Shown here: piece by piece, positions 1 to 64,000 of the stretch
Position numbering within the stretch: the stretch's first letter is position 1
Layout of the letters: each line of letters opens with the position of its first letter
From: an uncultured Bacteroidota bacterium
GTDB taxonomy: Bacteria; Bacteroidota; Ignavibacteria; UBA10030; UBA8401
Assembly (NCBI GenBank): GCA_963772165.1
Contig: CAVYWA010000011.1
Coordinates: forward strand, 101,909-165,908
DNA length: 64,000 nt
Direction of reading: 5' to 3'
Notes under the pieces: model-generated
Database searches by the model: none
What the model was told of the DNA's origin: nothing
What the model saw: only the letters and a program-made list of their open reading frames with translations
Position numbers and translations under genes: made by a program

Positions 1-1
1 T

Positions 2-1129
2 GAGCGGCTGAACAATACAACGGGAAAAATACTGAAGCTTGAGCTGAAAAAAGTCCGCTACCTTCGGAGCCTCAGCTTCATTCAAGGCTCCTCGGTGAAT
101 TTTTTGCGGACATCAATTCTTTTCCTGATGCTGTACCTTATCTACGCACAGCAAATTACCTTTGGCCAGTTTTTTTCGTTGTGGATCTATTCGTTCTTCA
201 TCTTCGGGCCTTTGCAAGAATTGGGAAACGTCATTAACATTTATCGCGAGGCGGAGGTTTCGCTCAATAATTTTGAAGCGATCTTGAACACGCCGAAGGA
301 ACCGACGCCGGCAAATCCTGTTTTCGTTACGGCCATCAAGACGCTCGAATTCAAGAATGTCAGTTTCAAACATCAAACCGCAACGGCGAATGCCTTGAAT
401 GGAATTTCATTTAACACAAAACTTGGCGAAACGGTCGCTTTTGTCGGTCCATCCGGTTCGGGGAAAACCACGCTGGTGAAACTCTTGGTGGGCTTGTACA
501 CGCCTCAGTCGGGACAGATTCTCTATAATGGTCATAAAAGTACAGATGTAGAGTTAAACCAATTGCGGGAGAGAATCGGTTTTGTCACTCAGGATACGCA
601 GCTTTTTTCCGGCACGATCAGGGAAAACCTTCTCTTCGTGCACCCCAAAGCCGGCGATGCCGAGTGTATGGAGGTGCTTCACCAGGCTGCCTGTCAAAGT
701 TTGCTGGCAAGAGCGGATAAGGGGCTGGACACGATGATCGGCGAAGGGGGAGTGAAAGTTTCGGGTGGAGAAAAGCAGCGGCTTTCGATAGCGCGGGCGT
801 TGCTGCGCCGGCCCGACCTGCTGGTGTTCGATGAAGCGACTTCGTCGCTCGATTCGTTGACCGAAGAAGAAATCACTTCGACTATTCGCGACATCTCGAC
901 GAGAAAGGATCTCATCACGATTCTCATTGCCCATCGCCTTTCAACGATCATGCATGCCGATAAGATTTTTGTATTGGAGAAAGGGCATATCGTCGAGTCG
1001 GGAAGGCACCATGACCTCCTTGAGCTGAAAGGGTTGTACTACGCGATGTGGAGGCAGCAAATCGGCGAGCGTGAAGACGGTACGACGCGCGTTGCTTTGA
1101 GCGCAGCGAAAAATATCACGAGGAATTGA
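2..1129 (+). CDS. ABC transporter ATP-binding/permease protein, C-terminal part (gene continues upstream of the window)
   Basis: The frame is open from nt 2 with no stop. Tail of a TM domain followed by an NBD: Walker A GPSGSGKTT, ABC signature LSGGEKQRLSIARALL, Walker B LLVFDEATSSLD, H-loop IAHRLST. Confidence 0.85.
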   Translation, partial: ERLNNTTGKILKLELKKVRYLRSLSFIQGSSVNFLRTSILFLMLYLIYAQQITFGQFFSLWIYSFFIFGPLQELGNVINIYREAEVSLNNFEAILNTPKEPTPANPVFVTAIKTLEFKNVSFKHQTATANALNGISFNTKLGETVAFVGPSGSGKTTLVKLLVGLYTPQSGQILYNGHKSTDVELNQLRERIGFVTQDTQLFSGTIRENLLFVHPKAGDAECMEVLHQAACQSLLARADKGLDTMIGEGGVKVSGGEKQRLSIARALLRRPDLLVFDEATSSLDSLTEEEITSTIRDISTRKDLITILIAHRLSTIMHADKIFVLEKGHIVESGRHHDLLELKGLYYAMWRQQIGEREDGTTRVALSAAKNITRN

Positions 1130-1250
1130 ACATGTCGACGTCGAAATGCTGATTGGCTCTCGAGTTGATGTAATCTGTTGTGCACGCCGGGATCAGGAAA
1201 AGGAGAACAACATCTTTTAATGATGTTTATTCCAGTCAAAGGTATCAAAA

Positions 1251-2135
1251 TTGATCGGTGAGTTGAGCGCACTATTAACGGCTTGTGTTTGGTCTGTTAG
1301 TTCCATGATGTTTGCGGGAGCAATTCGCAGGATCGGCTCGGTGCAGGTCAATGTCGTCCGGCTGTTCATTGCAGCAGTCCTCCTCATTGTAACGATCCTT
1401 GCCGCGAACCTGAGCATTCGCCTTTCGTTCGGTCAGTTTGCTTACCTTAGCATCAGCGGCTGTATCGGGTTGGTGTTTGGCGACACGTTTCTTTTTAAAT
1501 CTTTTCACGTAAATGGAGCTCGCATCAGCATGCTGATCATGTCGCTTGCTCCTGCGATCAGCGCGATTCTCGCATACATCATCTTGGGGGAAATGCTTTC
1601 CGCATGGGGAATCATCGGCATCGTTGTCACGACGGCGGGAATTGCGCTTGTCGTCGTATCGAACCAGCAAAGCGAACAAACAAAAGTAAAGCTGACGCGG
1701 AACGGCTTGCTCTATGGATTCCTCGGCGCGCTTGGCCAGGGAGCCGGTTTGGTTTTTGCACGGCTGGCGTTTGTTGAAGGGGATATTAACGGTTTCGTTG
1801 CTACGTTTGTCAGGATTGCAGCATCGCTCGTTGTTCTTCTTCCGCTTACGCTCATGACAGGCCGCATCAAAGATCCTGTCGGGGTATTCTCAAGAGACAA
1901 GCGGGCGTTGATGCTGACCATCGGAGGGGCAATATTCGGGCCGTATCTGGGAATTACGTTCAGCCTTATTGCGATCATGTACACCAAAGTGGGCATCGCC
2001 GCGACGCTTATCGCAACTGTCCCGATTCTTATGCTCCCTCTGGTCCGGGTCGTCTACAAGGAACGGCTTTCATGGCATGCAATCGCGGGGGCATGTGTGG
2101 CAGTCGGAGGCGTTGCAATTCTCTTTTTGCGATGA
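1251..2135 (+). CDS. EamA/DMT family transporter (about 10 TM)
   Basis: 294-aa polytopic hydrophobic protein with the two-repeat EamA-like architecture. TTG start is uncertain; an in-frame ATG lies 19 codons downstream. Confidence 0.65.
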   Translation: MIGELSALLTACVWSVSSMMFAGAIRRIGSVQVNVVRLFIAAVLLIVTILAANLSIRLSFGQFAYLSISGCIGLVFGDTFLFKSFHVNGARISMLIMSLAPAISAILAYIILGEMLSAWGIIGIVVTTAGIALVVVSNQQSEQTKVKLTRNGLLYGFLGALGQGAGLVFARLAFVEGDINGFVATFVRIAASLVVLLPLTLMTGRIKDPVGVFSRDKRALMLTIGGAIFGPYLGITFSLIAIMYTKVGIAATLIATVPILMLPLVRVVYKERLSWHAIAGACVAVGGVAILFLR

Positions 2136-2174
2136 GCGAAGTAAGGTGCCGGGTCCGATATTGGGTGCTGGCTC

Positions 2175-2278
2175 AATTTGTCATTCCCGCAAAAGCGGGA
2201 ATCCAAATAATTCTTTTTTGCTCCATAATGGATGCCCACTTTCGTGGGCATGACAATTTCTTACTCAAATTGAGCCAC
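2175..2278. repeat. MITE/REP-like intergenic element, copy A (tandem hairpins attcccgcAAAAgcgggaat and atgcccaCTTTCGtgggcat)
   Basis: About 100 bp that reappears in inverted orientation at 12358-12482, with a shared core AATTTGTCATTCC...GAATCCA...ATGGATGCCCRCTTTCGYGGRCATGACA. Its ends resemble short inverted repeats (tgtcat/atgaca). Confidence 0.55.
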
Positions 2279-2433
2279 TACTCAATATTGCATTTCGATA
2301 AACTAATCCATACTTTTGCCACCAAGAATATGGCGGGAAAAAGTCTGAAAGTATTCGTGAGGGTATTCTGAACAAAAAAGTACTTATTATCGATGACGAA
2401 GATTTTCTGCGGAGCTTTTATTCACATTACTTT

Positions 2434-2754
2434 GTGAAGAAAGGCTTTACCGTGCTCGAGGCTGACAACGGGCTTGACGGATTGGCCGTTGCCGAAGCGG
2501 AGAAGCCCGAGCTTATCCTTCTTGACCTCATCATGCCCGGGATGCACGGCTTCGCGGTGTGCAAGCAGCTCCGAGAAAATCCGGCGTTTGGCAAGACGAC
2601 GATCATTATTACATCTTCAAAATCATACAAACCGGATATCGATAAAGCACTTGAGCTGGGTGCCGATGCGTATGTGATCAAACCGGTCGAGTTTGACGAG
2701 CTGTTCCAAATTGCGAGTGAGAAAATGTCCTTACGCTTAGGGGAGAAACCGTGA
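2434..2754 (+). CDS. stand-alone response regulator receiver domain (CheY-like); the true N-terminus lies upstream (about 2365) without a canonical start codon
   Basis: The same frame upstream encodes KKVLIIDDEDFLRSFY, the acidic-pocket motif of receiver domains. The phosphoacceptor region (LILLDLIMPGM) and T/K region follow. There is no ATG/GTG/TTG between the in-frame stop at 2299 and 2434. Confidence 0.7.
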   Translation: MKKGFTVLEADNGLDGLAVAEAEKPELILLDLIMPGMHGFAVCKQLRENPAFGKTTIIITSSKSYKPDIDKALELGADAYVIKPVEFDELFQIASEKMSLRLGEKP

Positions 2755-3629
2755 ACGTTCGATTTTGGGGAACGCGCGGGTCGATTGCTACGCCCGGACC
2801 GGCAACTCTCAAGTACGGCGGAAATACATCGTGTGTCGAAGTTCGGGCGAAAGGCCATATCCTGGTTTTTGACGCCGGAACCGGGATTCACAATCTCGGA
2901 ATTCAACTCCAAAAAGAATTTCCTTCCCAACCGATCACCGTTCATATTTTCGTCAGCCACACACATTGGGACCACATTCAGGGATTCCCATTTTTCCTTC
3001 CTGCCTACGGAAGACAAAACAAAATTATCATTTATGGGCCGCCGGGAAGAGACAAATCGCTCCATCAGATTATGCGGATGCAGATGGATTCCGATTATTT
3101 TCCCGTTGCCATCGGCGATATGAATCCGAACATCGAGATCGTCGAAGTAGAGACTCCCATCACGATCGATGGTGTTTCCATCACCCATTTTTATTTGAAC
3201 CATCCCGCGATGTCGCTTGCGTATCGGGTCTCCGATGGGACTCGCAGCGTTGTCTACGCGACTGACAACGAGCCGTACCAATACACCCTGCCGGCACAGC
3301 AAAGAGTGACTCGCCCTACGGGTTTTCCTGAATACCTGGATGACAAGCTTATCGAATTCTTGCACGGGGCCGATTTGTACATCGGCGAGGCGCAATACAC
3401 GCTTGAAGAATACAAAACAAAGCTGGGATGGGGGCACTCACCGATCGAATCGATCGTCGAGTTTGCGGTGAAGGCAAAAGTGAAGAGGCTTGCCCTTTTT
3501 CACCACGACCCGTACCACGACGATGCATTCGTCGACGGGATGGTGAAACATGCTCAGCAGCTTCTCGCCGAACAAAAAAGTCCAATCGAATGCTTTGGAG
3601 CAAAAGAGAAAATGGAAGTTGTCTTATAG
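2751..3629 (+). CDS. MBL-fold metallo-hydrolase
   Basis: HTHWDH (HxHxDH) metal-binding motif in a 292-aa protein. The GTG start overlaps the receiver-domain stop (GTGA), so the two are translationally coupled. Confidence 0.8.
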   Translation: MNVRFWGTRGSIATPGPATLKYGGNTSCVEVRAKGHILVFDAGTGIHNLGIQLQKEFPSQPITVHIFVSHTHWDHIQGFPFFLPAYGRQNKIIIYGPPGRDKSLHQIMRMQMDSDYFPVAIGDMNPNIEIVEVETPITIDGVSITHFYLNHPAMSLAYRVSDGTRSVVYATDNEPYQYTLPAQQRVTRPTGFPEYLDDKLIEFLHGADLYIGEAQYTLEEYKTKLGWGHSPIESIVEFAVKAKVKRLALFHHDPYHDDAFVDGMVKHAQQLLAEQKSPIECFGAKEKMEVVL

Positions 3630-3679
3630 TCCCAAAGATTTTTGCCTTGCATCATCCGGACCTCCGATCAATCCAAACG

Positions 3680-5095
3680 CTACTTCGTTACCTCTTCAAT
3701 CCACTCGCCGATAACTTTCAGCGCTTCAGGGTTTATTGTCTCTTCTATCTTGGTATATTCCATCGGTGCGCCGGTTTCCGCTTTCTGGAAAAGATGGTTC
3801 AGTCCGGGAAGGAGTTTTGCCGTGGCATTTTTATTGCCGCTCGCCTTGAAAGCGCGTTCCAATCCTTCCAGATTTTGCTCTGCCGGGACCTGCAGATCTT
3901 TGCTCCCGTCGAGTGCCAGGATCGGGCATGTCACTTTCTCCAGCGCGGGAATGGGGTCGTACGTTACGAAAAATCGAAACCACGGCGACGTCAACTGTTT
4001 GACCGCAGCATTTACTGCAACCTCGTTGATTTTGCCGGCTGTTGCTGAATCGGCCGCCATCGATTCTTTGACCGCTAAGCGGATCTCCTGCTGAAGTTTT
4101 GTGGAATCGGATTCCGTGCGTATGAGTGAAAAGAGTTTCCGATTCAGTTGAAGTTCTTTTGTGATTTCGTTCGCCGGAACCCCCATCGCCATGGAGATGA
4201 GAGAATCCTGAAGATAGAGAATCTGCTCGCCGGTAAGAGAAGGTCCGGCCATCATCACGATAAAGGCGACATCCTTCGAATCACTGGCCACCATCGGCGC
4301 GATGATTCCCCCTTCACTGTGGCCTAAGAGTCCGATCTTTTTCTCATTCACATCGCTTCTGGTTTTCAAATATTTAATACCGGCGCGCACGTCCCCGGCG
4401 AAATCTTTTGTCGTGGCCGTGCCGAAGACGCCCGTGGATTTTCCCGTCCCCCTGTCGTCGACGCGCAGAACGGCAATGCCCCTGCGTGTGAGATAGTCGG
4501 CAATAACAAGAAAAGGCTTATGGCCGAACAGCTCTTCGTCCCTGTTTTGAGGACCGGAGCCGGTGATGAGAAGAACGGCAGGGAATGGCCCACCGGATCT
4601 TGGCTTCGTAAACGTTCCGGCAAACGTGATGCCTGCATCGGTGTTTTCGTACGAAATCTCTTCTGCATCGTATGGAAACGGCGGCTTCGGTTCCTGCGGC
4701 CGTCGCAGTTCAGCCACCTCTTGACTGCGATGAAGGTCGAGAGGGAGCGATAGTCCACCTTGCTTCCACGTTCCCGAAATAGTTGAATCTCCCGGCTGCG
4801 CGATTCCCTCATATGAACCGCCGATAGCATTGATCGTAAGCGATATACTGTCCATCGTTGTCGAGACATTGTCGACGGGAATCCCTTTCGCTCCCTGGTC
4901 GGGGCTGTCTAACGCTGCCTTCATCGTACCCGTCGAATCGGTTTGAATATGAAAGACCACTCGCAATTCCATCGTTTGAATTTTCAATGTTCCCTGCCAG
5001 GTGCCGACGATATTTTTGTCTGAAGCAAAAGTTGGTTGGGTGAAAACGAAGGAGGTGAGAGCGATAAATAAAAATAATGCAGGTTTGTTTTTCAT
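3680..5095 (-). CDS. secreted alpha/beta hydrolase (S9/dienelactone-hydrolase-like)
   Basis: N-terminal signal peptide MKNKPALFLFIALTSFVFTQPTFA. Nucleophile elbow GHSEGG (GxSxG). 471 aa. Confidence 0.75.
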   Translation of the reverse strand: MKNKPALFLFIALTSFVFTQPTFASDKNIVGTWQGTLKIQTMELRVVFHIQTDSTGTMKAALDSPDQGAKGIPVDNVSTTMDSISLTINAIGGSYEGIAQPGDSTISGTWKQGGLSLPLDLHRSQEVAELRRPQEPKPPFPYDAEEISYENTDAGITFAGTFTKPRSGGPFPAVLLITGSGPQNRDEELFGHKPFLVIADYLTRRGIAVLRVDDRGTGKSTGVFGTATTKDFAGDVRAGIKYLKTRSDVNEKKIGLLGHSEGGIIAPMVASDSKDVAFIVMMAGPSLTGEQILYLQDSLISMAMGVPANEITKELQLNRKLFSLIRTESDSTKLQQEIRLAVKESMAADSATAGKINEVAVNAAVKQLTSPWFRFFVTYDPIPALEKVTCPILALDGSKDLQVPAEQNLEGLERAFKASGNKNATAKLLPGLNHLFQKAETGAPMEYTKIEETINPEALKVIGEWIEEVTK

Positions 5096-5310
5096 GGAAG
5101 CCCCTTTTTCAGATTATAGGATATCACGAACTCTGTTTTGCCTTTTCGTGGAGAGGTCATCTCACAAGCGCATTTTGTTCGCCGTAAAACTGCACCAATG
5201 TAGATTCTTTTTGTTTAGAAGGCAAGGATCAGCCTTCCATCTCCCTTCATTTTTTCGTATATTATCACTGCAATTCTCTGATTACTGATTTCTGACATAC
5301 TGTTTATGTT

Positions 5311-7318
5311 ATGCTCTCTCTCGACCACATCTCGGTGCAATTCGGCGGACGGTATTTGTTTGACGACCTTTCGCTTATGGTCGGTCCGCACGACCGCATC
5401 GGGCTTGTCGGCTCGAACGGGGCCGGTAAAACGACGCTGCTGAAAATAATTGCCGGCCTGTCACAAGCAGAAGACGGTACCAGTGAGCAAGGCGCATTAC
5501 GTCACTGCCGGATATTTGCCGCAGGACGGCGTCACCGCTGTCGGGAAGACACTCTATAAAGAGGTGGAGACGGCGTTCGAAAATATTCTTTTGGTCCAAC
5601 AGGAACTTGAAGAGGCACATCTCCTCCTCAGCACACAAGATCCGGCAAGCCGGGAATATATGGAGACGCTGGAAATCTACGGCGAGCTCCAGCATAAACT
5701 GGAAGACCTCGATGCCTTTCGGATGCAATCGAAGATCGAACGCGTGTTGATGGGGCTCGGATTTTCGGTTCCGGATTTGGAGCGTCAAACAGACGAGTTC
5801 AGCGGCGGCTGGCAGATGCGCATCGAGCTGGCGAAGCTCCTGCTCAAAGAGCCGTCGGTGTTGCTGCTGGACGAACCGACGAACCATCTCGACATCGAAT
5901 CGCTTCAATGGCTTGAAGAATACCTGCACCAATACAATGGAGCGATCATCCTTGTGTCGCACGACCGCGCCTTTCTCGATTCGATTACCGCGCGCACGTT
6001 TGCTCTCAGCCTCGGCAAAATGGAAGAGTATGCGGGAAACTACTCTTTCTATGAAAAAGAACGAGTGATCCGCAAAGAGCTGGTGATGAACGCGTACAAG
6101 AATCAACAGCAGCAGCTGAAGCAGACACAGCAGTTCGTCGACCGCTTCCGCTATAAGGCGACGAAGGCTCGACAGGTACAGAGCCGCATTAAACAAATGG
6201 AAAAAATGGACCTGATCGAAATTGAAGACGAAGAGCAGGAAATCCACTTTCATTTTCCGCCGCCGCAGCCGAGCGGGCGCGTCGTGATGGAGCTGAAAAA
6301 TCTCCAGAAGAGTTACGGTTCCCACAAAGTATTCGCCGGGTTAAACTACACCATCGAACGGGGGGACAGGATCGCGGTTGTCGGCGTGAACGGTGCGGGG
6401 AAATCGACGTTCTCAAGAATTGTGGCGGGCGTGGAACCGTTCAACGGCGGTGAGCGGGTGCCCGGCTATAATACGATTGTGTCGTACTTTGCGCAGCATC
6501 AGGCGGAAGAACTCGATATGTCCAAAGAAGTTCTCCAAATCGTCGATGAAGTCGCGACGGGAGAGGTGAGAACAAAACTTCGGACAATTCTCGGTTCATT
6601 CCTCTTTCGCGGCGACGATGTGTTTAAGAAAGTGAAGGTTCTTTCGGGCGGGGAGAAAAGCCGTCTCGCATTGTCAAAGATGCTGCTGCTCCCCTCAAAT
6701 TTTTTGATCATGGACGAACCGACAAATCATCTTGACATGCGGTCCAAGAAAGTCCTGCAAGAGGCTCTCGCAGAATTTACCGGAACATATCTCATCGTTT
6801 CGCATGACCGGGCATTTCTCGACCCTATCGTGAATAAAGTGCTGGAGTTCAGCCACGGCGGGATCCGGACGTTTCTGGGGAACGTGAGCGATTACTTGAC
6901 GAAAAAAAAGGAAGAGGCGGGGAAGAAGAATTCGGGAGACAGGAATCAGCGGTCAGGAGGGAGTAAGCGGCAGGAAGAGCCGAAAGCCAAGGGCCAGGAC
7001 CAAAGGACGAAGGAGCATACCGATCATCGTTCTGAAAAAGAAAAGAAACGAATCGAGGCTGAACGCAGGCAAGAACATTCAAAAAAAGTCCAACCGTTGA
7101 AAAAAAAGCTCACGACCGTTGAAAAGGAAATCGAGCGTTTGGAAAATCGCAAATCGGAGATTGAAGGTTTAATGGCACAGCCCGAGTTCTACAAGAACGG
7201 TGATGAAGCCAAACACATCTCGGCCGAATACAAAACCGTTCAGGGAAAGCTGAACGACAATTACTATGAATGGGATAAAGTGTCCCGGGAGATCGTCAAA
7301 ATGGAAAGCGGGAGCTGA
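5311..7318 (+). CDS. ABC-F family ATPase (Uup/EttA-like, two NBDs plus a C-terminal K/E/R-rich coiled coil); reading frame interrupted by a +1 frameshift near 5482
   Basis: NBD1 Walker [10 protein letters not shown], signature [15 protein letters not shown], Walker [15 protein letters not shown]2 has [31 protein letters not shown]. The two ORF-track pieces (5311-5559 and 5450-7318) join as ...QAEDGT|[15 protein letters not shown] when one base is removed. Confidence 0.8.
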
Positions 7319-8737
7319 TGCCCGCTCAGGGCGACATCCTTGAATTGACGATCGACTCTTCCGGATTTGAAGGGACGAGCATCGCGCGGCATGAGGGGAT
7401 GGTGGTATTCGTCGAAGGGGCAGTCGCGGGGGATGTTGTACGCGCTCGAATTCTTCGGACGAAAAAAAAACATCTCGAAGCAAAAGTCGTTGAAGTGCTT
7501 CGACCGTCGCCAAATCGCACCGCTCCGCGATGCAAATATTTCGGAACCTGTGGCGGATGCCGTTGGCAGCATGTGCAGTACGAATCGCAGCTGGCGTTCA
7601 AGCAGCAGCATGTTGTCGATGCACTTGAACGCATCGGCGGGTTCAAGGGAATCCCGTGTCCTGCCGATTATTCCTTCTAAAGAAATATATTTCTACCGGA
7701 ACAAATTGGAGTTTTCGTTCGGGGATCGGCCGTGGCTGGAAACTCCGCCCCTTTCTCCCCTTCCCTATAAGGGAGGGGACGGGGGTGAGGTTGCCCTTGG
7801 TTTCCATATCCCTCAGCGCTACGATAAAATTCTCGATATCGACGAATGCCATCTTCAATCGGAATTAAGCAACGGCATTCTGAATGCGGTAAAGAGTTTC
7901 GCCATCAAGCACTCGCTGCCGGCGTACACTTCCGAGCCTCAGTCCGGATATTTCCGGAACCTCGTTATCCGGGAAGGAAAAAATACGGGCGACGTGATGG
8001 TGAACCTCGTAACGTTCGACGACCGTCCCGGTGTCATGAAGCAGCTAACGGCAGAGCTGACGAAATCTTTCCCCGAAATTGTCACGGTGGTGAATAATAT
8101 CACCGCCAGGCTTGCGAACGTTGCCGTCGGCGAGGTTGAAAAGGTTTATTACGGTAACGGCGTCTTCACTGAAAAGATCGGCGATAATCTGTTCCACCTT
8201 TCGGCAAATTCATTCTTTCAAACAAACACGCGCCAGGCCGAAACGTTGTACGCCGTAACGAAAGAATTTGCAGACTTGAAGCCGAGCGATGTTGTCTACG
8301 ACCTGTACTGCGGCACGGGCGCAATCTCGCTGTACATTTCCAGTGCAGTGAAGCAAGTCGTCGGCATTGAACTCATCGAGAGTTCGATCTTCAACGCGCG
8401 GATGAATGCCGAGGTCAACGGAGTCCGCAACTGCGAGTTCATTGCCGGCGATTTGAAAGATTTGTTGACGAAGGACGTAGGATGGAAGGAAAAGTATGCA
8501 AGGCCCGATGTGTTGATCATCGACCCGCCGAGAAGCGGGATGCATCCCAAGGCGGTTGAAGAAATCGGCGGAATGAAAATCCCCGGAATCGTCTACGTCA
8601 GCTGCAACCCCGCGACGCTCGCCCGTGACCTGCAGCTTCTTTCCCCATTCGGCTATTCAATCGAAAAAGTCCAACCGGTTGACATGTTTCCCCATACGTA
8701 CCATATCGAGAGTGTAACAAAGCTGGCGCTGCTGTAA
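7318..8737 (+). CDS. rlmD: 23S rRNA (uracil-C5)-methyltransferase RlmD/RumA-like (TRAM + 4Fe-4S + SAM MTase); frame interrupted by a +1 frameshift near 7657
   Basis: TRAM N-terminus. Cys cluster CKYFGTCGGCRWQH. Class I MTase motifs (VYDLYCGTGAISL, IIDPPRSG). The pieces 7318-7680 and 7367-8737 join as ...GFKGIP|VLPIIPSKEIYFYRNKLEFSF. Confidence 0.75.
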
Positions 8738-8741
8738 CAAC

Positions 8742-9462
8742 TTACGGCGTAAAAGACACTCCCACGCTCCCCGAAACTCCGCTCATTGAGAATTCAATGT
8801 TAGAGGGTTGTGCGTTGACCTGATTCTCAAAATCTTCAAACTTCAACCCGCGATAAGCGATCTCGAGCTGCAGGCTGATGTTCGGTGTCAGCGGAACGGT
8901 TGTCTGCGCCGCGACACGGAACCCGTACGCAGGGCTAAAGAGCGTGTTCGAGTACCGATGTCGTCCCCCCTGCGGTTGTGAACGATCCGTTTTCCGTGAT
9001 ATACCCCAGAGCATAAATAAAATCAAGTTCCACTTGAAAGTCTGAACTCAATGTCGACAAACCGACTCCAATCGAAAGCGGATATGCGGAATATTTTTCT
9101 GTGATCTGCCCCTTCACTTTTCCGATCGGCGTCGAAGAAGTATCCGTCTCCGGGACGGAGAATGAATAGTCCCGTTCAGTCCATAAATATCCGCCGCGGA
9201 GAACGATGATTTTTGTGTCCTGGTTCGGCCGGAGTGTTAGTGCAGCCGCAAGCTCGGGCATCGATTTGATTGACTGGGCGAGACTGCCGAGTGCTTCGTT
9301 GGATGCCGCAATATGGTCGTTGATCTGGTCGGGATTCATGGCATCAACGCCGAAGCTCAGTGCAAAGCGATACTTTGGAGCAACCGCGGAGGAGTCAACA
9401 TGCTGCGCCTGTGCACAGTACGCAATGAAGAGACTCATGAGAATAAGAAGTAAACGTTTCAT
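8742..9462 (-). CDS. outer-membrane beta-barrel protein (OmpW/porin-like), split by a frameshift inside a G6 homopolymer (8965-8970)
   Basis: Signal peptide MKRLLLILMSLFIAYCAQAQ. Alternating amphipathic beta-strands. Two overlapping same-strand ORFs (8935-9462 and 8742-9026) fuse as ...FTTAGG|RHRYSNTLFSPAYGF when one G is removed. Confidence 0.6.
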
Positions 9463-9470
9463 GGCAACCC

Positions 9471-9878
9471 CTATTGTTTGAGAGCAGCGATTCGAAGAAG
9501 AGTGAAGACGTCATCCGGCCCGCCCGGAAAATGGAGTTGTTCAAGTTCAATATAGTATACGCCGGGGGGCACAGCGAAACCGTTGACGCCCTCGGCATAC
9601 CAGGTTACTTTGAAAGTGCCGGCTGGGTGCGCACCGTTATCGACAAGAGTAGCTTGTGCTTGATTGAAGCGGTCGAGAACGACTACACGGATCCATGGTG
9701 CCGGGTTGCTCGGTTCGACATACGGAACACCGTACTCTACCACCGTTGAATCGGTAAACGGGTTAGGGTAATTCTGTTTAAGCTCATAGGTCGAAGGGGG
9801 AGTGTTGGCGATTTGCTGCTCGGTGCATGAAGAAAGCAAGAGCGGGAAAAAAACAATAAAAAGAGAAAGATGTTTCAT
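9471..9878 (-). CDS. small lipoprotein consisting essentially of a T9SS C-terminal-domain-like module
   Basis: Signal/lipobox LLSSC. LKQNYPNPFTDSTVVEYGVP...TFKVTWYAEG...GVYYIEL matches the Por_Secre_tail pattern. The start is taken at MKHLSLFIV (the ORF track extends 9 codons further). Confidence 0.55.
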   Translation of the reverse strand: MKHLSLFIVFFPLLLSSCTEQQIANTPPSTYELKQNYPNPFTDSTVVEYGVPYVEPSNPAPWIRVVVLDRFNQAQATLVDNGAHPAGTFKVTWYAEGVNGFAVPPGVYYIELEQLHFPGGPDDVFTLLRIAALKQ

Positions 9879-10224
9879 ACGTACCCCGCGATAGTGTGAA
9901 AGCATAATGCCCCCCCACGGGAAGATAATCTTATTTCGTTTTAGTTAATTCTACGACGGCTATAAGGGAAGTGTAAGAAAATGATATCTGCTTTTCATAC
10001 AGCCTCCCGAATGTACGAAATCAGTGGTAAGAGATGTCTTTGAAAAACTTAGAGAGAAAACGTCATAAAGTCAAATGGGAAATGTGTTGGTCGTCACTAG
10101 AAAACTTCCGAGCTTCTTTATGAGAAGCCCTTAATAAAACAGCGTCGGTTGTTTTTTCAATGAATGCTTTTGGAAAGTTTGCGGCCGAGTGGCGAACGGA
10201 CCAGCGGTTGAAAAGTTGGGAAAG

Positions 10225-11133
10225 CTATTTCAGCCATCGTTCGAAAAATCCGGCGACACGTTCTTCGTACTCTTTTTGAGCGATATTGTGGATGTCGGTA
10301 TGATTCGCTCCGTCGATCAAATACAATTCCTTCGGCTCATGAGCGTTAGCAAAGAGCTGCTCGCTGTACTGATACTTGATCCGCCCATCCTTTTTCCCAT
10401 GAATAAAAAGAATGGGGACATTCACCGTCGCGAGCGAGCGGAGCGGTGATACATCGTGATGGCTGAAATGTGCGATGTGTTCCGACCGTTTCATCGCTAC
10501 GTTCCGGAGAAAATGCCACGGCATCCACAATAAACGTTTCTGGTAATCAACGGTGATGGTTCTCAAACTTGTAAAACACCCCTCCGCAACCACGGCGCTG
10601 ATGCGCGGCTCCACGCCGGCCGCCTGAACGGCAATCGCAGCGCCCATCGACGTTCCGAAGAGGCCTATTTTACCCAGGGCGGATTTCTCCCGTTCTGCCA
10701 ATACATCAATCGCTTTCGACACGTCGAATTTTTCGTAGTATCCGTACGTGCAGTACCGTCCCCCGCTCTTCCCGTGAGCCCGCGAATCGTACATCATGAC
10801 GTTGAAATGCCGCGAATGAAAAACCTGCGCCAGCCGCAGCCCGCTGATCTTGTTGTCGCCGACGCCGTGCATGTAAAAAATCGTCCCATGGACCGGCTCT
10901 TCCGCCGGGATGAACCATGCGTGAAGGCGCTGCTTGTCTCGATTGATGAACCAAAATTCTTCGAAAGAGAGTTGAAGGTCGGCAGGGGAAAGTGGTTCGC
11001 CGCGCTCTTTATAGAACGCTTCGTCGCGGCGGCGCGGGTTCAACACCATAATTGGGCCGATGGCGAAGATCACAAGCGTGGCCGCAAAAGCAAAAGCAAT
11101 AATGGCGAGAAAAAGCCCTGCAATGAAGGTCAT
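10225..11133 (-). CDS. membrane-anchored alpha/beta hydrolase (S33/hydrolase_4-like)
   Basis: N-terminal TM helix. GTSMGAAIA nucleophile elbow. HG oxyanion region (FYMHGVGDN). Catalytic His near the C-terminus (ANHTDIH). Confidence 0.75.
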   Translation of the reverse strand: MTFIAGLFLAIIAFAFAATLVIFAIGPIMVLNPRRRDEAFYKERGEPLSPADLQLSFEEFWFINRDKQRLHAWFIPAEEPVHGTIFYMHGVGDNKISGLRLAQVFHSRHFNVMMYDSRAHGKSGGRYCTYGYYEKFDVSKAIDVLAEREKSALGKIGLFGTSMGAAIAVQAAGVEPRISAVVAEGCFTSLRTITVDYQKRLLWMPWHFLRNVAMKRSEHIAHFSHHDVSPLRSLATVNVPILFIHGKKDGRIKYQYSEQLFANAHEPKELYLIDGANHTDIHNIAQKEYEERVAGFFERWLK

Positions 11134-12284
11134 GCCGCTGCCGTTTTCCTGTAGTGGAGAAGGACGGAATGAAGCGCCGCCGCCTCATCGGGCGAGTTGT
11201 AAAAATGAGGAGAAACGCGAATCATTCCCTCGCGAAGAGAAACGATGATATTTTCTTTTGCCAGGGTATCGAACAATTGTCCGGCGTGGGGGCATTTAAA
11301 TGTGACGATGCCGGCCCGCTTCGAGTGATCCCGTGGTGTGACAACTTCGAAGCCCGCGTCGTCAACAGCCGCGATGACAAGTTCGGTCATTCGGAGAAGA
11401 TGTTCCTGAATGTGAGCGATGCCGACCTCGAGCAACGTTGCTGTCGATTCACATAATGCAACGATGCCGGCATAATTCTGGGTGCCGTTTTCGTAGCGCC
11501 GGGCCGTTTCATCAAAAGCGATTCGATAGTTGAAAAAATCCCCGAAGAAATTTTTATTGCTCGTCCACCCCGCATACGCCTGGTGAATGTGTTGCTGCAA
11601 TTCCTCCGATACATAAATGAAACCGATGCCCATCAACCCCATCAGCCACTTTGGGGCTCCGCATGAAAGGAAATCGATGTTTGCCGACCGCACGCTAAGC
11701 GGCGAGGCGCCGAGCCCCTGAATCGCATCGACGCAGAAAATGATCCCATGTTTTTTACATACCCTGCCGATGGCGTCGAGGTCTGCACGAAAGCCTGTAA
11801 GGAATTGAACAAAGCTCAGGGAGAGAAGCCGTGTCCGGGGAGTGATGAGCTGTTCGATGCGTTCTGCAGTAATTTCTCCGCTTCGTGTTTCGAGAAAATC
11901 GATTTCGACACCATGGCGCCTGAGGTTGATAAACGGGACGATGTTTGACGGAAATTCGCTGTCATTCAGAATAATCCGGTCCCCGGTGTGCCATTCCAAG
12001 CCCGCGGCCAGGACATTCAAACCGTCCGATGTATTTCCGACAAAGGCGATTCGATCTGCCGTTGTGCCGATCATCGTGGCAAGATTCTGCTTCGTTTTTG
12101 CTGCAATCGGAAGCGATGAGACATATGTGTCAATTTCCTCGACCGCACATCGCTGAAGGTAGCGGGCGACGGCGTCACTCACGCGAAGTGAAAGAGGACT
12201 TACCGCCGCATGGTTCATCCAAATTTTTCCAGTGGAAAGAAAAGGGAACCATGAACGATATAAAGAGAGACTGTATTCTTCCAT
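11130..12284 (-). CDS. class V aminotransferase / cysteine-desulfurase-like PLP enzyme
   Basis: 384 aa with the aminotransferase class V fold. Its stop overlaps the hydrolase start by 4 nt (ATGA). Confidence 0.7.
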   Translation of the reverse strand: MEEYSLSLYRSWFPFLSTGKIWMNHAAVSPLSLRVSDAVARYLQRCAVEEIDTYVSSLPIAAKTKQNLATMIGTTADRIAFVGNTSDGLNVLAAGLEWHTGDRIILNDSEFPSNIVPFINLRRHGVEIDFLETRSGEITAERIEQLITPRTRLLSLSFVQFLTGFRADLDAIGRVCKKHGIIFCVDAIQGLGASPLSVRSANIDFLSCGAPKWLMGLMGIGFIYVSEELQQHIHQAYAGWTSNKNFFGDFFNYRIAFDETARRYENGTQNYAGIVALCESTATLLEVGIAHIQEHLLRMTELVIAAVDDAGFEVVTPRDHSKRAGIVTFKCPHAGQLFDTLAKENIIVSLREGMIRVSPHFYNSPDEAAALHSVLLHYRKTAAA

Positions 12285-12357
12285 AAGAAAGTCCGGCCCC
12301 GGGGTGCCTCGACGATAATTTTAATATAATGAGCGATGAAACCTTTAGCAAGCTTGG

Positions 12358-12482
12358 TGGTGTCTCAGTTTGGCTCGAAGAATGTCATGTCCGCGAAAGC
12401 GGGCATCCATATTGATTAAATATAAAAATGGATTCTCGCCGAGTCGAGTCTTCGACCCGCGTCCGCGAGGAATGACAAATTC
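12358..12482. repeat. MITE/REP-like intergenic element, copy B (inverted relative to copy A)
   Basis: The reverse complement aligns with 2175-2278 (AATTTGTCATTCC ... ATATGGATGCCCGCTTTCGCGGACATGACATTCTT...GAGCCAAACTGAG). It sits in the divergent promoter region between the aminotransferase and the GT4 gene. Confidence 0.55.
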
Positions 12483-12574
12483 TGGCACCACCCTTTGATG
12501 GCTGGCTATATGCCCCGACCCGCTGCTCAAGTTTTGATTCTCGTCTCAATCTTTGTATATTTTTTAAAAAAATT

Positions 12575-13723
12575 GTGATGAGCATCTCAGACCGACCTTT
12601 GCGTATCGCTTTAGTGCATGATTGGCTCACCGGTATGCGGGGTGGGGAAAAGTGCTTGGAGGTACTGTGCGAACTTTTCCCGGACGCGCCGATTTACACA
12701 TTGCTCCATGTCAAAGGCGCTATGTCTCCGCTCATCGAATCAAAGACAATTCATACATCGTTCCTGCAGCGCCTTCCGTTTGTCGAACGAAAGTACAGGA
12801 TGTACCTTCCGCTGTTCCCCTTTGCGATTGAAGCTTTCGATTTTTCCGGCTACGATCTCCTTCTCTCGACGAGCCATTGTGTCGCAAAAGGAGCGAAGCC
12901 GCGAAACAATGCGTTGCACCTCTGTTATTGTTTTACTCCGATGCGGTACGTCTATGAAATGTATGATGAGTATTTCGGCAAGGGGCAGGCCGGAATGGCA
13001 ACCCGCATGGCGATGAAGATTGCCGCGCCCCTTCTCAGGGCATGGGATAAAAAAACTGCCGGCCGGGTTCATCATTTTGTCGCGATCTCCGAGCATGTTC
13101 GGCAACGGATCCGCCGCCATTACGGGCGCGATGCGGAGATCATTTTTCCGCCTGTAGATACCGCAAAGTTTCAAGCGTCACGAACCGACGAAGGCTATTA
13201 TTTAATCGTGAGTGCGCTCGTTCCTTACAAAAAAGTTGATCTTGCGGTGAAGGCGTTCAACAAGACCGGGAAGCGGTTGATCGTTGTAGGAAAGGGACCC
13301 GATGAAGAGAAACTTCGGCGGCTTGCAAAGCCCAACGTCGAATTTGTCGGGTGGAAAAGCGATGATGAACTCGCTTCTTTGTATGGAGGCTGCACGGCGT
13401 TAGTGTTTCCCGGAGAAGAAGATTTCGGCATTGTCCCTCTTGAGGCTATGGCGAGCGGAAAGCCTGTTATTGCATATGGAAAGGGCGGCGCGTTGGAAAC
13501 AGTGCGGGATGGTATAACGGGTATTTTTTTTTATGAGCAGACGACCGAAGCTCTGGAAAACGCAGTTTCGAAGACGGTGCAGATGCGGTTCGATCCGGAA
13601 AAAATTCGAAACAGGGCGCTCCAGTTTTCGCGCGGCATCTACAAAGACGCTATGAAGAAGTTTATCGATGAAAAAATAGAAGCTCACGCCAGGGCAATGA
13701 AACATCTGCCGACTGAAGTTTAG
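12575..13723 (+). CDS. glycosyltransferase family 4 (GT-B fold)
   Basis: C-terminal GT4 motif EDFGIVPLEAMASGKPVIA. 382 aa. Confidence 0.8.
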   Translation: MMSISDRPLRIALVHDWLTGMRGGEKCLEVLCELFPDAPIYTLLHVKGAMSPLIESKTIHTSFLQRLPFVERKYRMYLPLFPFAIEAFDFSGYDLLLSTSHCVAKGAKPRNNALHLCYCFTPMRYVYEMYDEYFGKGQAGMATRMAMKIAAPLLRAWDKKTAGRVHHFVAISEHVRQRIRRHYGRDAEIIFPPVDTAKFQASRTDEGYYLIVSALVPYKKVDLAVKAFNKTGKRLIVVGKGPDEEKLRRLAKPNVEFVGWKSDDELASLYGGCTALVFPGEEDFGIVPLEAMASGKPVIAYGKGGALETVRDGITGIFFYEQTTEALENAVSKTVQMRFDPEKIRNRALQFSRGIYKDAMKKFIDEKIEAHARAMKHLPTEV

Positions 13724-13735
13724 GATTGTCACTGT

Positions 13736-15172
13736 ATGAATTCCTTCGCTGCCACTTCTGCGAATCGTCATCTTCTTCTCGGAATTATTGTCGTAGCCGT
13801 TATCCTGCGTGTTGGCACGATAGCATTGTTCCATCCGCCGCTTATTTCGGATGACAAAGACTATGATGCGATTGCGCGGTCGCTTGTACGCGGTGATGGT
13901 TTCACGTTGGATGGCAATCCAACCGCATACCGTCTTCCGGGTTATCCTCTCCTTCTTGCCACCACCTACGCTGTGTTTGGGGACTCGAAGACACCGATAA
14001 GGATGCTCCAAGTGACCGCCGATGTCATTTCTTGTCTCCTGCTATTCGGCATCGGGAAAAAAATGTTTTCCGAAAGAGTCGGGTTGTTGGCGGCGGCGAT
14101 GCTCGCCTTCTTCCCGATACAAATATTGTACGTTTCTCATTTGATGACCGAGACGATCTTTACGACGATCCTGTTGCTCATCGTTTGGATCGTCGTCGGA
14201 GAAAATGAATCGTACGGGCGGGCACAGTGCATTTTTATCGGCGTCTTGACCGGGCTTGGGATGCTCATGCGGACGACCATAGCTTTCATGCCGGTGGTGA
14301 TTTTTTTGTACCGCTGGAGAGCCGGAACCCCTTTGAAAACAAATGTGCGGTGGCTGGCCATTGTTGCCGCAGCGGCGTTCATTACGGTTTCGCCATGGCT
14401 TATCCGAAATTATGCCGTGTTTCACAGGGCGTCGTTTACGAGCAATGCAGGCGTAAATTTCTGGATGGGAAACCATGCAGGGGCAAGCGGTGCATACTCA
14501 TTTCCAAAAGGGAACAATCCTCTTATCGCGGTCCAGGATGATTTTGACCGTTCAGACCTTGGGTTCAAACTCGGCTTTGAGTTTATCCGCACGCATCCGT
14601 TCGAGTCCGTTGTTATAGAGGGGAAAAAGTTTGCTCACTTTTTCGCCGCCGACTACTGGCTTCTCACGACGATGGAGTACAAACCCGAATGGGCCTCCGA
14701 GCAAAATGCTGCAGCAGTATTCGCCCAGCTTTCGATTGTGGACATCCTCATCCTTCACCTGCCGTATGCAGCCGTTCTGCTGTTAGGAACATTCGGGCTG
14801 ATTTGTCCGGCGGGCAACGATGAAAAAAAAATCTTCTTCCTTCGCGCGCTTCTTCTGTACTGGCTTGCCGTTCATTTGGTTTTTTATGCCGACGCTCGTT
14901 ACCGGTTTCCGATAGTGCCGATTTTTGTTCTTGCAGCCGCATACGCATGGTGTATTTTGCGTGAAAAAACTTTTCAACGACCGAAAACGCGATTGCTGGC
15001 CTTCACACTTCTCTGTCTCCTCTATATCGCCGGCTGGCTCGGTGAGGTGATCACCCTTCGCTCAAAAGCGGTCAGCCCCCCATCTGCCCCGGCACAAATT
15101 TTTTTAAAAAGCGAGCAAGGCGATAGTTCCCAGATGCCGGTCTTCCAATCTTCCACCCCAAAAACTCGTTGA
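13736..15172 (+). CDS. polytopic membrane glycosyltransferase, ArnT/PMT (GT39/GT83)-like
   Basis: 478 aa with about 11 TM. The N-terminal region DDKDYDAIARSLVRGDGFTLDGNPTAYRLPGYPLLLA is typical of ArnT/PMT_2 family transferases. Confidence 0.65.
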   Translation: MNSFAATSANRHLLLGIIVVAVILRVGTIALFHPPLISDDKDYDAIARSLVRGDGFTLDGNPTAYRLPGYPLLLATTYAVFGDSKTPIRMLQVTADVISCLLLFGIGKKMFSERVGLLAAAMLAFFPIQILYVSHLMTETIFTTILLLIVWIVVGENESYGRAQCIFIGVLTGLGMLMRTTIAFMPVVIFLYRWRAGTPLKTNVRWLAIVAAAAFITVSPWLIRNYAVFHRASFTSNAGVNFWMGNHAGASGAYSFPKGNNPLIAVQDDFDRSDLGFKLGFEFIRTHPFESVVIEGKKFAHFFAADYWLLTTMEYKPEWASEQNAAAVFAQLSIVDILILHLPYAAVLLLGTFGLICPAGNDEKKIFFLRALLLYWLAVHLVFYADARYRFPIVPIFVLAAAYAWCILREKTFQRPKTRLLAFTLLCLLYIAGWLGEVITLRSKAVSPPSAPAQIFLKSEQGDSSQMPVFQSSTPKTR

Positions 15173-15197
15173 CATTGTAGCACACCTTCAGTATATT
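15169..15197 (+). promoter_or_regulatory. sigma70-like promoter candidate (TTGACA - 17 nt - TATATT) upstream of the M23 peptidase gene
   Basis: Perfect -35 hexamer at 15169-15174, a 17-nt spacer, and -10 TATATT at 15192-15197, about 45 nt before the start at 15240. Confidence 0.35.
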
Positions 15198-15239
15198 TAT
15201 AGTTCAATTCTTGATTTTGTCAAGAAAAATGGCTGGTAA

Positions 15240-16154
15240 TTGATCGGAAAGCCGAAAACGATGTCAGCTGAGCGTGATCATCACAGAACAAAAGAGCACA
15301 AGTTTCAGATTCTCGTCATTCCGCAGGGAGACGCGGGGGAAAAACGGTCGTTCGCTCTCACGACCGGGCGGATCATCGCCATCGTCGGCGGGTTTGTCGC
15401 AGTAATTTTGGTTGCTGTCGTTTTGCTTCTCGGCTACACACCGCTCGGGGTCCTGGTTCCGGTTTCGAACACTGAAATTCAGCAACGCTACGGGATCCAG
15501 TTGTATGAATTACAAACGCGGCTCAGCAAGGTTTCTGAAGAGTTTATTGTTCTACGGGAGTACAATCGCAAGCTGCGGGCTGCTCTCGGTGAAAATTTGA
15601 ATAAAGACACTGTTTCATCTTCAATTGCTTCGAACGAGGAAATTATTGCGCCTCCTCAAGGAGCAGCTCCGGACGCGCAACAGCAAGCTACGGTTGAGCC
15701 TCAACCGAGGACCGAAAATGCGGCGTATGGGTTCACGCCGCAACGTGTGTCGGCAAACAAACCGTTTCAAGCGGCGTTTCCGTTGTACCCTCCCGTGGTC
15801 GGGTATGTTTCCCAGGGGTTTGACGATGCGCGGAAGCATTATGGGATTGATTACGCAGGCCGGCGTGGCTCGATTATTAGTGCGGCAGCCGACGGGTATG
15901 TCATCTTTTCGGGATGGACGTATGACGATGGCAACATGATTATTCTTTCCCATGGCAGCGGCTATTTCACGATCTACAAACATAACCAGTCGCTGCTGAA
16001 ATCTACCAGCGAGTTTGTCAAACGAGGAGAGCCGATAGCCCTTCTCGGAAATTCGGGAAACACGAGCTATGGTCCCCATCTTCATTTCGAGCTGTGGAAG
16101 GACGGCCAGCCGCAAAACCCGGATGAATACATGATAGCAATCGAATCTATGTGA
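15240..16154 (+). CDS. M23 family metallopeptidase (LytM domain) with N-terminal membrane anchor
   Basis: LytM motifs HYGIDYAG...GDGNMIILSHG...GNSGNTSYGPHLHFEL. TM segment IIAIVGGFVAVILVAVVLLLGY. Confidence 0.8.
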   Translation: MIGKPKTMSAERDHHRTKEHKFQILVIPQGDAGEKRSFALTTGRIIAIVGGFVAVILVAVVLLLGYTPLGVLVPVSNTEIQQRYGIQLYELQTRLSKVSEEFIVLREYNRKLRAALGENLNKDTVSSSIASNEEIIAPPQGAAPDAQQQATVEPQPRTENAAYGFTPQRVSANKPFQAAFPLYPPVVGYVSQGFDDARKHYGIDYAGRRGSIISAAADGYVIFSGWTYDDGNMIILSHGSGYFTIYKHNQSLLKSTSEFVKRGEPIALLGNSGNTSYGPHLHFELWKDGQPQNPDEYMIAIESM

Positions 16155-16169
16155 GCAAGGAACGCCGCC

Positions 16170-16538
16170 ATGGCTGAAAAGAATGCTGTAAAAGAGTTGA
16201 ACCTTATCGGTTCAGGAACGACCGTCGAAGGAAAAATCCGGACGCAAGGGAATATTCGAATCGACGGGAAGATGATGGGTGAGCTCCACGCTGCGGAAAA
16301 TGTTGCGGTGGGATTGACCGGCGAAATTGAGGGGAACATCAATGGGAAGAACGTTACCGTCGGCGGAAAGATTCGCGGCAATATTATCGCGGTCGATAAG
16401 CTCGTTTTCGAGGGAAAGGCGGTCGTCCGCGGCGATATTCGGTCCGCACGCCTGGTGATTGACGAAGGGGCGGTCTTCGACGGGAAAATTTCGATGACGG
16501 ATGCGCGTTCTGCGAATCATGACGTCCAAAAATATTAA
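16170..16538 (+). CDS. bactofilin (polymer-forming cytoskeletal protein)
   Basis: 122 aa made of repetitive G/V/I beta-helix rungs (VGLTGEIEGNINGKNVTVGGKIRGNII...), typical of the DUF583/bactofilin domain. Confidence 0.8.
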   Translation: MAEKNAVKELNLIGSGTTVEGKIRTQGNIRIDGKMMGELHAAENVAVGLTGEIEGNINGKNVTVGGKIRGNIIAVDKLVFEGKAVVRGDIRSARLVIDEGAVFDGKISMTDARSANHDVQKY

Positions 16539-16550
16539 GCGCGTGAGACA

Positions 16551-16832
16551 ATGGAACAGCAGGATAAAAAGCTGTTCGAAGGCGCTCGCAATGTGTTCCT
16601 GGATTTCGGTCCGTTTCTAACACTGGGCATTCAACTTGCTTTATCCATTGTTGTCTTTTTTTTCCTCGGGAAATGGCTGGACGGCCGGTTCAACACGTCA
16701 CCGTGGTTGATGTTCATCGGATTACTTTTCGGTGCAGTTGGCGGAATGGTGAAATTCATAACTTCTGTCATGAAGTTAGGTCAACAGCAAGACGCATTGG
16801 ATGCAGAACGAAAACAACACAAGAAAGTTTGA
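16551..16832 (+). CDS. atpZ: AtpZ/ATPase_gene1 family small membrane protein
   Basis: 93 aa with two TM helices (FLTLGIQLALSIVVFFFLGKWLD; WLMFIGLLFGAVGG). It lies directly upstream of atpI/atpB. Confidence 0.55.
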   Translation: MEQQDKKLFEGARNVFLDFGPFLTLGIQLALSIVVFFFLGKWLDGRFNTSPWLMFIGLLFGAVGGMVKFITSVMKLGQQQDALDAERKQHKKV

Positions 16833-17211
16833 TGTCTCTTTTCCACGTCAAATCGCCGTTGTTGTTCTCCTGAGTGCTCTTCTCTCTGTGTATCCGCTTT
16901 TTGCTTTTGCTTCGGCAGAAGTTATTCGCGCTTGCGTTGCAGGGGTGACGATAAGCTTGGCGAACGTGCTGGCCGGTTACGCGGCGATTGAATACTCGAT
17001 CGATAAATCGTATACGGTATTCCTGAAAGTGGTGCTCGGCGGAATGGGGTTTCGAATGCTGGTGATGCTTGGAGCCCTGCTGATGTTGATAGAGGTTTTT
17101 CATTTTCACGCCCTGCCTCTGGTCGTTTCGCTGATGGGATTTTATGTTCTGTTTTTGATTCTCGAAGTGATGTTCATGCAAAAGAAATTGGGCAATAAAA
17201 CCGAAGGATAA
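16801..17211 (+). CDS. atpI: ATP synthase protein I-like membrane protein
   Basis: 136-aa four-TM protein between atpZ and atpB. The start is uncertain; it overlaps atpZ by 32 nt. Confidence 0.5.
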   Translation: MQNENNTRKFDVSFPRQIAVVVLLSALLSVYPLFAFASAEVIRACVAGVTISLANVLAGYAAIEYSIDKSYTVFLKVVLGGMGFRMLVMLGALLMLIEVFHFHALPLVVSLMGFYVLFLILEVMFMQKKLGNKTEG

Positions 17212-17215
17212 TTCA

Positions 17216-18148
17216 GTGGCATCGTTTTTTCTTCTAGACACTCAAGCTGCGGCTCATGCAGCCGCCGATTCTGCCGCCGTTATCGCCGACACTGCCCGCG
17301 TTTCCGCTGTGCATGAGGAGAGCGAAAATCTTTTCACGCATCTTCTTAAACACGTTCAGGATGCGCACGAGCTCGAGACCCCGTTCGGACGCATCGAGCT
17401 TCCGCATCTTCACCTTTTCGGGATCGACATGTCGATAACGAAACACGTTGTTTTTTTATGGCTCGCCGCGGTCATGCTCATCGTTATCCTGGCCGTTGTT
17501 GCGCGGAAAAATAAAAAGCATGCCGTTCCGACAGGCTTCGGCAACCTTATCGAAGTTTTCGTCGTTTTTGTCCGCGATGAGATCGCACTCCCTAATATGG
17601 GGCCGGGCGGACTTAAATATCTTCCGTACCTGTTGACAACTTTCTTTTTTATCCTTTTGATGAACTTGCTGGGGCTCGTACCCTACGGCGCTTCGGCCAC
17701 TGGAAACGTCAGCGTGACCGCTGGCCTTGCGGTGATTGCCTATATCATGATCCAGGCGTCTGCGATTCGCACACAGGGTCTCGTCCATTATTTTGAGCAT
17801 TTTACCGGCGGCGTCCATTGGATCTTATGGCCTATCATGGTTCCGATCGAAATTCTCGGAACGTTCACCAAAGCTTTTGCATTGTGTGTTCGTTTGTTCG
17901 CGAATATGACTGCCGGCCACATCGTTATCGTATCACTGCTCGGATTGATCTTTGTGTTTGGGAAATTATCTCCGGCGCTGGGATACACAGTCTCGGTACC
18001 GTCCGTCCTTTTCACACTCGGGATCGATCTTCTTGAGCTTTTTGTTGCGTTCCTCCAGGCATATATTTTTACAATGCTGACGTCGCTCTTTATGGGGCTC
18101 GGGATGCAGGTTGAAAGCCATGACGCCCATGAAGAACATGCGCACTAA
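17216..18148 (+). CDS. atpB: F0F1 ATP synthase subunit a
   Basis: Conserved a-subunit helices, including the Arg-containing LCVRLFANMTAGH motif. The long N-terminal extension is typical of Chlorobi/Bacteroidetes-type a subunits. Confidence 0.9.
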   Translation: MASFFLLDTQAAAHAAADSAAVIADTARVSAVHEESENLFTHLLKHVQDAHELETPFGRIELPHLHLFGIDMSITKHVVFLWLAAVMLIVILAVVARKNKKHAVPTGFGNLIEVFVVFVRDEIALPNMGPGGLKYLPYLLTTFFFILLMNLLGLVPYGASATGNVSVTAGLAVIAYIMIQASAIRTQGLVHYFEHFTGGVHWILWPIMVPIEILGTFTKAFALCVRLFANMTAGHIVIVSLLGLIFVFGKLSPALGYTVSVPSVLFTLGIDLLELFVAFLQAYIFTMLTSLFMGLGMQVESHDAHEEHAH

Positions 18149-18204
18149 AATTCTAGAGATCATCGTTCACTATTTACACCATTTACACTTATAGGAGAAA
18201 TATA

Positions 18205-18462
18205 ATGGAAGCAAATCCAATTGAAGTCGCGAAAGCCGTAGCAACACAGTGGGGATATTTAGCAGCCGGATTCGGCGCCGCCATCACCGTTGTCGGAGCG
18301 GGCCTTGGAATCGGCAAGCTCGCCGCAGCGGCGATGGAAGCCAGCGGCCGTCAGCCGGAAGTTGCCGGCCAGGTCAGAACGTCGATGTTGATTGCAGCAG
18401 CGCTTATTGAAGGAGTCACCTTTTTTGCGCTGGCGATCTGCATTATTCTTGCAACCAAGTAA
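18205..18462 (+). CDS. atpE: F0F1 ATP synthase subunit c
   Basis: 85-aa hairpin proteolipid with G-rich helix 1 (GAGLGIGKLAAAAMEA). SD sequence taggag lies upstream. Confidence 0.9.
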   Translation: MEANPIEVAKAVATQWGYLAAGFGAAITVVGAGLGIGKLAAAAMEASGRQPEVAGQVRTSMLIAAALIEGVTFFALAICIILATK

Positions 18463-18480
18463 AACTCAACAGGGATCGAT

Positions 18481-18966
18481 ATGTTAGACATCAATCCGGG
18501 ACTCATCCTCTGGACGATCATTACCTTTATTCTCCTGCTCTTCATCCTTGGCAAGGTAGCGTGGAAGCCGCTGATGAGCGCTTTACAGGCGCGGGAGCAA
18601 GGCATCCGCGATGCACTCCTCAAGGCTGAAGAAGCGAGAAAGGAATCTGAACGGCTGCTTGCGGAAAACACGATGGCAGTGAAGCGGGCGAACGAAGAAA
18701 CATCGCGCATTCTCAAAGAAGGACGCGACTTAGCCGAACAGATGAAGAATGAAATTGTTGCCAAAGCCCACGAAAGCACAAAAACGATGATGGAAGAGGC
18801 GAAAGAAGATATCCAACGCGAAAAGGAAACAGCACTTCTTCAATTGAAGAACGAAGTTGCCGACCTTGCGGTGAATGCCGCCGAAAAGATCATCGATGAA
18901 ACGCTTGATGAGGCAAAACAAAAAAAACTCGTTGACAAAGTCCTCCAATCGCTCCCGAAGAATTGA
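18481..18966 (+). CDS. atpF: F0F1 ATP synthase subunit b
   Basis: N-terminal TM helix followed by a long charged coiled coil. Position in the operon. Confidence 0.85.
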   Translation: MLDINPGLILWTIITFILLLFILGKVAWKPLMSALQAREQGIRDALLKAEEARKESERLLAENTMAVKRANEETSRILKEGRDLAEQMKNEIVAKAHESTKTMMEEAKEDIQREKETALLQLKNEVADLAVNAAEKIIDETLDEAKQKKLVDKVLQSLPKN

Positions 18967-19520
18967 TGAGTAACCTGAGAGTTGCAAAACGATACGCGTC
19001 CGCTTTGATGGCGTTGACCGGTGAAGCGAAGAAACCCGAGGCAATCGCCGACGACCTGTTGACAGTTCAATCGACGGTCAAGTCGTCCAGAGAGCTCCGT
19101 TCGCTATTGGCAAGCCCCGTTGTTTCAAAGGAAAAGAAAAAGGCCGTGATAGCAGAAATTTTCGGCAAAAAAATCGGCGCGGCGGTGAATCAATATCTTG
19201 CTGCGATCATAGAAAAAAGGCGCGAAGACGTTTTACCCGAAGTGCTCGAACAATATTTTCTCCTTCGGGACGAACAGCTCGGCATCGTTTCGGTTGATGT
19301 CCGTTCGGCAGTAAAGTTTTCTGCAGAGCAGGAAAAATCATTGATACGGCAATTGGAATCGTATACACAAAAGAAAGTCCGTGTCTCGTTCAGCCTCGAC
19401 AAAATTCTCAAGGGAGGCTTCGTTGCAAAAGTTGGGGACACAACACTGGATGGAAGCATCCGTCGCCAGCTTGAGCTTTTACGCTCACGGCTGAAAGACG
19501 GTTCTGTCTCGAAGAATTAA
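18963..19520 (+). CDS. atpH: F0F1 ATP synthase subunit delta
   Basis: Begins [10 protein letters not shown], the OSCP/delta N-terminal signature. Overlaps the atpF stop by 4 nt. Confidence 0.85.
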
Positions 19521-19540
19521 TTTTTTTATCAAACAAGGAT

Positions 19541-21097
19541 ATGACAATGGCGGAAGTACGACCCGATGAGATAACTGCCGTGCTGCGAAAACAGCTCTCC
19601 GGCTTTGAAAAAGAAATCGATATTTATGATGTCGGCACCGTGCTGCAGGTCGGCGACGGCATCGCGCGCTTGTACGGCTTGTCCAAAGTCATGGCGAGCG
19701 AGCTGATTGAGTTTCCAAACGATGTTTTCGGCATGGTGCTGAACCTTGAAGAAGACAACGTCGGTTGTGTCCTCTTCGGCGACGATACGAAAATTAAAGA
19801 AGGCGACACGGTAAAACGAACGAAACGTGTTGCCTCAATGCCGGTCGGCGAGGCCATGCTCGGACGCGTTATCAACCCGCTCGGGCAGCCGCTTGACGGT
19901 CGCGGAACGATCAAGACAGACAAATTTTTACCTCTTGAAAGAAAAGCGCTCGGCGTTATCCAACGCCAGCCGGTGAAGCAGCCGCTCCAGACCGGGTTGA
20001 AAGCTATCGACGGCATGATTCCCATCGGGCGCGGACAGCGAGAGCTGATTATCGGCGACCGCCAAACCGGGAAGACCGCAGTTGCTCTCGACACAATTAT
20101 CAATCAGAAATATACACACTCCGAGAAGGCGAAGAAAGAAGGAGTAAAGCCGGTCTACTGTATCTATGTAGCGATCGGCCAGAAGGGATCGACCGTTGCG
20201 CAGGTGATGACAAAGCTTGAAGAAATGGGAGCGATGGAATATACGGCAATTATTTCCGCGACTGCCAGCGACCCGGCTCCCTTGCAGTTTATTGCTCCGT
20301 ATGCAGGCGCAACGCTCGGCGAATTTTTCCGCGACAGCGCGCGCGATGTACTGGTGGTGTACGATGACTTATCCAAGCATGCGGCGGCGTACCGTGAAGT
20401 ATCGCTGCTGCTGCGGCGCCCGCCCGGACGTGAAGCGTATCCCGGCGACGTGTTCTATCTTCATTCCCGTCTTCTTGAGCGTGCATCAAAGTTGAGCGAC
20501 GAGCTTGGCGGAGGAAGCCTGACGGCGCTTCCAATCATCGAGACGCAGGCGGGTGACGTTGCCGCCTATATTCCGACGAACGTTATCTCGATTACGGACG
20601 GACAGATTTTCCTCGAACCGAATTTGTTTAATTCCGGCGTGCGTCCCGCTATCAACGTCGGCATCTCCGTGTCGCGCGTCGGCGGAAATGCGCAGATCAA
20701 GGCGATGAAAAAAGTTGCCGGGCGCCTTCGCCTGGACCTCGCGCAATACCGTGAGCTGGAAGCGTTCGCGAAATTCGGCTCCGACCTTGATAAGGCGACG
20801 CAGCAGCAGCTGCAGCGCGGTTCGCGGCTTGTCGAAGTGTTGAAACAGAGACAGTACGTGCCGATGCCCGTCGAGAAACAAATCATCATGCTCTATCTCG
20901 GCACATCGGGTTTTCTGGACCAGCTGCCGGTCCACCGGGTGCTGCCGTTCGAGAAAGAGTTTCTTGAAATGGCTGAAACCCGCCACAAGGACCTTCTCGA
21001 CATCATTGCGGAGAAGAAAGAATTGACGGACGATATCACAAAACGCATTCAAACGATTGCGAAAGAATTCATGAATACATTCAGCGTGTCGGCGTAA
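19541..21097 (+). CDS. atpA: F0F1 ATP synthase subunit alpha
   Basis: Walker A GDRQTGKT. 518 aa with the conserved alpha-subunit sequence throughout. Confidence 0.95.
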
Positions 21098-21099
21098 TT

Positions 21100-21996
21100 A
21101 TGGCTACGCTGCGCGACATACGAAGGAGCATTGCAGGCGTCAAGAGCACGCAGAAGATCACCAAGGCGATGAAGATGGTGGCCGCGGCAAAATTGCGCCG
21201 CGCCCAGGAGGCAATTCTTCAGGCGCGGCCGTACGCCCGCAAGATGGCGGAAATGCTGCGCCATCTTTCAGGCAAGGTTGATGCCGCAAAATATCCAGCC
21301 CTGACCCAGCGTCCCGTTGAAAAAGTCGCCATCGTCGTTGTTACCGCCGACCGCGGCTTATGCGGCGCATTTAACACGAACATTTTGCGCGCTGCCGTCA
21401 GCCACATCAACAATAATTATAAGGAGTTGTTCGCGGCGGGAAATGTGAAGCTTTTCTGCATCGGCAGAAAAGGGTTCGACTTTTTCAGCAAACGAAATTA
21501 CGAGATTCTCTCCAAGCAGGTAGGGATTTTCAACTCGCTGAATTTCGGCAATGCCCGGAACATCGTGAAAGAAATTGTGGACGGTTACGCCGCGAAAAAT
21601 TTTGATAAAGTCGTTGTTGTCTACAACGAATTCAAGAACGCCGCCCAGCAGCGGATAGCGATTGAACTCTTTCTGCCTGTTCCCCCCGATCCTGTCGAAA
21701 AAGGCAAAGAGAAGAAACTCCGCTCGCTCGTCGATTACATCTATGAACCGTCGAGCGAAGAGATTATCTCTGCACTCGTTCCGAAACATTTGAATTTTCA
21801 AATGTGGCGCATCCTCCTGGAGTCCAACGCCGCCGAGCAGGGGGCACGCATGACTGCGATGGAGAATGCTTCAACAAACGCGAAAGAAATGATCAGTTCG
21901 CTCGAACTCTCCTACAATAAGGCGCGCCAGGCATCCATCACGAAAGAGCTGCTGGAAATTGTCAGCGGCGCCGAAGCACTGAAAAAAGCAGGCTGA
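21100..21996 (+). CDS. atpG: F0F1 ATP synthase subunit gamma
   Basis: 298 aa. N-terminal MATLRDIRRSIAGVKSTQKITKAMKMVAAAKLRRAQ is the gamma signature. Confidence 0.9.
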   Translation: MATLRDIRRSIAGVKSTQKITKAMKMVAAAKLRRAQEAILQARPYARKMAEMLRHLSGKVDAAKYPALTQRPVEKVAIVVVTADRGLCGAFNTNILRAAVSHINNNYKELFAAGNVKLFCIGRKGFDFFSKRNYEILSKQVGIFNSLNFGNARNIVKEIVDGYAAKNFDKVVVVYNEFKNAAQQRIAIELFLPVPPDPVEKGKEKKLRSLVDYIYEPSSEEIISALVPKHLNFQMWRILLESNAAEQGARMTAMENASTNAKEMISSLELSYNKARQASITKELLEIVSGAEALKKAG

Positions 21997-22098
21997 GGTT
22001 AATTAAGAATTATGAATTAAGAATTGGAGGCGAATTGCCTCATTTTTTTAATCTCTAATTCCTAATTCCTAATTTTTAATTCATAATTCTTCATTGCT
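21997..22098. repeat. AT-rich palindromic element with (TAATTCC)3-like heptad tract; likely atp-operon terminator and/or ffh leader
   Basis: aattaagaattatgaattaagaatt ... aatttttaattcataattctt form a long inverted repeat. The tract ctaattcctaattcctaattttt recurs at 60700-60735 and 61958-61990. Confidence 0.55.
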
Positions 22099-23421
22099 GT
22101 GTTTGATACCCTTACTCAAAAATTAGATTCTGTTCTCAAGCGGCTTCGCGGAGAAGGAAGAATTTCCGAAGCGAACATTGCGGAGATGCTGCGCGAAGTT
22201 CGCAAGGTCTTGCTCGATGCGGACGTCAACTATAAAGTCGTAAAGCAGTTCATCGACAACGTCCAGCAGAAGTCGCTTGGCAAAGAAGTTGTCACGAGCA
22301 TCGCGCCCGGCCAGCTCATCGTGAAAATAATCCACGATGAACTGGTTGTGTTGTTGGGGACCGCGAAAGCCGACATCGTGATCTCGCAGACGCCGCCGTC
22401 GGTTATCCTGATTGCAGGACTGCAGGGATCGGGGAAAACGACTTTCGCTGGAAAGCTGGCAAATTTATTGAAGTCGAAGGGCCGCAGCCCGCTTCTCGTT
22501 GCGGCGGATGTCTACCGTCCTGCGGCGATCGACCAGTTGATCATGCTCGGCGGGCAGATTGAAGTTCCCGTTTTCTCCAGCAGGACGGACACGGCGATCG
22601 ACATTGCGAAGAACAGCATTGAGCACGCGCGAAAGAATGCACGGGACACCGTGATCATCGATACGGCAGGCCGCTTGCATGTGGATGAAGAAATGATGCG
22701 TGAGGTTGAGAGCATCAAGTCATCCGTCCAGCCCCATGAAATATTGTTCGTCGTGGATGCGATGACGGGACAGGATGCGGTCAACACGGCAAAGGCGTTT
22801 CACGACCGCCTCAATTTTGACGGCGTCGTTCTTACAAAACTCGACGGCGATACGCGCGGTGGTGCCGCCCTCTCTATCCGCTCGATCGTCGAGAAACCGA
22901 TCAAGTTTGTCGGAACCGGTGAAAAGCTCGACGCCCTTGAGCAGTTCCATCCCGACCGCATGGCGTCGAGGATTCTCGGCATGGGGGATATCGTTACGCT
23001 TGTTGAGAAAGCCCAGCAGACGTTCGACAAGGACAAGGCACAGCAGCTTGAACAAAAAATACGAAAGTCGCAATTTACGCTCGAAGATTTTTACAGCCAG
23101 CTCCAGGAAATCAAAAAAATGGGTCCGTTGAGCCAGGTGCTGTCGATGATTCCCGGAGCGAACAAGCTCGGCAACGTGAACGATGTTGACGAAAAAGAGA
23201 TGAAATATGTTGAGGCCATGATCCTGTCGATGACGATTGAAGAACGGCAGCACCCCGCGATCATCAACGGATCGCGGCGAAAGCGCATTGCCACAGGGAG
23301 CGGAAGATCCGTGCAGGAAGTGAACAAGCTTCTCAAGCAGTTTTTCGAGATGCAAAAAATGATGAAGAATTTTACAAAAGGAAAGAATGTCGGGCGCATG
23401 ATGGCGCAGCGTTTCCACTGA
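22099..23421 (+). CDS. ffh: signal recognition particle protein Ffh
   Basis: NG domain with GLQGSGKTT. M-domain methionine-rich C-terminus. GTG start. Confidence 0.95.
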   Translation: MFDTLTQKLDSVLKRLRGEGRISEANIAEMLREVRKVLLDADVNYKVVKQFIDNVQQKSLGKEVVTSIAPGQLIVKIIHDELVVLLGTAKADIVISQTPPSVILIAGLQGSGKTTFAGKLANLLKSKGRSPLLVAADVYRPAAIDQLIMLGGQIEVPVFSSRTDTAIDIAKNSIEHARKNARDTVIIDTAGRLHVDEEMMREVESIKSSVQPHEILFVVDAMTGQDAVNTAKAFHDRLNFDGVVLTKLDGDTRGGAALSIRSIVEKPIKFVGTGEKLDALEQFHPDRMASRILGMGDIVTLVEKAQQTFDKDKAQQLEQKIRKSQFTLEDFYSQLQEIKKMGPLSQVLSMIPGANKLGNVNDVDEKEMKYVEAMILSMTIEERQHPAIINGSRRKRIATGSGRSVQEVNKLLKQFFEMQKMMKNFTKGKNVGRMMAQRFH

Positions 23422-23474
23422 GTTGCATATTAATCGGCATCTACTCATATTTATAGAAAAAAGGAGATACAGCT

Positions 23475-23924
23475 TTGGCAGTCAAATTACGACTTCAACG
23501 AATGGGCAAGAAGAAACAACCCATTTACAAGATTGTGGCGGTAGATTCGCGCAGAAAGCGCGATGGGCGGTTTATCGACGCCGTGGGTGCCTATAACCCG
23601 AGCACCAACCCCATGACCATTACACTGAAGGAAGACCGCATTTTTCACTGGCTTGAACGGGGCGCCCAGCCGACCGATACGGTGAAGAATTTGTTGAGCC
23701 GGAAAGGCGTGTGGTTGAAATGGGGTTTGAAAAAGAAAAAAGCCGATGAAGCAACCATCGCTGCCGAATTTGAAAAATGGCAGATGATGCAAGGGCTGAA
23801 GCTGCAGAAAGAAAATGAACGCAGCGCCCGCCGCAACGCCGCGAAGAAGAAAAAGAAGGCTGTCGCGCAAGAGGCTCCGGCCCAGCCTGAAGCAGCCGCT
23901 CCGGCAGCTCCTGCGCAAGCGTAA
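23475..23924 (+). CDS. rpsP: 30S ribosomal protein S16 with K/A-rich C-terminal extension
   Basis: TTG start after SD aaaggag. N-terminus [21 protein letters not shown]. About 70 extra C-terminal residues rich in K, A, P and E. Confidence 0.9.
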
Positions 23925-24047
23925 CGACGGTATTCGTTCGCTGAAGCATTTGTCTCTCCGATGAACGGAAGAAGGCTCAAGCATTCTGGCAGCTCGGTCA
24001 TGACGCTATGTTTGCAGTTGTTTTTCGAACAGCTTTAGGAGGTGCAC

Positions 24048-24278
24048 ATGCGGGATTTCATCGAATATATCGCCAAGCAACTTGTCGATAACCCGGACGC
24101 CGTTTCTCTCGTCGATGAAGAGAAAGAAGGAAAAGTTATCCTCAAGTTGAAAGTGGGGGAAGCAGATGTGGGAAAAATCATCGGCCGCAAAGGCCGGACA
24201 GCCCAGGCGATGAGAGTTCTTTTAAGTGCGGTTGCGGCAAAGAACGGCAAACGAGCGATGCTTGAAGTGCTGGATTAG
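24048..24278 (+). CDS. KH-domain RNA-binding protein (YlqC/UPF0109 family)
   Basis: GKIIGRKGRTAQAMR KH GXXG loop. ATG at 24048 sits 7 nt after SD aggagg; the ORF-track GTG at 24042 is too close to the SD. Confidence 0.85.
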   Translation: MRDFIEYIAKQLVDNPDAVSLVDEEKEGKVILKLKVGEADVGKIIGRKGRTAQAMRVLLSAVAAKNGKRAMLEVLD

Positions 24279-24289
24279 ATGCCGGTACC

Positions 24290-24874
24290 GTGGTAAACCT
24301 GAATGTGCGGAGAGCTGTGAAATCACATCAAGCGGCGCATCCTCAACTGCGTGCAGTCGGCGTTGTCGCGAAAGTTTTCGGCGTGAAAGGAGAAGTGAAG
24401 GTACATTCCTATTCACGGACGTACGATGAGTTTGAAAAACTTGGTTCCGTGCTGGCGGGGAAGAGCGAAGACAAGGTTGTCGAGAGAAAGATTGAAAAAA
24501 TTTTACGGCGCGGAAACGAGATCTACGTAAAATTTCTTGATGTGAATGACCGAAACGCATCGGAAGCCTTGGTCGGTCATTTTTTATTTGTTGAAGAAAC
24601 GGCGCAGAAACGGCTGTCGCCCGGCGAGTTCTTTGTGGACGACATTATCGGACTTTCCGTCTGCGATTCTGAGAAGAGGATACTCGGCATCGTTGGAGAC
24701 GTCATCCGGTACCCTGCTCAGGATATTTATGTTGTTAAGACCGGCAGAGGTGAAGTGATGGTGCCGGCGGTGCGCGATATAGTCCGTGCTGTCGATGTCG
24801 AAAATCGAACGATCACGATCGATCCCCCGGAGGGTCTTTTTGACGGGCGCGCAGGCGTTTCGCCGGATCGTTGA
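24290..24874 (+). CDS. rimM: 16S rRNA processing protein RimM
   Basis: VGVVAKVFGVKGEVKV N-terminal beta-barrel motif plus a PRC C-domain. Start uncertain, with several in-frame GTGs. Confidence 0.85.
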   Translation: MVNLNVRRAVKSHQAAHPQLRAVGVVAKVFGVKGEVKVHSYSRTYDEFEKLGSVLAGKSEDKVVERKIEKILRRGNEIYVKFLDVNDRNASEALVGHFLFVEETAQKRLSPGEFFVDDIIGLSVCDSEKRILGIVGDVIRYPAQDIYVVKTGRGEVMVPAVRDIVRAVDVENRTITIDPPEGLFDGRAGVSPDR

Positions 24875-25584
24875 AAAGTGCGAGAGATGGAAGCGTTATG
24901 AGCATACGGATCGATATTCTCTCAGCAATACCGAAGCTGCTTGTCAGCCCGCTCAATGAGAGCATTCTGAAAATTGCGCAGGAGAAAAAGCTGGCGGAAA
25001 TCGTCGTGCACGATCTGCGGGCATTTACTCACGACAAACATCATACACTCGACGAACCGCCGTATGGCGGCGGGGCCGGCATGATTCTGAAACCGGAGCC
25101 GATCGTCGAATGTATTGAGTCGCTGCAGGCGCAGAGGACATACGATGAAATCATCTATGTGAGTGCGGATGGTGAGCCGTTTACACAAAAAATCGCCAAC
25201 GACTTATCTTTGAAATCGAACGTTATGATCCTTTGCGGGCATTACAAAGGAGTCGATGAGCGCGTCAGGCAAACCGTCATAACGCGTGAGATCTCGATCG
25301 GCGACTATGTGCTGACGGGCGGTGAACTTGCTGCGCTGGTGATTGCCGATGCCGTGGTGAGAGTGATACCGGGAGTGATCGGAGACGGGGAATCGGCGCT
25401 GTCGGATTCGTTTCAGGACGGGTTATTGGACAGCCCGCATTACACCCGGCCGCCGGAATACCGCGGCATGAAAGTGCCGGAAGTCCTGCTTTCGGGGAAT
25501 CACAAGGAGATTGCCGCATGGCGCGATGAGGAGCGAAAGAAGCGGACCGAAGAGCGCCGCGAAGATTTGATTCATAAAAAATAA
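24871..25584 (+). CDS. trmD: tRNA (guanine37-N1)-methyltransferase TrmD
   Basis: SPOUT knot motifs (ILCGHYKGVDERV...GDYVLTGGELAA). Overlaps the rimM stop. Confidence 0.95.
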   Translation: MKSARDGSVMSIRIDILSAIPKLLVSPLNESILKIAQEKKLAEIVVHDLRAFTHDKHHTLDEPPYGGGAGMILKPEPIVECIESLQAQRTYDEIIYVSADGEPFTQKIANDLSLKSNVMILCGHYKGVDERVRQTVITREISIGDYVLTGGELAALVIADAVVRVIPGVIGDGESALSDSFQDGLLDSPHYTRPPEYRGMKVPEVLLSGNHKEIAAWRDEERKKRTEERREDLIHKK

Positions 25585-25731
25585 TAGTTAATAAAAAATC
25601 TCATGCGGAGTCGCAAAACCGCCAATGTTTAATTTTTAATGTATTTTTCGTCTTTGCGACTTTGCGTGAGGCGACGTTCACGTATCTTTACAAAGTTTCA
25701 AAAATAACAAGTTAACAACCGGAGTACAACA

Positions 25732-26073
25732 ATGAGCAAGATCAAATTGGTAGAAGCAACACAACTCAAAACGAACATCCCCGAGTTTACGACGGGCGAT
25801 ACGCTGAATGTCCACGTGCGTGTCATCGAAGGCGATAAAGAACGCATCCAGCAATTTCAGGGCGTCGTGATCGGCAAGCGGGGAAGCGGAATGGGCGCGA
25901 CCTTTAGGATCAGGAAAGTATCCGATGGCGTGGGCGTTGAGAGAATTTTCCCCACGCACTCTCCACGCATCGCCAAAATTGAAAAGATTAAATCGAGCAA
26001 GGTCCGCCGTGCGAAGCTCTACTATTTGCGTGACCTTGCCGCAAAACAGATCCGCCAGAAAACCAGCAACTGA
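25732..26073 (+). CDS. rplS: 50S ribosomal protein L19
   Basis: 113 aa. [29 protein letters not shown] is the L19 signature. Confidence 0.95.
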
Positions 26074-26080
26074 GCCCTGC

Positions 26081-26884
26081 GTGCCCGGAAATCAATTTCG
26101 AATAGGGGCAATCCCCGATTTCTATTGCCGGCCGGTTATCTTCGGATTACAGCAACCGGAAAGTCCCGCTGCGGCGGGACTTTTCTTTGAGAGCACCGGA
26201 GTGAACACCGAGCGTATTCTCAACGACGAATGCGATGCGGCTCTGATCGGGCCCGTCGAGTTTGCACGCAACAGTTCGGACTTTTCGCTGTATCCGTCGG
26301 TCGGCGTTTCCTCGCGTGGGGAAAGCCGGACGAGCATGCTGTGCGTGAACCAAAATATTCGCGCGATCACTTCCGTCGCCGTCGGCGCAGTTTCTTCATC
26401 CGATATTATCCTGGCCAAAATCATCCTTTCCGAAAAATTTGAACAAGAAATTGTCATCGTGCCGGTGATCGGCTCGGTGCAGCAAATGCTGCTGAAGGCC
26501 GATGCCGCCCTTCTTACGGGCAACGCACTGCTCGCTTCACGGTGGGAAGGGCCGACGCTCGATCTCGTCGATGAGTGGTCCGACATGACAGACCTGCCGT
26601 TCGTCCATCTCCTCTGCGCCGCCCGAAAAGAGAAACACAAGAAAGAAATTGCATCGCTGCTTCTCACCTCCATGGAAAAAGGGATCGCTTCACTTCCCGC
26701 CATTGCTGCACAGCAATCGAAAGAATTGTCCCTTCCCGTTGATGAGATAGAACAGCAACTTGAAGACTATGCGTACGGTTTCGACGATGAAGCCCGTGAA
26801 GCTCTGGGCGAATTTTTCCGTTACGCATTCTACCTCGGTATCTTCCCCGACGTGCCGGAGATAGATGTATTCGGGAACGAGTAA
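26081..26884 (+). CDS. menaquinone-via-futalosine family protein (MqnA/MqnD, VitK2_biosynth fold)
   Basis: GTG start 8 nt after the rplS stop. N-terminus FRIGAIPDFYCRPVIFGL...DAALIGPVEFARNSSDFSLYP...VGVSSRGESRTSMLCV matches the MqnA/DUF178 pattern (RIGxIPYLN...DAALIS..EY.R...Y.LLP...). A perfect 10-bp hairpin (26160-26183) lies inside the coding sequence. Confidence 0.55.
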   Translation: MPGNQFRIGAIPDFYCRPVIFGLQQPESPAAAGLFFESTGVNTERILNDECDAALIGPVEFARNSSDFSLYPSVGVSSRGESRTSMLCVNQNIRAITSVAVGAVSSSDIILAKIILSEKFEQEIVIVPVIGSVQQMLLKADAALLTGNALLASRWEGPTLDLVDEWSDMTDLPFVHLLCAARKEKHKKEIASLLLTSMEKGIASLPAIAAQQSKELSLPVDEIEQQLEDYAYGFDDEAREALGEFFRYAFYLGIFPDVPEIDVFGNE

Positions 26885-27038
26885 TCACGGAAATTCTTTC
26901 CACTCGCACCGAACTATCACCAGCTTGAGATCAAAGTCGAGAAACACGACGAAGAACTGCAGACGATTTTCGAAGCTATACACCAATTGATGGCCCTTTT
27001 GAAGAATCCAAAACGGAAAATTGGATTCTGCATTTCAT
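26885..27038 (+). pseudogene. 3'-terminal remnant of an ORF6N/KilA-N-like gene
   Basis: The frame opens right after the previous stop with no start codon. NYHQLEIKVEKHDEELQTIFEAIHQLMALLKNPKRKIGF aligns with the C-terminus of the intact ORF6N protein at 58653-59165 (NHKELALRLKELEMRIDKHDDAISAIFEAIRQLMAPPEKPKRPIGF). Confidence 0.6.
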
Positions 27039-27134
27039 GACCATGGAATGCCATGACCCCGAGTCAAGGCAGACTACTTGTTGAAGCCGTCCCCACAGGT
27101 TGAAACTCTCCCAAATTCAGCGTAACTTCATTCC

Positions 27135-28865
27135 ATGTTGCATTCCCTGTACGTTAAAAATTATGCATTGATAGAGGAAATCAGCGTTACCTTCGAGCGC
27201 GGCCTCAACATTATCACCGGGGAAACCGGTGCCGGGAAGTCGATTCTCATCGACGCGCTGAGTTTGCTCCTTGGTGAACGCGCCAGTTCCGATGTCGTCC
27301 GCAAGGGAGCGGAGAAGGCAATCGTTGAAGGGGCGTTTATCGTTACCGGCTCGCCGAAAATTCAATCCCTCTTAAAAGACAACGACATCGAATCGCTAGG
27401 CGAAATGATTGTCCGCCGGGAAATTTCGGCGAAGGGGCAAAGCCGCTGTTTCATGAACGACTCTCCCGTTTCTCTCGCGCTTCTGAAGGAAGCGGGCGAC
27501 GTGCTCGTTGACCTCCACGGACAGCACGACCACCAGGCATTGCTTAGGCCGGAAACCCATATCGATTTTCTCGACGATTTCGGAGGAGATGAAATCGTTC
27601 TCTCGGAATATCGTCAATCCTACAAAAAGCTCTCCGACCTCTTTTTAAAAAAACACAATCTGCGGGAACAAGAGCATCGCCTGAAAGAAAAGAAGGATCT
27701 GTACGAATTTCAGATGAAGGAAATTGATGCCATCAGTCCGCAGCGTGGAGAAGAAGAAACGCTTGAATCGGAATTGAAGCTCCTGGAAAATGCCGAGAAA
27801 CTGCATGAACTGACTTCACAGGTGAGCCAGCTTTTATACGAAGGGGAATCTTCGGTACATGATAACCTGGTTCTTGCATGGAAACAGATCGAAGCGCTGC
27901 GGGAGATCGACTCCGTTTTTACCGATGCTGCGGGCGAAGCGAAATCTGCAGAAATTATTGTGGAGGAATTGTCGAAGTTCATTCAATCGTACAACGCGAA
28001 AATTGAATTCAACCCTGAGAAGCTCGAGCAGATCCGCGAACGCCTCGGCCAATTCTCCCTGCTGAAAAAGAAATACGGCGGCACACTTGAATCTCTCCTT
28101 GAGCACCGCTTAAAGATCGGCAATGAATTTTCGCTTGCCGAAAATTTTGAAAAAGAGCTGACGGCAATTGAGTCCGCGATCTCGGCCGAACGCAAGGTCT
28201 GCTCGGCTGCGGCGCAGCAGCTGACGGAAAAACGCCGCGACGCGGCAAAAAGGATCGAAAAATCCATTATCGCCTCACTTGCCGACCTTGGAATCACGAA
28301 TGCAAAATTTTCAGTCAGCATTTCCAATGTGCCGTTCAAAGCGGGGGCAAACAACGGAGATGCCGCCGCGGCCGATGTGTTCGTACAAATAGGAAAAGAA
28401 TACTACGAAGCGACGGCAAAAGGAATCGATGTTGTGGAATTTTTTATTTCGACCAATGTCGGCGAGGATGTGAAGCCGCTGGCGAAAGTCGCGTCGGGGG
28501 GAGAAATTTCCCGCGTGATGCTCGCCCTGAAATCCGCCCTCGCCGCTTCGGATAAGGTCCCGCTGCTTATCTTTGATGAGATTGACGTTGGCGTCAGCGG
28601 ACGCATTGGTCAAGCAGTAGGTTTGAGTTTAAAAAAACTTGCTGCGCTTCACCAGATTATTACGATCACTCACCTTCCGCAAATTGCCGGATTGGCGGAT
28701 ACGCATTTTGCGGTCGAGAAAATTGAAGATGGTAAACGGACGACAACCCGTTTGCGCAAGCTGGATGTCGAAGAACGAGTTCGTGAAGTTGCAAAATTAA
28801 TGAGCGGGGAAAAGATAACGGAGGCGGGGTTAAAAAGCGCGAAGGAATTGATGGGTTTGAGATAA
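27135..28865 (+). CDS. recN: DNA repair protein RecN
   Basis: SMC-like architecture: N-terminal Walker A GETGAGKS, long coiled coil, C-terminal signature (SGGEISRVMLAL) and Walker B LLIFDEID. Confidence 0.95.
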   Translation: MLHSLYVKNYALIEEISVTFERGLNIITGETGAGKSILIDALSLLLGERASSDVVRKGAEKAIVEGAFIVTGSPKIQSLLKDNDIESLGEMIVRREISAKGQSRCFMNDSPVSLALLKEAGDVLVDLHGQHDHQALLRPETHIDFLDDFGGDEIVLSEYRQSYKKLSDLFLKKHNLREQEHRLKEKKDLYEFQMKEIDAISPQRGEEETLESELKLLENAEKLHELTSQVSQLLYEGESSVHDNLVLAWKQIEALREIDSVFTDAAGEAKSAEIIVEELSKFIQSYNAKIEFNPEKLEQIRERLGQFSLLKKKYGGTLESLLEHRLKIGNEFSLAENFEKELTAIESAISAERKVCSAAAQQLTEKRRDAAKRIEKSIIASLADLGITNAKFSVSISNVPFKAGANNGDAAAADVFVQIGKEYYEATAKGIDVVEFFISTNVGEDVKPLAKVASGGEISRVMLALKSALAASDKVPLLIFDEIDVGVSGRIGQAVGLSLKKLAALHQIITITHLPQIAGLADTHFAVEKIEDGKRTTTRLRKLDVEERVREVAKLMSGEKITEAGLKSAKELMGLR

Positions 28866-28925
28866 ACCGCAAAGGACGCAGGGGGCGCGAAGGGAAAAGT
28901 AAAAAATCATATAGGGGGAAATTCG

Positions 28926-29303
28926 ATGACGGAGGATCAGCTATCTAAAGTAGCTATAGATTGTGCGATGAGAGTTCACACTATGCTTGGAGCAGGATTA
29001 CTTGAGTCTGCTTATGAAGAGTGCTTGTTTTATGAACTCTCACAAAAGCGCATTGCTGTTGAGCGTCAAAAGCCGATGCCACTCGTTTACTGTAACGTGA
29101 AACTAGATTGTGGATACAGAATTGACCTTTTACTGGAGGGGAAGCTCATCTTGGAGCTGAAAGCTGTTGAAGCGCTCAACGACGTTCATCTTGCTCAATT
29201 GTTGACGTACCTAAAACTATCAGGCTGTAAACTCGGATTGTTAATTAATTTCAACGTAGCACATTTAAGAGACGGCATTAAGAGAGTTGTCCTCCATCTT
29301 TAG
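28926..29303 (+). CDS. GxxExxY family protein (PDDEXK_3 nuclease-fold)
   Basis: 125 aa. The GLLESAYEECLFYEL motif and overall length match the GxxExxY family. Confidence 0.8.
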   Translation: MTEDQLSKVAIDCAMRVHTMLGAGLLESAYEECLFYELSQKRIAVERQKPMPLVYCNVKLDCGYRIDLLLEGKLILELKAVEALNDVHLAQLLTYLKLSGCKLGLLINFNVAHLRDGIKRVVLHL

Positions 29304-29504
29304 TCAAAATGGAAAGACCATTTCTTCGCGCTCCTTTGCGTCCATAGCGGTTAATGAAGTCTATTTTTCTCGTTAGGTCAACTTGGTCCTGCGGTAAAGT
29401 TAAACCGATTCTGCTTCTCCTCTCGGAAGAAAAAAATGATTAATAGTTTCATCTCAGCCATCAAACCAAGAAAAGCCAATACCTAATATCCAGACCCAAA
29501 GAAA

Positions 29505-30953
29505 ATGCCATTAACAATTTACAATACTCTTTCCCGTCAAAAAGAAGAATTCAAACCCCTTCACGAAGGCCTCGTGGGAATGTACGTCTGCGGGCCGACC
29601 GTTTACAGCGATTCACACGTTGGGCACGGCAAGAGCTATGTTTCGTTCGATGTAATTGCCCGCTATCTTCGGTATCTCGGCAATAAAGTTTTGTATGTTC
29701 AGAATATTACCGACGTGGGGCATTTGCTCGACGACGGCGAGGACAGGATGCTGAAGCAATCGCGCATCGATAAGATTCATCCGATGCAGATCGCTGAAAA
29801 AATCACGCGCAGTTATTTTGACGATATGGATGCCCTCAATGTGGTTCGGCCTGATATATCGCCGCGCGCATCGGGCCACATCATTGAACAGATCGAGATC
29901 GTGAAGAAGCTGCTCGCGAACGGACACGCATACGAGGTGAACGGCTCAGTTTATTTTGATGTGAGGAAATTCAAAAATTACGGGAAGCTCTCCGGCAGAA
30001 CGATTGATGATATGAAAGAGGGGACCCGTGTAGAATTGAAAACCGAAAAACGAAACCCCGAGGATTTCGCCCTCTGGAAAAAAGCAGAACCGGAGCACAT
30101 CATGCGATGGCAGAGCCCATGGGGCGAAGGCTTTCCCGGCTGGCATGTCGAGTGTTCAGCGATGTCGATGAAATATCTTGGCGAGACGTTCGATATTCAC
30201 GGGGGAGGATTGGACAACCAGTTTCCGCATCATGAGTGCGAGATTGCCCAGAGCGAATCTGCGACCGGCAAACCGTTTGTAAAGTATTGGATCCACAATA
30301 ATCTGGTAACGGTGAACGGCCAGAAAATGTCGAAATCTCTCGGCAATTTTGTCACGCTCAAAGACATATTCAAAAAATTTGATCCTGCCGTCATCCGGTT
30401 TTTCATTCTTCAAAGCCATTACCGAAGTACACTGGATTTTAGCGAGCAAGCTCTGGAAGCATCAAAGACGGGCCTGACGAAATTACAGAATACAATACGG
30501 AGATTGCACGAGGCCGCCGATTTTGCGAAGCGTTCATCCACGTTCGGGTCTTTTGAGAGAGATTTGAAGCCATTCCGGGATGAATTTATCGCCGCAATGA
30601 ACGATGATTTCAACACTCCGAAAGCGATTGCTGTGCTGTTTGACGTGGCATCAAAAGTGAATGATTGGTTGATGCCGGGGATGCTGCCGACGGAAGCCAC
30701 ACTTCATGAGATTGAAAATTTCTTTGATGAGCTTGGATGGGGGATTCTCGGACTTCCGATAAACGGATCATCCTCTGCCGGCTCGGGCAACAGTTCTGCG
30801 GAAGCCGGTCTGATGGATTTAATCGTCGAAGTGCGGAAGGAGATTAGAAAACAGAAAATGTGGGCATTATCGGATAAAATTCGAGATACTGTCAAGGCCC
30901 TTGGCATCGTTCTTGAAGACGCCAAGGAGATTACGACATGGAAAAAAGTGTGA
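29505..30953 (+). CDS. cysS: cysteine--tRNA ligase
   Basis: HIGH motif (HVGHGKSY) and KMSKS. Zinc-binding Cys residues. 482 aa. Confidence 0.95.
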   Translation: MPLTIYNTLSRQKEEFKPLHEGLVGMYVCGPTVYSDSHVGHGKSYVSFDVIARYLRYLGNKVLYVQNITDVGHLLDDGEDRMLKQSRIDKIHPMQIAEKITRSYFDDMDALNVVRPDISPRASGHIIEQIEIVKKLLANGHAYEVNGSVYFDVRKFKNYGKLSGRTIDDMKEGTRVELKTEKRNPEDFALWKKAEPEHIMRWQSPWGEGFPGWHVECSAMSMKYLGETFDIHGGGLDNQFPHHECEIAQSESATGKPFVKYWIHNNLVTVNGQKMSKSLGNFVTLKDIFKKFDPAVIRFFILQSHYRSTLDFSEQALEASKTGLTKLQNTIRRLHEAADFAKRSSTFGSFERDLKPFRDEFIAAMNDDFNTPKAIAVLFDVASKVNDWLMPGMLPTEATLHEIENFFDELGWGILGLPINGSSSAGSGNSSAEAGLMDLIVEVRKEIRKQKMWALSDKIRDTVKALGIVLEDAKEITTWKKV

Positions 30954-30967
30954 AATCTTCATACATT

Positions 30968-30990
30968 GCAGCAGAATTAAGCTGCTTTTT
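30968..30990 (+). terminator. weak rho-independent terminator after cysS
   Basis: gcagc-agaattaa-gctgc stem-loop followed by TTTTT. Confidence 0.35.
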
Positions 30991-31025
30991 CAGTAAACTT
31001 CTAGGACCATGGTTCGTCTAACCAA

Positions 31026-31802
31026 TTGGAAGGAACATCAGTGAAGAGACTGTTATTCACCTGTTCATTGTTCATTGTTTATTGTTCATTGAGGGCACAA
31101 AATTCGGCAGGCGATGCGGCGAACATTGAACCGCGATATACAATTGATACGCCGACAGCAGGGCTTTTAAAGCGAGGAGCGTTTGCGATGGATGTCGATT
31201 TTTTCCAGAACGGCGGAATGACGGTCGGCCTTGAAGCCGGTGCGCTTGATCGTTTGAATTTTGGTATTTCATACGGCGGTTCGGGAATTATCGGAGACGG
31301 CAACATTTCGATGCAGAAGCTCCCCGGCGTGAACGTCAAATTCCGCTTGTTCGATGAGACGATGGCGATGCCCGCTATCGCACTTGGGTTTGACTCACAG
31401 GGAAAGGAAACGTACATTGACAGTTTAGAACGGTTCACGATTAAGTCCCGAGGATTTTTTGCTTCTGCCAGTAAAAATTATTCTTTTATGGGCAATTTGA
31501 GTCTTCACGGCGGGACGAATTACAGCCTTGAGAACAAAGACGGCAACAACAATTTAGATTTTTTTGTCGGCGCCGAAAAATCGTTGGGCACCGATATTTC
31601 ATTGCTTGCCGAATATGACTTTGGGTTGAATGATAATCTCGGCGTTGTCGGCAAAGGGAATGGATATTTGAACGCGGGTTTACGCTGGTCGTGGGGAAAC
31701 GGGTTCACTCTTGGTTGTGATCTGAAAAATCTTGTCAGAAATCAAAATAATGTCACGATCGGTAATAGAACAATCAAAGTGGAATATGTACGGGCACTCT
31801 AA
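31026..31802 (+). CDS. predicted outer-membrane beta-barrel protein
   Basis: Signal peptide (RLLFTCSLFIVYCSLRAQ). Alternating-hydrophobic strands rich in G/N/S/D turns. C-terminal aromatic-containing strand. Confidence 0.5.
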   Translation: MEGTSVKRLLFTCSLFIVYCSLRAQNSAGDAANIEPRYTIDTPTAGLLKRGAFAMDVDFFQNGGMTVGLEAGALDRLNFGISYGGSGIIGDGNISMQKLPGVNVKFRLFDETMAMPAIALGFDSQGKETYIDSLERFTIKSRGFFASASKNYSFMGNLSLHGGTNYSLENKDGNNNLDFFVGAEKSLGTDISLLAEYDFGLNDNLGVVGKGNGYLNAGLRWSWGNGFTLGCDLKNLVRNQNNVTIGNRTIKVEYVRAL

Positions 31803-31872
31803 CATTGGAATGATCCAGTCCTTTATGGTGTTAGTGTTGGTAATGGTTCTATAAAGGAGGAAGGAATTTCTT

Positions 31873-32808
31873 ATGAAAACTATCCGAAGCTTTTTCAACC
31901 TTGTAATCTTTTTACCGGCCGCCGGATTCTTTTTTGCCGGATGTTATACTCACATGGAGACGATGAGAGATGAGGGATCGGGCGGTGGAGACGGCGATGA
32001 TTACGCGTACACCGATTCAACGAACGCTTCGAACGATACGACTGGTGCCAACTATTTCTCCGACGATGATTACCGTGAAGCGAATGAGCGGGCATCGTTT
32101 GATTACTATTGTCCCCCTGCTTACATCTGGGGATCGAACATTTGCTACGATCCGTGGTATGACGAATGTTGGTATCCTGGTTCGTACTGGTACGGGTATT
32201 ATCCTTATTGGGGCTGGGGATGGGGATACGGTTATTCGCCGTATTATGGCGGCGGGTATCGCGGATACCATGGATGGCGCGGAGGAGATTTCTATGCCGG
32301 TAGAATAAGGACTATAGGCAACACGCGTGGGGGAGTTGGCTACTTTGGCGGTCGAACCATGGGCGGTTCTCCTGGAGCGATTCCGTTCGCGAACGGAGGT
32401 ATAGCTTCACGAACGAGGACTCCGGCTGCACCAGCGGCTGTTGCTGCAACGACGTCCCGTTCGCGTCAGGAAGTTGCCTGGTGGGAACGGGGAAGAGCAA
32501 CAACGGCGGCTTCTTCGGATAGGAATGGAGTGACAGCGCGTACACAGTCTGCGGGAAGGAGCTCAACGGCTGCTTACCAAAGAAGAACTACGGTTAATTC
32601 CTCAAGGAGCAGTGTTAATGCTCGCCAGGTAAATCAGCATAGGGGGCGAATGCAACCCGCACGAGGAGGGAGTAGCGGCAGTCAGTCAAGAGTATCGCGT
32701 CAAGGATATCCCCATTATTCTTCTCCACAGGGTTCGAGTGGAAGAGGAGGTAGTAGTGGTGGAGGTCGGAGCGGAGGAGGAAGAAGTGGAGGCGGCAGAG
32801 GCAGGTAA
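31873..32808 (+). CDS. lipoprotein with W/Y/G-rich low-complexity core and C-terminal RGG/SGGGR repeats
   Basis: Lipobox FFAGCY. Acidic D/G stretch. WYPGSYWYGYYPYWGWGWGYGYSPYYGGGYRGYHGWRGG. S/T/R-rich region. GRGGSSGGGRSGGGRSGGGRGR tail. Confidence 0.6.
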   Translation: MKTIRSFFNLVIFLPAAGFFFAGCYTHMETMRDEGSGGGDGDDYAYTDSTNASNDTTGANYFSDDDYREANERASFDYYCPPAYIWGSNICYDPWYDECWYPGSYWYGYYPYWGWGWGYGYSPYYGGGYRGYHGWRGGDFYAGRIRTIGNTRGGVGYFGGRTMGGSPGAIPFANGGIASRTRTPAAPAAVAATTSRSRQEVAWWERGRATTAASSDRNGVTARTQSAGRSSTAAYQRRTTVNSSRSSVNARQVNQHRGRMQPARGGSSGSQSRVSRQGYPHYSSPQGSSGRGGSSGGGRSGGGRSGGGRGR

Positions 32809-33028
32809 TATGAAATGCAAAACACCGGAACAGTGACCGATCACGGCATAAACATCGAAAACAGTTAATAACAACTACTGCACCGCCCCTTCCGGCTGCT
32901 CCAGAAAGCGGCACGACAACTGATCGCAGCAGGACAAACGGGCAATACTTCAGTTGGGCCGGTACCAGCTACGCGAATGGCCAAGTCAGATTGCGGAGAC
33001 GGAAGGGAGTAGGAGGCGAAGGATATCT

Positions 33029-34483
33029 ATGAAACTACATGGTTCTCTACACTCAATTATTTTCATTCTTGGATTAGCAACGTTTGGTATATCCGCTGCT
33101 CATGCACAGTTTGCGGATGACGCGCTGCGTTTTTCTTCTACAGGATTCGGAGTTGGTTCGCGAGCTCAAAGCATGGGCGGCGCCTATATCGGCGTGGCGG
33201 ATGATTACAGTGCTACGTTTTGGAATCCGGCCGGTTTGGCACAGATGAGGAGACTCGAATTTACCGGCGGCATTATCAATACGAATTATTCAAACGACGC
33301 GACGTTTTTTGGCAACTCGAGCACTGCAACGAACAGCAGCACTGCGCTGGATAATCTGGGCTTCGTGTTTCCGGTCCCGACATCGCGCGGAAGCTTAGTC
33401 TTCGCCGCCGGCTACAATAGGGTGAACGATTATACAACCGCACTCGCATTCAACGGCTTCAATGCGAAAAGCTCGATCATACCGTCGCTCTACGACCCCG
33501 ACGGTGATTTTGACATCCCGTTCCAAACTTTTTTGGAAAATACAAACGGTTATACTCCGATTCAAAAAAATGTACAGCAGCAAGGAGTTGTCCGCGAGAG
33601 CGGAAGTATTGGTACGTGGGCGTTCTCCGGTGCGGTCGATATAGAAAAAGATTTTTCGTTTGGTGTAACAATCAATCTCATCAACGGCACATACAATTAT
33701 GTAAGGAATTACTCCGAAACAGATGTTAATAACGTCTATAACGACCCGACGAGATTTTATGATGCGAACGGGGTTATTCCGGACTCCTTATACAGAGAGT
33801 TTAACGCATTCTATTATGACAACTCACTCACCAGCGAATTGAGCGGGGTGAATGTGATGTTCGGGTTTATGTACAGGTACGAGGATATTGCTCGCTTTGG
33901 TCTCACGATCAAAACTCCGACGTCGATGACCATCCATGAAACATATACGAATGCCGGGCAAAGTGCGTTCGATGATACAACGGGTTATTATTATTCGTAC
34001 GATGCAAATAATGATTATGGATTAACGACTCCGTGGGTGTTCGGTGCCGGCGCTTCGTATTCTCCGTTCGAAGGACTTTTGTTGTCCGGGCAAATTGAAT
34101 ACACCGATTGGACGCAACTGCAGTGGACCGACAATAGCGACCTCGAAAACGAAAATATTGCCTTGAAACAGGAATTTCGCTCCACGGTAAATTATGCCGT
34201 CGGTGGGGAATTTGAGATTCCGCGCACCGAGATTCGCTTGAGGGCGGGCTATTCATTCAAACCATCGGCGTATGTGGGCGATCCATCATCCTTCGGCCAA
34301 ACCACAATTACAGGAGGAGCCGGTATTTTGCTGCAAGATAATGTTATGGTTGACGTCGCAGCAATGTTCGGGTCGTTTAAAACGTACCAAAATAACTACG
34401 GCGATGCGGCGCTTAATCTATCGCGCACAGATGAAAGCATTTCCACCACGAACATTGACCTCACCATCTCTTACAGGTTTTAG
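33029..34483 (+). CDS. FadL/OmpP1/TodX-family outer-membrane channel (PorV-like?)
   Basis: Signal peptide MKLHGSLHSIIFILGLATFGISAAHA. N-terminal motif GSRAQSMGGAYIGVADDYSATFWNPAGLA characteristic of the FadL family. C-terminal ...TISYRF. The ORF-track start at 32954 is probably an over-extension. Confidence 0.7.
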   Translation: MKLHGSLHSIIFILGLATFGISAAHAQFADDALRFSSTGFGVGSRAQSMGGAYIGVADDYSATFWNPAGLAQMRRLEFTGGIINTNYSNDATFFGNSSTATNSSTALDNLGFVFPVPTSRGSLVFAAGYNRVNDYTTALAFNGFNAKSSIIPSLYDPDGDFDIPFQTFLENTNGYTPIQKNVQQQGVVRESGSIGTWAFSGAVDIEKDFSFGVTINLINGTYNYVRNYSETDVNNVYNDPTRFYDANGVIPDSLYREFNAFYYDNSLTSELSGVNVMFGFMYRYEDIARFGLTIKTPTSMTIHETYTNAGQSAFDDTTGYYYSYDANNDYGLTTPWVFGAGASYSPFEGLLLSGQIEYTDWTQLQWTDNSDLENENIALKQEFRSTVNYAVGGEFEIPRTEIRLRAGYSFKPSAYVGDPSSFGQTTITGGAGILLQDNVMVDVAAMFGSFKTYQNNYGDAALNLSRTDESISTTNIDLTISYRF

Positions 34484-34554
34484 CTCGTCGTTCCTGGTTA
34501 CGGGTAAACCCAGCTAGGCGTTTTAAGGGAATAGCCCTCCACAAATACACTGAG

Positions 34555-34590
34555 AAAGGCGTAAACTTGGTTTGTTTACGCCTTTTTCTT
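34555..34590 (+). terminator. rho-independent terminator after the FadL-like gene
   Basis: ggcgtaaac - ttggttt - gtttacgcc 9-bp stem followed by TTTTT. Confidence 0.65.
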
Positions 34591-34824
34591 AGTTCTCTAC
34601 TCCATAATTGCCATCCCATGCCATCTTTGCTCATCTAAAGGTCCTCATTGCCAGGACTAAGGGGGCCAGCGAATCAGCGTTACTTTTTCCACTTTTTTGG
34701 AAACTCGTGACACTATTTTTGGGAAAAGATTGAGTGCTGAATAGTTAAACGTTGATTTTTCAGCCAATTACATTGTTTATGGCTGCCACATTGCCGCTAA
34801 TCTCCCTTTTGGTAATGGCACAAA

Positions 34825-34850
34825 TATTGTAACTCTGAAAGATTACAATA
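34825..34850. promoter_or_regulatory. perfect palindrome TATTGTAA-N10-TTACAATA, candidate operator about 85 bp upstream of the multihaem cytochrome gene
   Basis: 8-bp inverted repeat with a 10-bp spacer in a 340-bp AT-rich leader. Confidence 0.4.
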
Positions 34851-34932
34851 TCCTTCTTAAAACACAAAAAGGCAGGGTTTGCGGCTTTAGAGTGAGAGAG
34901 GATTTTTAAAACATTGAAACCTGGAGAATACA

Positions 34933-37044
34933 ATGAAAAGATTTGCTAACATTTCTAGGGCACTCCTTATCTGTTGCTTCCTCGCATTTGTGTCGATGGA
35001 AACAATGGCGCAGGTAGTGAAGCTAAGGGTAGCACCGATGTCGCCCGGAAAACTAGGCGCAATTGGCAAGAGCAGCGCTTTGGCAACAACGGGGTTGAAA
35101 ATATTCGGCAAAGGAGCAAAGACTTTCCTGCTTGCGGACACGACAGGTTCCGGAGCAACAGTCGTGACCTCGTTCACATGGTCGTTTGTTTCCAGGCCGA
35201 CTGCCTCTACGGCAGTATTTGACAGCACAGGCAGCAATCAGTCTCAAAGCTTCACGGCAGATTCTGGTGGACAATACATAGTAAGTGTTTCAATAAACGG
35301 TGGCGCGTCCGACCAAGACACGTTCTGGGTTAGTACATACATTGGCAATCCTACAACGGCGGTATCAGGTGCAATTCCGTGCGCGACATGCCATTCGGCA
35401 AACAATACCGGTTGGCAAACCACGGGTCATGCGCTTATTTACACGCAAGGGATTATGGGACAACTGGAAGTAAATACATACGGCCAGGGAGAATATTCTA
35501 CGAGTTGCTGGCAATGCCACACCACAGGATATAACACTTCAGCAAACAACGGAAATTTTGGGTATCTCTCTCATTCACTCGGTTGGGATACTACGGCATT
35601 CAAAGGATTGCCGAAAGCTGGATCCTTCTCTTTAATCCCCAACGGCGATTCGGCGATCTATAAAAACATGGTCACGAATTATTCTCCTCTTGTTCCATTA
35701 GCAAGCATAGGATGCGAGAGCTGCCATGGACCAGGAAAAGATCACAACGGCGATATTAGTAAAATCGGCCTTTCGCTCGATGCCGGTGTTTGCCAATCAT
35801 GCCACGACGCGCCCCCGAGACATGTCTCTGGAACTTATTGGGCTTTGTCAGATCATGCCACGATGCCTCTTGCAGGAACGGATGCGACCTCGACGAGCTG
35901 CTTCCCCTGCCACAGCGGCAGCGCATTTGTGAAATGGGTGACTGACAGCAAGCCTGCTACCGATGCAAATTGGAGTGCCGCCGCCGATGCAAGCTATCCT
36001 ATTACCTGCGCGGTTTGTCATGACCCGCACAGCACGACAAATCCAAATCAGTTGAGGACCGTGACCGTCGATACGCTGAGAAACGGATATCGTATCCAGT
36101 CGGGCGGACTCGGTCAGCTTTGCATGAACTGCCATCGCTCACGGTACGCCGTCAGCACAAAAGTTACGACAACTCCTCCGTACTACGGATTCGGAAGCCA
36201 CTACGGCCCGCACGGCAACCCGCAAGCCGATATGCTTTTGGGTCAGAATGCGTACCAGTACGGGGACAGCAGCCTTACCGGCCTAGCAACGCATGACGGC
36301 GTTCCCGACGCCTGCGTTACGTGCCACATGCCCGGAAACAACCACGCTTTGACAATGCAAGACACAACTGGAACTGGTGTCATGCACGACCGAGTCGATG
36401 CTTGCCAAACCTGCCATGGACCCCAGATCCAAAAATTTGACGACATCAAAGCCAGCTATGACTATGATCGCAACGGAAAGATCGAGGGAGTTCAAACAGA
36501 AGTCGCTGGGTTATTGGCTCAGTTGAAAGCAAGGCTGCCGCTCGACTCCACTGGAAATCCGATAACTGGTCTGGGAGATAGCCTTAAAGTTAAGAACAGG
36601 CCGGATCTGGTACAAAATTTGTATACGTATGCTTTTGTGACGAGTGATGGAAGCGGTGGTATGCATAACGCGAAATACACTGTGGCTCTTTTGCAGAAAG
36701 CCCTTGGATTCTACCCGACGGGTGTCAATGTTGTGAGTCAGAAAACCCCGTCGACGTATAACCTAAGCCAGAATTATCCGAACCCGTTCAACCCGTCGAC
36801 GAATATCGAATTCTCAATTCCCCGCTCGGCGACGATTCAGTTGAATGTCTACAATATTCTCGGCGAGTTGGTGAAGACACTTGTTAACGGAGATATTGTA
36901 TCGGGTAACTATAAAGTAACCTGGAATGGAACAAACAGCCACGGAGTAACGGTATCCAGCGGGATCTATTTCTACAGACTGGTTGCTCAGTCTAACGGAG
37001 CCGCGAATTATATCATCACAAAGAAAATGTTGATGATGAAGTAA
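34933..37044 (+). CDS. nonahaem c-type cytochrome with T9SS C-terminal sorting domain (secreted/surface multihaem cytochrome)
   Basis: Signal peptide. Nine CxxCH motifs (CATCH, CWQCH, CESCH, CQSCH, CFPCH, CAVCH, CMNCH, CVTCH, CQTCH). C-terminus LSQNYPNPFNPSTNIEFSIP...VYNILGELV...SGIYFYRLVA...KKMLMMK matches Por_Secre_tail. Confidence 0.85.
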   Translation: MKRFANISRALLICCFLAFVSMETMAQVVKLRVAPMSPGKLGAIGKSSALATTGLKIFGKGAKTFLLADTTGSGATVVTSFTWSFVSRPTASTAVFDSTGSNQSQSFTADSGGQYIVSVSINGGASDQDTFWVSTYIGNPTTAVSGAIPCATCHSANNTGWQTTGHALIYTQGIMGQLEVNTYGQGEYSTSCWQCHTTGYNTSANNGNFGYLSHSLGWDTTAFKGLPKAGSFSLIPNGDSAIYKNMVTNYSPLVPLASIGCESCHGPGKDHNGDISKIGLSLDAGVCQSCHDAPPRHVSGTYWALSDHATMPLAGTDATSTSCFPCHSGSAFVKWVTDSKPATDANWSAAADASYPITCAVCHDPHSTTNPNQLRTVTVDTLRNGYRIQSGGLGQLCMNCHRSRYAVSTKVTTTPPYYGFGSHYGPHGNPQADMLLGQNAYQYGDSSLTGLATHDGVPDACVTCHMPGNNHALTMQDTTGTGVMHDRVDACQTCHGPQIQKFDDIKASYDYDRNGKIEGVQTEVAGLLAQLKARLPLDSTGNPITGLGDSLKVKNRPDLVQNLYTYAFVTSDGSGGMHNAKYTVALLQKALGFYPTGVNVVSQKTPSTYNLSQNYPNPFNPSTNIEFSIPRSATIQLNVYNILGELVKTLVNGDIVSGNYKVTWNGTNSHGVTVSSGIYFYRLVAQSNGAANYIITKKMLMMK

Positions 37045-37071
37045 TATCGGCTTTTCGTAAATTAAATAAAA

Positions 37072-37106
37072 AAGGCTGCTGTGGATTACCACTGCAGCCT
37101 TTTTTA
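37072..37106 (+). terminator. rho-independent terminator after the cytochrome gene
   Basis: aaggctgctgtgg - atta - ccactgcagcctt followed by TTTTTT. Confidence 0.65.
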
Positions 37107-37180
37107 TTGATTGTCGCCCTTCAAATAGCTATATTTCCCTATCTCTCACTGTTTCAAATACTTACGCAAAAAGCTGAGCG

Positions 37181-38173
37181 ATGACTTTTTCCGAGGACAG
37201 GCTGAAAGAACTCCTAGCAAAGTTTAAAAATAAGCGCATCGCAGTCGTGGGCGATGTCATGCTGGACAAATACCTTTGGGGAACTGTCGGTCGTATTTCT
37301 CCCGAAGCCCCCGTCCCCATTGTTGAAGTTGAAAAAGAAACCGAGCGGCTTGGCGGTGCTGCAAATGTCGCAAATAATGTCAAATCCCTTGGGGGATGGC
37401 CGCTGTTGGTGGGGGTTGTCGGCGACGACTCGAACGGCACCCTGCTGACAAAACTTCTTGCTGAGCAAGGTTGTCCAATAAACGGGATTGTTAAGGATGC
37501 GTCGAGGCCCACGACAATAAAAACACGTGTCATTGCCCATAGCCAGCATGTCGTTCGAATAGACAATGAACAGAAACGCGATATTTTGCCTGCGGTGCAG
37601 GATCAGATCCTTGCGGTACTCCGGGCTACTATTGACACTCTGGATGGCATTATCCTCGAGGACTACAACAAGGGAGTTATCGCCACATCGTTGATACATC
37701 AGATTATTGAGATAGCTCGTGAGCATGAAAAAATTGTGACCGTAGATCCCAAGTTCCAGAATTTCTTCGAGTATAAGAATGCTACGGTATTCAAACCGAA
37801 CAAAAAAGAAGTTGAAGAGGCGTTGGGAGTTAAGCTCACTTCCGAGGAGAGCGTGCGTGAGGCAATAGAATTATTGAAGAAAAAACTGCACGCAGATAAT
37901 ATCCTCATTACGCTCGGCGAAAACGGGATGAGTTTGTTGGACAACCAGGGTTCGTTGCTGCATTTACCGACCCGGGCGCGGCATGTTGCCGATGTATCGG
38001 GTGCCGGCGACACAGTGATTGCCACACTCACTATGGCACTGGCGTCTGGCGCGTCAATTCACGAATCGGCGAGCCTTGCCAATTTTGCCGGCGGTGTCGT
38101 GTGCGGCGAAGTTGGTATCGTTCCCATTATGCCGGATGCATTGCTCTCAAGGGTTCTTTCCTACCATTCGTAA
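37181..38173 (+). CDS. D-glycero-beta-D-manno-heptose-7-phosphate kinase (RfaE/HldE domain I, PfkB family)
   Basis: PfkB ribokinase-like fold with C-terminal DVSGAGDT motif. N-terminal KRIAVVGDVMLDKYLWG is typical of HldE domain I. Confidence 0.8.
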   Translation: MTFSEDRLKELLAKFKNKRIAVVGDVMLDKYLWGTVGRISPEAPVPIVEVEKETERLGGAANVANNVKSLGGWPLLVGVVGDDSNGTLLTKLLAEQGCPINGIVKDASRPTTIKTRVIAHSQHVVRIDNEQKRDILPAVQDQILAVLRATIDTLDGIILEDYNKGVIATSLIHQIIEIAREHEKIVTVDPKFQNFFEYKNATVFKPNKKEVEEALGVKLTSEESVREAIELLKKKLHADNILITLGENGMSLLDNQGSLLHLPTRARHVADVSGAGDTVIATLTMALASGASIHESASLANFAGGVVCGEVGIVPIMPDALLSRVLSYHS

Positions 38174-38200
38174 CGCTCGAAACAAATTTTCGGGATCACC

Positions 38201-38692
38201 ATGGGAAAAGTTTTCTCTCTCGCAGAATTAATTGAGGTGCGTCATCGTTGGAAGGTAAGCCGAAAGAAAGTTGTTTTTACCAACGGTGTCTTCGATATCT
38301 TGCACCGCGGACACGTGGAGTACCTCGCTGCGGCAAAATCTCTGGGCGATGAACTGATCGTAGGAATAAACAGCGATGCTTCCGTGAAAAAGATTAAGGG
38401 CCCTCGCCGCCCCGTCGTTGTGGAAGGTGACCGGGCGTTCCTTGTCTCCCAGCTGGTCCCCGTTGACGCCGTCTGCATCTTCGACCAGGAGACACCGTAT
38501 GATATCATCAGCGCCCTTATACCGGACATTCTTGTTAAAGGCGCCGACTGGAAGGTCGATGATGTTGTAGGAAAAGATATCGTCGAGCATTCCGGAGGAA
38601 AAGTTCTCACACTCCCGTTTGTCCCCAGACACTCGACGACGTTGGTCATCGAAAAAATTAAAGAGTTGTACGCCGGTCAAGAAAAAGAATAG
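38201..38692 (+). CDS. D-beta-D-heptose-1-phosphate adenylyltransferase (RfaE/HldE domain II, cytidylyltransferase fold)
   Basis: VVFTNGVFDILHRGHVEYL (HxGH nucleotidyltransferase motif). 163 aa. Confidence 0.8.
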   Translation: MGKVFSLAELIEVRHRWKVSRKKVVFTNGVFDILHRGHVEYLAAAKSLGDELIVGINSDASVKKIKGPRRPVVVEGDRAFLVSQLVPVDAVCIFDQETPYDIISALIPDILVKGADWKVDDVVGKDIVEHSGGKVLTLPFVPRHSTTLVIEKIKELYAGQEKE

Positions 38693-41600
38693 ATGCTCCG
38701 CAAAATTTCGAAAATATTGGCATACATCTGTCTTTCCGCTTTGGCGGTTCTGTTTGCGACGATGGGATTTACTCAGACGATATTGACATATGTCTGCCTT
38801 TCGGCATTGGTCGTTCTCTTTGCGGCGATGGGCTTTTCCCGGAAAACGCTGACGTATGTTTGTCTCTCCATAGTCGTCGTTCTGTTTGCGGCGATGGGCT
38901 TTTCTCAGACGACGCTTTTCAGGCAGACGCTTCGGGCGACGATCTATAAAATAGTGGATGCAAACCTTAATGCGTCGGTGTTTATCGGCGAAATCAAAGG
39001 AAATCTTTTCACCGGCATTTCTATTGACACAATCGCGATTTACGTCAACAACGCGCCGTTTCTTGAAGCAGGCAGGACTGTTGTTCGCTACGACCCGCTT
39101 CCCCTCTGGAATAAAAATATTGCGCTCGGAAGCATTGAAATTGAACACCCGTCCGTTTCGATTATCCGGTTTGCCGACGGAACGTGGAATGTCGACCGGC
39201 TCGCAAAAAAGAAATCGGAACCGGATTCTCTTCCGTCGCCGTGGGTTGTTGCGGTAAAAAACCTGCGTATCAACAACGGGCATTTTCGGTTGATCGACTC
39301 GACCGCTCAATCCAACCATGATCTCCCGGATTCAATCGCCGGGCGGACGTTCAATTTTTCCAACCTTGACATCGAAAAGCTCAATGTTGAACTCTCGGCG
39401 ACATTTTCGGAACAGCAGCAAAGTGCATCTATTAAAAATATTTCCTTCGTGACTTCCCGCGAGGGCTTTACCCTTACACATTTTTCCGGCGATCTCCGGC
39501 ATACGGCCGCGAACTCTGAAGTCAAAAACCTTCTCATTGTCACCCCCCGCTCACGCATTGAATTCTCGGCGAAAATCTCTTCCGTGGATGCGCTCAAAAT
39601 TCATGACATCGCAGCGCTCCAATTTACTCCGGTAGAGTGTTCCCTGTCGCCGAGCACTGTCGCCGCAGAAGACCTGCAGCGATTCCTGCCTTCGCTCAAT
39701 TTTCTTCGAGGCTCGGTTCAATTGGAATGCAGGACGGAAGGCGAATTTGGCAATCTGAAGGTGAAAAGACTCCATGCCGGCTTCAACCGTTCAATCATCA
39801 ATCTCGACGGGAGCGTCACCAATCTTCATCATCCTGACGACCTGACGTTAAACATTGAATCGAAAGGAACCACGATCCATCCTTCCGACGTTCCCCAGCT
39901 TCTCCCTTTTTTCCACATTCCGGACTTTGGAAATGCAGGGGAGCTCGGTCTCGACTTTCATTATGTCGGCAAGCCGCTTAATTTTCAGGTCACAGCGAAT
40001 GCTTCGATGGCAGCGGGAAACGTTTCGGTGAACGGAGGGTTGGACCTCACCGGCACAACAATGAGGTACAAGGCGGCGTTCGGCGGGACCGGAGTAAATC
40101 TCGGAAAAATCCTTTCGGCCCCGTCACTTCGTTCCAATCTGGATTTCTCCGGGACGATAGAGGGGGAAGGGACATCGATTGAAGAACTGAATTCTAAAGC
40201 TTCACTTATTATCGACTCATCATCGTTTAACGATATCCCCCTTTCCCATCTCCGGACAGAAATCATCGCTGCGGATAAAAAAATTTCGTGTTCCGCAAAA
40301 CTTCAATTTCCCAAAGGGGATGTCGCCCTGCAGTCGGCGTTGGAGTACAACTCCGCCGGGGCGCCTTCGTACTCATTCGACGGGACATTTTCTCATTTTG
40401 ATTTTGCGGCGATCTTTCATGATGATCATTATGCGTCGGACTGCTCCTTCTCGTTGAGTGCAAGCGGAAACGATTTTCTGCGTGAAGACATGAGCGGCAA
40501 CTTGCGTGTCGGGTTTTCAAATTCTCGGTTTGAAACATACACTTTTGACAGTGCCCGGGCGGAGCTCCACGTTGGCGTCGACTCTTCGGGAAGTAAAACG
40601 ATTGGTCTCGTCTCGCCAATCGCCGATGTATCGATGACGGGCAACTTTACGTATGCCGGCGTTATCGACATGTTGAAATCGCATATTGCGGGGTTTCGAC
40701 GGGCTTACTATAAACAGCGCGCTATCTTTGACTCTTCATTTGTCGATGCGGCGGGGAGTGTGAACGCCGATGAAGATACAACGGCCGGCAGCTCACCATC
40801 TCCACAAAATACTATTCAATATTCAGTCCATGTAAGGAATTTAGAACCGGTGGCTATCTTTTTTGGGATGAATATTTTTAATGCGGTCGGCGACATTGAA
40901 GGGTCGATCCACGGCAACGCTGATACACTTTCCGCTGAAGGCTCAGTCTCAATCATGTCGGCAAAATACTCGTTGAACAATGATGGCTACGTTGTTGTTG
41001 AAAAAGGGTTGGTGGAGTACAGTGTTCAGAATATGGCGCGCGACAACCTTCTTGCCGCTGCAAACAGCCCAACGGTGCAAATCCGCGCAAGCGGGGCCAA
41101 TGTTTTCACGGGTGAGTCCTATTTCCGGAACGCGTCGGTTGAGTTCAGCCTTCATGATCGGCATGCCGAATACTCGGTGCAATGCGAGGTTGACAGCACC
41201 ATCAAGCTCGGTATCGAAGGCCGGGCACATGTAACTCCCGATGAATACGAACTGACTTTTGATACGTTTTCTTTCAGTTATCAAGGGTACGAACTCGATA
41301 ATGCCCGGCAATTCTCGGCTCGATTGAGCGGATCCGGTATTTCCGTTGACTCGACGGCATTTATCCATCAGGATGAAAAGCTCATCTTCGGCGGCTCTAT
41401 CGGCTATGGCGGTGAGATTGCTGCCTTTGTCCGCCTGCAGGATTTCGCACTGTCAAATATTTACCATTTTGGCAAGTCTCAAAACTTCAAGTCAAACGCC
41501 ATCGCATTTGGCGGCACGGTGAACGCCAGCGGCCTGCTGAGAGGAACGATGCATGATCCGGTGCTCACCTGTGAACTTGGGATTACAGATTTTGCCTACC

Positions 41601-43372
41601 GCGGAGTGGCGTTTGGGTTTGTGAACAGCTCGATCCACTACGAAAACAAAGTTGCTGATTGCACTGTCCAACTTTCCAAAACACCCGAGTCGCATGATAA
41701 TTTTGAACTTCTTTGCAGCGGCTCCATTCCGATGGACCTTGCGTTTGCGTCTGTCGATAACCGCTTTTCTCTTGCCGGCATGGACATGTATGTGAAAGCG
41801 CAAAATTTTGATATCAGCGTCCTTGACCCTTTCATCGAACAGCTCGATGAAATGGAAGGGACGATGGAGGGTTCCATTCATTGTACCGGGTCGCTGGAAT
41901 CCCCGCTGTTCGATGGAGGCATGGAATTGCGGGATGCAAAGTTTTTGTTTCCGATGAACAATATGAAATACCGGGTCGACGGAAAGATTGATTTTCAGGG
42001 CAATAAGGTATCCTTCTCAACCTTCGTTGCGAAAAATTTGACTGAAAATTATTCTACCGGCAAAATCGATTTCAGCGGCTACATTACGCTTCGCGGGTTC
42101 GTTCCGGATGAATATCATTTACGGGCAAAGGGCGAATTAAAAGTACTTCAGGAAGCGTCGCGAAAAAACGACCAGGGAGTCTACGGGGATTTGATTGCTT
42201 CCACGGGAGACGAGGGGCTGTCGTTTGATGGAACTGCCGCCAGCTCGCGCGTGACGGGAGCCATGTATATCAAACAGGCCTCGCTCACATTCCCGTCGAC
42301 ACGCGAATCGGCAAATCTTGTTTCGGCACGGTATGTTAATGTCGTCAGTGTCGACGATACTTCAAAGGCAGTTCCGGACTCTCTTCTCGGCTCGCGCCTT
42401 TTTGCTTTTTTAGGTTCGAAGAAAGAAGCGCGAACTTCGAACGATCCTTCGTTTCTGGACGGACTCGGATACAATTTAACGATCCAGACACAGGGAATCG
42501 TGCAAATACGGATGATCTTCAATGCGGCCACGAATGAAGAGTTGTTTGCAGATTTGAATGGAAAGCTGGAATTGAGTAAAGAGAAGAACGATGTTCGGCT
42601 CACGGGAACGATCAACGTATCGGATAAATCTAATTACAAATTCTATAAACAATTCGATGCATCGGGTACATTGAAGTTCACGGGGAAACCCGATAATCCG
42701 GAATTGGATATTACCGCCTCCTACACCGGAAGCCACTTGAAGCCGGAAACGGCAGGGCAGAAGGAAACAACGGTTCCGGCAACAGAAAAAGTTGTGGTTT
42801 CGCTCGCAATCAGCGGCACGCGGTACGACCCAAAGATAAAAATCGGCCTCTCGACTTTTGACGACAACAACAATGAAACAGTGCGTACCGGCGACGTCGA
42901 ATCCGACGCTATTTCATTTCTTCTGACATCGACGCCGGGGAGCCCGGGAAAGTTCCGCGACGATTTGACTTCAAACGATAAACAAGGCATCGCAAGTTCG
43001 CTGGGAGGGTCAATCGGTGGATCATTAGTCTCCGGTTTCACCAACACACTTCTTTCGGGAATGATGCAGGATTTTTTACGTGCGAATAACTTTACCGCAC
43101 TGAGCAATGTCGAGATTCTCTATTCGGGCACATCGCCGGACTTGCGTTTGAGCGGCGTTGTCGGCAATGCGTACTGGACATTTGGAGGAAAAGTATTCAA
43201 CGATATCAACAACGCCAACGTCAGCGTGCAATGGTCGCTTGGTTCAATCATTCAGGACGATAACCTGCGTAATTTTATGTTCGAAGTCGATCGGAAAAGC
43301 GACCCGATGGAAACAATTGATTTACGCCGCCCGACAAACGGCGCACGCGTATACTATAAATTTGCTTTTTAG
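38693..43372 (+). CDS. TamB/AsmA-like giant envelope protein (translocation and assembly module subunit B-like), 1559 aa
   Basis: N-terminal membrane anchor(s) followed by a very long predicted beta-rich periplasm-spanning domain. The gene sits immediately after the LPS-heptose genes. Confidence 0.6.
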   Translation: MLRKISKILAYICLSALAVLFATMGFTQTILTYVCLSALVVLFAAMGFSRKTLTYVCLSIVVVLFAAMGFSQTTLFRQTLRATIYKIVDANLNASVFIGEIKGNLFTGISIDTIAIYVNNAPFLEAGRTVVRYDPLPLWNKNIALGSIEIEHPSVSIIRFADGTWNVDRLAKKKSEPDSLPSPWVVAVKNLRINNGHFRLIDSTAQSNHDLPDSIAGRTFNFSNLDIEKLNVELSATFSEQQQSASIKNISFVTSREGFTLTHFSGDLRHTAANSEVKNLLIVTPRSRIEFSAKISSVDALKIHDIAALQFTPVECSLSPSTVAAEDLQRFLPSLNFLRGSVQLECRTEGEFGNLKVKRLHAGFNRSIINLDGSVTNLHHPDDLTLNIESKGTTIHPSDVPQLLPFFHIPDFGNAGELGLDFHYVGKPLNFQVTANASMAAGNVSVNGGLDLTGTTMRYKAAFGGTGVNLGKILSAPSLRSNLDFSGTIEGEGTSIEELNSKASLIIDSSSFNDIPLSHLRTEIIAADKKISCSAKLQFPKGDVALQSALEYNSAGAPSYSFDGTFSHFDFAAIFHDDHYASDCSFSLSASGNDFLREDMSGNLRVGFSNSRFETYTFDSARAELHVGVDSSGSKTIGLVSPIADVSMTGNFTYAGVIDMLKSHIAGFRRAYYKQRAIFDSSFVDAAGSVNADEDTTAGSSPSPQNTIQYSVHVRNLEPVAIFFGMNIFNAVGDIEGSIHGNADTLSAEGSVSIMSAKYSLNNDGYVVVEKGLVEYSVQNMARDNLLAAANSPTVQIRASGANVFTGESYFRNASVEFSLHDRHAEYSVQCEVDSTIKLGIEGRAHVTPDEYELTFDTFSFSYQGYELDNARQFSARLSGSGISVDSTAFIHQDEKLIFGGSIGYGGEIAAFVRLQDFALSNIYHFGKSQNFKSNAIAFGGTVNASGLLRGTMHDPVLTCELGITDFAYRGVAFGFVNSSIHYENKVADCTVQLSKTPESHDNFELLCSGSIPMDLAFASVDNRFSLAGMDMYVKAQNFDISVLDPFIEQLDEMEGTMEGSIHCTGSLESPLFDGGMELRDAKFLFPMNNMKYRVDGKIDFQGNKVSFSTFVAKNLTENYSTGKIDFSGYITLRGFVPDEYHLRAKGELKVLQEASRKNDQGVYGDLIASTGDEGLSFDGTAASSRVTGAMYIKQASLTFPSTRESANLVSARYVNVVSVDDTSKAVPDSLLGSRLFAFLGSKKEARTSNDPSFLDGLGYNLTIQTQGIVQIRMIFNAATNEELFADLNGKLELSKEKNDVRLTGTINVSDKSNYKFYKQFDASGTLKFTGKPDNPELDITASYTGSHLKPETAGQKETTVPATEKVVVSLAISGTRYDPKIKIGLSTFDDNNNETVRTGDVESDAISFLLTSTPGSPGKFRDDLTSNDKQGIASSLGGSIGGSLVSGFTNTLLSGMMQDFLRANNFTALSNVEILYSGTSPDLRLSGVVGNAYWTFGGKVFNDINNANVSVQWSLGSIIQDDNLRNFMFEVDRKSDPMETIDLRRPTNGARVYYKFAF
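38723..38920 (+). repeat. 66-bp imperfect tandem repeat x3 inside the 5' end of the TamB-like gene (three consecutive TM-anchor copies)
   Basis: Encodes YICLSALAVLFATMGFTQTILT / YVCLSALVVLFAAMGFSRKTLT / YVCLSIVVVLFAAMGFSQTTLF. Confidence 0.75.
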
Positions 43373-43393
43373 CCCAAGGGGATAGAGGGAATC

Positions 43394-45565
43394 ATGAAAA
43401 ATAATTTAGAACAGCGCGTCGTCGATTTTTTTGACGCACATCCGCGCGAGGCGTTCAAATCGCGCCAGGTGGCACGGCGGTTAAGCATACGGGATGAAAA
43501 AGAATTCCAGGCGTTGAGGGAAGTGCTTCATACCATGGTGGATCGGAAAGTTTTATCTCATGCCAGGGGCAAGGGGTATTCTCGCAAATCGCTGGAGAAG
43601 GGGATGAAGGGTATACTTTCGATGAGCAAACAGGGCTACGGGTACGTCACCGTTCCGGGCTCGGAATTCGGGGATGTATACATCGGTCCGAAATCACTCG
43701 GTACGGCTCTCGATGGTGATACGGTTGAAGTGACGCCGTTTGCTTCCCACCGCCAAAACAAGGGAGGTGAAAAGGGGACCGAAGGTGAAATTGTCGGGGT
43801 CGTGTCGCGCGCTCATGATGAATTTGTCGGAACGCTTGCACAAAGCAAGAATTTCTTTTTTGTCGTCATTGATGACCGAAAGATTCCGCGTGATATCTAT
43901 GTACCGCACGAAGCGCTGAACGGGGCGCAGCCCGGGGATAAAGTCGTCGTTGCGTTTGAATCGTGGGACAATGAGCTGCTGAACCCGGAAGGGAAAATTA
44001 TTGAAATTATCGGTCGCTCGGGCGACTCGAGTGCGGAGGTCGCATCGGTCATTAAAGCGTTCCGTCTCCCGACATCGTTCCCGCGCGACGTCGAATCCTA
44101 CGTCAAAAACATTCCCGAAACAATTTCTCCGGAAGAAATCAAGCTCCGGCGGGACCTGCGCCCGCTCCCCTGCGTGACCATCGATCCCGATGACGCGAAG
44201 GACTTTGACGATGCTGTCTCACTCGAGATGCTTGACGGCACGACATTCAGGCTTGGAGTTCATATCGCCGATGTGAGCGCGTACGTCAAAGAAGGAACGG
44301 TGCTCGACACCGAGGCGTTCAACAGGGGAACCAGTGTTTATCTCGCGAATCAAGTTGTGCCGATGCTGCCGGAGAAACTTTCCAACGACCTCTGCAGCCT
44401 TAAACCCAACGTCGACCGGCTTGCCTATTCCTGCATCATGGATATCACGGAAAAAGGGAAGATTAAAAATTATGAAATTGTTCGGAGCGTCATCAACTCA
44501 AAACGGCGGTTCACCTATGAGGAAGTGGAGCGTGTTCTCGACACAGGAAAAGGCGATCACGCGGAGTCATTGGCGAAGCTCTGGTCGCTCGCACGTCTCC
44601 TGAAAGAGAAACGGATGAAAAACGGAAGCATCGATTTCGATTCACCCGAAGCCAAGTTCCGGTACGACGAACACGGCAAGCCGGTAGAAGTCCGGATCAA
44701 AAATCGATTGAAAAGCCATCAATTGGTGGAAGAATGTATGCTGCTCGCTAATCAAACGGTCGCTTCGCACATCGGCAAACAAAAAAAGGAAGTTGATGTT
44801 CAGCCGTTCGTCTACCGCATTCATGATTCTCCGGACAGCGAAAAAATACGGGAATTATCGATTTTTGTTGAAAAGTTTGGTTACAAATTAAACGTTAGTG
44901 CTTCTGTTTCGTCAAAAGATTTGCAGAAACTGCTGAACGAAGTGAAAGGCACCCCGGAAGAAAATGTCATCAACACAGTTTCGCTCCGTGCAATGGCAAA
45001 AGCGGTTTACTCGGAAAAAAATATCGGACACTTCGGCCTGGCGTTCGACTATTACACGCATTTCACATCCCCTATCCGCCGTTACCCTGACCTGGTCGTG
45101 CACAGAATGCTTGATGAATATGCGAAAGGGATGTCTCATGCGCGCCGGAAACATTTCATCGATGTGCTTCCGCATGTCTGCAAATGGTCCTCTGACCGGG
45201 AACGGGTTGCTATGGAAGCCGAACGCGCCTCGGTGAAGGTGATGCAGGCAGAGTATATGAAACAGCACCTCGGCGACGAATTCGCCGGAGTGATTTCGGG
45301 CGTAACAAACTACGGGATGTATGTTGAGATCAATGATTTGCTCGTCGAGGGAATGATTCATGTCCGCAACATCGGAGATGATTATTACGAGCATGATGAA
45401 AAGCACTATTCACTCGTTGGCAGACGCACCGGGCGGACGTTCCGTCTCGGGGACAGTATTGCCGTGAAAGTGATAAAGGTGAATGTTGAGAACAGAGAAA
45501 TTGATTTCGCATGCATAGAGCCGGAGCCGCCATCACAGGCGAAAAAGAGGCGGAAGAATAGGTAG
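43394..45565 (+). CDS. rnr: ribonuclease R
   Basis: Cold-shock/OB N-region, RNB catalytic domain (DFDDAVS...GTSVYL), C-terminal S1 domain, basic tail. 723 aa. Confidence 0.9.
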   Translation: MKNNLEQRVVDFFDAHPREAFKSRQVARRLSIRDEKEFQALREVLHTMVDRKVLSHARGKGYSRKSLEKGMKGILSMSKQGYGYVTVPGSEFGDVYIGPKSLGTALDGDTVEVTPFASHRQNKGGEKGTEGEIVGVVSRAHDEFVGTLAQSKNFFFVVIDDRKIPRDIYVPHEALNGAQPGDKVVVAFESWDNELLNPEGKIIEIIGRSGDSSAEVASVIKAFRLPTSFPRDVESYVKNIPETISPEEIKLRRDLRPLPCVTIDPDDAKDFDDAVSLEMLDGTTFRLGVHIADVSAYVKEGTVLDTEAFNRGTSVYLANQVVPMLPEKLSNDLCSLKPNVDRLAYSCIMDITEKGKIKNYEIVRSVINSKRRFTYEEVERVLDTGKGDHAESLAKLWSLARLLKEKRMKNGSIDFDSPEAKFRYDEHGKPVEVRIKNRLKSHQLVEECMLLANQTVASHIGKQKKEVDVQPFVYRIHDSPDSEKIRELSIFVEKFGYKLNVSASVSSKDLQKLLNEVKGTPEENVINTVSLRAMAKAVYSEKNIGHFGLAFDYYTHFTSPIRRYPDLVVHRMLDEYAKGMSHARRKHFIDVLPHVCKWSSDRERVAMEAERASVKVMQAEYMKQHLGDEFAGVISGVTNYGMYVEINDLLVEGMIHVRNIGDDYYEHDEKHYSLVGRRTGRTFRLGDSIAVKVIKVNVENREIDFACIEPEPPSQAKKRRKNR

Positions 45566-45657
45566 GAATTTTCTTTCGGCGTGCTTCGTTGTAATAAGTG
45601 ATACAGAGCGTTTATTGTAAGAGCAAAATAGCTTTCCCCATACTCATTGAGGATTCC

Positions 45658-48600
45658 ATGAGAATGCGCCTTTTGATGATCGGGTTTTTATTGACTGCCG
45701 GAGTGTTCTCCTCGGTAGCCCAGGAGGCTGTTTTCGGCAAGAACAAAGTGAAGTACAAAAAATTTGAGTGGTGGTACATTCAAACAAACCATTTCGACAT
45801 TTATTTCAGCGACAACGGAGAATACCTTGCGAACTTTACCGCAGCCGCCGCTGAATCCGCCTACACCCTTATCAGCAAAAGTTTCCGCTACGAGATCAAT
45901 AATCGTATTCCGATTATGGTCTACAACTCGCACAACGATTTTCAGCAGACGAATGTTTTATCGGAATACATGGAAGAAGGAATCGGCGGTGTCACGGAAC
46001 TCTTCAAGAACAGAATGGTGGTCCCGTTCGAGGGTAATTACAAGATGTTCCGTCATGTCATTCACCATGAACTCGTCCACGCCGTTTTCAACGATATGTT
46101 CTACGGCGGTTCGATACAATCCATCATCTCCAATAACATCCGCCTCCAGCTGCCGATGTGGTTCAACGAAGGGATGGCGGAGTATCAATCGCTGCATTGG
46201 GATACAAACTCGGACATGTTCATGCGTGATGCGACGATTCATACCTATCTTCCCCCCATCGACTATCTCAGCGGTTACTTTGCCTATCGCGGGGGCCAAT
46301 CGGTTTGGTATTATATTGCAAATAAGTACGGCGATCAGAAAATTTCAGAAATTTTGAATCGGATCAAGGGGTCGCGCAGCATAGAGCAGGGATTTAAAAA
46401 TGCCCTCGGATTGAGCATCTCTGAATTAAACGAGCGATGGCAGAAAGAGCAGAAAGTGCTGTACTGGCCCGACATTGCGAAGCGTGAAGACCCGGCGGAT
46501 TTTGCGACGCGCCTCACGAACCACGTGAAAGAATCTGATTTTTATAATACCAGCCCATCGATTTCCCCTCAGGGCGACAAAGTCGCATTTATTTCCGACC
46601 GCGATGATTATTTCGACGTGTATATCATGTCCACGATCGACAATAAAATAACGAAGATCGTCGACGGACAGCGGACCAAAAATTTTGAAGAACTGCACCT
46701 GCTGACGCCGGGCATTACCTGGTCTCCCGACGGAAAGAAGATCGCCCTGGCCGTGAAGAGCGGGGAGAGCGATGCAATATTTATTGTTGATGCCGTCACC
46801 GGTGACCAGGAGAAAATTCAATTTCAACTGGAAGGGATCTTTTCCGTCGACTGGTCGCCCAAAGGGGACAAGCTCGCGTTTGTCGGAGACGACGCGAAAC
46901 AGTCGGATATTTATCTCTATGACTTGAAAACGAAAAACCTGACGAATCTCACCGACGATATTTTTTCAGATTCCGACCCGCACTGGGCACCCGATGGAAA
47001 GACGATCTACTTTGTTTCGGACAGGAAAGACAATCTCGACCGTAATGCCGTCTCCCCGAATTTCAAAATGGCAAAGTATGATTTTTCCGAATCGGATATT
47101 TATTCGTTGAACGTTGAGACTTTGGAGATGAAGCGTATCGTTGATTATGACGGCAGCGATGCAACATCGCCGGTGCATATCGCCGGACGGGAAAAAAATG
47201 CTCTACGTCTCCGACCGGAACGGCATCGGGAATATTTATGAGCGCAATCTTGTTACCGGCGCGGACCGCCCCATTACCAATTCGCATTACCGGAGTGTTC
47301 CAGCTCTCATTGTCGGCGGATGGAAACAAACTTTCGTTTGCGGCGCTGAATGAAGCGGGCTTCGACATCTATCTTATGAAAGCGCCCTTCGACAAAAAAT
47401 TAGCGGTGTCCGAACTTGAGCCGACGGAATACTTAAAACGCAGAATGCGATTGGCGCAGAAAACGACCACGGCGCCCGGCGTCCAGGGAACAAAGGACTC
47501 GTCGAGTGTGGCGGCTAACGTTCCCGCAAAAGACACGGCGGGTGTCTACGGCGATCGTGTGCACATCGATTTTCAAAACTATGTTTTCTCTGATGAACAG
47601 CCCAAAGAGAAACCGCCGTCCCCCGAGGCGGAAACCGTGGGAAAACAAATAGAACCGAGCGACAATGTCGACGAACAGGGCAACTATAAAGTCAACAAGT
47701 ACAAGCTCAATTTTTCGCCCGATATCATTTACGGCAACGCCGGCTACAGTACCTTCTACGGAGTGGAAGGAACGACAGAAATGGCGTTCAGCGACATGCT
47801 CGGAAACCATCAAATCTATTTTCTCACGAACTTGATGCTGGATTTGGAGAACAGCGACTATGTCATGGCGTACAATTATTTGGCGACGAAAATTGACTAT
47901 GGGATTGAAGGATTTCACAGCGCGCGGTTTTTGTACCTGTACGACCAGACGGGCAATGTTTCGTTGTATCGTTTTCAAACATGGGGCATCGGATTGTCGG
48001 CGTCGTATCCGCTGGATAGATTCAATCGGTTCGATTTCAGTCTGGCCTGGCTGAACCTTTCCAGGCAAAATCTCGACGACCCGACATTGGATGAACCTAC
48101 GGACGAACGAAACCTCGTGATGCCTTCGATAAGTTATATCCACGACACATCGCTGTGGGGTATCACTGCCCCGAACAACGGGACGCGCTATAATTTTACC
48201 GTTATGTTCAGCCCTGCGCTTACCGCAGGCGACCATTCCCTTGATTTTCAGACCTATACGCTCGATTATCGAACGTATGAAAAATTCTGGAGGGACTATT
48301 CGTTCGTCATTCGCTGGGCGGGGGGCGTGAGTGAGGGCAGAAATGCACAAAGATTTTTTATCGGCGGGACGGACGGATGGATTAACCGTGAATTTGCCAA
48401 CGGTGGAATCCCGATTAACAATGTTGAGGACTACGCCTTCTTATCGCCTGCGCTTCCGATGCGCGGCTTTGACTACAACGACAAGAACGGCACAAAGTAC
48501 GCATTGATGAACTACGAACTGCGTTTTCCGCTCATCCGCTATCTTGTGACCGGCGGCTTGCCCATTGCGGCCCAAAATATTACGGGCGCGATGTTTGTCG

Positions 48601-48815
48601 ATATCGGTTCGTCGTGGACGGAGGACAAAGCGTATAGGTTCTTTACAAAGGACGATGATGGTAACTATACGGCAGAAGATTTGCTCATGGGGACGGGGTT
48701 TGGCGTGCGGATAATTTTGTTCGGGTTACCGCTAAAATTTGATGTGGCATGGGCATATAATGGGGAAGCTTTTTCTATCCCCGTATACTATATTTCGCTT
48801 GGGGGGGATTTCTAG
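45658..48815 (+). CDS. large outer-membrane protein: signal peptide + HExxH domain + PD40/TolB-like beta-propeller repeats + C-terminal Omp85/BamA-like beta-barrel; interrupted by two +1 frameshifts (about 47175 and 47285)
   Basis: HHELVH motif. Repeated SPDG/APDG/SPKGD-K--A(F)-SDR propeller units. The C-terminus carries MRGF...ELRFPL...GAMFVDIGSSW...GFGVRIILFGLPLKFDVAWAY... and ends with F. The three ORF pieces (45598-47241, 47141-47353, 47238-48815) are contiguous in sequence. Confidence 0.65.
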
Positions 48816-48842
48816 GGCTGGAATCGTGTGATAGAAATCAGA

Positions 48843-48876
48843 AGGGCGATGAAGATTCCATCGCCCTTTTCGTTTT
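48843..48876 (+). terminator. rho-independent terminator between convergent genes
   Basis: agggcgatg - aagattc - catcgccct 9-bp perfect stem followed by TTTTCGTTTT. Confidence 0.7.
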
Positions 48877-48920
48877 CAATCCCCGGATGTCCGATACTTT
48901 GAATGCGTCGGACAATTTTT

Positions 48921-50333
48921 TTAAGCAGCCGATTTCTTGATTTGACTGCTCCAGTAAAGATAAAAGGGGATTCCCGCCAGCAGCAGAAATAATCCCACCA
49001 TGGAATCTGCCGTTTGCTGCACGATAGTATTGTAGACGAACCATGTCGCAACGATAATAAATGCTATTGGGATGTACGGGTATCCGGGTACTCTATACGG
49101 GCGGGGAGTATCCGGCATTTTTTTCCTCAACACAAAGACTGCCAAAGCCCCGAGCGCGTAAAAGATCCAGCCCGCAAAAATAACGTACGTGAAAATCTGG
49201 TCGTAGGTCCCCGTAAGGGTGAGAAGAGATGCCCACACGCCTTGAACAAGGAGCGATGTCCCAGGGGTCCGGTACTTTGGGTGAATTTTTCCCAGGCTTC
49301 CGAAGAACAGCCTGTCTTTAGCCATGGCAAAATAGACGCGTGCCGTCGTCATGGAAGTGGCATTGACGGTCCCGAACGTTGAGACCATCACCATAACGGA
49401 AATTATTGCTCCGCCGTATCCGTGGAAAATTCTTTCCATCACATCCGCGGCAACAAGTTTCGACGTTGCGATCTCGCCGATCGGGAGGATAAATAAATAG
49501 GCGAGGTTGGTTGCGACATAGATGGCGATGATAATCAGAGTCCCGATGACGAGTGCAAGAGGGATATTTTTTTTCGGCTCCTTTACTTCGCCCGCCAGGT
49601 ATGTGAGACTGTTCCATCCGTCGTATGACCAGAGCGTTGCAATCATCGCTACGCCGATAGCGCTCAACAATGCGCCGGATGCGGGCACTCCCCACAACGG
49701 GAAGAAATGCGCCGTGCTGCCGTGTCCGACAGTAAACGCAAGCACGACAATTGCGCCGATGGCAAGAACTTTCAGGAACGTGAAAATATCCTGGACAAAA
49801 CCGCCGATGTGGACGCCAAAATAATTCACGCCTGCGAGCAGCAAGATTGAAGAGATCGCGACGAGACTGACGCCGATGTCTTTCAGCGGATAAATATTGC
49901 CAATGAGGGGTAATTTCCAGGCTTCAAGTGCCGGGCTTAAATGCGGCAGGTCGACGAAATATCCGAAGTAGCGCGCAAAGGCAACGGCGATCGCAGCAAT
50001 GGAGCCTGTTTGATAGACGATGAACGTTGTCCATCCGTAGAGAAAGGCAGTCAGGTCGCCGTACGTAACGCGAAAGAAGACATACTGTCCTCCTGCCTCC
50101 GGAATCATTCCGGCAATCTCAGCGTTCGTCAATGCACCTGCAAGCGTCAACAACCCCGTGAGGATCCAGACAAAAATCATGATCCCGGGAATTTGAACTG
50201 TTGCGGCAATGCTCTGCGGAGTAAGAAAAATGCCGGAGCCGACCACGGAACCGATAACTACCATAATCGCGGACGTCAGCCCCAAGCGTCGGGCTAAAGT
50301 CGGTTCGGTATCCTGTGATTCGTGCGTTGTCAT
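48921..50333 (-). CDS. APC-family amino acid permease
   Basis: 470 aa, 12 TM. N-terminal LGLTSAIMVVIGSVVGSGIF consensus of APC transporters. Confidence 0.85.
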   Translation of the reverse strand: MTTHESQDTEPTLARRLGLTSAIMVVIGSVVGSGIFLTPQSIAATVQIPGIMIFVWILTGLLTLAGALTNAEIAGMIPEAGGQYVFFRVTYGDLTAFLYGWTTFIVYQTGSIAAIAVAFARYFGYFVDLPHLSPALEAWKLPLIGNIYPLKDIGVSLVAISSILLLAGVNYFGVHIGGFVQDIFTFLKVLAIGAIVVLAFTVGHGSTAHFFPLWGVPASGALLSAIGVAMIATLWSYDGWNSLTYLAGEVKEPKKNIPLALVIGTLIIIAIYVATNLAYLFILPIGEIATSKLVAADVMERIFHGYGGAIISVMVMVSTFGTVNATSMTTARVYFAMAKDRLFFGSLGKIHPKYRTPGTSLLVQGVWASLLTLTGTYDQIFTYVIFAGWIFYALGALAVFVLRKKMPDTPRPYRVPGYPYIPIAFIIVATWFVYNTIVQQTADSMVGLFLLLAGIPFYLYWSSQIKKSAA

Positions 50334-50582
50334 AGGCTCTCGCAGGTTATTGGAAAAAATTGGTGATGCGATTGATGCCGGGAAGCGGCAATTCTAAGTT
50401 ATTGTGTATCGGCAATAACGGTGGAAGTAATTACTGCGATGGGCTGTGGTCTGAGTACGAAAAATAAGCATTGAACGATGAAGATGCAAATAAAGGGCAG
50501 TGGTTTTTTAAAAAGTGATGCCATGACTTCCTCAATGAGATGAACTAGAATTTCATTTCAAACAACTTCTCGAAGACAGCAG

Positions 50583-51848
50583 TCATGGCAGCACGCGGCC
50601 TGCTTGTGCCCGGAGAAACCGGTTTAAATCGAGTTGGAATTTGAATGAGTTCAGCCGCCGTGCGAGAAGGACAACGGTTCCTGCCGTTACCGTTTCCGCA
50701 GTGCCGAGCATTGCAAGGATCCAGCCGTTGTGCACAGACTTCGGGAACCAGATAAAAACGGTCATTGAAATGATTGGAGACAATATTCCGCCCAGGAACA
50801 ATCCCAGTCGTGCCGGGTTTGTGAAATCTTGTTCCACTGCGACAATCCAATGATGGAACTGGTTTGGGAGTGAAAGTTTTCTTTCTTTCACCAAATCGTT
50901 GACACACCGTTCGTACATCCGAATGCTTTGGACGGCGGTCGTCAGCGAGAGGATAACGGAGGTGACTCCAAAAAGAAATCCCGCCCACGAAAGATCCCCC
51001 TTGTCGATTAAATGGTCGACTTGGAAGGCGCCGTACGTGGCAAGCCCGAACACGGGGATGAGAACACGTGAACGGCGAATGAGCTGTCTCCATGTAAACC
51101 CGGAACCGCGCAGTGCGAACAATTCCGCCGTTTCTGCGAGAACGTCGTCTGTCGATGCCGCGAAAAGTTTTCCAAAACCGCGCGTGTAGAGCTCGAGGAC
51201 ATGCGTAATCGGCCCGATGAACAACAGCGCTTTTATGATCGCTTGCCCCGTCGCCGTCCGTGTATCGGCATTGTCAAAAATCATGCGGCTTGTCACATGG
51301 CGGATAATGATCGGCGAAATGGCTTCATTTAATTCGTCGATGATTTTTTTGTCGGCTTCCGTAGCTCCAAGATTTCCGTCATCGACAAGAATGAACTTTT
51401 TGAAGTCCAGCCGGTGTGCGAGAATGACGGCGACCTCCTCGTCAAGGTCAATGCCGCTTTTTGCCGCAAGCTCATGGTCGGACGGAATAAACACCGGCCG
51501 CGTCAATGTCAGGAGCAATCGCGGAAGCCACGTGATGATGGTCTGGTGCTGGCTGAGAACTGCAATATTGTTGATAGCACTCAAAACACGCTCGGGGGTT
51601 TTTTCCACAGTCCGGATGCCGATCGCTTTGCCGCTTGTGAAAATTTTCGTAATCCGATTTTTCAGCGATGGGTCTTTTTGCAGTGCGTAGCGGAGTTCTT
51701 TCGGGAGAAGACGCGGAAATTCAAGTTCTTCTTCTAATGATACGACGTAAAGATTATATAATCCGACAGGCGGTTTTTTTTGAAAGCGAAGAAGCTGTGC
51801 GAAAAAAGAAGGGACCTTGAGGGATTGAAGATGCCGGATAAATGCCAT
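50583..51848 (-). CDS. hypothetical protein: soluble N-terminal domain followed by C-terminal multi-TM region
   Basis: 421-aa ORF with coding-like composition. No motif I can assign. Confidence 0.5.
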   Translation of the reverse strand: MAFIRHLQSLKVPSFFAQLLRFQKKPPVGLYNLYVVSLEEELEFPRLLPKELRYALQKDPSLKNRITKIFTSGKAIGIRTVEKTPERVLSAINNIAVLSQHQTIITWLPRLLLTLTRPVFIPSDHELAAKSGIDLDEEVAVILAHRLDFKKFILVDDGNLGATEADKKIIDELNEAISPIIIRHVTSRMIFDNADTRTATGQAIIKALLFIGPITHVLELYTRGFGKLFAASTDDVLAETAELFALRGSGFTWRQLIRRSRVLIPVFGLATYGAFQVDHLIDKGDLSWAGFLFGVTSVILSLTTAVQSIRMYERCVNDLVKERKLSLPNQFHHWIVAVEQDFTNPARLGLFLGGILSPIISMTVFIWFPKSVHNGWILAMLGTAETVTAGTVVLLARRLNSFKFQLDLNRFLRAQAGRVLP

Positions 51849-51977
51849 GTCTCGAAATTTTGTTTTGAAAATATAAAAAGAACTTGAGCGACAAGCAATG
51901 AAAAGTCATTACGAACAAGAAACCCCGTTTCGTATCGGAACGGGGTTTCTTGGTAACGAGTGTAAAGCACTGACGGT

Positions 51978-52259
51978 TTACTTCGTGGAGTCGGCTTTCA
52001 TCATGCTGCTTTTTTTCATTGCCGGTTTCTTCTTCATCTTTGCAGATGTTTTCTTCGTTTTAGCCGTCTTCTTCGCCTTTGTCGTTTTCTTCGTTTTAGT
52101 GGTCTTCTTTGTCTTCGTCATCTTCATTTCTTTCTTTGCAGGCGGGGTTTGCGTGTCCTGCGGCTTCATTGCATCCTGCGCTAAAGACAGCGAGAAGGCG
52201 AAGGCAACAGCCAACAATATGCTACACAGGCGTTTCATCAAAACAATCGCTCCTTTCAA
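51978..52259 (-). CDS. small secreted lysine-rich protein (KKTT repeats)
   Basis: Signal peptide MKGAIVLMKRLCSILLAVAFAFSLSLAQ, then KTKKTTKTKKTTKAKKTAKTKKTSAKMKKKPAMKK. Encoded partly by a 36-bp tandem duplication. Confidence 0.5.
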   Translation of the reverse strand: MKGAIVLMKRLCSILLAVAFAFSLSLAQDAMKPQDTQTPPAKKEMKMTKTKKTTKTKKTTKAKKTAKTKKTSAKMKKKPAMKKSSMMKADSTK

Positions 52260-52361
52260 AAAATGTTATATGGGTTGATACAGTGGATTGAATTTGGCCA
52301 GGCTAGATTTCTCTGAGCCGTAACTTAGGGTATTGCAATTTCATTGTCAAGTAAAAAGCAA

Positions 52362-53846
52362 TCAACTATGCAAAAGAGGGAGCAGCACGGTGAACTCGCT
52401 CCCTTTATTGACTTCACTGTGGACGAATATTTTTCCCCCATGAATCTCCGTAATCCAGCGCGCGATAGAAAGACCGAGGCCGGTGCCTCCCATTTCACGC
52501 GAACGCCCTTTATCGACCCGATAAAAGCGGTCAAAAATCTTAGCTTGTTCTTCGGCGGGAATGCCGATACCGTTATCTCTAACAATAATTTTGGCTGAAC
52601 CGTTCTCTCGAACGAGCGAGAGCGCGATTGTTCCATTCTTCGGGGTGTATTTGATCGCATTATCGATGAGGTTCAGTAAAAGCTGGCGAAGGCGCACCGT
52701 GTCCCCCGAGACTGTGAGGTTCTCAACTGTTTCGAGGTTCACGCGGATATGCTTTTTCTCGGCGAGCATTTCGCTGTCTTCATGCAATTCCCGTATGATC
52801 GGGGCCAGCGCCACCCCATCGAACGTAAAAGTCGATTTCCCAATATCGCCCTTCGCCAACATCAAGAGGCTTTCAATAATCGTGGACATGCGAAGGATCT
52901 CATCGAGCGTGCTGGAAAGAATGCGGCGGTATCCTTCGTTCGTTTGTTTCGAGCGAAGGGCGAGTTCAAGCTCTCCCCGCATGATCGTGAGCGGAGTACG
53001 AAGTTCGTGGGAAGCGTCGACAGAGAATTGTTTTGTCTGGTCGAACGAGCTCTGAAGACGGCCGATCATATCGTTGAACGTTGAGATTAGCCGCCCGATC
53101 TCGTCATCCACGTCCACCGAGAGGATGCGTTGGTCAAGGTTCTGGGCAGTGATATCGCGCGCTGTTTTCGTGATCTTATCGACGGGTTTGAGTGATTTGT
53201 TTGCAAGAAACCATCCTCCAAGAATGGAAAGGATGATCGCTGCCGGAACGAGGATGATGAATATAGAAAAGAGGTTGCCCAGCACTTCGCTGATTTCAGC
53301 TTCGGGATACGCGACGTAAATCTTTGCAAACGCGTTCTGCGTTACTGCAAGTCGAAGAGGCTGTCCCTGTGTGTCATAAATTGTCACAAGCTTCGTTGTG
53401 TTGAAGGGGATGTCTTCAAAAATAATATCTTCCTTGCCGAGGCTGTACAACTTATAGAGGATATCTCCGTTCCGGTCGCGGATTTGAATGATTTGTTTCT
53501 TCGGGCTCAGCAGTGTGTGTTCGTAAATCTGATTCCAAATTTGGTCGAACGAGGTGGAATCGTCTTCCGTGACTTCCACTTCATGGGAACGCTTGACTTT
53601 CTTCTCCTGCTTTTTTGACTGTGACAACGGCTTCACCCGCTGTTGTTTCAGCTTCACTTTCCGCGCTTGCGGTTCGATGAAGTTCTTCAGCCAGACGACT
53701 TCGTTGCGGAGTGAGTAGTCAAGGCTGGCCAGAAGGTTTTCCTGCGTAAAGAAGTATGCTGTTGTACCGAAACCGAACAAGGTAACACCGAGAATGAGCG
53801 TGTACCATGCCGTGAGCTTCAAGCGAATGGAATGGAGGAATTTCAT
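52362..53846 (-). CDS. sensor histidine kinase (two TM, HAMP, HisKA, HATPase_c)
   Basis: H-box SHELRTPLT, N-box LIDNAIKYTP, G1 DNGIGIP, G2 GGTGLGLSIA. Confidence 0.9.
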   Translation of the reverse strand: MKFLHSIRLKLTAWYTLILGVTLFGFGTTAYFFTQENLLASLDYSLRNEVVWLKNFIEPQARKVKLKQQRVKPLSQSKKQEKKVKRSHEVEVTEDDSTSFDQIWNQIYEHTLLSPKKQIIQIRDRNGDILYKLYSLGKEDIIFEDIPFNTTKLVTIYDTQGQPLRLAVTQNAFAKIYVAYPEAEISEVLGNLFSIFIILVPAAIILSILGGWFLANKSLKPVDKITKTARDITAQNLDQRILSVDVDDEIGRLISTFNDMIGRLQSSFDQTKQFSVDASHELRTPLTIMRGELELALRSKQTNEGYRRILSSTLDEILRMSTIIESLLMLAKGDIGKSTFTFDGVALAPIIRELHEDSEMLAEKKHIRVNLETVENLTVSGDTVRLRQLLLNLIDNAIKYTPKNGTIALSLVRENGSAKIIVRDNGIGIPAEEQAKIFDRFYRVDKGRSREMGGTGLGLSIARWITEIHGGKIFVHSEVNKGSEFTVLLPLLHS

Positions 53847-53847
53847 C

Positions 53848-54522
53848 TCAGGATGCTTTCATCATGTACCCGACGCCGCGGACAGTATGGATAAGCTTTT
53901 TTTCGAATTCACCGTCTATTTTATTGCGCAAATGATTGATGTAGACGTCGATGATATTCGTGCCGGTATCGAAGTTGTAATGCCAGATATGCTCGGAGAT
54001 GATCGTGCGGCTCAGAACTTTATTCGTGTTCCGCATAAAATATTCAAGGAGCGTATATTCCTTCCCGGTCAGCTCGATGAGGTTCTCTCCCCGTGTTGCT
54101 TTGTGTGAAACCAGGTCGAGTGTCAGGTCGGCAACGGTGAGCGCGGTCGATTTTTCCGGCCCTCCCCGCCGCAACAGCGAGCGGACGCGGGCGAGCAATT
54201 CGGCGATAGCAAACGGCTTTACCAGATAGTCGTCCGCTCCCGTATCAAGCCCCTTCACTTTGTCCTCGACCGAACCCTTTGCCGTAATCATCAGCACCGG
54301 TGTGGTAATGTGTTTCGCGCGCAATTCTTTCAACATTGTCAGCCCGTCTTTTTTGGGCATCAGGATATCGAGAATGATGAGGTCAAAGGACCCCTGAGAA
54401 GCAAGCTCTTCTCCTTTGTCGCCGTCGGATGCTACCTCCACAGTGTAACGGTCTTCTTCCAATCCCTTTTTTATGAAGGCGGCGACTTTTTTTTCGTCCT
54501 CAACAACCAATAGCTTCATCAA
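53848..54522 (-). CDS. OmpR-family response regulator
   Basis: Receiver (LLVVEDE...DLIILDILMP...MITAK) plus a winged-helix output domain. Sits 1 nt upstream of the kinase gene. Confidence 0.9.
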   Translation of the reverse strand: MMKLLVVEDEKKVAAFIKKGLEEDRYTVEVASDGDKGEELASQGSFDLIILDILMPKKDGLTMLKELRAKHITTPVLMITAKGSVEDKVKGLDTGADDYLVKPFAIAELLARVRSLLRRGGPEKSTALTVADLTLDLVSHKATRGENLIELTGKEYTLLEYFMRNTNKVLSRTIISEHIWHYNFDTGTNIIDVYINHLRNKIDGEFEKKLIHTVRGVGYMMKAS

Positions 54523-54632
54523 AACTTCCTCGTTTGCGGATGGTCCGGTACTATATTAAAACACTTTGGGTCGATTTGCAAATATTGTTTTTGGAAAAGT
54601 GAACGGTTTTCTCTATATTCAACAACGAAATT

Positions 54633-55508
54633 ATGAAAAAATTTGCCCCCGCAATTTTTATCCTCCTCGGTTTTTACAGCTGGTCGTGCGGTCTTCTGCA
54701 AACGGTCGCTGTGAATTCAACGACGGGTATCGTCGACAACGGCCTCAGCGCCATCTTTGAAGAATCCGACCTTACGCTTGCGGAACAGTCCATCCCTGCC
54801 AACCTGACGCTTCTCGAAGCGCTGTACCGCTCAAAGGGCAAGGATGATGACCACCTCGCGTTGTTGTTGACACAGGCGTATAGCGGATACGCGCTAGGAT
54901 TCGTTGAAGACAAAGACCCTGAACGTGCGAAAGCTCTTTACATCCGGGCTCGCGATTACGGATTGTCGGTGTTGAGAAAGAATAAACAATTCAACGCGGC
55001 GTTTGACGGCAGCCCGAATGAATTTAGAGCTGGTGTGTCGGCATTCGACAAGGATGACGTGCCCATGATTTTTTGGACGGCGAACGCGTGGGGCAATCTC
55101 ATCAAGTTGAGCCTCGCCGACCCGGAGGTCATTTCCGAACTCTACAAGGTTAACTCACTGATGGAGTTTGTACTTCTGAACGACGAGAACTTCTATTACG
55201 GCAGCGCTCATTTGTATTTCGGAACAATGCTCGCAACGGTGCCCAAAAACCTCGGCGGAAAGCCCGACAGCGCGAAAACTCATTTCGACAAATGCCTCAG
55301 CATCGGAGGGGGGAAATTCCTCCTCCCGTATGTTTTCTTGGCGCAGAGTTATGCCGTGCAGGTTCAGGATAAGTCGCTCTTCGAATCCTCGCTCAAGACA
55401 GTCGAAGACGCCTCCATCGACATTTTGCCGGAACAACGGTTGGTCAACGCGATTGCCAAACAAAAAGCAAAAACTCTGCTGGCTAAAGAAAGCGACTTGT
55501 TTTTTTAG
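54633..55508 (+). CDS. tatT: TatT-family TPR lipoprotein (TRAP-transporter-associated)
   Basis: Lipobox SWSCG. Helical TPR-like protein directly upstream of dctP/Q/M (TPAT arrangement). Confidence 0.6.
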   Translation: MKKFAPAIFILLGFYSWSCGLLQTVAVNSTTGIVDNGLSAIFEESDLTLAEQSIPANLTLLEALYRSKGKDDDHLALLLTQAYSGYALGFVEDKDPERAKALYIRARDYGLSVLRKNKQFNAAFDGSPNEFRAGVSAFDKDDVPMIFWTANAWGNLIKLSLADPEVISELYKVNSLMEFVLLNDENFYYGSAHLYFGTMLATVPKNLGGKPDSAKTHFDKCLSIGGGKFLLPYVFLAQSYAVQVQDKSLFESSLKTVEDASIDILPEQRLVNAIAKQKAKTLLAKESDLFF

Positions 55509-55556
55509 ACTAACGCCATTACGGTTAGAACACGGAACTGCTAAAGGAATTCCTTC

Positions 55557-56549
55557 ATGAAACATTTCGTCATCACACTTCTCATTCTCGCTACCCAAGC
55601 GTCCGCACAAGAGTTCACGATCAAATTTGCTACCCTCGCACCCGAAGGAAGCACGTGGATTACGGTCATGAAGGAATACGACCAGGCGATTCGGAAAGAG
55701 AGCGGAGGGCGGCTTGGGTTCAAAATTTACGCCGGCGGAGTCGTCGGTGATGAAAAGGACGTTCTCCGGAAGATCCGTCTTGGACAATTTCAAAGTGCCG
55801 GGATCACCGGCGTCGGCATAGGTGAGATCGCAAAGTCGGCGCGAATTCTGGATTCCCCGTTTCTTTTTAAAAATCATGACGAGGTAGATTACATCGTCAA
55901 CCAATACGACGGCGAGCTTCGCAAGGAATTTGAAAACGGCGGATATGTCCTTCTTGGATGGGCCGAGGTCGGTTTCGTGTATGTTTTTACCAACACTCCG
56001 GTCACCAAGGTCGAGGATATGCGCAATGTGAAAATGTGGCAATGGGAAGGCGACCCCGTCGCCGAGGCTACGTTCAAAGCGTTCGGCATCAACCCGATCC
56101 CGCTCTCGATCACCGACGTCTTGACGTCGCTCCAGACCGGCCTCATCAACGGTATGTACACGTCGCCCCTTGCCGGTGTCTCTCTTCAATGGTACACCGC
56201 GACAAAATATATGCTCGACTATCCCCTCACGAACGCCTCCGGGGCCGTCGTCATCGCGAAGAGAGATTTTGACAAAATGCCGCCGGATCTCCAGGAGATC
56301 CTTCTTCGCAACGGAAAACAGTTGATGCGAAAACTCACCGAGCTCAGCCGCAAAGACAATACAAAATCGCTCGACGTGCTGAAGAAAAACAAGATTATTT
56401 TTACGAAGCTTGATGCCGGCGAAGTGGGCCGGTACGAAGAGATCGGAAAAAATGCGCGCCGGTTGATGGTCGGGAAACTCTATTCCGAAGACCTTCTGAA
56501 TCGCGTGGAAAAGTCGGTCGCAGACTTCCGTGCCAAGGAGAAAAAATGA
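55557..56549 (+). CDS. dctP: TRAP transporter substrate-binding protein (DctP/TatP family)
   Basis: Signal peptide. DctP-family SBP fold. 330 aa. Confidence 0.85.
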   Translation: MKHFVITLLILATQASAQEFTIKFATLAPEGSTWITVMKEYDQAIRKESGGRLGFKIYAGGVVGDEKDVLRKIRLGQFQSAGITGVGIGEIAKSARILDSPFLFKNHDEVDYIVNQYDGELRKEFENGGYVLLGWAEVGFVYVFTNTPVTKVEDMRNVKMWQWEGDPVAEATFKAFGINPIPLSITDVLTSLQTGLINGMYTSPLAGVSLQWYTATKYMLDYPLTNASGAVVIAKRDFDKMPPDLQEILLRNGKQLMRKLTELSRKDNTKSLDVLKKNKIIFTKLDAGEVGRYEEIGKNARRLMVGKLYSEDLLNRVEKSVADFRAKEKK

Positions 56550-57055
56550 AGCTGCTGTTGTTCGTCGACCGGTGGCTCACGCGCATTACCGGGTGGTTGA
56601 TTATTTTTTTCCTCAGCGTCATGATCGCCATGGCGTTCGGCCAGGTTGTCTTGAGAAACTTCTTTCATACAAGCATCGAATGGGGGGATGTTTTTCTCCG
56701 TCATCTGGTGCTCTGGATCGGATTCCTCGGAGCGATCATCGCCACGGGGGAAGGCCGTCATTTGAAAATTGAATTCATCAACAGGCTGGTCCCGGAACGG
56801 TACAGAAAAGTCATCTATATCGCCACGAATCTCTTTGCCGCGGTCGTCTGTTTTTTTTTGATGAAAGCGGCGATAGCATTTGTGCAGATGGAAGGGGAAT
56901 CGTCGGATACGCTCATTCTCAATCTTTCCACGACGTACTTCATTATTATCATCCCGGTCGGGTACGCCATCATTGCGTTCCGATTTCTCGTGCGTTCCGT
57001 TGCGTGGGCCTCGGAGATCGTCAAGGGTGATTGGCATATTGAGGAGCAGCACTAA
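56546..57055 (+). CDS. dctQ: TRAP transporter small permease
   Basis: 169 aa, 4 TM. Overlaps the dctP stop. Confidence 0.85.
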   Translation: MKLLLFVDRWLTRITGWLIIFFLSVMIAMAFGQVVLRNFFHTSIEWGDVFLRHLVLWIGFLGAIIATGEGRHLKIEFINRLVPERYRKVIYIATNLFAAVVCFFLMKAAIAFVQMEGESSDTLILNLSTTYFIIIIPVGYAIIAFRFLVRSVAWASEIVKGDWHIEEQH

Positions 57056-58317
57056 TGCCCGTCATCTATTTCGTCCTTGTCCTGGCAGTTTTTGTTCTTT
57101 TCGGTGCGCCGCTTTTCTCGATCATCGGCACGATATCGCTGCTGGGATTTTCTTCCCAGGGTATCGATACCGCAGCGATCATTGTCGAGTTGTACCGCCT
57201 TGCAAGCCAGCCCGTCCTTCTTGCTATTCCGCTGTTCACCGTCTCCGGATATTTTCTCGCCGAAAGCAAAGCGCCGCAGCGCATCGTTGCTCTTGCGCAG
57301 GCGCTCATCGGATGGATGCCGGGGGGGTTGGCGATTGTCGTTCTTGCAAGCTGCGCAGTGTTCACGGCTTTCACCGGGGGATCGGGGATCACCATTGTTG
57401 CGCTCGGCGGCCTCGTCTTTCCGATATTGATTGCCGAAAAATACAGCGAGAAGTTCGTGCTCGGCCTTGTGACGACCTCCGGGAGCCTTGGGCTGCTTTT
57501 TCCGCCAAGCCTGCCGATTATTTTGTACGGCACGGTCGCCGAGGTCTCCATCGACCAATTATTTCGGGCCGGGATTGTTCCCGGTATTTTGCTTGTGACG
57601 GTGTTGGCCATCTACAGCGTGCGCCAGGGGATCGCGTCGAAGATCGAGCGGCACCCGTTTGATGCGAAGAAATTGTGGACGGCCTTGAAGAACGTTATCT
57701 GGGAAATCCCGCTCCCGTTTTTCATTATCGGCGGAATCTACGGAGGATATTTTACAGCGACGGAAGCCGCTGCGGTCACCGCATTTTATGTTTTTATTGT
57801 CGAAGTGTTTGTCTACAGGGACTTAAAACTTACGACCGATGTCCCAAGAGTCATGAAAGAGAGCATGGTCCTTGTCGGCGCAATTCTCATGATCCTCGCT
57901 ATGGCGATGGGGCTGACGAGCTTCCTGATCGATCAACAAATACCGCAAAGGCTATTTGAGTTGATCCGGCAAGTGGTCGAGAGCAAAATCGTTTTTCTGA
58001 TGATCTTGAACGTTTTTCTGCTCGTCATTGGAATGATGATGGAGATTTTTTCTGCGATCGTCGTGGTGCCGCTCATCGTCCCCATCGCGAAACAATACGG
58101 CGTAGACCCGATCCATCTCGGTATTATTTTTCTTGCTAACCTTGAGATCGCATACCTCATGCCGCCGGTCGGGATGAACCTCTTCATGTCGAGCTTTCGA
58201 TTCAAGAAGACGATCGGAAAAGTAACGGCCGCAACGCTGCCGTTCATTCTCGTCCTTATTATCGGGCTTCTGATCATCACGTACGTTCCGGCGCTGAGTT
58301 TGTGGCTGGTGAAGTAG
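57055..58317 (+). CDS. dctM: TRAP transporter large permease
   Basis: 420 aa, about 12 TM, DctM family. Confidence 0.9.
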   Translation: MPVIYFVLVLAVFVLFGAPLFSIIGTISLLGFSSQGIDTAAIIVELYRLASQPVLLAIPLFTVSGYFLAESKAPQRIVALAQALIGWMPGGLAIVVLASCAVFTAFTGGSGITIVALGGLVFPILIAEKYSEKFVLGLVTTSGSLGLLFPPSLPIILYGTVAEVSIDQLFRAGIVPGILLVTVLAIYSVRQGIASKIERHPFDAKKLWTALKNVIWEIPLPFFIIGGIYGGYFTATEAAAVTAFYVFIVEVFVYRDLKLTTDVPRVMKESMVLVGAILMILAMAMGLTSFLIDQQIPQRLFELIRQVVESKIVFLMILNVFLLVIGMMMEIFSAIVVVPLIVPIAKQYGVDPIHLGIIFLANLEIAYLMPPVGMNLFMSSFRFKKTIGKVTAATLPFILVLIIGLLIITYVPALSLWLVK

Positions 58318-58652
58318 CGGCACTGGCCAGCATTGAGTTTCGCACTTCGGTCCTTTCAAAATCTTCCTGCTTTGCAGAGTGAGGCAGTGTCAACTTTGCC
58401 TTTTAGAATCCCTGGGTCTTTTCGTTGCAATTGGTAAGTGATTTTTCTACATTTTTCAAGAACAGAAAGAAGACACGAGGGATTTAAAAATTGACGAAAT
58501 GGTGTAAGAGATACATTCTGCTCCCAACCTCCGATTGGAAACGTATGCCAATCTAAACTCTCCGTTCTAATTAGGCACTTCGCAGAAGATATTGAGACAA
58601 AGAGGATCTCAAAAGCAATCCATTCGAACATCATCATTCACAAGGGGGATCC

Positions 58653-59165
58653 ATGAAACATTTTCAATTGGTGCCGTTTAATCTTATTGAGCAACGAATC
58701 TTTTTGCTAAGAGGGCAAAGAGTGATGTTCGATAGAGACCTTGCGGAACTGTATGGCGTAGAAACAAAGCATCTCAACCGTCAGGTGAGGAGAAACCGAG
58801 AACGATTTCCGCGGGAGTTTATGTTTAAAGTGACAAAGAAGGAAAGAAATGAACTGGTGACAAATTGGCACCGGTTCGCATCGTTGAAGTATTCAAACGT
58901 GCTGCCGTACGCATTCACCGAGCATGGAGTTGCGATGCTCTCGTCAGTGCTTCGTGGCGAGCGGGCAATCCACATCAACATCCTCATTATCAAAGTATTC
59001 GTTAAGCTGCGAGAGATTCTCACCAATCACAAAGAACTTGCACTGAGACTTAAAGAACTGGAAATGAGGATAGACAAGCACGATGACGCAATCAGCGCCA
59101 TCTTCGAAGCGATACGTCAGTTAATGGCTCCACCGGAAAAGCCGAAACGGCCGATTGGATTTTGA
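58653..59165 (+). CDS. ORF6N-domain (KilA-N-like) protein
   Basis: 170 aa. LRGQRVMFDRDLAELYGVETKHLNRQVRRNRERFP... matches the ORF6N domain common in Bacteroidetes mobile elements. Confidence 0.75.
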   Translation: MKHFQLVPFNLIEQRIFLLRGQRVMFDRDLAELYGVETKHLNRQVRRNRERFPREFMFKVTKKERNELVTNWHRFASLKYSNVLPYAFTEHGVAMLSSVLRGERAIHINILIIKVFVKLREILTNHKELALRLKELEMRIDKHDDAISAIFEAIRQLMAPPEKPKRPIGF

Positions 59166-59290
59166 AACCGAGTTGAATCTGGAGCGAGTCCTTCTTTGAC
59201 AGGCGCAAAACCTGAATTTTGATTTCTTTCTGTTTGATTTTTTCCCGATCTTCCATTGAATCTCCCCCTCTAAACTTCTATATTTGATCT

Positions 59291-60649
59291 ATGTCCAAAG
59301 TCATGACAAAATATGTTTGTCAGTCGTGCGGCTACATGTCTCCGCGCTGGACGGGGAAATGCCCGAACTGCAATGAATGGAATACGTTCGTCGAGGAAGC
59401 TCCGACGCCTGCAAAGATTGCACGCAAATCGGGAGGTGTTGCGTCGAAAATCGAGCCTGTCGCATTGAACAGCGTCAACGGTTTTGAGGATGTCCGTTTT
59501 AAAACCGGCATCGTTGAGTTTGACCGGGTTCTAGGAGGAGGACTGGTTTCCGGTTCCGTCGTCCTGCTCGGCGGCGACCCCGGCATCGGCAAGTCGACAT
59601 TGATGATGCAGGTTGCACTCAAGCTTCGCGATAAAGTTATTCTGTATGTCACAGGGGAAGAATCGTTGAAGCAGATAAAACTGCGGGCGGAACGGCTGGG
59701 AACCGAATCGAATTCCGTTCTCCTTCTTCCCGAAACAAATTTGGAATTGATCGCCGACGTTATCGAACGGGGCAATCCGGATATTATTATCGTCGATTCG
59801 ATCCAAACAATGTTTCGCCCGGACCTGGAAAGTGCACCCGGAAGCGTCGGACAGGTGCGAGAGGCGACTGCGTTGCTCACCCGCATTGCGAAGTCGAAAA
59901 GCATCCCGCTGGTTCTGATCGGCCACGTGACAAAGGAAGGGCTGCTTGCAGGGCCGCGCGTCATAGAGCACATGGTTGATACCGTGCTGCAATTTGAAGG
60001 CGAACGGCATTATTCGTACCGCATACTTCGTGCAACAAAAAACAGGTTTGGTTCGACTAACGAGATCGGGATCTTCGAAATGCACGATGACGGGATGCAC
60101 GAAGTAAAAAATCCTTCCGAAGTGTTCCTTTCAGAACGGACGTACGGCGCATCCGGTGCAACGATCGTCGCGACGCTGGAAGGAACCAGGCCGATATTGA
60201 TAGAAGTGCAAGCATTAGTCAGTTCGACAAGCTACGGCCTTCCGCAGCGGACGGCGACCGGTTTCGACCTCCGCCGCCTGCAAATGCTGCTGGCCGTCCT
60301 TGAAAAAAGAGTCGGCCTCAATCTCGGTACGCACGATATTTTCGTCAACGTTGCAGGGGGAATTCGAATTGATGAGCCCGCCGCCGACCTTGGCATCGCA
60401 TCCTCTATCGTTTCTTCGCTCCGCGATGTTCCTGTGGACTCACAAGCGGTTGCTATCGGTGAAATCGGGCTGGGAGGAGAAATCAGGACGATCGCTCACA
60501 GCGAGAAGCGTGTGCAGGAAGCGGCGAAACTCGGGTTCAAGAAAATTGTCGTTCCCAAAAACAACCTCAAAAATCTGAAGAACGCGAACGGAATTTCCAT
60601 CGTCGGTGTGGAAACGATAACCCAAGCGATAAAGGAACTAATAAATTAG
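59291..60649 (+). CDS. radA: DNA repair protein RadA/Sms
   Basis: Zn finger CQSCGYMSPRWTGKCPNCNEW. Walker A GGDPGIGKST. KNRFG motif. Lon-protease-like C domain. Confidence 0.95.
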   Translation: MSKVMTKYVCQSCGYMSPRWTGKCPNCNEWNTFVEEAPTPAKIARKSGGVASKIEPVALNSVNGFEDVRFKTGIVEFDRVLGGGLVSGSVVLLGGDPGIGKSTLMMQVALKLRDKVILYVTGEESLKQIKLRAERLGTESNSVLLLPETNLELIADVIERGNPDIIIVDSIQTMFRPDLESAPGSVGQVREATALLTRIAKSKSIPLVLIGHVTKEGLLAGPRVIEHMVDTVLQFEGERHYSYRILRATKNRFGSTNEIGIFEMHDDGMHEVKNPSEVFLSERTYGASGATIVATLEGTRPILIEVQALVSSTSYGLPQRTATGFDLRRLQMLLAVLEKRVGLNLGTHDIFVNVAGGIRIDEPAADLGIASSIVSSLRDVPVDSQAVAIGEIGLGGEIRTIAHSEKRVQEAAKLGFKKIVVPKNNLKNLKNANGISIVGVETITQAIKELIN

Positions 60650-60752
60650 GAATTTTGAATTAGGCATTATGAATGATTTTTTTCACCTCAATTCCATAAT
60701 CTTTAATTCCTAATTCCTAATTCCTAATTCAAAATTCATAATTCTCATCGTT
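60645..60752. repeat. AT-rich palindromic element with (TAATTCC)4 heptad tract
   Basis: aattaggaattttgaattaggcattatgaat ... ttaattcctaattcctaattcctaattcaaaattcataattc. Same family as 21997-22098 and 61925-61990. Confidence 0.55.
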
Positions 60753-61223
60753 ATGGCGAGCAAAGCTTTTATGCAGGAAGCGATCGCGCTTTCGAGGAAA
60801 AACATCCGCGAAGGCAAGGGAGGTCCGTTTGCAGCGGTGGTGGTAAAAAAAGAGAACGTTATCGCGCGTGGGACTAACCTTGTGACCTCGACTAACGACC
60901 CGACGGCACATGCTGAAGTTGTTGCAATCCGGGAAGCATGCCGCACTCTCGGAACATTTCAATTGACCGGTTGCGACCTGTACACATCGTGCGAGCCGTG
61001 TCCGATGTGTCTCGGCGCAATCTATTGGGCGCGTCCCGACCGGGTATTCTACGCCAACACCCACATCGATGCTGCGGGGATTGGGTTTGACGATTTTTTT
61101 ATTTATAAGGAAATTGCCCTTCCGATTTCCGGCCGAAAAATTCCGATGATTCAGATGATGCGGGATGAAGCGTTCATCGCTTTTGAGGAATGGCAAAAGT
61201 CGCTGGATAAAATTCACTATTGA
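60753..61223 (+). CDS. CDA-fold nucleoside deaminase (GuaD/TadA-like)
   Basis: HAEVVAIREA...CEPCPMC zinc-binding motifs. 156 aa. Confidence 0.85.
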   Translation: MASKAFMQEAIALSRKNIREGKGGPFAAVVVKKENVIARGTNLVTSTNDPTAHAEVVAIREACRTLGTFQLTGCDLYTSCEPCPMCLGAIYWARPDRVFYANTHIDAAGIGFDDFFIYKEIALPISGRKIPMIQMMRDEAFIAFEEWQKSLDKIHY

Positions 61224-61319
61224 AATTAGAAGTTTAAAATTAAAAGTGGAAAGGTTTATGCATTGAGTGTACTTTTGATCTTTCACTTTACACTTTAACT
61301 TTGCACTAAAGAAACCAAA
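61224..61319. repeat. intergenic hairpin element (aaagtggaaagg ... cctttcacttt) related to the sequence at 61897-61960
   Basis: gaaattagaagtttaaaat...gatctttcactttacacttt here versus gaaactagaagttaaaat...gacctttcacttaaattt downstream of rdgB. Confidence 0.4.
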
Positions 61320-61916
61320 ATGCAAATTCTCATCGCCACACATAACCGACATAAAGTCGAGGAAATGTCGAGCCTGCTTGCCTCTCACCAATTTACAGTA
61401 AAAAGCTTGGTCGACTTTCCCGACCTTCCAAAAACAATTGAAGACCAGCCGACGCTCGAAGGAAATGCTCTGAAGAAAGCACGCGAAGCGTTTAAGGCCA
61501 CCGGCCTGCTTTCGCTTGCCGATGACACGGGATTAGAGTGTTATTACCTTGAATTGAAACCGGGCGTTGTTTCCGCCCGCTATTCCGGTGAGGACGCAAC
61601 GTATGCCGGTAACAACATAAAGCTTTTAAATGCCTTAAAGGGAGTTCCTCCCCGGCGCCGCAATGCGCGCTTTCGAACCGTTGTGGCAATCGTTGGAAAA
61701 AATATTCAGAAAGTTGTAGAAGGGAGGGTTGAGGGTGCCATCGCGGAATCACCGCGGGGGGATGGCGGATTTGGTTATGATCCGCTTTTCATCCCGAACG
61801 GCTTAAAGAAGACGTACGCAGAGATGACGATGGAAGAAAAAAACAAGATCAGCCACCGCGCAATGGCTGTCATGAATGCAATAGAGGTGCTGAAATCAAT
61901 GGAAACTAGAAGTTAA
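61320..61916 (+). CDS. rdgB: non-canonical purine NTP pyrophosphatase RdgB/HAM1
   Basis: ILIATHNRHK...ADDTGLE...GFGYDPLF motifs. Confidence 0.9.
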   Translation: MQILIATHNRHKVEEMSSLLASHQFTVKSLVDFPDLPKTIEDQPTLEGNALKKAREAFKATGLLSLADDTGLECYYLELKPGVVSARYSGEDATYAGNNIKLLNALKGVPPRRRNARFRTVVAIVGKNIQKVVEGRVEGAIAESPRGDGGFGYDPLFIPNGLKKTYAEMTMEEKNKISHRAMAVMNAIEVLKSMETRS

Positions 61917-61924
61917 AATCGCTG

Positions 61925-61990
61925 TTCATGACCCTCAGCTGAATTTTTTGACCTTTCACTTAAATTTTTAATTCCTAATTCCTAATTCTT
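61925..61990. repeat. third copy of the (TAATTCC)n AT-rich element
   Basis: tttttaattcctaattcctaattcttaatt between convergent genes. Confidence 0.5.
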
Positions 61991-62462
61991 AATTATCCCT
62001 CTTCTCCACCAACTTGTCCCGTTCCCGTTCTGTCCAATCCGTAAGAGAATCCCTGTCAGCAGCGGTTAGCCTCGCGTCGGCATGGATGTAAAGATATTTC
62101 TGAATCGGCATATCACCTTTCGATACCTCCTCATAGATTTGCCCCAGCTTCAGTACGCGTTTGCTCTTCGGGTATTTTTCCCATTCGGAAAAATTGAGAT
62201 GGCGGCGCCCTTTTACGACATCGTCGGCCACAAGCCAGGAAACAGGGGCAATGTAGCTGTACCACGGCCAGCGGGTTTCGTTCGAGTGGCAGTCAAAACA
62301 TGCTGTCGTGAGCAATCCGGAAACCGGCGGTGTGAACTCGGAGTGTGCTGCGATCGTCATCGATTGGTCGACGGGGGGATCTGACCGGTCGGGCTGGCCG
62401 AATTGGATGAGAATAAAAACTGCCGCCGCAATTGTCCCGATCCAGCGAAGTATCTTCTTCAA
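61989..62462 (-). CDS. haem-binding domain protein (Haem_bind family)
   Basis: N-terminal TM/signal segment, then CFDCHSNETRWPWYSYIAPVSWLVADDVVKGRRHLNFSEW. Confidence 0.75.
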   Translation of the reverse strand: MKKILRWIGTIAAAVFILIQFGQPDRSDPPVDQSMTIAAHSEFTPPVSGLLTTACFDCHSNETRWPWYSYIAPVSWLVADDVVKGRRHLNFSEWEKYPKSKRVLKLGQIYEEVSKGDMPIQKYLYIHADARLTAADRDSLTDWTERERDKLVEKRDN

Positions 62463-62494
62463 CGTTCTTTCTCCCTTCAGTTTCTCGTAAGGAT

Positions 62495-62917
62495 TTATTT
62501 TTGGAATATCTCAAACTGCCGTCTGAATTCTTCCGGAAAAGCCACCGGTCTGCCGCTGTCCATTCTCACGAAGACTCCAATCTGCTCCGACGCTGCCACA
62601 ACATTTCCATGAACAGTAAATTCCGCTGAAAGAGTCCCTTTAACATTTCCCATTTCGCTTGCCCACATCGTGCCGGTTACCGCATCGAACAATTTCACGG
62701 GTCTTTTGTATTCGATCGCCGTTCGCATCACTACCGGTGCAATTCCTCGTTCCATCAATGCATGAAGAGGAAGATATGTGTCGAGCACCTTCATTCGCAG
62801 GTCCTCGAGCCAGCGGATATAGACGATGTTGCTGACATGTCCTGCAAAATCTATATCATAGGTCTTGGGTTGAAACGACAATTCAACACGAAGAGGTTTT
62901 CGGTCATCGACGGTCAT
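62495..62917 (-). CDS. hotdog-fold acyl-CoA thioesterase (YbgC/4HBT-like)
   Basis: 140 aa. N-terminal catalytic region [19 protein letters not shown]. Confidence 0.75.
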
Positions 62918-63452
62918 CGGCCAATTCCTTCAGAGAGTCGGAGTATATTTGGAAGTCATTGTGAGAGAAGCAAACGATGAAAATTCTTGTTGGAAAATTG
63001 GCAGTAGAAAGATACGACGCAACGGTTTTTAAAGCAATTCGCGACGCGCGTTCAATCGGAAATCCATAAACCCCGGTGCTGATTGAAGGAAAAGCAATTG
63101 TCTCTATGCGATGTTTTTCCGCAAGGACAAGACTGTTTGTGTAACACTTGGCGAGCAATTCGTCCTCTCGGCTGCTTCCGCCGCGCCAGACGGGGCCAAC
63201 GGTGTGAATGACCCATCGTGCCGGAAGATTATACCCTTTCGTGATTTTCGCTTCGCCTGTTTCGCATCCGTTCAACGTCCGGCATTCTTCGAGGAGCTTC
63301 GGTCCGGCTGCCCGATGAATTGCGCCGTCGACGCCGCCCCCGCCGAGAAGCGAAGTGTTTGCGGCGTTCACGATAGCATCGACCTTTTGTTCGGTGATGT
63401 CCCCTTCGATGATAGAAATTCGTGATTGCATGAAAATTAAGTTGTTGTTCAT
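62904..63452 (-). CDS. macro-domain protein (O-acetyl-ADP-ribose deacetylase, YmdB-like)
   Basis: [37 protein letters not shown]...[17 protein letters not shown]. The start is chosen at the internal ATG (MNNNLIFMQ); the ORF-track N-terminal extension lacks homology. Confidence 0.8.
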
Positions 63453-63567
63453 TTTATCTTGTTTCCAACGATCAGTTGGGAAGGTGGAAAAGAGGAGAGC
63501 AGCAGGGGCAGCTTGACGTTTCCGACCCCACCCTTTCCCTCTCCTGTGAGGGGAGGGAAAACAGCTC

Positions 63568-63897
63568 TTACCATTTTTTGAAAACGAAAAATGCTGCCGC
63601 GATGAGCAGGAGAAAACCGACAACGTAGTTCCATCGTAATTCTTCTTTAAGATACACAACGGAGAAGACGCTAAAGACCACAAGCGTAATAACTTCCTGG
63701 ATTGTTTTAAGCTGCGCGCCTGAAAATTCGTAGGAACCGATCCTGTTCGCAGGCACCTGGAAACAATACTCAAAGAAAGCGATCAGCCAGCTGACAAGAA
63801 CCACCTTCCATAACGAAACATCTCTGAATTTCAAATGCCCGTACCAGGCAAAGGTCATAAAAATATTGGAGATAGTCAGCAGTCCGACTGTTTTCAT
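63568..63897 (-). CDS. DMT-superfamily small membrane protein (DUF486-like)
   Basis: 109 aa, 4 TM. Begins [24 protein letters not shown]. Confidence 0.65.
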
Positions 63898-64000
63898 TGC
63901 ACTCCTCGATTGTCATTGAATCTTTCCAAAGGTATCAAGGCCTTTGAATTGATAAGATAATTAGAGTAAAGAATGTTTCCAATACCACCGAAACTTTTTC

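Follow-up and report, generated by a model that had tools for sequence, protein, structure and literature searches.

A large family of lipoproteins, predicted to be disordered, encoded beside outer-membrane barrels in uncultured bacteria

What might a lipid-anchored protein do whose mature chain is predicted to have no fold, and with which partners might it work? The question is raised by a gene within a 64,000-nucleotide stretch of DNA from an uncultured Bacteroidota bacterium (the window), whose product had been described in an earlier note as a lipoprotein with an extreme aromatic-glycine core and an RGG-repeat tail.

A genuine lipoprotein gene and its family

The gene and the segments of its product are laid out as follows.

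31873..32808, + strand: gene for a prolipoprotein of 311 aa, predicted to be disordered; ATG open reading frame, span including the stop codon
31855..31860, + strand: AGGAGG, Shine-Dalgarno-like, 12 nt 5' of the lipoprotein ATG, read from the sequence
31873..31944, + strand: signal peptide (residues 1-23) and lipobox F-A-G-C24
31945..32169, + strand: acidic D/E/N/S/T/Y block, its C-terminal end carrying the conserved motifs FDYY.P and DPWY
32170..32292, + strand: aromatic/glycine core, residues 100-140 (12 Y, 6 W, 13 G, 3 P)
32293..32805, + strand: polycationic S/T/G/R/A region, residues 141-311, net +24, predicted to be disordered
32299..32334, + strand: conserved short linear motif GRIRTIGNTRGG (family consensus R..G.TRG)
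32470..32490, + strand: EVAWWER, the window form of the motif (E/D).PWWER
32737-32805, + strand: G/S/R tail, the final 23 residues

The sequence stretches quoted in the earlier note are all present in the translation of this frame, and its identification of the product as a lipoprotein holds. SPase II substrates were recognised by a basic n-region, a hydrophobic h-region and, no further in than residue ~35, a lipobox that closes with [GAS]-C, and the window protein has this organisation (MKTIRSFFNLVIFLPAAGFFFAG followed by C24; lipobox FFFAG/C24 in the translation). Its mature N-terminus, C-Y-T-H, is the counterpart of a lipobox end, G-C-Y-T, that is invariant in 157/157 full-length family members. 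The 288-residue mature protein contains 27 Y, 10 W and 32 R, and I, L, V and M together make up 6.2% of the lipoprotein. Net charge is -14 over residues 24-99 and +24, with no Lys at all, over residues 141-311; between the two, residues 100-140 are 32% G, 29% Y and 15% W (WYPGSYWYGYYPYWGWGWGYGYSPYYGGGYRGYHGWRGG, residues 100-138). The composition is indeed as extreme as had been claimed, with 19 W+Y in the richest 40-residue stretch, compared with 8 in the runner-up and a median of 3 across the 198 window open frames of at least 100 codons. Along the sequence, acidic residues keep apart from basic ones (z = 5.3 in a long-range test against permutations), and local charge patterning (kappa) is the same as in shuffled sequences (z 0.7 for the window protein, family median z 0.1).

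A sequence of such low complexity, with two short tandem repeats in its DNA, could conceivably be non-coding or mis-assembled, but the comparative data make this hardly credible. There are 29 close homologues from independent ENA, NCBI, JGI and Logan assemblies, one near-identical copy lies on an 844-kb contig, and the family runs to hundreds of members in conserved synteny. Indels among the homologues keep the frame, and dN/dS is 0.05-0.25 in all blocks of the protein and 0.09 in the aromatic core (Nei-Gojobori, with synonymous sites near saturation). Since the only tandem repeats are short (6-bp x3.2 and 15-bp x3.3), collapse of a long repeat is unlikely. The mis-assembly named in the earlier note as a threat to its reading is thus contradicted by independent assemblies and purifying selection: the lipoprotein gene is genuine, and it is under purifying selection.

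At 50% identity the family falls into 548 clusters (representatives at E<=1e-3); 250 representatives reach E<=1e-10, and almost all of the sequences are full-length. It extends over Ignavibacteria-like Bacteroidota, Calditrichota and further uncultured lineages, and includes short variants of 194-207 aa on contigs of 6-10 Mb. No cultured carrier was found, the clusters being labelled as hypothetical proteins of 'Bacteroidota', 'Ignavibacteriae' and 'Ignavibacteria bacterium' MAGs. Sequence and profile searches of Pfam, NCBIfam and PDB returned low-complexity linkers only, so that the homologue search proposed in the earlier note uncovered no known structured family, and we found no description of these proteins in the literature. 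The family is therefore large, unannotated and not previously described.

In an AF2 model of the window protein (28-sequence alignment; pLDDT 43.6, pTM 0.15), no secondary structure appears past the signal peptide. Taking as signs of disorder the lack of a confident fold, few aliphatic residues and conservation of composition over sequence, all of which are seen here, we predict that the 288-residue mature lipoprotein is intrinsically disordered. Its plan is a lipid anchor, an acidic block, a W/Y/G(P) aromatic block and a polycationic tail. Across the family the N-block carries a net charge of -3 to -14, the core 19-29 aromatics per 50 residues and the C-block a net charge of +7 to +55. Amid otherwise variable sequence (33-73% identity across loci, compared with 41-91% for the neighbouring genes), the motifs F.YYYP, DPW and R..G.TRG, the last 94-97% conserved, are among the few sequence-specific sites, and PWW occurs in 71/158 members; sparse sites of this kind are what one expects where a disordered chain binds partners. 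For O-glycosylation, the Bacteroidota sequon D[ST][AILVMT] is present in 104/157 members, confined to the acidic block, and is only slightly enriched (0.80 per protein, 0.62 in shuffles).

The tail of the window protein, GRGGSSGGGRSGGGRSGGGRGR, contains RGG four times and GGGR three times, and RGG boxes bind nucleic acids in eukaryotes; the protein might accordingly be a specific binder of eDNA or RNA. The RGG repeats hold for this protein, but literal RGG is unconserved across the family, whose tails are G/S/R-, P- or K/E-rich. The conserved trait is a net-positive G/S/R(/P) tail (certain members being K/E/P-rich), with R or K among the final five residues in 157/158 members. Moreover, any nucleic acid met by an exported, lipidated protein would be extracellular or periplasmic, and competence and nuclease genes were absent nearby in NCBIfam and flanking-gene scans. 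We consider specific nucleic-acid binding quite improbable.

The gene cassette and its two barrels

With two neighbours the lipoprotein gene forms a three-gene cassette between terminator-like sites, the other parts of which are listed here.

30968..30985, + strand: terminator-like hairpin and T-run 3' of cysS, the upstream cassette boundary
31026..31802, + strand: 12-strand outer-membrane beta-barrel, 258 aa from TTG
32871..32942, + strand: lipo2 relic, the 3' part of a deleted gene (translation TTTAPPLPAAPESGTTTDRSRTNG)
33029..34483, + strand: FadL-family 14-strand outer-membrane barrel, 484 aa when begun at ATG 33029 (start of the listed ORF, TTG 32954)
34552..34588, + strand: strong terminator-like hairpin with a 15-bp stem, the downstream cassette boundary

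No convincing terminator-like site was found inside the cassette. A sigma-70 promoter scan of the region remained at chance level, and Rfam, searched over 30800-35000 at E<=1, yielded no match and no riboswitch clue. The cassette is surrounded by ffh, rpsP, trmD, recN, cysS, rfaE-like and AsmA/TamB-like genes, with long-distance synteny. That the lipoprotein lies in a cassette with two outer-membrane barrels, which went unmentioned in the earlier note, is the most informative feature of the locus.

How general is this arrangement? A FadL-family barrel gene lies just downstream of the lipoprotein gene at 19/19 distinct loci with enough flanking DNA. All Ignavibacteria-like loci examined have the order barrel, lipoprotein, (lipo2), FadL-like barrel, even with different flanks or very distant members; in Calditrichota the lipoprotein, lipo2 and FadL-like genes are present and the 12-strand barrel is missing. 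The short variants also have an orthologous FadL-like barrel directly 3' (27% identity, E 1e-45). The invariant core of the cassette across lineages is thus the lipoprotein and FadL-like pair. Since pairing with a FadL-type barrel was always seen, the lipoprotein probably belongs to a cell-envelope device in uncultured soil bacteria. What links the three cassette proteins to one another is solely the adjacency of their genes. The second lipoprotein of related loci, lipo2, shares with the first the GCYT N-terminus, RxRxxGxTRG and PWW, the last of which is invariant in lipo2, and these common motifs argue for a common partner that recognises both proteins. Some forms of lipo2 also bear CxxCH.

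The downstream barrel is a member of Pfam Toluene_X (PF03349; 59.2 bits, E 3.3e-16, gathering score 29.7). Its matches to NCBIfam BamG (NF053685; 73.4 bits, E 1.8e-20) and PorV_fam (NF033709; 36.8 bits, E 3.3e-9) lie below the respective cut-offs of 250 and 90, as do those of orthologues at other loci (47-70 bits for BamG, 51-63 bits for PorV_fam); for barrels partnering the short lipoprotein variants, the best score is PorV_fam at 61-63 bits. [quoted passage not shown] From these profile scores, the downstream barrel probably belongs to the PorV/PorQ/BamG-like branch of the FadL family.

The same barrel could instead be a true transporter of hydrophobic substrates, with the aromatic block of the lipoprotein capturing or handing over hydrophobic or aromatic compounds, or gating the channel. 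This would fit its Toluene_X membership, the PDB profile matches to FadL, TbuX and CymD, a weak match to AupA, which acts together with a lipoprotein partner, and the capacity of aromatic-rich sequence to bind hydrophobic ligands. However, the top NCBIfam matches belong to the protein-handling PorV/PorQ/BamG branch rather than to transporters, catabolic genes are absent from the cassette, whose flanks differ by locus, and the 170-residue polycationic tail would have no obvious role. Such an uptake accessory is accordingly improbable.

The upstream barrel, for which a start at GTG 31041 and a length of 253 aa, as in its homologues, are probable, has more than 1300 homologues. AF2 models it with 12 strands (pLDDT 76.5, pTM 0.72), and the top Foldseek matches of the model are the 12-strand barrels FapF, NanC, intimin and KdgM. 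It matches Pfam YjbH at E 4.8e-4 (19.5 bits), and 52/60 of its homologues match PF06082 at E<=0.01 (best 3.7e-7), over the N-terminal ~100 profile positions only; an hhalign comparison with E. coli YjbH covers only residues 38-273 (E 1.3e-3, probability 18%). GfcD/YjbH proteins proper reach the PF06082 gathering score of 24 bits and have two barrels and a periplasmic domain in ~700 aa. The upstream barrel scores below 24 bits and is a single 12-strand barrel of 253-258 aa, and we reject it as a GfcD/YjbH protein proper. These weak matches suggest that it is remotely related to the GfcD/YjbH N-terminal barrel, as a stand-alone relative.

The FapF match (E 6e-7) bears on a further possibility, that the lipoprotein is the subunit of a secreted functional amyloid or fibre, its aromatic/glycine core forming cross-beta fibres in a biofilm matrix after export through a FapF-like 12-strand barrel. 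FapF, from Pseudomonas, is a polypeptide-conducting 12-strand barrel, the secretion channel of a functional amyloid and the best structural match of the upstream-barrel model, and the lipoprotein has GYG/WGW-type segments that we take to be similar to low-complexity, aromatic-rich kinked segments. But the likeness to FapF is generic (12-15% identity, TM about 0.5, rmsd 7-8 A), with NanC, KdgM and intimin matching equally well, and the 12-strand barrel is dispensable elsewhere, several lineages keeping the lipoprotein without it. The family core is also Pro-rich (median 6 per 50 residues), and the lipoprotein keeps its lipid anchor. Period-2 alternation of aromatics, the signature of beta-strands and barrels, is absent from the family core, where lag 2 is depleted, as are long imperfect repeats and any beta structure in the AF2 model. 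The amyloid-like character suggested in the earlier note is therefore disfavoured, and we regard this explanation as very improbable. Functional amyloid systems were defined by a subunit with imperfect repeats together with accessory genes (FapA-E or CsgB/E/F/G); Pfam and NCBIfam searches found no Fap or Csg homologues, among them no other gene of the Fap operon, and we rejected the cassette as a Fap/curli-type system.

Possible roles at the outer membrane

Several characterised systems combine barrels with lipoproteins or low-complexity proteins. In the FCB superphylum, BamH is held by BamG through its highly conserved lipidated N-terminus, and bamG2-bamH2 forms an operon (PMC12611786, PMC12578637). 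Here too a FadL-fold 14-strand barrel is encoded with a lipoprotein, and the best NCBIfam match of the window barrel is BamG, although at 73 bits for a cut-off of 250. Marks of BamG itself are a conserved N-terminal extension of ~12 residues that runs through the lateral opening, and contact with BamA. BamH, in turn, is a scaffold with a crescent-shaped fold and carries an export signal; the window lipoprotein is predicted to be fully disordered and lacks that signal. PorV and PorQ of type IX secretion are likewise FadL-fold barrels that hold surface proteins (PorU, PorZ and cargo), but the scores against them are under 90, a T9SS C-terminal domain is missing from the lipoprotein and the cassette has no other Por genes. 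The partners of the lipoprotein thus have their highest scores, all short of the cut-offs, with barrels whose known clients are surface proteins or lipoproteins, which we count in favour of docking.

We tentatively favour a reading, by analogy with these systems and still short of an even chance, in which the FadL-like barrel docks or displays the disordered lipoprotein and the chain, as a sticky polymer, binds polyanions. Following export by Sec and lipidation, the invariant lipidated N-terminus, C-Y-T-Q/H, would dock on the partner FadL-family barrel, much as the conserved lipidated N-terminus of BamH is held by BamG. Since the chain has no folded domain it could be threaded or displayed, and the barrel or barrels would thread it or show it at the cell surface, with the laterally open FadL fold as the route for the acyl chains and the 12-strand barrel as a lineage-specific accessory conduit or anchor. 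For a protein, this would parallel the export of a lipid-anchored polymer that has been proposed for GfcD. After display, the Tyr/Trp block and Arg-rich tail would serve as multivalent stickers, making pi-pi, cation-pi and electrostatic contacts, and the chains would form a cohesive or adhesive coat that binds anionic polymers and surfaces such as LPS, exopolysaccharide, eDNA and minerals.

From composition we infer this sticker behaviour, as well as phase separation and the binding of polyanions or nucleic acids; a local charge patterning like that of shuffled sequences counts against it. Tyr/Trp/Gly-rich and Arg-rich disorder is found in FUS-type low-complexity and RGG proteins and in mussel Mfp-3, where it is associated with condensation and wet adhesion. 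The likeness is one of composition and of pi-pi and cation-pi sticker chemistry; those proteins are eukaryotic and not homologous, whereas the window protein is lipid-anchored, exported and has an acidic block. Closer in phylogeny, and within the same superphylum, extracellular loop 3 of Bacteroidota BamA is a flexible Tyr/Gly/Asn-rich segment at the surface of the outer membrane, but it is a 38-residue loop within a barrel protein, while here the segment belongs to a separate lipoprotein.

Which way does the anchored chain face? By the rule for the canonical lipoprotein export signal (LES), at least two of the six residues after the lipidated Cys are acidic (PMC12578637). This pattern occurs in 0/157 members: 110 have no acidic residue there and 47 have one, as does the window protein (C-YTHMET). 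The rule was derived for Bacteroidia and Flavobacteriia and may not apply to the present lineage. Because the LES is missing from all 157, the default prediction is a periplasm-facing lipoprotein, and the main rival to surface display is that the protein is an envelope tether or spacer, anchored by its lipid to the inner leaflet of the outer membrane. Its aromatic block would stack on glycan strands and the Arg-rich tail would bind peptidoglycan or other periplasmic polyanions electrostatically, as a non-covalent functional analogue of Lpp, Pal and OmpA, with the barrels as co-regulated neighbours or docking sites. Besides the lack of the signal, a core-genome housekeeping and envelope neighbourhood that is syntenic over long distances, the R/K near the C-terminus of almost every member and an acidic-to-basic polarity that puts the cationic end far from the membrane all speak for a tether. 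Set against these, there is no conserved Lpp-like C-terminal Lys, and OmpA_C, Pal and LysM-type peptidoglycan-binding domains are absent; nor would a tether account for the PorV/BamG-like barrel that strictly accompanies the lipoprotein in different lineages, or for the N-terminal and internal motifs common to two different lipoproteins. We hold a periplasmic tether to be doubtful, if worth serious consideration.

A bolder form of the display reading, which we think rather unlikely, is that the cassette works as an outer-membrane device dedicated to exporting and displaying lipid-anchored proteins that are fully disordered. The PorV/BamG-like barrel would move the unfolded chain out and free its acyl chains laterally into the outer leaflet, assisted in one lineage by the stand-alone GfcD-N-type 12-strand barrel, so that the cassette would amount to a natural split GfcD. 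The outcome would be a 'protein capsule' whose tri-block chains (acidic, aromatic, cationic) would resemble mussel glue or condensates in their chemistry.

GfcD, which consists of an N-terminal 12-strand barrel and a laterally open barrel, has been proposed to export a lipid-anchored polymer, and GfcA/YjbE, a low-complexity, S/T-rich protein encoded alongside it, has been speculated to be cargo (PMC11494523, PMC8592465). Like GfcABCD/YjbEFGH, the cassette has a 12-strand barrel, here weakly homologous to the N-terminal barrel of GfcD/YjbH, together with a second, laterally open barrel of 13/14 strands, a lipoprotein and an exported protein of low complexity. In the present cassette, however, the two barrels are separate genes, the second is FadL-type and not a GfcD-C homologue, and the window protein is an aromatic lipoprotein whereas YjbE/GfcA are S/T/A/G-rich, non-aromatic and not lipoproteins. 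Gfc/Yjb exopolysaccharide modules contain the lipoprotein GfcB/YjbF, GfcC/YjbG and usually Wza/Wzb/Wzc-type genes. Pfam and NCBIfam scans of the cassette and flanking genes found no homologues of GfcB/YjbF, GfcC/YjbG or Wza/Wzc, and the cassette was rejected as such a module.

If the pairing is functional, it would extend the recently recognised theme of FadL-fold barrels holding lipoproteins or surface proteins (BamG-BamH, PorV/PorQ) to a client without a fold, and would offer a genetically simple two- or three-gene system for how a disordered lipoprotein arrives and behaves at the outer membrane. The stand-alone GfcD-N-like barrel gives a handle on the unexplained GfcD/YjbH family, and should the export-device reading be true, the function of a family among the most widespread of outer-membrane proteins would become experimentally tractable. 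The proteins also have a membrane-tethered Tyr/Trp/Arg sticker architecture that is rare in bacteria and bears on condensate and bio-adhesive research. For the organisms themselves, the work defines a large unannotated envelope family, whose 50%-identity clusters number in the hundreds, in abundant, uncultured relatives of Bacteroidota from soil and sediment.

Sequence, predicted disorder and family of the lipoprotein

The stretches quoted in an earlier note, which had singled out this lipoprotein for its composition, are all present, exactly, in the translation of 31873..32808, and AGGAGG can be read in the sequence 12 nt 5' of its ATG.

Segments of the window lipoprotein
31873..32808, + strand: lipoprotein ORF, ATG start, 311 aa
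residues 1-23: signal peptide, lipobox ending in F-A-G-C24
residues 24-99: acidic segment, net charge -14
residues 100-140: aromatic core, 32% Gly, 29% Tyr, 15% Trp
residues 141-311: cationic segment, net charge +24, Lys absent, terminal stretch GRGGSSGGGRSGGGRSGGGRGR

Its best 40-residue window holds 19 Trp and Tyr residues; of the 198 open frames with 100 or more codons, taken over all six frames of the whole window, the runner-up holds 8 and the median is 3. Acidic residues occupy different parts of the chain from basic ones (permutation z 5.3), and only 6% of the mature protein is aliphatic. That the gene is a product of assembly, or not a gene at all, is effectively excluded. The 29 homologues of a first search come from independent ENA, NCBI, JGI and Logan assemblies, a near-identical protein lies on an 844-kb contig (ENA sample ERZ25039540), and the length differences among homologues are in frame. 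Compared with five relatives, dN/dS is 0.05-0.25 in each estimable block and 0.09 in the aromatic core, with synonymous sites near saturation. Tandem repeats in the DNA are limited to 6-bp x3.2 and 15-bp x3.3, and repeat collapse is very unlikely.

Searches of Pfam and NCBIfam and a profile search of the PDB yielded neither a family nor a structural relative, so that the known structured family which would have counted against the earlier note did not emerge. AlphaFold2, run with a 28-sequence alignment, predicted no secondary structure past the signal peptide (mean pLDDT 43.6, pTM 0.15); overall, the protein is best classed as an intrinsically disordered lipoprotein. Among 1.84 billion cluster representatives, a profile search recovered 548 proteins at E<=1e-3, falling to 250 at E<=1e-10, nearly all of 290-360 aa and aligned end to end. 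Their source names are solely "hypothetical protein", from Bacteroidota, Ignavibacteriae and Ignavibacteria MAGs and one Calditrichota MAG, and a literature search found no paper describing the family.

Across 157 full-length members, G-C-Y-T is invariant, mostly with Gln next, and the richest 50-residue window contains 19-29 aromatics (median 23), with medians of 6 Pro and 5 Gly. Net charge is negative ahead of that window in all of them (-3 to -14) and positive past it in all (+7 to +55), and Arg or Lys occurs within the last five residues in 157 of 158 full-length sequences. The otherwise variable sequence contains conserved islands, F.YYYP (Pro 100%), DPW and R..G.TRG (94-97%), with (E/D).PWWER and P.YSPP in subsets; taken with the statistics, these indicate that the aromatic core and cationic tail are conserved as properties. 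The family is widespread and unannotated, and its members are fully disordered lipoproteins of tri-block design.

The RGG tail that the earlier note had remarked upon is there in the window protein, but the literal repeat is not kept across the family, in which certain tails are P- or K/E-rich. Specific nucleic-acid binding through RGG is weakened by this lack of conservation, and we regard it as very doubtful.

A conserved outer-membrane cassette

Two terminator-like hairpins enclose three co-directional genes, with no convincing terminator-like site inside.

Boundaries and genes of the cassette
30968-30985: terminator-like hairpin, 5' boundary
31026-31802: 12-strand barrel
31873..32808, + strand: lipoprotein
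33029-34483: FadL-like barrel
34552-34588: terminator-like hairpin, 3' boundary

The order barrel, lipoprotein, (lipo2, a second lipoprotein), FadL-like barrel recurs in every Ignavibacteria-like locus examined, including the related locus L005 despite its unrelated flanks and loci found via very distant barrel or lipoprotein homologues, at identities to the window of 33-73% for the lipoprotein and 41-91% for the barrels. The lipoprotein family is locked into a conserved outer-membrane cassette.

The upstream barrel belongs to a family of >1300 members. Its AlphaFold2 model is a 12-strand barrel (pLDDT 76.5, pTM 0.72) whose closest PDB structure match is FapF (E 6e-7, TM about 0.5), followed by NanC, intimin/invasin and KdgM, all of them 12-strand barrels. 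Pfam YjbH matches 52 of 60 members (best 3.7e-7), each over the N-terminal ~100 profile positions, and hhalign aligns the entire barrel with residues 38-273 of E. coli YjbH (E 1.3e-3, probability 18%), the region covered by the N-terminal 12-strand barrel of GfcD/YjbH (PMC11494523). Because of these matches and their position, we treat it as a putative remote, stand-alone relative of that barrel. Its identification as GfcD itself was rejected, since the similarity is confined to the N-terminal barrel.

The downstream gene encodes a FadL/Toluene_X barrel (Pfam, 59 bits) with PDB profile matches to FadL, TbuX and CymD; BamG, PorV/PorQ and PorV2 are its top NCBIfam matches, none reaching the cut-off. 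Its listed start is TTG 32954, but homologues, the gene call in the related locus L020 and an upstream GGAGG favour ATG 33029 (484 aa) as the likely start, the extra 25 codons overlapping a relic of lipo2.

The Calditrichota contig (L016) carries the lipoprotein, lipo2 and the FadL-like barrel and lacks the 12-strand barrel. The 2.3 kb 5' of its lipoprotein gene (L016:1-2345), which could be degraded or poorly assembled, hold only ORFs that are short and overlap, none of them recognisable as a 12-strand barrel gene. Short lipoproteins (194-207 aa) on 6-10-Mb contigs follow the same plan, which runs from AGCYTQ through an acidic block and a Tyr/Arg-rich aromatic block to a basic tail. Immediately 3' lies an orthologous FadL-like barrel (27% identity, E 1e-45; top NCBIfam match PorV_fam), and the YjbH-like barrel is absent from these loci.

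Loci with short lipoproteins
L024:6001-7997: 6.5-Mb contig
L025:6001-7913: 10.3-Mb contig

Both adjoin an rplQ-rpoA-rpsD-rpsK-rpsM-secY cluster. As the 12-strand barrel is missing from the Calditrichota and short-variant loci, the lipoprotein and FadL-like barrel form the invariant unit, and the two probably work together. Formation of amyloid, the amyloid-like reading of the earlier note, or of fibres is disfavoured and highly improbable: the FapF-like barrel is absent from lineages retaining the lipoprotein, Fap and Csg genes are absent, and the family core is Pro-rich, with no period-2 pattern and no predicted beta structure.

Lipo2 (~200 aa) lies between the lipoprotein and FadL-like genes in most Ignavibacteria-like loci. 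It shares the G-C-Y-T start, has an invariant PWW, is likewise S/T-rich and ends in a basic stretch, and its invariant RxRxxGxTRG is near-identical to GRIRTIGNTRGG of the window lipoprotein. A common N-terminus and two short motifs in otherwise different disordered lipoproteins are as expected if a shared partner reads the motifs. In the window lipo2 is deleted, leaving a 3'-end relic at about 32871-32942 (+) that translates to TTTAPPLPAAPESGTTTDRSRTNG and matches the C-terminal part of the intact gene (L001, L003, L009, L011-L013, L015-L017, L022); decay is similar in L007 and L008. Seven of nine aligned copies contain CxxCH (CLNCH, CLSCH, CFSCH, CQRCH, CVTCH), which is lost from L001 and L011. 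The motif points to a possible mono-haem c-type site within a lipoprotein that is disordered elsewhere.

CxxCH-bearing lipo2 copies
L003:7047-7682, L009:6936-7562
L012:5576-6211, L013:6975-7607
L015:7107-7769, L016:3450-4037, L017:7063-7764

Upstream of the cassette lie ffh, rpsP, rimM, trmD, rplS, recN and cysS, and downstream, at 37181-43372 (+), an RfaE-like sugar kinase, a cytidylyltransferase and a 1559-aa AsmA/TamB-like protein, which together mark a conserved housekeeping and envelope-biogenesis region. Between recN and cysS, 28926-29303 (+) encodes a GxxExxY / PDDEXK_3 (23S rRNA intervening-sequence-type) protein found in part of the related loci and replaced or absent elsewhere. A 703-aa multihaem c-type cytochrome at 34933-37044 (+) has a C-terminal sorting domain for type IX secretion, which points to a secreted or surface protein; it is kept just downstream of the cassette in Ignavibacteria-like loci and is not conserved there in L005, L017, L018, L019 and L021.

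Possible function and precedents

PorV and PorQ are also FadL-fold proteins, and they hold surface proteins. In the BAM complex of Bacteroidota, BamH is a surface lipoprotein whose lipidated N-terminus is highly conserved and bound by FadL-fold BamG; a paralogous pair, bamG2-bamH2, is organised as an operon (PMC12611786, PMC12578637). GfcD, in which a laterally open barrel is joined to a 12-strand barrel, has been put forward as an exporter of a lipid-anchored polymer, and its operon encodes low-complexity exported GfcA/YjbE, its cargo in the speculation of its investigators, and a LolA-like lipoprotein (PMC11494523, PMC8592465). By analogy we infer a mechanism in which the partner barrel would dock the invariant C-Y-T-Q N-terminus, the chain would be threaded or displayed at the surface, as its lack of a fold would allow, with the acyl chains passing via the lateral opening, and the Tyr/Trp block and Arg-rich tail would act as multivalent stickers in a cohesive or adhesive layer or in binding anionic polymers. 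We hold this full scheme only tentatively.

The Bacteroidia export signal, at least two acidic residues among the six after Cys, occurs in none of the 157 family members, which counts against surface display and makes a periplasm-facing role, for example as a non-covalent outer membrane-peptidoglycan tether or spacer, a serious if rather unlikely rival. Such a role agrees with the core-genome, envelope-gene neighbourhood, but leaves unexplained both the strict barrel pairing and the motifs shared with lipo2. That the lipoprotein is an accessory of a true hydrophobic-substrate channel appears improbable.

The cassette most resembles the FadL-barrel/lipoprotein pairs BamG-BamH and PorV/PorQ, yet its FadL-like barrel scores too low for BamG (73 vs 250 bits) or PorV/PorQ (37-63 vs 90 bits), and its lipoprotein partner is disordered rather than folded and has no export signal. 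With GfcABCD/YjbEFGH it shares one barrel type and the general logic, whereas GfcB, GfcC and Wza/Wzc are absent and the second barrel is not GfcD-C. In composition, and by analogy only, the lipoprotein resembles FUS-type LC/RGG proteins and mussel foot protein 3. We rate the cassette as a barrel-lipoprotein pair with a previously undescribed client type. Bacteroidota BamA contains a surface loop, so far unexplained, that is rich in Tyr, Gly and Asn; outer-membrane sequences of this type may recur, equally unexplained, within the superphylum. The lipoprotein goes beyond a compositional oddity, being a protein of predicted disorder in a conserved cassette, with a function proposed by analogy.

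Follow-up and report, generated by a model that had tools for sequence, protein, structure and literature searches.

The window, i.e. the whole stretch of 64,000 nucleotides that was analysed, contains a gene for a nine-haem c-type cytochrome (Table 1). Its neighbours in the window are cysS, a FadL-like gene, hldE and a TamB-like gene. Public MAG data contain a protein (P0001) that is 100% identical to the 703-residue cytochrome.

Table 1. Features of the cytochrome locus; positions are nucleotides of the window.
Feature	Position	Strand	Remarks
Intrinsic terminator of the upstream FadL/TodX-like outer-membrane gene	34552–34588	+	15-bp stem, then T-run
Inverted repeat TTTCCA-N6-TGGAAA, candidate UAS for a sigma-54 enhancer-binding protein	34686–34703	+	Conservation
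Sigma-54-type -24/-12 promoter, TGGCAC-N5-TTGT, TGGCACAAATATTGT	34816–34830	+	Conservation
Palindrome, 9-nt arms ATATTGTAA / TTACAATAT	34824–34851 (arms 34824–34832, 34843–34851)		10-nt spacer
Shine-Dalgarno-like GGAG	34923–34926	+	6 nt 5' of ATG; sequence reading
CDS, nine-haem cytochrome	34933–37044	+	703 aa + stop codon; ATG start
Sec signal peptide	34933–35010	+	aa 1–26; predicted cleavage TMA/Q, Gln27 exposed; sequence reading and conservation
N-terminal Ig/PKD-like beta-sandwich domain	35011–35352	+	aa 27 to ~140
Nine-haem core	35380–36417	+	
CxxCH codons, motifs 1–5	35380–35394, 35506–35520, 35713–35727, 35791–35805, 35899–35913	+	
CxxCH codons, motifs 6–9	36007–36021, 36121–36135, 36313–36327, 36403–36417	+	
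C-terminal helical region, NrfA/OcwA type	36430–36708	+	aa ~500–592
T9SS type-A C-terminal sorting domain (QNYPNPFNP...GIYFYRL...TKKMLMMK)	36748–37041	+	aa 606–703
Intrinsic terminator of the cytochrome gene	37065–37108	+	20-nt inverted repeat between A- and T-runs

The protein carries nine CxxCH motifs, at residues 150, 192, 261, 287, 323, 359, 397, 461 and 491. Neither CxxCK nor CX3-4CH occurs in the 703 residues of the ORF. Eighteen of the 20 cysteines lie inside the motifs and the remaining two, Cys14 and Cys15, are located in the signal peptide; in the mature protein every cysteine belongs to a CxxCH motif. The haem-motif positions are each conserved in at least 105 of 106 homologues, with the exception of Cys150 (101 of 106). 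Judging from the sequence, chance is excluded as the origin of this pattern. The initial annotation had counted nine motifs, and this count is confirmed and conserved across the 106 homologues. It had spread them over about 600 residues; the actual span is residues 150–495, i.e. approximately 345 residues.

The N-terminus consists of MKR, a hydrophobic stretch and TMA followed by Gln27 (read from the sequence). Ala26 and Gln27 are conserved in at least 90% of the relatives, and residues 2–25 are modelled as a helix by AF2. Both the reading and the conserved pair bear out the signal peptide proposed earlier. The predicted cleavage, which would expose Gln27, is consistent with the N-terminal Gln rule, which holds for Ignavibacterium album too (PMC5837995).

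All structural statements on the cytochrome are based on an AF2 model without haems, which is confident (pLDDT 90.1, pTM 0.82). The C-terminal helical region opens with an EF-hand-like loop (DYDRNGKIEGVQTE, residues 510–523) that is invariant in the alignment of 106 sequences. Helices are modelled for residues 520–533, 547–553, 557–571 and 577–591, and the pair His578-Asn579 inside this region is invariant. The helical region aligns with residues 378–496 of OcwA and is included in the match to the Pfam family Cytochrom_C552 (residues 459–592).

A profile search against the PDB returned OcwA (6I5B) with an E-value of 5.9e-20, collinear over residues 143–594, and OmhA (6QVM) with an E-value of 4e-13. 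The fold search likewise found the overall AF2 fold to be similar to the solved structures of both proteins. In the profile alignment to 6I5B, haems 1–6, 8 and 9 are paired, and haem 7 pairs with the CMECH motif of OmhA. By these comparisons OcwA and OmhA are collinear homologues of the nine-haem core. They are its nearest solved relatives in the searches and also the two cytochromes known to act in electron transfer at the surface of Gram-positive iron reducers; this surface location fits an outer-surface electron-transfer role of the cytochrome described here. Cytochromes of the OcwA/OmhA type form clade 3 of the NrfA/HAO/c554-homologous group (PMC9250108). OcwA reduces Fe(III) oxides at the cell surface and has nine haems, of which haems 2 and 5 are five-coordinate, each lying under a His-His motif (PMC6703420; PMC9250108). 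In vitro it reduces nitrite (kcat 1 per minute) and both reduces and oxidises hydroxylamine (PMC6703420), so that homology leaves the substrate unfixed.

Exactly nine histidines outside the haem motifs are conserved in the 106-sequence alignment, a number consistent with seven distal ligands and a further two histidines at the pockets. Met takes the place of His366 in 5 of the 106 sequences, a substitution typical of axial ligands. His297 (96% conserved) aligns with His282 of OcwA, and His427 (100%) with His380/381. Each His-His pocket of OcwA is represented by a single histidine here (Arg296-His297 and His427-Gly428). The partner positions 296 and 428 are occupied by His in 47 and 13 of the 106 aligned sequences, respectively. 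By homology with OcwA, the distal sites of haems 2 and 5 are probably open under His297 and His427. The other seven haems are predicted to be six-coordinate, with His166, His271, His308, His366, His454, His471 and His578 as ligands, and the terminal haems to face the solvent.

The C-terminal domain is matched by the NCBIfam model TIGR04183 with 27.9 bits (cut-off 23, residues 615–687). The score of the Pfam model Por_Secre_tail (PF18962), 23.9, is below its gathering score of 27, whereas FlgD_ig (PF13860) with 37.2 exceeds its gathering score of 27. The HMM support for a T9SS tail is real but modest. In the AF2 model the tail is a seven-strand Ig-like beta-sandwich resembling solved T9SS CTDs, and its fold matches those of PorU, PorZ, mirolase and RemA, which strengthens the assignment. 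It is located at the extreme C-terminus, with Lys698 invariant and Lys697 and Lys703 at least 90% conserved. Type-A CTDs have a conserved C-terminal motif and a Lys in the last strand, and the T9SS may occur in Ignavibacteriota and in further phyla of the FCB group (PMC11285876). The initial assignment of this module to the T9SS CTDs is upheld by TIGR04183, with the reservation that the Pfam tail model stays under its threshold.

A contig search with the family alignment, driven by QN[YF]PNPFN, yielded 80 CTD-bearing loci from FCB-group genomes, only two of them family members. In 78 of the 80 loci the cargo ORF has no CxxCH; the tail thus behaves as a portable sorting module. The fold is not solely a sorting tag, since a 144-residue lipoprotein encoded in the same window (9471–9905) consists of this beta-sandwich alone. 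No T9SS core family was matched by the 20 window ORFs scanned against NCBIfam. The upstream FadL-like gene was considered as a dedicated PorV and rejected: the N-terminal match to the PorV family reaches 36.8 bits versus a cut-off of 90, and BamG is the better match. This gene has its own terminator and its product has no sequence match in the PDB.

The hairpin of that terminator is kept in all six syntenic loci and is read as the 5' limit of a separate transcription unit for the cytochrome. Together with the hairpin behind the cytochrome gene, it agrees with the earlier description of a gene with its own terminators on both sides. A region of 344 bp separates the upstream terminator from the ATG. 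It contains a sigma-54-type element that is invariant in an alignment of six upstream regions and is located 77–118 nt 5' of the ATG in 6 of 6 syntenic loci (approximately 117 nt in the window). TGGCAC-N5-TTGY matches once in the 64 kb on both strands (0.19 expected). The -12 element is TTGT in the window versus the consensus TTGC in five relatives. Six more distant homologues have no such element upstream. The transcription start is predicted near 34841, which corresponds to a 5'-UTR of approximately 90 nt. A scan for sigma-70-type promoters gave only weak 9-of-12 matches beside the ATG, no better than in shuffled sequence. The Shine-Dalgarno-like motif lies within TGGAGA, which is conserved in the five relatives with aligned 3' ends of the upstream region.

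The inverted repeat further upstream is a candidate enhancer-binding site. TTTCCA-N6-TGGAAA has its sole match in the window here (0.33 expected). The six syntenic loci all contain TTCC-N8-GGAA; in five it lies 127–129 bp 5' of the -24 element (approximately 128 bp in the window), and the distance in L086 is 106 bp. The window ORFs examined include neither rpoN nor an activator gene; in the locus L091, the homologue and a Sigma54_activat gene are 7 kb apart.

The palindrome shares nucleotides with the -12 element. It is unconserved in four loci (L081, L086, L087 and L088), only partly kept in L085, and probably incidental or strain-specific; a function as operator was rejected on the same grounds. 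The initial annotation had described a 340-bp leader with a perfect palindrome. The repeat does exist, but it is interrupted and unconserved, and the 344 bp are mostly promoter and putative enhancer DNA. Rfam gave no match in the window or the upstream region, which leaves a riboswitch or leader-RNA reading of the leader unsupported.

The cytochrome family comprises 284 clusters (50% identity) at E ≤ 1e-30. A T9SS tail is present in 76 of the best 150 representatives. Tail-less members among these 150 have other C-terminal ends or lipoprotein-type N-termini, as expected if different envelopes display the protein. The few taxonomic names available for CTD-less relatives are Verrucomicrobiae (one C-terminal type) and Fidelibacterota (a lipoprotein type). 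Tandem duplications occur among family members, with up to 24 CxxCH motifs.

In the loci examined the gene is usually solitary, and neither porins nor periplasmic multihaem proteins nor quinol dehydrogenases are encoded near it in the window and nine further loci. The locus L089 contains two CTD-tailed nonahaem genes in tandem. In the locus L001, a homologue with 34% identity is clustered with a 12-haem protein, a 14-haem lipoprotein, a putative barrel and a 6-haem membrane protein of the NapC/NirT/NrfH type.

Most likely, the protein is a nonahaem c-type cytochrome of the OcwA/OmhA type that is adapted to a diderm of the FCB group, exported by the T9SS and active as a terminal reductase on the outer surface. 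We assign this explanation a probability of about 0.5. The more general reading of the initial annotation, a nine-haem cytochrome with a T9SS type-A tail that is not a housekeeping protein, was upheld in the tests that were run.

From the observed promoter sequence and its conservation, the gene would be transcribed alone in a sigma-54-dependent manner. An enhancer-binding protein would activate it via the upstream inverted repeat, and transcription would stop at the gene's hairpin. The N-terminal sequence suggests Sec-dependent passage of the precursor through the inner membrane, followed by cleavage behind Ala26. In the periplasm nine haems would be attached to the CxxCH motifs, a step that follows established biochemistry, and the protein would fold into the N-terminal Ig-like domain, the OcwA-like haem chain and the helical C-terminal region. 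Judged by the domain family and its phyletic range, the folded holo-protein may then cross the outer membrane, lose its tail and become anchored to the surface. The homology to OcwA and OmhA and the context of one cluster point to a terminal reductase of extracellular electron transfer at this location. Its acceptors would be insoluble or bulky, e.g. Fe(III)/Mn(IV) oxides, humics or shuttles, and its electrons would be supplied by an outer-membrane conduit encoded elsewhere in the genome.

An alternative is a small-molecule reductase. Such a surface or secreted enzyme would reduce or detoxify nitrite, hydroxylamine, NO or sulfur oxyanions at the two probably open haems, with the other haems supplying electrons. 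Sigma-54 control is classically tied to nitrogen status, and the sigma-54-type promoter therefore counts in its favor, as do the membership in the NrfA/ONR/HAO/MccA-homologous superfamily, the conservation of the pocket residues His297 and His427 (96–100%) and the NrfH-like protein adjoining the L001 homologue. The activities of OcwA on nitrite and hydroxylamine in vitro point the same way (PMC6703420), but the nitrite turnover is very slow and CxxCK is missing here. Furthermore, surface export looks pointless for freely diffusing anions, and the tandem versions with 18–24 haems resemble electron wires more than enzymes. We consider such an enzyme unlikely. The narrower identification as NrfA (cytochrome c552), the ammonia-forming nitrite reductase, corresponds to the names given by the JGI/NCBI pipelines to five homologues (P0002, P0011, P0066, P0083 and P0094) and to the Cytochrom_C552 (PF02335) score of 44.9 bits. 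That match is partial, however, covering only profile positions 245–371 of 438, i.e. the last haems and the helices, and OcwA and OmhA match far better by both sequence profile and fold. NrfA is a periplasmic protein with five haems, a CxxCK active site and NrfH/NrfB partners, none of which is shared by the window protein with its nine CxxCH motifs. No NrfA equivalog model is among its NCBIfam matches, and neither nrfH nor nrfBCD adjoins the gene. With its defining features missing, the NrfA identity is effectively refuted.

Location and direction of electron flow can also be read differently. In a periplasmic OcwA-like electron-transfer protein, the terminal beta-sandwich would be a structural or adhesion Ig domain (FlgD_ig-like) and no working T9SS signal. 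The Pfam scores (FlgD_ig over, Por_Secre_tail under the threshold), the domain-only lipoprotein in the same window, the lack of a T9SS core family among the 20 scanned ORFs and the lack of an adjoining gene for an outer-membrane conduit are all in line with a periplasmic location. Nevertheless we regard it as rather improbable: TIGR04183 exceeds its curated cut-off, four solved T9SS CTDs are matched by fold, and the domain is confined to the C-terminus, where its Lys-rich last strand is conserved. Additionally, the tail is found on the 78 CxxCH-free cargo ORFs, all from the FCB group and thus within the phyletic range of the T9SS, and related haem cores bear other C-terminal ends or lipoprotein-type signals. 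Ignavibacteria have frequently been reported from cathodes and syntrophic consortia, and this agrees with a surface cytochrome that takes electrons from Fe(II) minerals, cathodes or partner cells. Its architecture would be identical to that of the terminal reductase, multihaem chains being reversible. The sequence bears no directional sign, but OcwA and OmhA, the relatives that have been characterised, belong to Fe(III) reducers, and the L001 cluster contains a protein of the NapC/NrfH type, a class best known as quinol dehydrogenases. Electron uptake is in our view likewise rather improbable. A role in haem or iron acquisition was ruled out, as c-type haems are covalently bound.

The combination of a nine-haem cytochrome and a T9SS tail suggests an undescribed surface placement in Ignavibacteria-like Bacteroidota. 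More generally, the T9SS may export folded, haem-loaded multihaem cytochromes that become anchored to the surface, in a manner widespread in this group and here switched by a sigma-54 enhancer-binding protein. We propose this tentatively and rate its chances as slightly short of even. The term widespread is based on the 284-cluster family and on the CTD tails of about half of its best 150 representatives. If true, this would be a third, undescribed route to an extracellular electron-transfer interface. The other two are the type-II-secreted MtrC/OmcA lipoproteins of Proteobacteria and the OcwA and OmhA of Firmicutes, which are bound to the wall or S-layer. The cargo range of the T9SS would also widen from hydrolases and adhesins to a redox protein with nine covalent cofactors. 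A literature search found no paper treating T9SS and multihaem cytochromes together.

Sediments, aquifers, soils and bioelectrochemical reactors commonly contain Ignavibacteria and their relatives in the FCB group. Cultured members reduce Fe(III); to our knowledge, no molecular route past the outer membrane has been described for electron transfer in these bacteria. A T9SS-displayed OcwA homologue would be a concrete candidate for a knock-out. A paper on the respiration of Melioribacter does not treat extracellular cytochromes (PMC5492636). The kinship described here connects a large diderm family with the surface cytochromes known from Gram-positive metal reducers and bears on the re-targeting of multihaem modules between envelope types. 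It also corrects the misnaming of homologues as ammonia-forming nitrite reductase c552, which matters for metagenomic inventories of the nitrogen cycle.

Among known systems, the decahaem proteins MtrC, OmcA and MtrF of Shewanella have the role proposed here, that of a terminal reductase on the outer surface of a diderm, and likewise combine Ig-like beta domains with haem domains. Membership in the MtrC/OmcA decahaem family was rejected on the basis of nine haems, a cleavage site of the signal-peptidase-I type and no adjoining mtrA/mtrB-like genes. The Pfam match to MtrC-MtrF_II-IV is weak (37.1 bits, cut-off 30) and consists of four short stretches around haem motifs, and no MtrC structure is among the fold matches listed.

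The T9SS type-A cargos RgpB, mirolase and RemA resemble the cytochrome in their Sec signal peptide, seven-strand Ig-like CTD and last-strand Lys. Characterised T9SS cargos are proteases, glycosidases, adhesins and motility proteins. The host of the cytochrome is an uncultured Ignavibacteria-like member of the Bacteroidota and does not belong to the classical Bacteroidia or Flavobacteriia; we know of no study of the T9SS in this group.

The closest counterpart is OcwA (TherJR_2595, Thermincola potens JR). It has nine CxxCH motifs in identical order, NrfA-like C-terminal helices after the globular haem domain and, as is predicted for the window protein, a conserved His above haems 2 and 5. Both of its pockets are His-His, in contrast to Arg-His and His-Gly here. 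OcwA is located at the surface of a bacterium that reduces Fe(III) and electrodes; this host is a monoderm and the protein sits on the cell wall. It has neither the N-terminal Ig domain nor the T9SS tail of the window protein, and the EF-hand-like loop that is invariant in the family of the latter is absent from OcwA at the aligned position. With an identity of only about 28%, the cytochrome belongs to a distinct subfamily and is not an orthologue of OcwA. OmhA of Carboxydothermus ferrireducens has eleven haems, two of them extra at the N-terminus, and likewise bears no T9SS tail.

The initial annotation described nine haem motifs in the cytochrome, and nine CxxCH motifs are indeed present (residues 150, 192, 261, 287, 323, 359, 397, 461 and 491). 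They span residues 150–495, not the roughly 600 residues first proposed. No CxxCK or longer-spaced haem motif variant is found in the 703-residue protein. Eighteen of its 20 cysteines are located within the CxxCH motifs and the other two within the signal peptide. In an alignment of 106 homologues (46–88% identity) each motif position is conserved in at least 105 sequences, with the exception of C150 (101 sequences). A subgroup of the family (P0026, P0032 and P0036) shows an unusual CX5CH context (CGFVSACH) in place of CxxCH at haem 1. As suggested earlier, the N-terminus reads as a Sec-type signal peptide with a predicted cleavage site between TMA and Q; the flanking Ala26 and Gln27 are conserved in the alignment.

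Features of the nine-haem cytochrome, its surroundings and the multi-cytochrome cluster of locus L001 (nucleotide positions count within the window unless stated otherwise)
Feature	Position	Strand	Remarks
Nine-haem cytochrome ORF	34933–37044	+	703 aa
Sigma-54 −24/−12 consensus TGGCAC-N5-TTGC	34816–34830		conserved block; TTGT in the window
Inverted repeat TTTCCA-N6-TGGAAA	34686–34703		conserved block; sole match in the window
Genes upstream of cytochrome			recN, cysS, two exported hypothetical proteins, FadL/TodX-like barrel
Genes downstream of cytochrome			two hldE halves (LPS heptose synthesis), TamB-like giant protein, RNase R
N-terminal β-sandwich	aa 29–134		AlphaFold2 model
Haem region	between N-terminal sandwich and helices		AlphaFold2 model; little regular secondary structure
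Helices	aa 520–591		AlphaFold2 model
C-terminal β-sandwich	aa 598–701		AlphaFold2 model
L001 multi-cytochrome cluster	3135–14217 of L001		surrounds the CTD-tailed homologue
L001 candidate barrel			395 aa, signal peptide, no Pfam match, end ...ITFRW; from sequence alone
L001 12-haem protein			
L001 14-haem lipoprotein			
L001 six-haem NapC/NirT/NrfH-type protein			membrane-anchored

In the PDB, the best matches to the single sequence are OmhA from Carboxydothermus ferrireducens (6QVM, E 5.6e-6), cytochrome c554 and OcwA from Thermincola potens (6I5B). With a profile of the 106 homologues, OcwA comes first (E 5.9e-20), followed by OmhA (4e-13) and then NrfA (5e-9). The segments aligned to OcwA in the profile search run collinearly, from haem 1 through the whole helical region. 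OcwA is a terminal reductase with nine haems on the surface of T. potens; it reduces Fe(III) oxides as well as shuttles, and at a slow rate also nitrite and hydroxylamine (PMC6703420). PMC9250108 places OcwA and OmhA with MccA and c554 in one clade of NrfA/HAO-homologous cytochromes. An identity as MtrC-type decahaem cytochrome was rejected.

The AlphaFold2 model derived from the same alignment is of high confidence (pLDDT 90.1, pTM 0.82) but contains no haems, and the ligand assignment therefore rests on the alignment. Exactly nine histidines outside the motifs are conserved. H166, H271, H308, H427, H454, H471 and H578 are invariant, H297 is conserved in 96% of the sequences and H366 in 95%, with Met in the remaining five; a His/Met exchange of this kind is characteristic of axial ligands. 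H297 pairs with H282 of OcwA and H427 with the H380/381 pair. In OcwA, haems 1, 3, 4, 6, 7 and 8 are bis-His coordinated, haem 9 is His-Met coordinated, and the five-coordinate haems 2 and 5 lie under the His-His motifs 281/282 and 380/381 (PMC6703420). The nine conserved histidines would comprise seven distal ligands and two pocket histidines, matching this scheme. Where OcwA and many relatives carry the second pocket histidine, however, the window protein has Arg296 and Gly428. Additionally, an EF-hand-like loop (DYDRNGKIEGVQTE, 36460–36501, residues 510–523) follows haem 9 and precedes the first long helix. Among its residues, D510, D512 and E523 never vary in the 106 homologues, and G515 and E518 hardly do. 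The loop is missing at the aligned position of OcwA and may form a Ca2+ site.

The C-terminal tail was initially annotated as a T9SS sorting domain. This is supported by TIGR04183 (type-A sorting domain), which gives the C-terminal region of about 98 residues a score of 27.9 bits (cut-off 23). Pfam Por_Secre_tail scores 23.9, slightly below its gathering score of 27, and FlgD_ig scores 37.2, above its gathering score of 27. The modelled tail superposes on solved T9SS CTDs, among them the CTD of RemA in a substrate-bound translocon structure (TM 0.66). The chain ends in TKKMLMMK with an invariant K698, which corresponds to the conserved lysine in the C-terminal motif of described CTDs (PMC11285876). 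A scan of one genome per species, with matching dominated by the tail pattern, gave 593 confirmed matches, of which 80 loci were kept. These are overwhelmingly from FCB-group MAGs and include Ignavibacteria, Melioribacteraceae, Calditrichia, Zixibacteria, Cloacimonadota and Neomarinimicrobiota as well as Gemmatimonadota, Latescibacterota, Chitinophagales, Cytophagia, Rhodothermaceae, Balneolales and Chlorobiaceae. The cargo ORF lacks any CxxCH in 78 of the 80 loci. The tail thus acts like a portable sorting module, not like an integral part of the cytochrome, and its phyletic range is the one attributed to T9SS. As a caveat, none of the 20 window ORFs compared with NCBIfam matches a T9SS core family. 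A further caveat is a 144-aa ORF (9471–9905, − strand) with a lipoprotein signal (LLLSSC) and otherwise only a CTD-like β-sandwich (ELKQNYPNPF...GVYYIEL...LLRIAALKQ), in effect a cargo-less tail; it matches the family CTD profile (E 6e-16) and no NCBIfam model at E 1e-4.

A family search with residues 27–600, omitting signal peptide and tail, against 1.84 billion cluster representatives yielded 284 clusters with E ≤ 1e-30; at the looser threshold of 1e-10 there are 915. The best 150 representatives mostly have nine CxxCH motifs, some eight, and 76 of them carry the same CTD at the C-terminus. CTD-less alternatives among these 150 are other C-terminal modules, e.g. of the '...FYRVIEVQP' type (one named member, Verrucomicrobiae), lipoprotein-type N-termini without a tail (one named member, Fidelibacterota) and an Arg-rich hydrophobic C-terminal end (P0289). 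Tandem module duplications also occur among the 150 (15–24 CxxCH in 1026–1946 aa); P0144, P0155, P0158, P0162 and P0183 are of this kind, with 16–24 CxxCH in 1061–1946 aa. A constant haem core with exchangeable envelope-targeting ends is the pattern expected of a protein working outside the cell. The close relatives with a name come from MAGs assigned to Bacteroidota, Ignavibacteria or Ignavibacteriales, and the host is accordingly most probably uncultured, Ignavibacteria-like and part of Bacteroidota in the wide sense.

Hairpin terminators are present on both sides of the gene, as initially annotated. Alignment of the six syntenic loci (the window and five relatives) reveals two conserved upstream blocks besides the upstream terminator. 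The sigma-54-type element has no second match on either strand of the 64 kb (0.19 expected), and its distance to the ATG downstream is 77–118 nt across the six loci. Five loci place the inverted repeat 127–129 bp upstream of the −24 element; in the sixth this distance is 106 bp. Sites for enhancer-binding proteins usually lie this far upstream. Since the element is absent from six more distant homologues, the putative sigma-54 control is lineage-specific. The proposed 340-bp leader shrinks to a predicted 5'-UTR of about 90 nt; its palindrome (34824–34851) overlaps the −12 element and is not conserved. Rfam has no match in the upstream region. In L091, the locus of homologue P0120, a response-regulator/Sigma54_activat gene is present upstream as two adjacent ORF calls (291–1653), at a distance of about 7 kb from the homologue, and no −24/−12 element is recognisable in the 500 bp before the P0120 start.

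In the window the gene is surrounded by housekeeping and envelope biogenesis genes. The gene order given in the table is conserved in the five relatives, down to 64% identity; at 55% or less (L082, L084, L090 and L091) the gene has only unrelated neighbours. No other window ORF (stop-to-stop, at least 80 aa) has more than one CxxCH, and neither a porin-cytochrome pair nor a quinol dehydrogenase is found among the annotated window ORFs. A conserved three-gene block (31026–34483, + strand) encodes the two exported hypothetical proteins, one of them a lipoprotein whose tail is rich in Gly and Arg, and the FadL/TodX-like barrel of 485 residues. The N-terminus of the barrel weakly resembles the PorV/PorQ family (36.8 bits, cut-off 90) and its body BamG (73.8 against 250 bits); it has no sequence match in the PDB. 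The block accompanies the cytochrome in synteny in relatives with identities as low as 64%, yet has its own terminator. Two overlapping ORFs (45598–47241 and 47238–48815, + strand) encode a Peptidase_MA_2 protein with a PD40/TolB-like propeller and, separately, a weak BamA/TamA-like barrel. At the place where they start, the relative L081 carries one gene call of 1051 aa with Pfam matches including Peptidase_MA_2, PD40 and Tricorn, which may reflect a frameshift, a genuine split or a locus difference. A small membrane-anchored monohaem protein (61989–62462, − strand) belongs to the Haem_bd family (PF14376, E 7.6e-44).

At locus L001 the homologue (923 aa, 34% identity) has a stronger CTD score than the window protein (TIGR04183 42 bits; Pfam 30.1, gathering score 27). 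The surrounding cluster also contains a spermidine-synthase-like membrane protein, and a nearby 2080-aa protein (16324–22566, − strand) ends in the same CTD motif. As a whole, the cluster would provide a complete electron path from the inner membrane to the surface; being a single locus, it backs the proposed role by association. At locus L089 a divergent paralogue (1035 aa, nine CxxCH, CTD, 26% identity to the window protein, E 1e-44) directly precedes the homologue. These tandem CTD-tailed nine-CxxCH copies (4458–7565 and 8001–10103) lie just downstream of genes for a DHODB_Fe-S_bind protein and a Fer4_20/Pyr_redox_2 oxidoreductase.

Most likely, with a probability of about one half, expression would be induced via sigma-54, the precursor exported by Sec and haem attached in the periplasm. 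The folded cytochrome would then be exported by T9SS and anchored at the surface, where it would pass electrons to extracellular acceptors as a terminal reductase like OcwA. The analysis shows the motifs, their conservation, the homology, the fold, the type of tail and the conservation of the promoter. For the pathway we infer how the protein is secreted and anchored, how its haems are coordinated, in which direction electrons flow, and what the substrate and the electron donor are. An extracellular reductase of small molecules (N- or S-oxyanions) that works through the open haems is rather unlikely. A periplasmic location, with the tail serving only as an Ig domain, is improbable, and electron uptake instead of discharge slightly more so. 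Some pipelines name homologues NrfA, but a true NrfA is very improbable and this identity was rejected: the cytochrome lacks CxxCK, has nine haems and matches the Pfam NrfA model over its C-terminal third only.

A literature search combining T9SS and multihaem terms found no paper, and recent overviews of how multihaem cytochromes evolved and fused with other domains mention, in the parts consulted, neither Bacteroidetes or Ignavibacteria homologues nor a CTD fusion. Databases already contain hundreds of such cytochromes under generic or wrong names. Haem core and sorting tail are each of a known kind; their union in one protein, and in this host group, is undescribed so far.

Follow-up and report, generated by a model that had tools for sequence, protein, structure and literature searches.

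Two extra bases interrupt a conserved WD40-Omp85-type gene in the assembly of an uncultured Bacteroidota bacterium

The WD40-Omp85 ('WD40-like') subfamily of the Omp85/TpsB superfamily, named by Heinz and Lithgow (2014, Front Microbiol 5:370; PMC4104836), has a purely bioinformatic definition, and any function ascribed to it is predicted. The best hits reported for members of the subfamily (Table S3 of that study; PMC4104836) are TolB (2ivz/2w8b), the BamA or TamA barrels 4k3b/4c00, and the aminopeptidases 1z5h (M1-type), 4kxd, and 4fgm; UniProt D0MEQ5, D0MCT8, B3QRX6, and H1XQ58 are among the entries of that table. Here, we describe a computational analysis of a gene of this type carried on a 64,000-nucleotide stretch of DNA (the window) from an uncultured Bacteroidota bacterium. 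As in the WD40-Omp85 proteins, a TolB-like propeller replaces POTRA ahead of an Omp85 barrel, and an aminopeptidase-like region lies in front. No structural difference from the family was found, and the window copy differs only by two extra bases. We present evidence that the gene is conserved and intact in related genomes, and we weigh whether the interruptions belong to the organism or to its assembled sequence.

Domain architecture of the encoded protein

A sequence-only reading of the locus had described a fusion of a signal peptide, an HExxH metalloprotease-like domain, PD40 repeats, and a C-terminal Omp85-like barrel. This domain content was borne out by matches to Pfam peptidase and PD40 models and, for the propeller and barrel, by structure prediction and Foldseek, and all of the motifs that had been listed (HHELVH, WSPDGKKIALAV, WAPDGKTIYFVSDR, ISPDGKKMLYVSDRNG, LSADGNKLSF, and the C-terminal F) are present (Table 1). 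Domain folds were modelled with AF2 on a full-length orthologue (P0001, 92% identity) and compared by Foldseek. The predicted signal peptide coincides with a modelled helix at residues 2-22. The Peptidase_MA_2 domain was matched in 40/40 homologues, among which H137, E138, H141, E171, and E175 are invariant, and an HExxH motif occurs within the first 320 residues in 76 of the 81 long distant representatives of the barrel subfamily. The propeller and barrel of the AF2 model are usable, but that of the peptidase domain is poor (pLDDT 25-50 over residues 71-213), the alignment for it being too shallow.

A sequence-profile search of the PDB returned TolB-type propellers only, with no barrel match and no peptidase structure at E<=0.01. 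The propeller matched PDB TolB at E 1e-15 by sequence and at E 1e-13 by fold (TM to target ~0.53). The predicted linker that follows overlaps a stretch of pLDDT below 50 (residues 599-703), and Pfam scans of the window protein and the 40 homologues found no POTRA family. The modelled barrel consists of about 16 long strands over residues 685-1046 (pLDDT 65-90), and its Foldseek matches include TamA 4c00 (E 4.6e-13), the barrel-only TamA structures 4n74 and 8us4 (TM to target 0.71 and 0.73), and BamA barrels (0.60-0.64). Within its loop-6 motif R935 and G936 are invariant in the 40 homologues, and the C-terminal residue is aromatic in 75/81 long representatives. The Omp85 model PF01103 gave no match to the window protein at E<=0.1 and matched 8/40 close homologues (best 9.6e-14); NCBIfam matches at residues 937-1050 are weak (TamL 5e-5, TamA 1e-3).

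The fusion had also been described as uncommon. This was wrong, since a database search at E<=1e-10 gave more than 6,495 matching proteins, and among the best 120 most are full length at ~1030-1090 aa. The combination of peptidase, propeller, and barrel is a common architecture that is already known, not a new one.

Table 1. Coordinates of features at the WD40-Omp85-type locus and of further frameshifts in the window
Feature	Position	Strand	Remarks
ORF 1 as given	45598..47241	+	frame 1
ORF 2 as given	47141..47353	+	frame 2
ORF 3 as given	47238..48815	+	frame 0; barrel ORF, without signal peptide
Whole WD40-Omp85-type gene	45658..48815	+	1051 codons, stop, and 2 extra bases
Sec-type signal peptide (predicted), MRMRLLMIGFLLTAGVFSSVAQ	45658..45723	+	residues 1-22; basic n-region, hydrophobic core, VAQ|E
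Peptidase_MA_2 domain	45892..46446	+	residues 79-263; PF13485 48.8 bits, cut-off 32.4
HELVH	46066..46080	+	residues 137-141, in Peptidase_MA_2
NEGMAEY	46165..46185	+	residues 170-176, in Peptidase_MA_2
Six-bladed TolB-like PD40 beta-propeller	46543..47381	+	residues 296-574; PD40 81 bits; AF2 strand pattern
Disordered linker (predicted), ~110 residues	47382..47711	+	residues 575-684; poorly conserved, consensus mostly 'x'
Omp85-type beta-barrel, ~16 strands	47712..48812	+	residues 685-1051; C-terminal Phe
Loop-6 motif MRGF inside LPMRGFDY	48453..48476	+	MRGF = residues 934-937
Extra base 1, C47176	47176..47176	+	between codons 506/507; frame 1 to 2
Extra base 2, C47285 or A47286 (indistinguishable)	47285..47286	+	between codons 542/543; frame 2 to 0
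ABC-F ATPase frameshift	near 5482		rebuilt protein against NF000355: 472 bits, cut-off 380
RlmD frameshift	near 7657		rebuilt protein against TIGR00479: 380 bits, single stretch 17-464 over junction
Small outer-membrane protein frameshift	near 8957		G6 run

Two extra bases within a single gene

As assembled, the locus is covered by three + strand ORFs that overlap one another, and these form a single gene read in frames 1, 2, and 0 in turn. When a single base is dropped at both of the break sites, an ORF of 1051 aa results, and the best homologue (P0001) is exactly as long. This agrees with the earlier proposal that two +1 shifts divide one gene of ~1050 aa. The start of the gene (MRMR...) agrees with that of the orthologues. 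The extra bases were located by alignment to seven orthologous DNA sequences that are 81-86% identical to the window. At the first site, 7/7 orthologues have a gap (GTG-ATATC versus GTGCATATC in the window), and the additional base is a window-only singleton in a 5-way alignment; at the second, the window reads TCGCATTACC and the orthologues TCGA-TCACG or TCGC-TGACC. The approximate intervals first proposed for the frame changes (47171-47185 and 47275-47295) are narrowed here to one or two candidate bases each. The two bases lie 109 nt apart at the edges of propeller blade 5, and no further stops or indels were found in the remaining ~3.1 kb of the gene.

The orthologues are single genes rather than three separate ones. 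Leaving out loci that carry a frameshift of their own, 22/22 other orthologous loci have an uninterrupted ORF across both sites, with the consensus SPVISPDG..MLYVSDRNGIGNIYERNL.TGADRP.TNS[IL][TS]G. In a scan of genome contigs the nearest relatives share 85-86% DNA identity with the window, and in JGI metagenome contigs, where the best match has 93% amino acid identity, every match is intact. The association of the gene with tamB and the RNase R gene is clade-limited, because a more distant locus (L009, 55% identity) has neither within 10 kb.

Selection on the gene was assessed by counting substitutions along the window lineage. In the part of the gene that follows the breaks there are 147 synonymous and 34 nonsynonymous changes, and the corresponding counts for intact orthologues range from 124/49 to 185/46; the gene is still under purifying selection in this region. 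Over the whole gene the counts are 192/29, as against 225/62 for the neighbouring TamB and 104/23 for RNase R, and constraint is as good as or better than that on these two genes. Such a test of relaxed selection would hardly register an inactivation that happened very recently.

Each site carries a short direct repeat with copies 13 nt apart, as had been pointed out (ATCGCCGG at 47166 and 47179; CATTACC at 47272 and 47285). The repeats are real, but they are not a lesion or a footprint: each consists of codons that recur at a distance of 12 nt (SP..SP within T-S-P-V-I-S-P, IT..IT within P-I-T-N-S-I-T), to which the inserted base adds one. In one orthologue (L001) two copies of TCGCCGG stand 12 nt from each other in the reading frame, and no frameshift is present. 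A 13-nt insertion, footprint, or bypass was also considered and rejected; deleting 13 nt at each site restores the frame (1043 aa) but removes V-I-S-P and N-S-[IL]-T, which are present in all orthologues. Short repeats of this kind are rare, with 197 window positions having a 7-mer repeated within 20 nt. No flanking short direct repeats were found at the three other frameshift sites in the window, so that they are not a general feature of its frameshifts.

Origin of the frame changes

The sequence-only reading had left the choice between a recently inactivated pseudogene and local indel errors. We infer that each of the frame changes reflects the erroneous insertion of a single base during consensus or assembly; this is the most likely cause, and we hold it with considerable confidence. 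The organism would then carry an intact, conserved, single gene of 1051 codons, and both insertions would have arisen in the assembled consensus, probably in an error-prone assembly of the long-read metagenome type whose consensus is locally poor. An origin in error is favoured because the orthologues are intact, the 1051-aa length is restored, further +1 shifts are present and clustered, two related loci show a comparable pattern, and constraint is unrelaxed.

The clustering is seen within the window itself, where unrelated genes encoding an ABC-F ATPase, RlmD, and a small outer-membrane protein account for at least three further +1 frameshifts (Table 1). The five events, which break four genes, are all +1; three of them fall in a stretch of 3.5 kb and the other two in one of 110 nt. 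By a rough estimate, two hits in 110 nt would have a chance of about 3% if five errors fell independently and at random in 64 kb; such closeness is somewhat unlikely for independent errors and counts against that explanation. Other frame changes suspected from the frame plot (rimM/trmD, rplS, the atp operon, and 55.5-58.3 kb) are ordinary gene boundaries. The closest relative (L007, contig_16584 of an MFD MAG) has ~10 singleton 1-nt insertions and 0 1-nt deletions in 23 kb, at sites other than those of the window and with two of them 7 nt apart; in another related locus (L028, contig_13517) the gene calls split TamB into 3 pieces and RNase R into 5. These contig names are of a long-read style, and judged from such naming and from the Microflora Danica project the source of the window was presumably long-read data. 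That both sites in the gene studied here lie between rare short repeats could point to a local mutational mechanism, an observation that runs against an origin in error.

It is improbable, although deserving of some weight, that the gene is a genuine and very recent pseudogene, in which case two real insertions would have struck blade 5 and the other broken genes might be real as well, as in a genome that accumulates pseudogenes. The sequence as given consists of three ORFs, of which that encoding the barrel lacks a signal peptide, and within the 24 kb of the window that can be compared to orthologues this gene is the sole broken one; two close lesions would be expected if the second hit came after inactivation. 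Against this, the constraint downstream of the breaks resembles that of intact orthologues, the rest of the gene has accumulated no other lesion, and the 22 other orthologous loci free of a frameshift of their own are intact. Moreover, housekeeping-type genes (ABC-F and RlmD) carry insertions of the same +1 type, and the insertion-only pattern in L007, together with the gene splitting in L028, suggests a technical cause.

Programmed recoding, whether by two +1 ribosomal frameshifts, hops between the 13-nt repeats, transcriptional slippage, or phase variation, is highly implausible: the repeats superficially resemble take-off and landing sites and all window frameshifts run in the same direction, but both shifts are absent from all 22 other orthologous loci that carry no frameshift of their own, the frameshifts of L007 are located elsewhere, the other three frameshift sites lack flanking repeats, a hop of 13 nt would cost four conserved residues at a site (DATSPDGKK and RPITGVF replacing SPVISPDG and TNS[IL]TG), GTG-CAT-ATC and TCG-CAT-TAC offer no slippery or stop-codon context, and neither site has a homopolymer or simple repeat, so that slippage and phase variation have no substrate. 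Equally hard to credit is the notion that the insertions are real here, in the other broken window genes, and in the related MAGs, and that the cell copes with them through +1 recoding or correction at the RNA level; if this were true, full-length proteins would be made from frameshifted genes in an uncultured Bacteroidota/Ignavibacteria-like lineage.

With error as the preferred explanation, the main value of the locus lies in quality control. Residual single-base insertions appear to persist in the assembly, at least five in 64 kb and clustered, and the apparent pseudogenes and 'split' genes of the window need read support before they are interpreted biologically. Two over-readings are also corrected, one taking the 13-nt repeats for a mutational footprint and the other taking the domain fusion for a rarity.

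Proposed topology and comparison with known systems

In the intact form, the protein is predicted to be exported by Sec, after which the C-terminal 16-strand barrel would insert in the outer membrane and, by means of the disordered linker of ~110 residues, tether the propeller and a putative zinc peptidase of clan MA (HExxH...E). By analogy with BamA and TamA, whose N-terminal domains sit in the periplasm, we infer that the peptidase and propeller face that compartment. In tricorn and the S9/DPP-IV peptidases, propellers capture or gate the substrates of the peptidase, and the propeller of the window protein may likewise capture or gate polypeptide substrates. The protein would thus be an outer-membrane-anchored envelope protease, its activity and substrates being predicted from domain content. 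A TamB/AsmA-like protein is encoded two genes upstream, and, much more speculatively, the WD40-Omp85 protein could serve as its partner in the outer membrane.

Two topologies were raised by Heinz and Lithgow for Omp85 proteins with enzymatic N-termini (PMC4104836), and the same two arise here. Besides the periplasmic placement, the peptidase and propeller could, though we think it unlikely, be a passenger exported through or by the barrel to the cell surface in a type Vd-like manner, as for PlpD, and serve as an extracellular nutrient protease. The order of N-terminal enzyme, linker, and C-terminal Omp85 barrel resembles that of the patatin-Omp85 protein PlpD, and the long disordered linker could thread the pore. 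PlpD, however, has a POTRA domain, which is absent between the N-terminal domains and the barrel of the window protein; the closest structural matches are TamA and BamA barrels, which have periplasmic N-terminal domains; and no characterised TolB-like propeller is known to lie outside the periplasm. The family, in which a peptidase of clan MA and a TolB-like propeller are joined to an Omp85 barrel lacking POTRA, is abundant and conserved, and its function is predicted. It would be a reasonable target for envelope biology, an interest that is independent of the window.

The window protein shares with TamA and BamA the 16-strand fold (Foldseek E ~1e-13 to 1e-11), an xRG[FY] motif in loop 6, and an aromatic residue at the C-terminus. 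It differs from them in having a peptidase and propeller at the N-terminus in place of POTRA, and it scores 17.7 bits for TamA and 21.9 bits for TamL against NCBIfam cut-offs of 625 and 400. With TolB it has in common a six-bladed PD40 propeller (TIGR02800, 158.8 bits), yet this score is below the equivalog cut-off (343.15 bits), only the propeller matches (stretches 354-458 and 354-545), and the propeller, unlike that of TolB, forms part of a fusion with a peptidase and an outer-membrane barrel. Database names such as 'biopolymer transporter Tol' are over-annotations. The coupling of propeller and peptidase has an analogue in tricorn and S9/DPP-IV, with matches to Pfam Tricorn_N/Tricorn_2nd and DPPIV_N, and BepA, the BAM-associated M48 protein, is an envelope zinc protease at the outer membrane that offers a functional analogy only. 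The serine peptidases tricorn and S9/DPP-IV and the M48 peptidase BepA differ in catalytic class and family from the clan-MA family PF13485, and a further difference is that the window protein is predicted to be covalently anchored by a barrel of its own.

Reading frame and extra bases

As the sequence stands, the WD40-Omp85-type gene is divided among three overlapping ORFs (45598-48815, forward strand), each of which translates to a recognisable part of the protein. This confirms the sequence-only reading, in which a single gene had been split by two +1 frameshifts. Deletion of either one base or 13 nt at each site yields a single frame, of 1051 or 1043 aa, respectively; the homologues decide in favour of the one-base repair, and the 13-nt insertion model was rejected because it would remove conserved residues. 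The best database homologue, P0001, is exactly 1051 aa long and 92% identical, and reads ...SDASSPVISPDGTKMLYVSDRNGIGNIYERNLVTGADRPVTNSLTGVFQLSLSADG... across the region. When aligned as DNA with seven orthologous loci, to which it is 81-86% identical in nucleotides, the window has exactly one base too many at each site, and the two bases border propeller blade 5 (codons 506/507 and 542/543). Among 23 orthologous loci from genomes and metagenomes (55-94% protein identity), all 22 that lack a frameshift of their own carry one unbroken ORF through both sites, and the orthologues are thus single genes rather than three; the 23rd, L007, has its frameshift at a different place, near 47811 of the window. 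The proteins of the window itself have no database entry, and no sequences closer than 93% amino acid or 86% nucleotide identity were found in genomes or metagenomes.

The direct repeats that had been described at the shift sites, 13 nt apart, do exist (ATCGCCGG at 47166 and 47179; CATTACC at 47272 and 47285), and they represent the same codons used twice for the repeated peptides T-S-P-V-I-S-P and P-I-T-N-S-I-T. Their spacing without the inserted base is 12 nt, the 13 nt being 12 plus the extra base, and the orthologue L001 carries TCGCCGG twice, 12 nt apart and in frame, without a frameshift. Both extra bases fall between repeat copies (47166..47292). Such repeats are rare, a 7-mer being repeated within 20 nt at 197 positions in the window, and no flanking short direct repeats were found at its three other frameshift sites. 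The repeats may have promoted consensus errors here, or their presence may be coincidence.

Features of the gene, its corrected protein, its neighbourhood and the other frameshifted genes
Feature	Position	Strand	Remarks
ORF 1	45598..47241	+	frame 1; signal peptide, HHELVH, PD40-type repeats
ORF 2	47141..47353	+	frame 2; 70 aa, reads ISPDGKKMLYVSDRNGIGNIYERNLVTGADRPITNS
ORF 3	47238..48815	+	frame 0; LSLSADGNKLSF, then long beta-rich C-terminus, last residue F
Extra base 1	C47176	+	GTG[C]ATATCG; alignment with seven orthologous loci
Extra base 2	C47285 or equally A47286	+	TCG[C]ATTACC; same alignment
Signal peptide, Sec-type	residues 1-22	+	corrected protein
Peptidase_MA_2 domain	residues 79-263	+	Pfam 48.8 bits, cut-off 32.4
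PD40 propeller	residues 296-574	+	six-bladed
Linker	residues 575-684	+	poorly conserved, predicted disordered
C-terminal barrel	residues 685-1051	+	Omp85 loop-6 motif MRGF 934-937, terminal Phe
PfkB-like kinase, then cytidylyltransferase-like protein	block 37178..48815	+	
TamB/AsmA-like protein	38693..43372	+	1559 aa
RNase R	43394..45565	+	
WD40-Omp85 gene	45658..48815	+	
Amino-acid permease	after WD40-Omp85 gene	-	opposite strand
ABC-F family ATPase	5311..7318	+	frame 1 to 2, shift near 5476-5483 (~5482), context GGTACCAGTG
23S rRNA m5U methyltransferase RlmD/RumA	7318..8737	+	+1 shift near 7651-7660 (~7657), context ATCCCGTGTCC
Small putative outer-membrane protein	9462..8742	-	+1 shift at G6 run near 8955-8960 (~8957; C on + strand); signal peptide, beta-rich
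F-type ATP synthase operon	16801..23421	+	apparently intact; small membrane protein, then atpB..atpH, atpA, atpG

Consensus error or genuine mutation

The two extra bases are probably consensus or assembly insertion errors, for which the evidence is indirect and consists of further frameshifts in the window, a like signature in related assemblies and an intact substitution pattern. A codon-usage frame plot of the window, followed by inspection, revealed three further +1 frameshifts, in the ABC-F ATPase, RlmD and small outer-membrane protein genes. Together with the two described above, this makes five or more events in 64 kb. All are +1, they affect four unrelated genes, and they are clustered: three lie inside a 3.5-kb stretch and two inside 110 nt. 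The ABC-F protein rebuilt by removing one base (668 aa) reaches 472 bits with the NCBIfam model NF000355, whose cut-off is 380, in a match that spans the junction, and its shift is probably another consensus insertion. Rebuilt RlmD (472 aa) matches NCBIfam TIGR00479 with 380 bits in one stretch, 17-464, across the junction; the rebuilt small outer-membrane protein matched no family. Frame changes near the ATP synthase operon were rejected as frameshifts and are normal gene boundaries.

In a five-way alignment of 23 kb shared by the window, L007, L008, L001 and L003, the coding sequence of the closest relative, L007 (MFD05379.bin.2.14, contig_16584), contains about ten singleton insertions of one base (window-equivalent positions 36257, 40950, 42879, 42886, 44107, 45536, 47811, 51665 and 53613) and zero one-base deletions. 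The insertion sites differ from those of the window, and two are only 7 nt apart; such insertions are essentially absent from L008, L001 and L003. In the related contig L028 (contig_13517, 2081..8875), TamB is called as three genes and RNase R as five. Judging by the style of the contig names and by the MFD (Microflora Danica) labels, these are presumably long-read assemblies; public proteins predicted from such MAGs will be fragmented.

Codon changes in the window lineage number 192 synonymous and 29 nonsynonymous over the whole gene, and 225/62 and 104/23 in the neighbouring TamB and RNase R genes. These counts give no sign of decay, although very recent inactivation could escape the test. 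Several observations count against error: the gene is the sole broken one in the 24 kb of the window comparable with orthologues, errors arising independently at two sites 109 nt apart would be somewhat improbable (~3% on a simple rough estimate), and both sites lie between short repeats that the window rarely has. The closeness of the sites and their flanking repeats are, however, equally compatible with real mutation and with a consensus of poor local quality. A genuine, recent pseudogene with real single-base insertions is an improbable alternative, against which stand the changes downstream of the breaks (147/34), within the range of intact orthologues (124/49 to 185/46). Programmed frameshifting or bypassing at two sites is effectively excluded, since the shifts are not conserved among orthologous loci, the contexts are not slippery and bypassing would lose conserved residues. 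Most probably, the frame breaks were introduced by assembly into a member of a known and abundant gene family, an ordinary explanation.

Architecture, family and possible role

The metalloprotease-like domain of the sequence-only reading was recovered by Pfam (Peptidase_MA_2), whereas for its Omp85-like barrel the corrected protein did not reach the threshold of the Pfam Omp85 model, which 8 of 40 close homologues match (best 9.6e-14). HELVH (137-141) and NEGMAEY (170-176) hold residues invariant across 40 homologues, and R and G of the loop-6 motif are invariant. An AlphaFold2 model of P0001 reached a mean pLDDT of 64.7, with good propeller and barrel regions and a poor peptidase domain. Its structural matches are TolB (E about 1e-13), TamA (4c00, E 4.6e-13) and BamA barrels; the TM to target is 0.71 and 0.73 for 4n74 and 8us4, which are barrel-only structures of TamA.

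The domain fusion had been called uncommon; it is neither uncommon nor new, because homologues are abundant and the cluster is already published. The first protein search returned at least 6,495 proteins at E<=1e-10, of which the best 120 are mostly of full length, at about 1030-1090 aa, with a small number of shorter ones (905-966 aa), and come from Bacteroidota and Ignavibacteriales-type MAGs. When the barrel alone was searched against 50%-identity cluster representatives (188 matches, E<=1e-30), 81 of the best 150 were at least 900 aa long, 76 of these 81 with HExxH near the N-terminus; the remaining shorter ones look like fragments. The database names are vague and inconsistent ('biopolymer transporter Tol', 'PD40 domain-containing protein', 'DPP IV N-terminal domain-containing protein', 'BamA/TamA family outer membrane protein', 'peptidase MA family metallohydrolase'). 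Each covers at most a part of the architecture, and the score stays below the equivalog cut-off for TolB. A 'WD40-Omp85' cluster was defined by Heinz and Lithgow in 2014 (PMC4104836), whose Table S3 gives its members TolB, BamA/TamA and M1-aminopeptidase structural matches, and a later paper counts it among known Omp85 subfamilies. In the literature searched, the name 'WD40-Omp85' occurs in just two papers, whose passages on it describe no functional experiment.

The order from PfkB to WD40-Omp85 is kept down to homologues of about 59% identity, most with the permease, and is absent around L009, a 55% homologue. The proximity of a TamB-like gene to one for an Omp85 protein brings TamA-TamB to mind; a functional link is only a lead, because the order is lost in L009, and the arrangement may be merely inherited synteny.

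BamA and TamA have their N-terminal domains in the periplasm; on this analogy, the peptidase and propeller would be held by the barrel at the periplasmic side of the outer membrane. Export of these domains to the cell surface, as in PlpD, is one of two topologies raised for enzymatic Omp85 fusions by Heinz and Lithgow (PMC4104836). This topology is the less likely one, since Pfam scans of the protein and 40 homologues showed no POTRA domain and the structures that the protein matches best are barrels of the insertase type. With the domains on the periplasmic side, the propeller would retain substrates or control their access to the zinc peptidase, much as propellers serve the peptidase in tricorn and S9-type enzymes. 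The protein has the barrel fold of BamA and TamA and differs from them in its N-terminus, where they carry POTRA domains.
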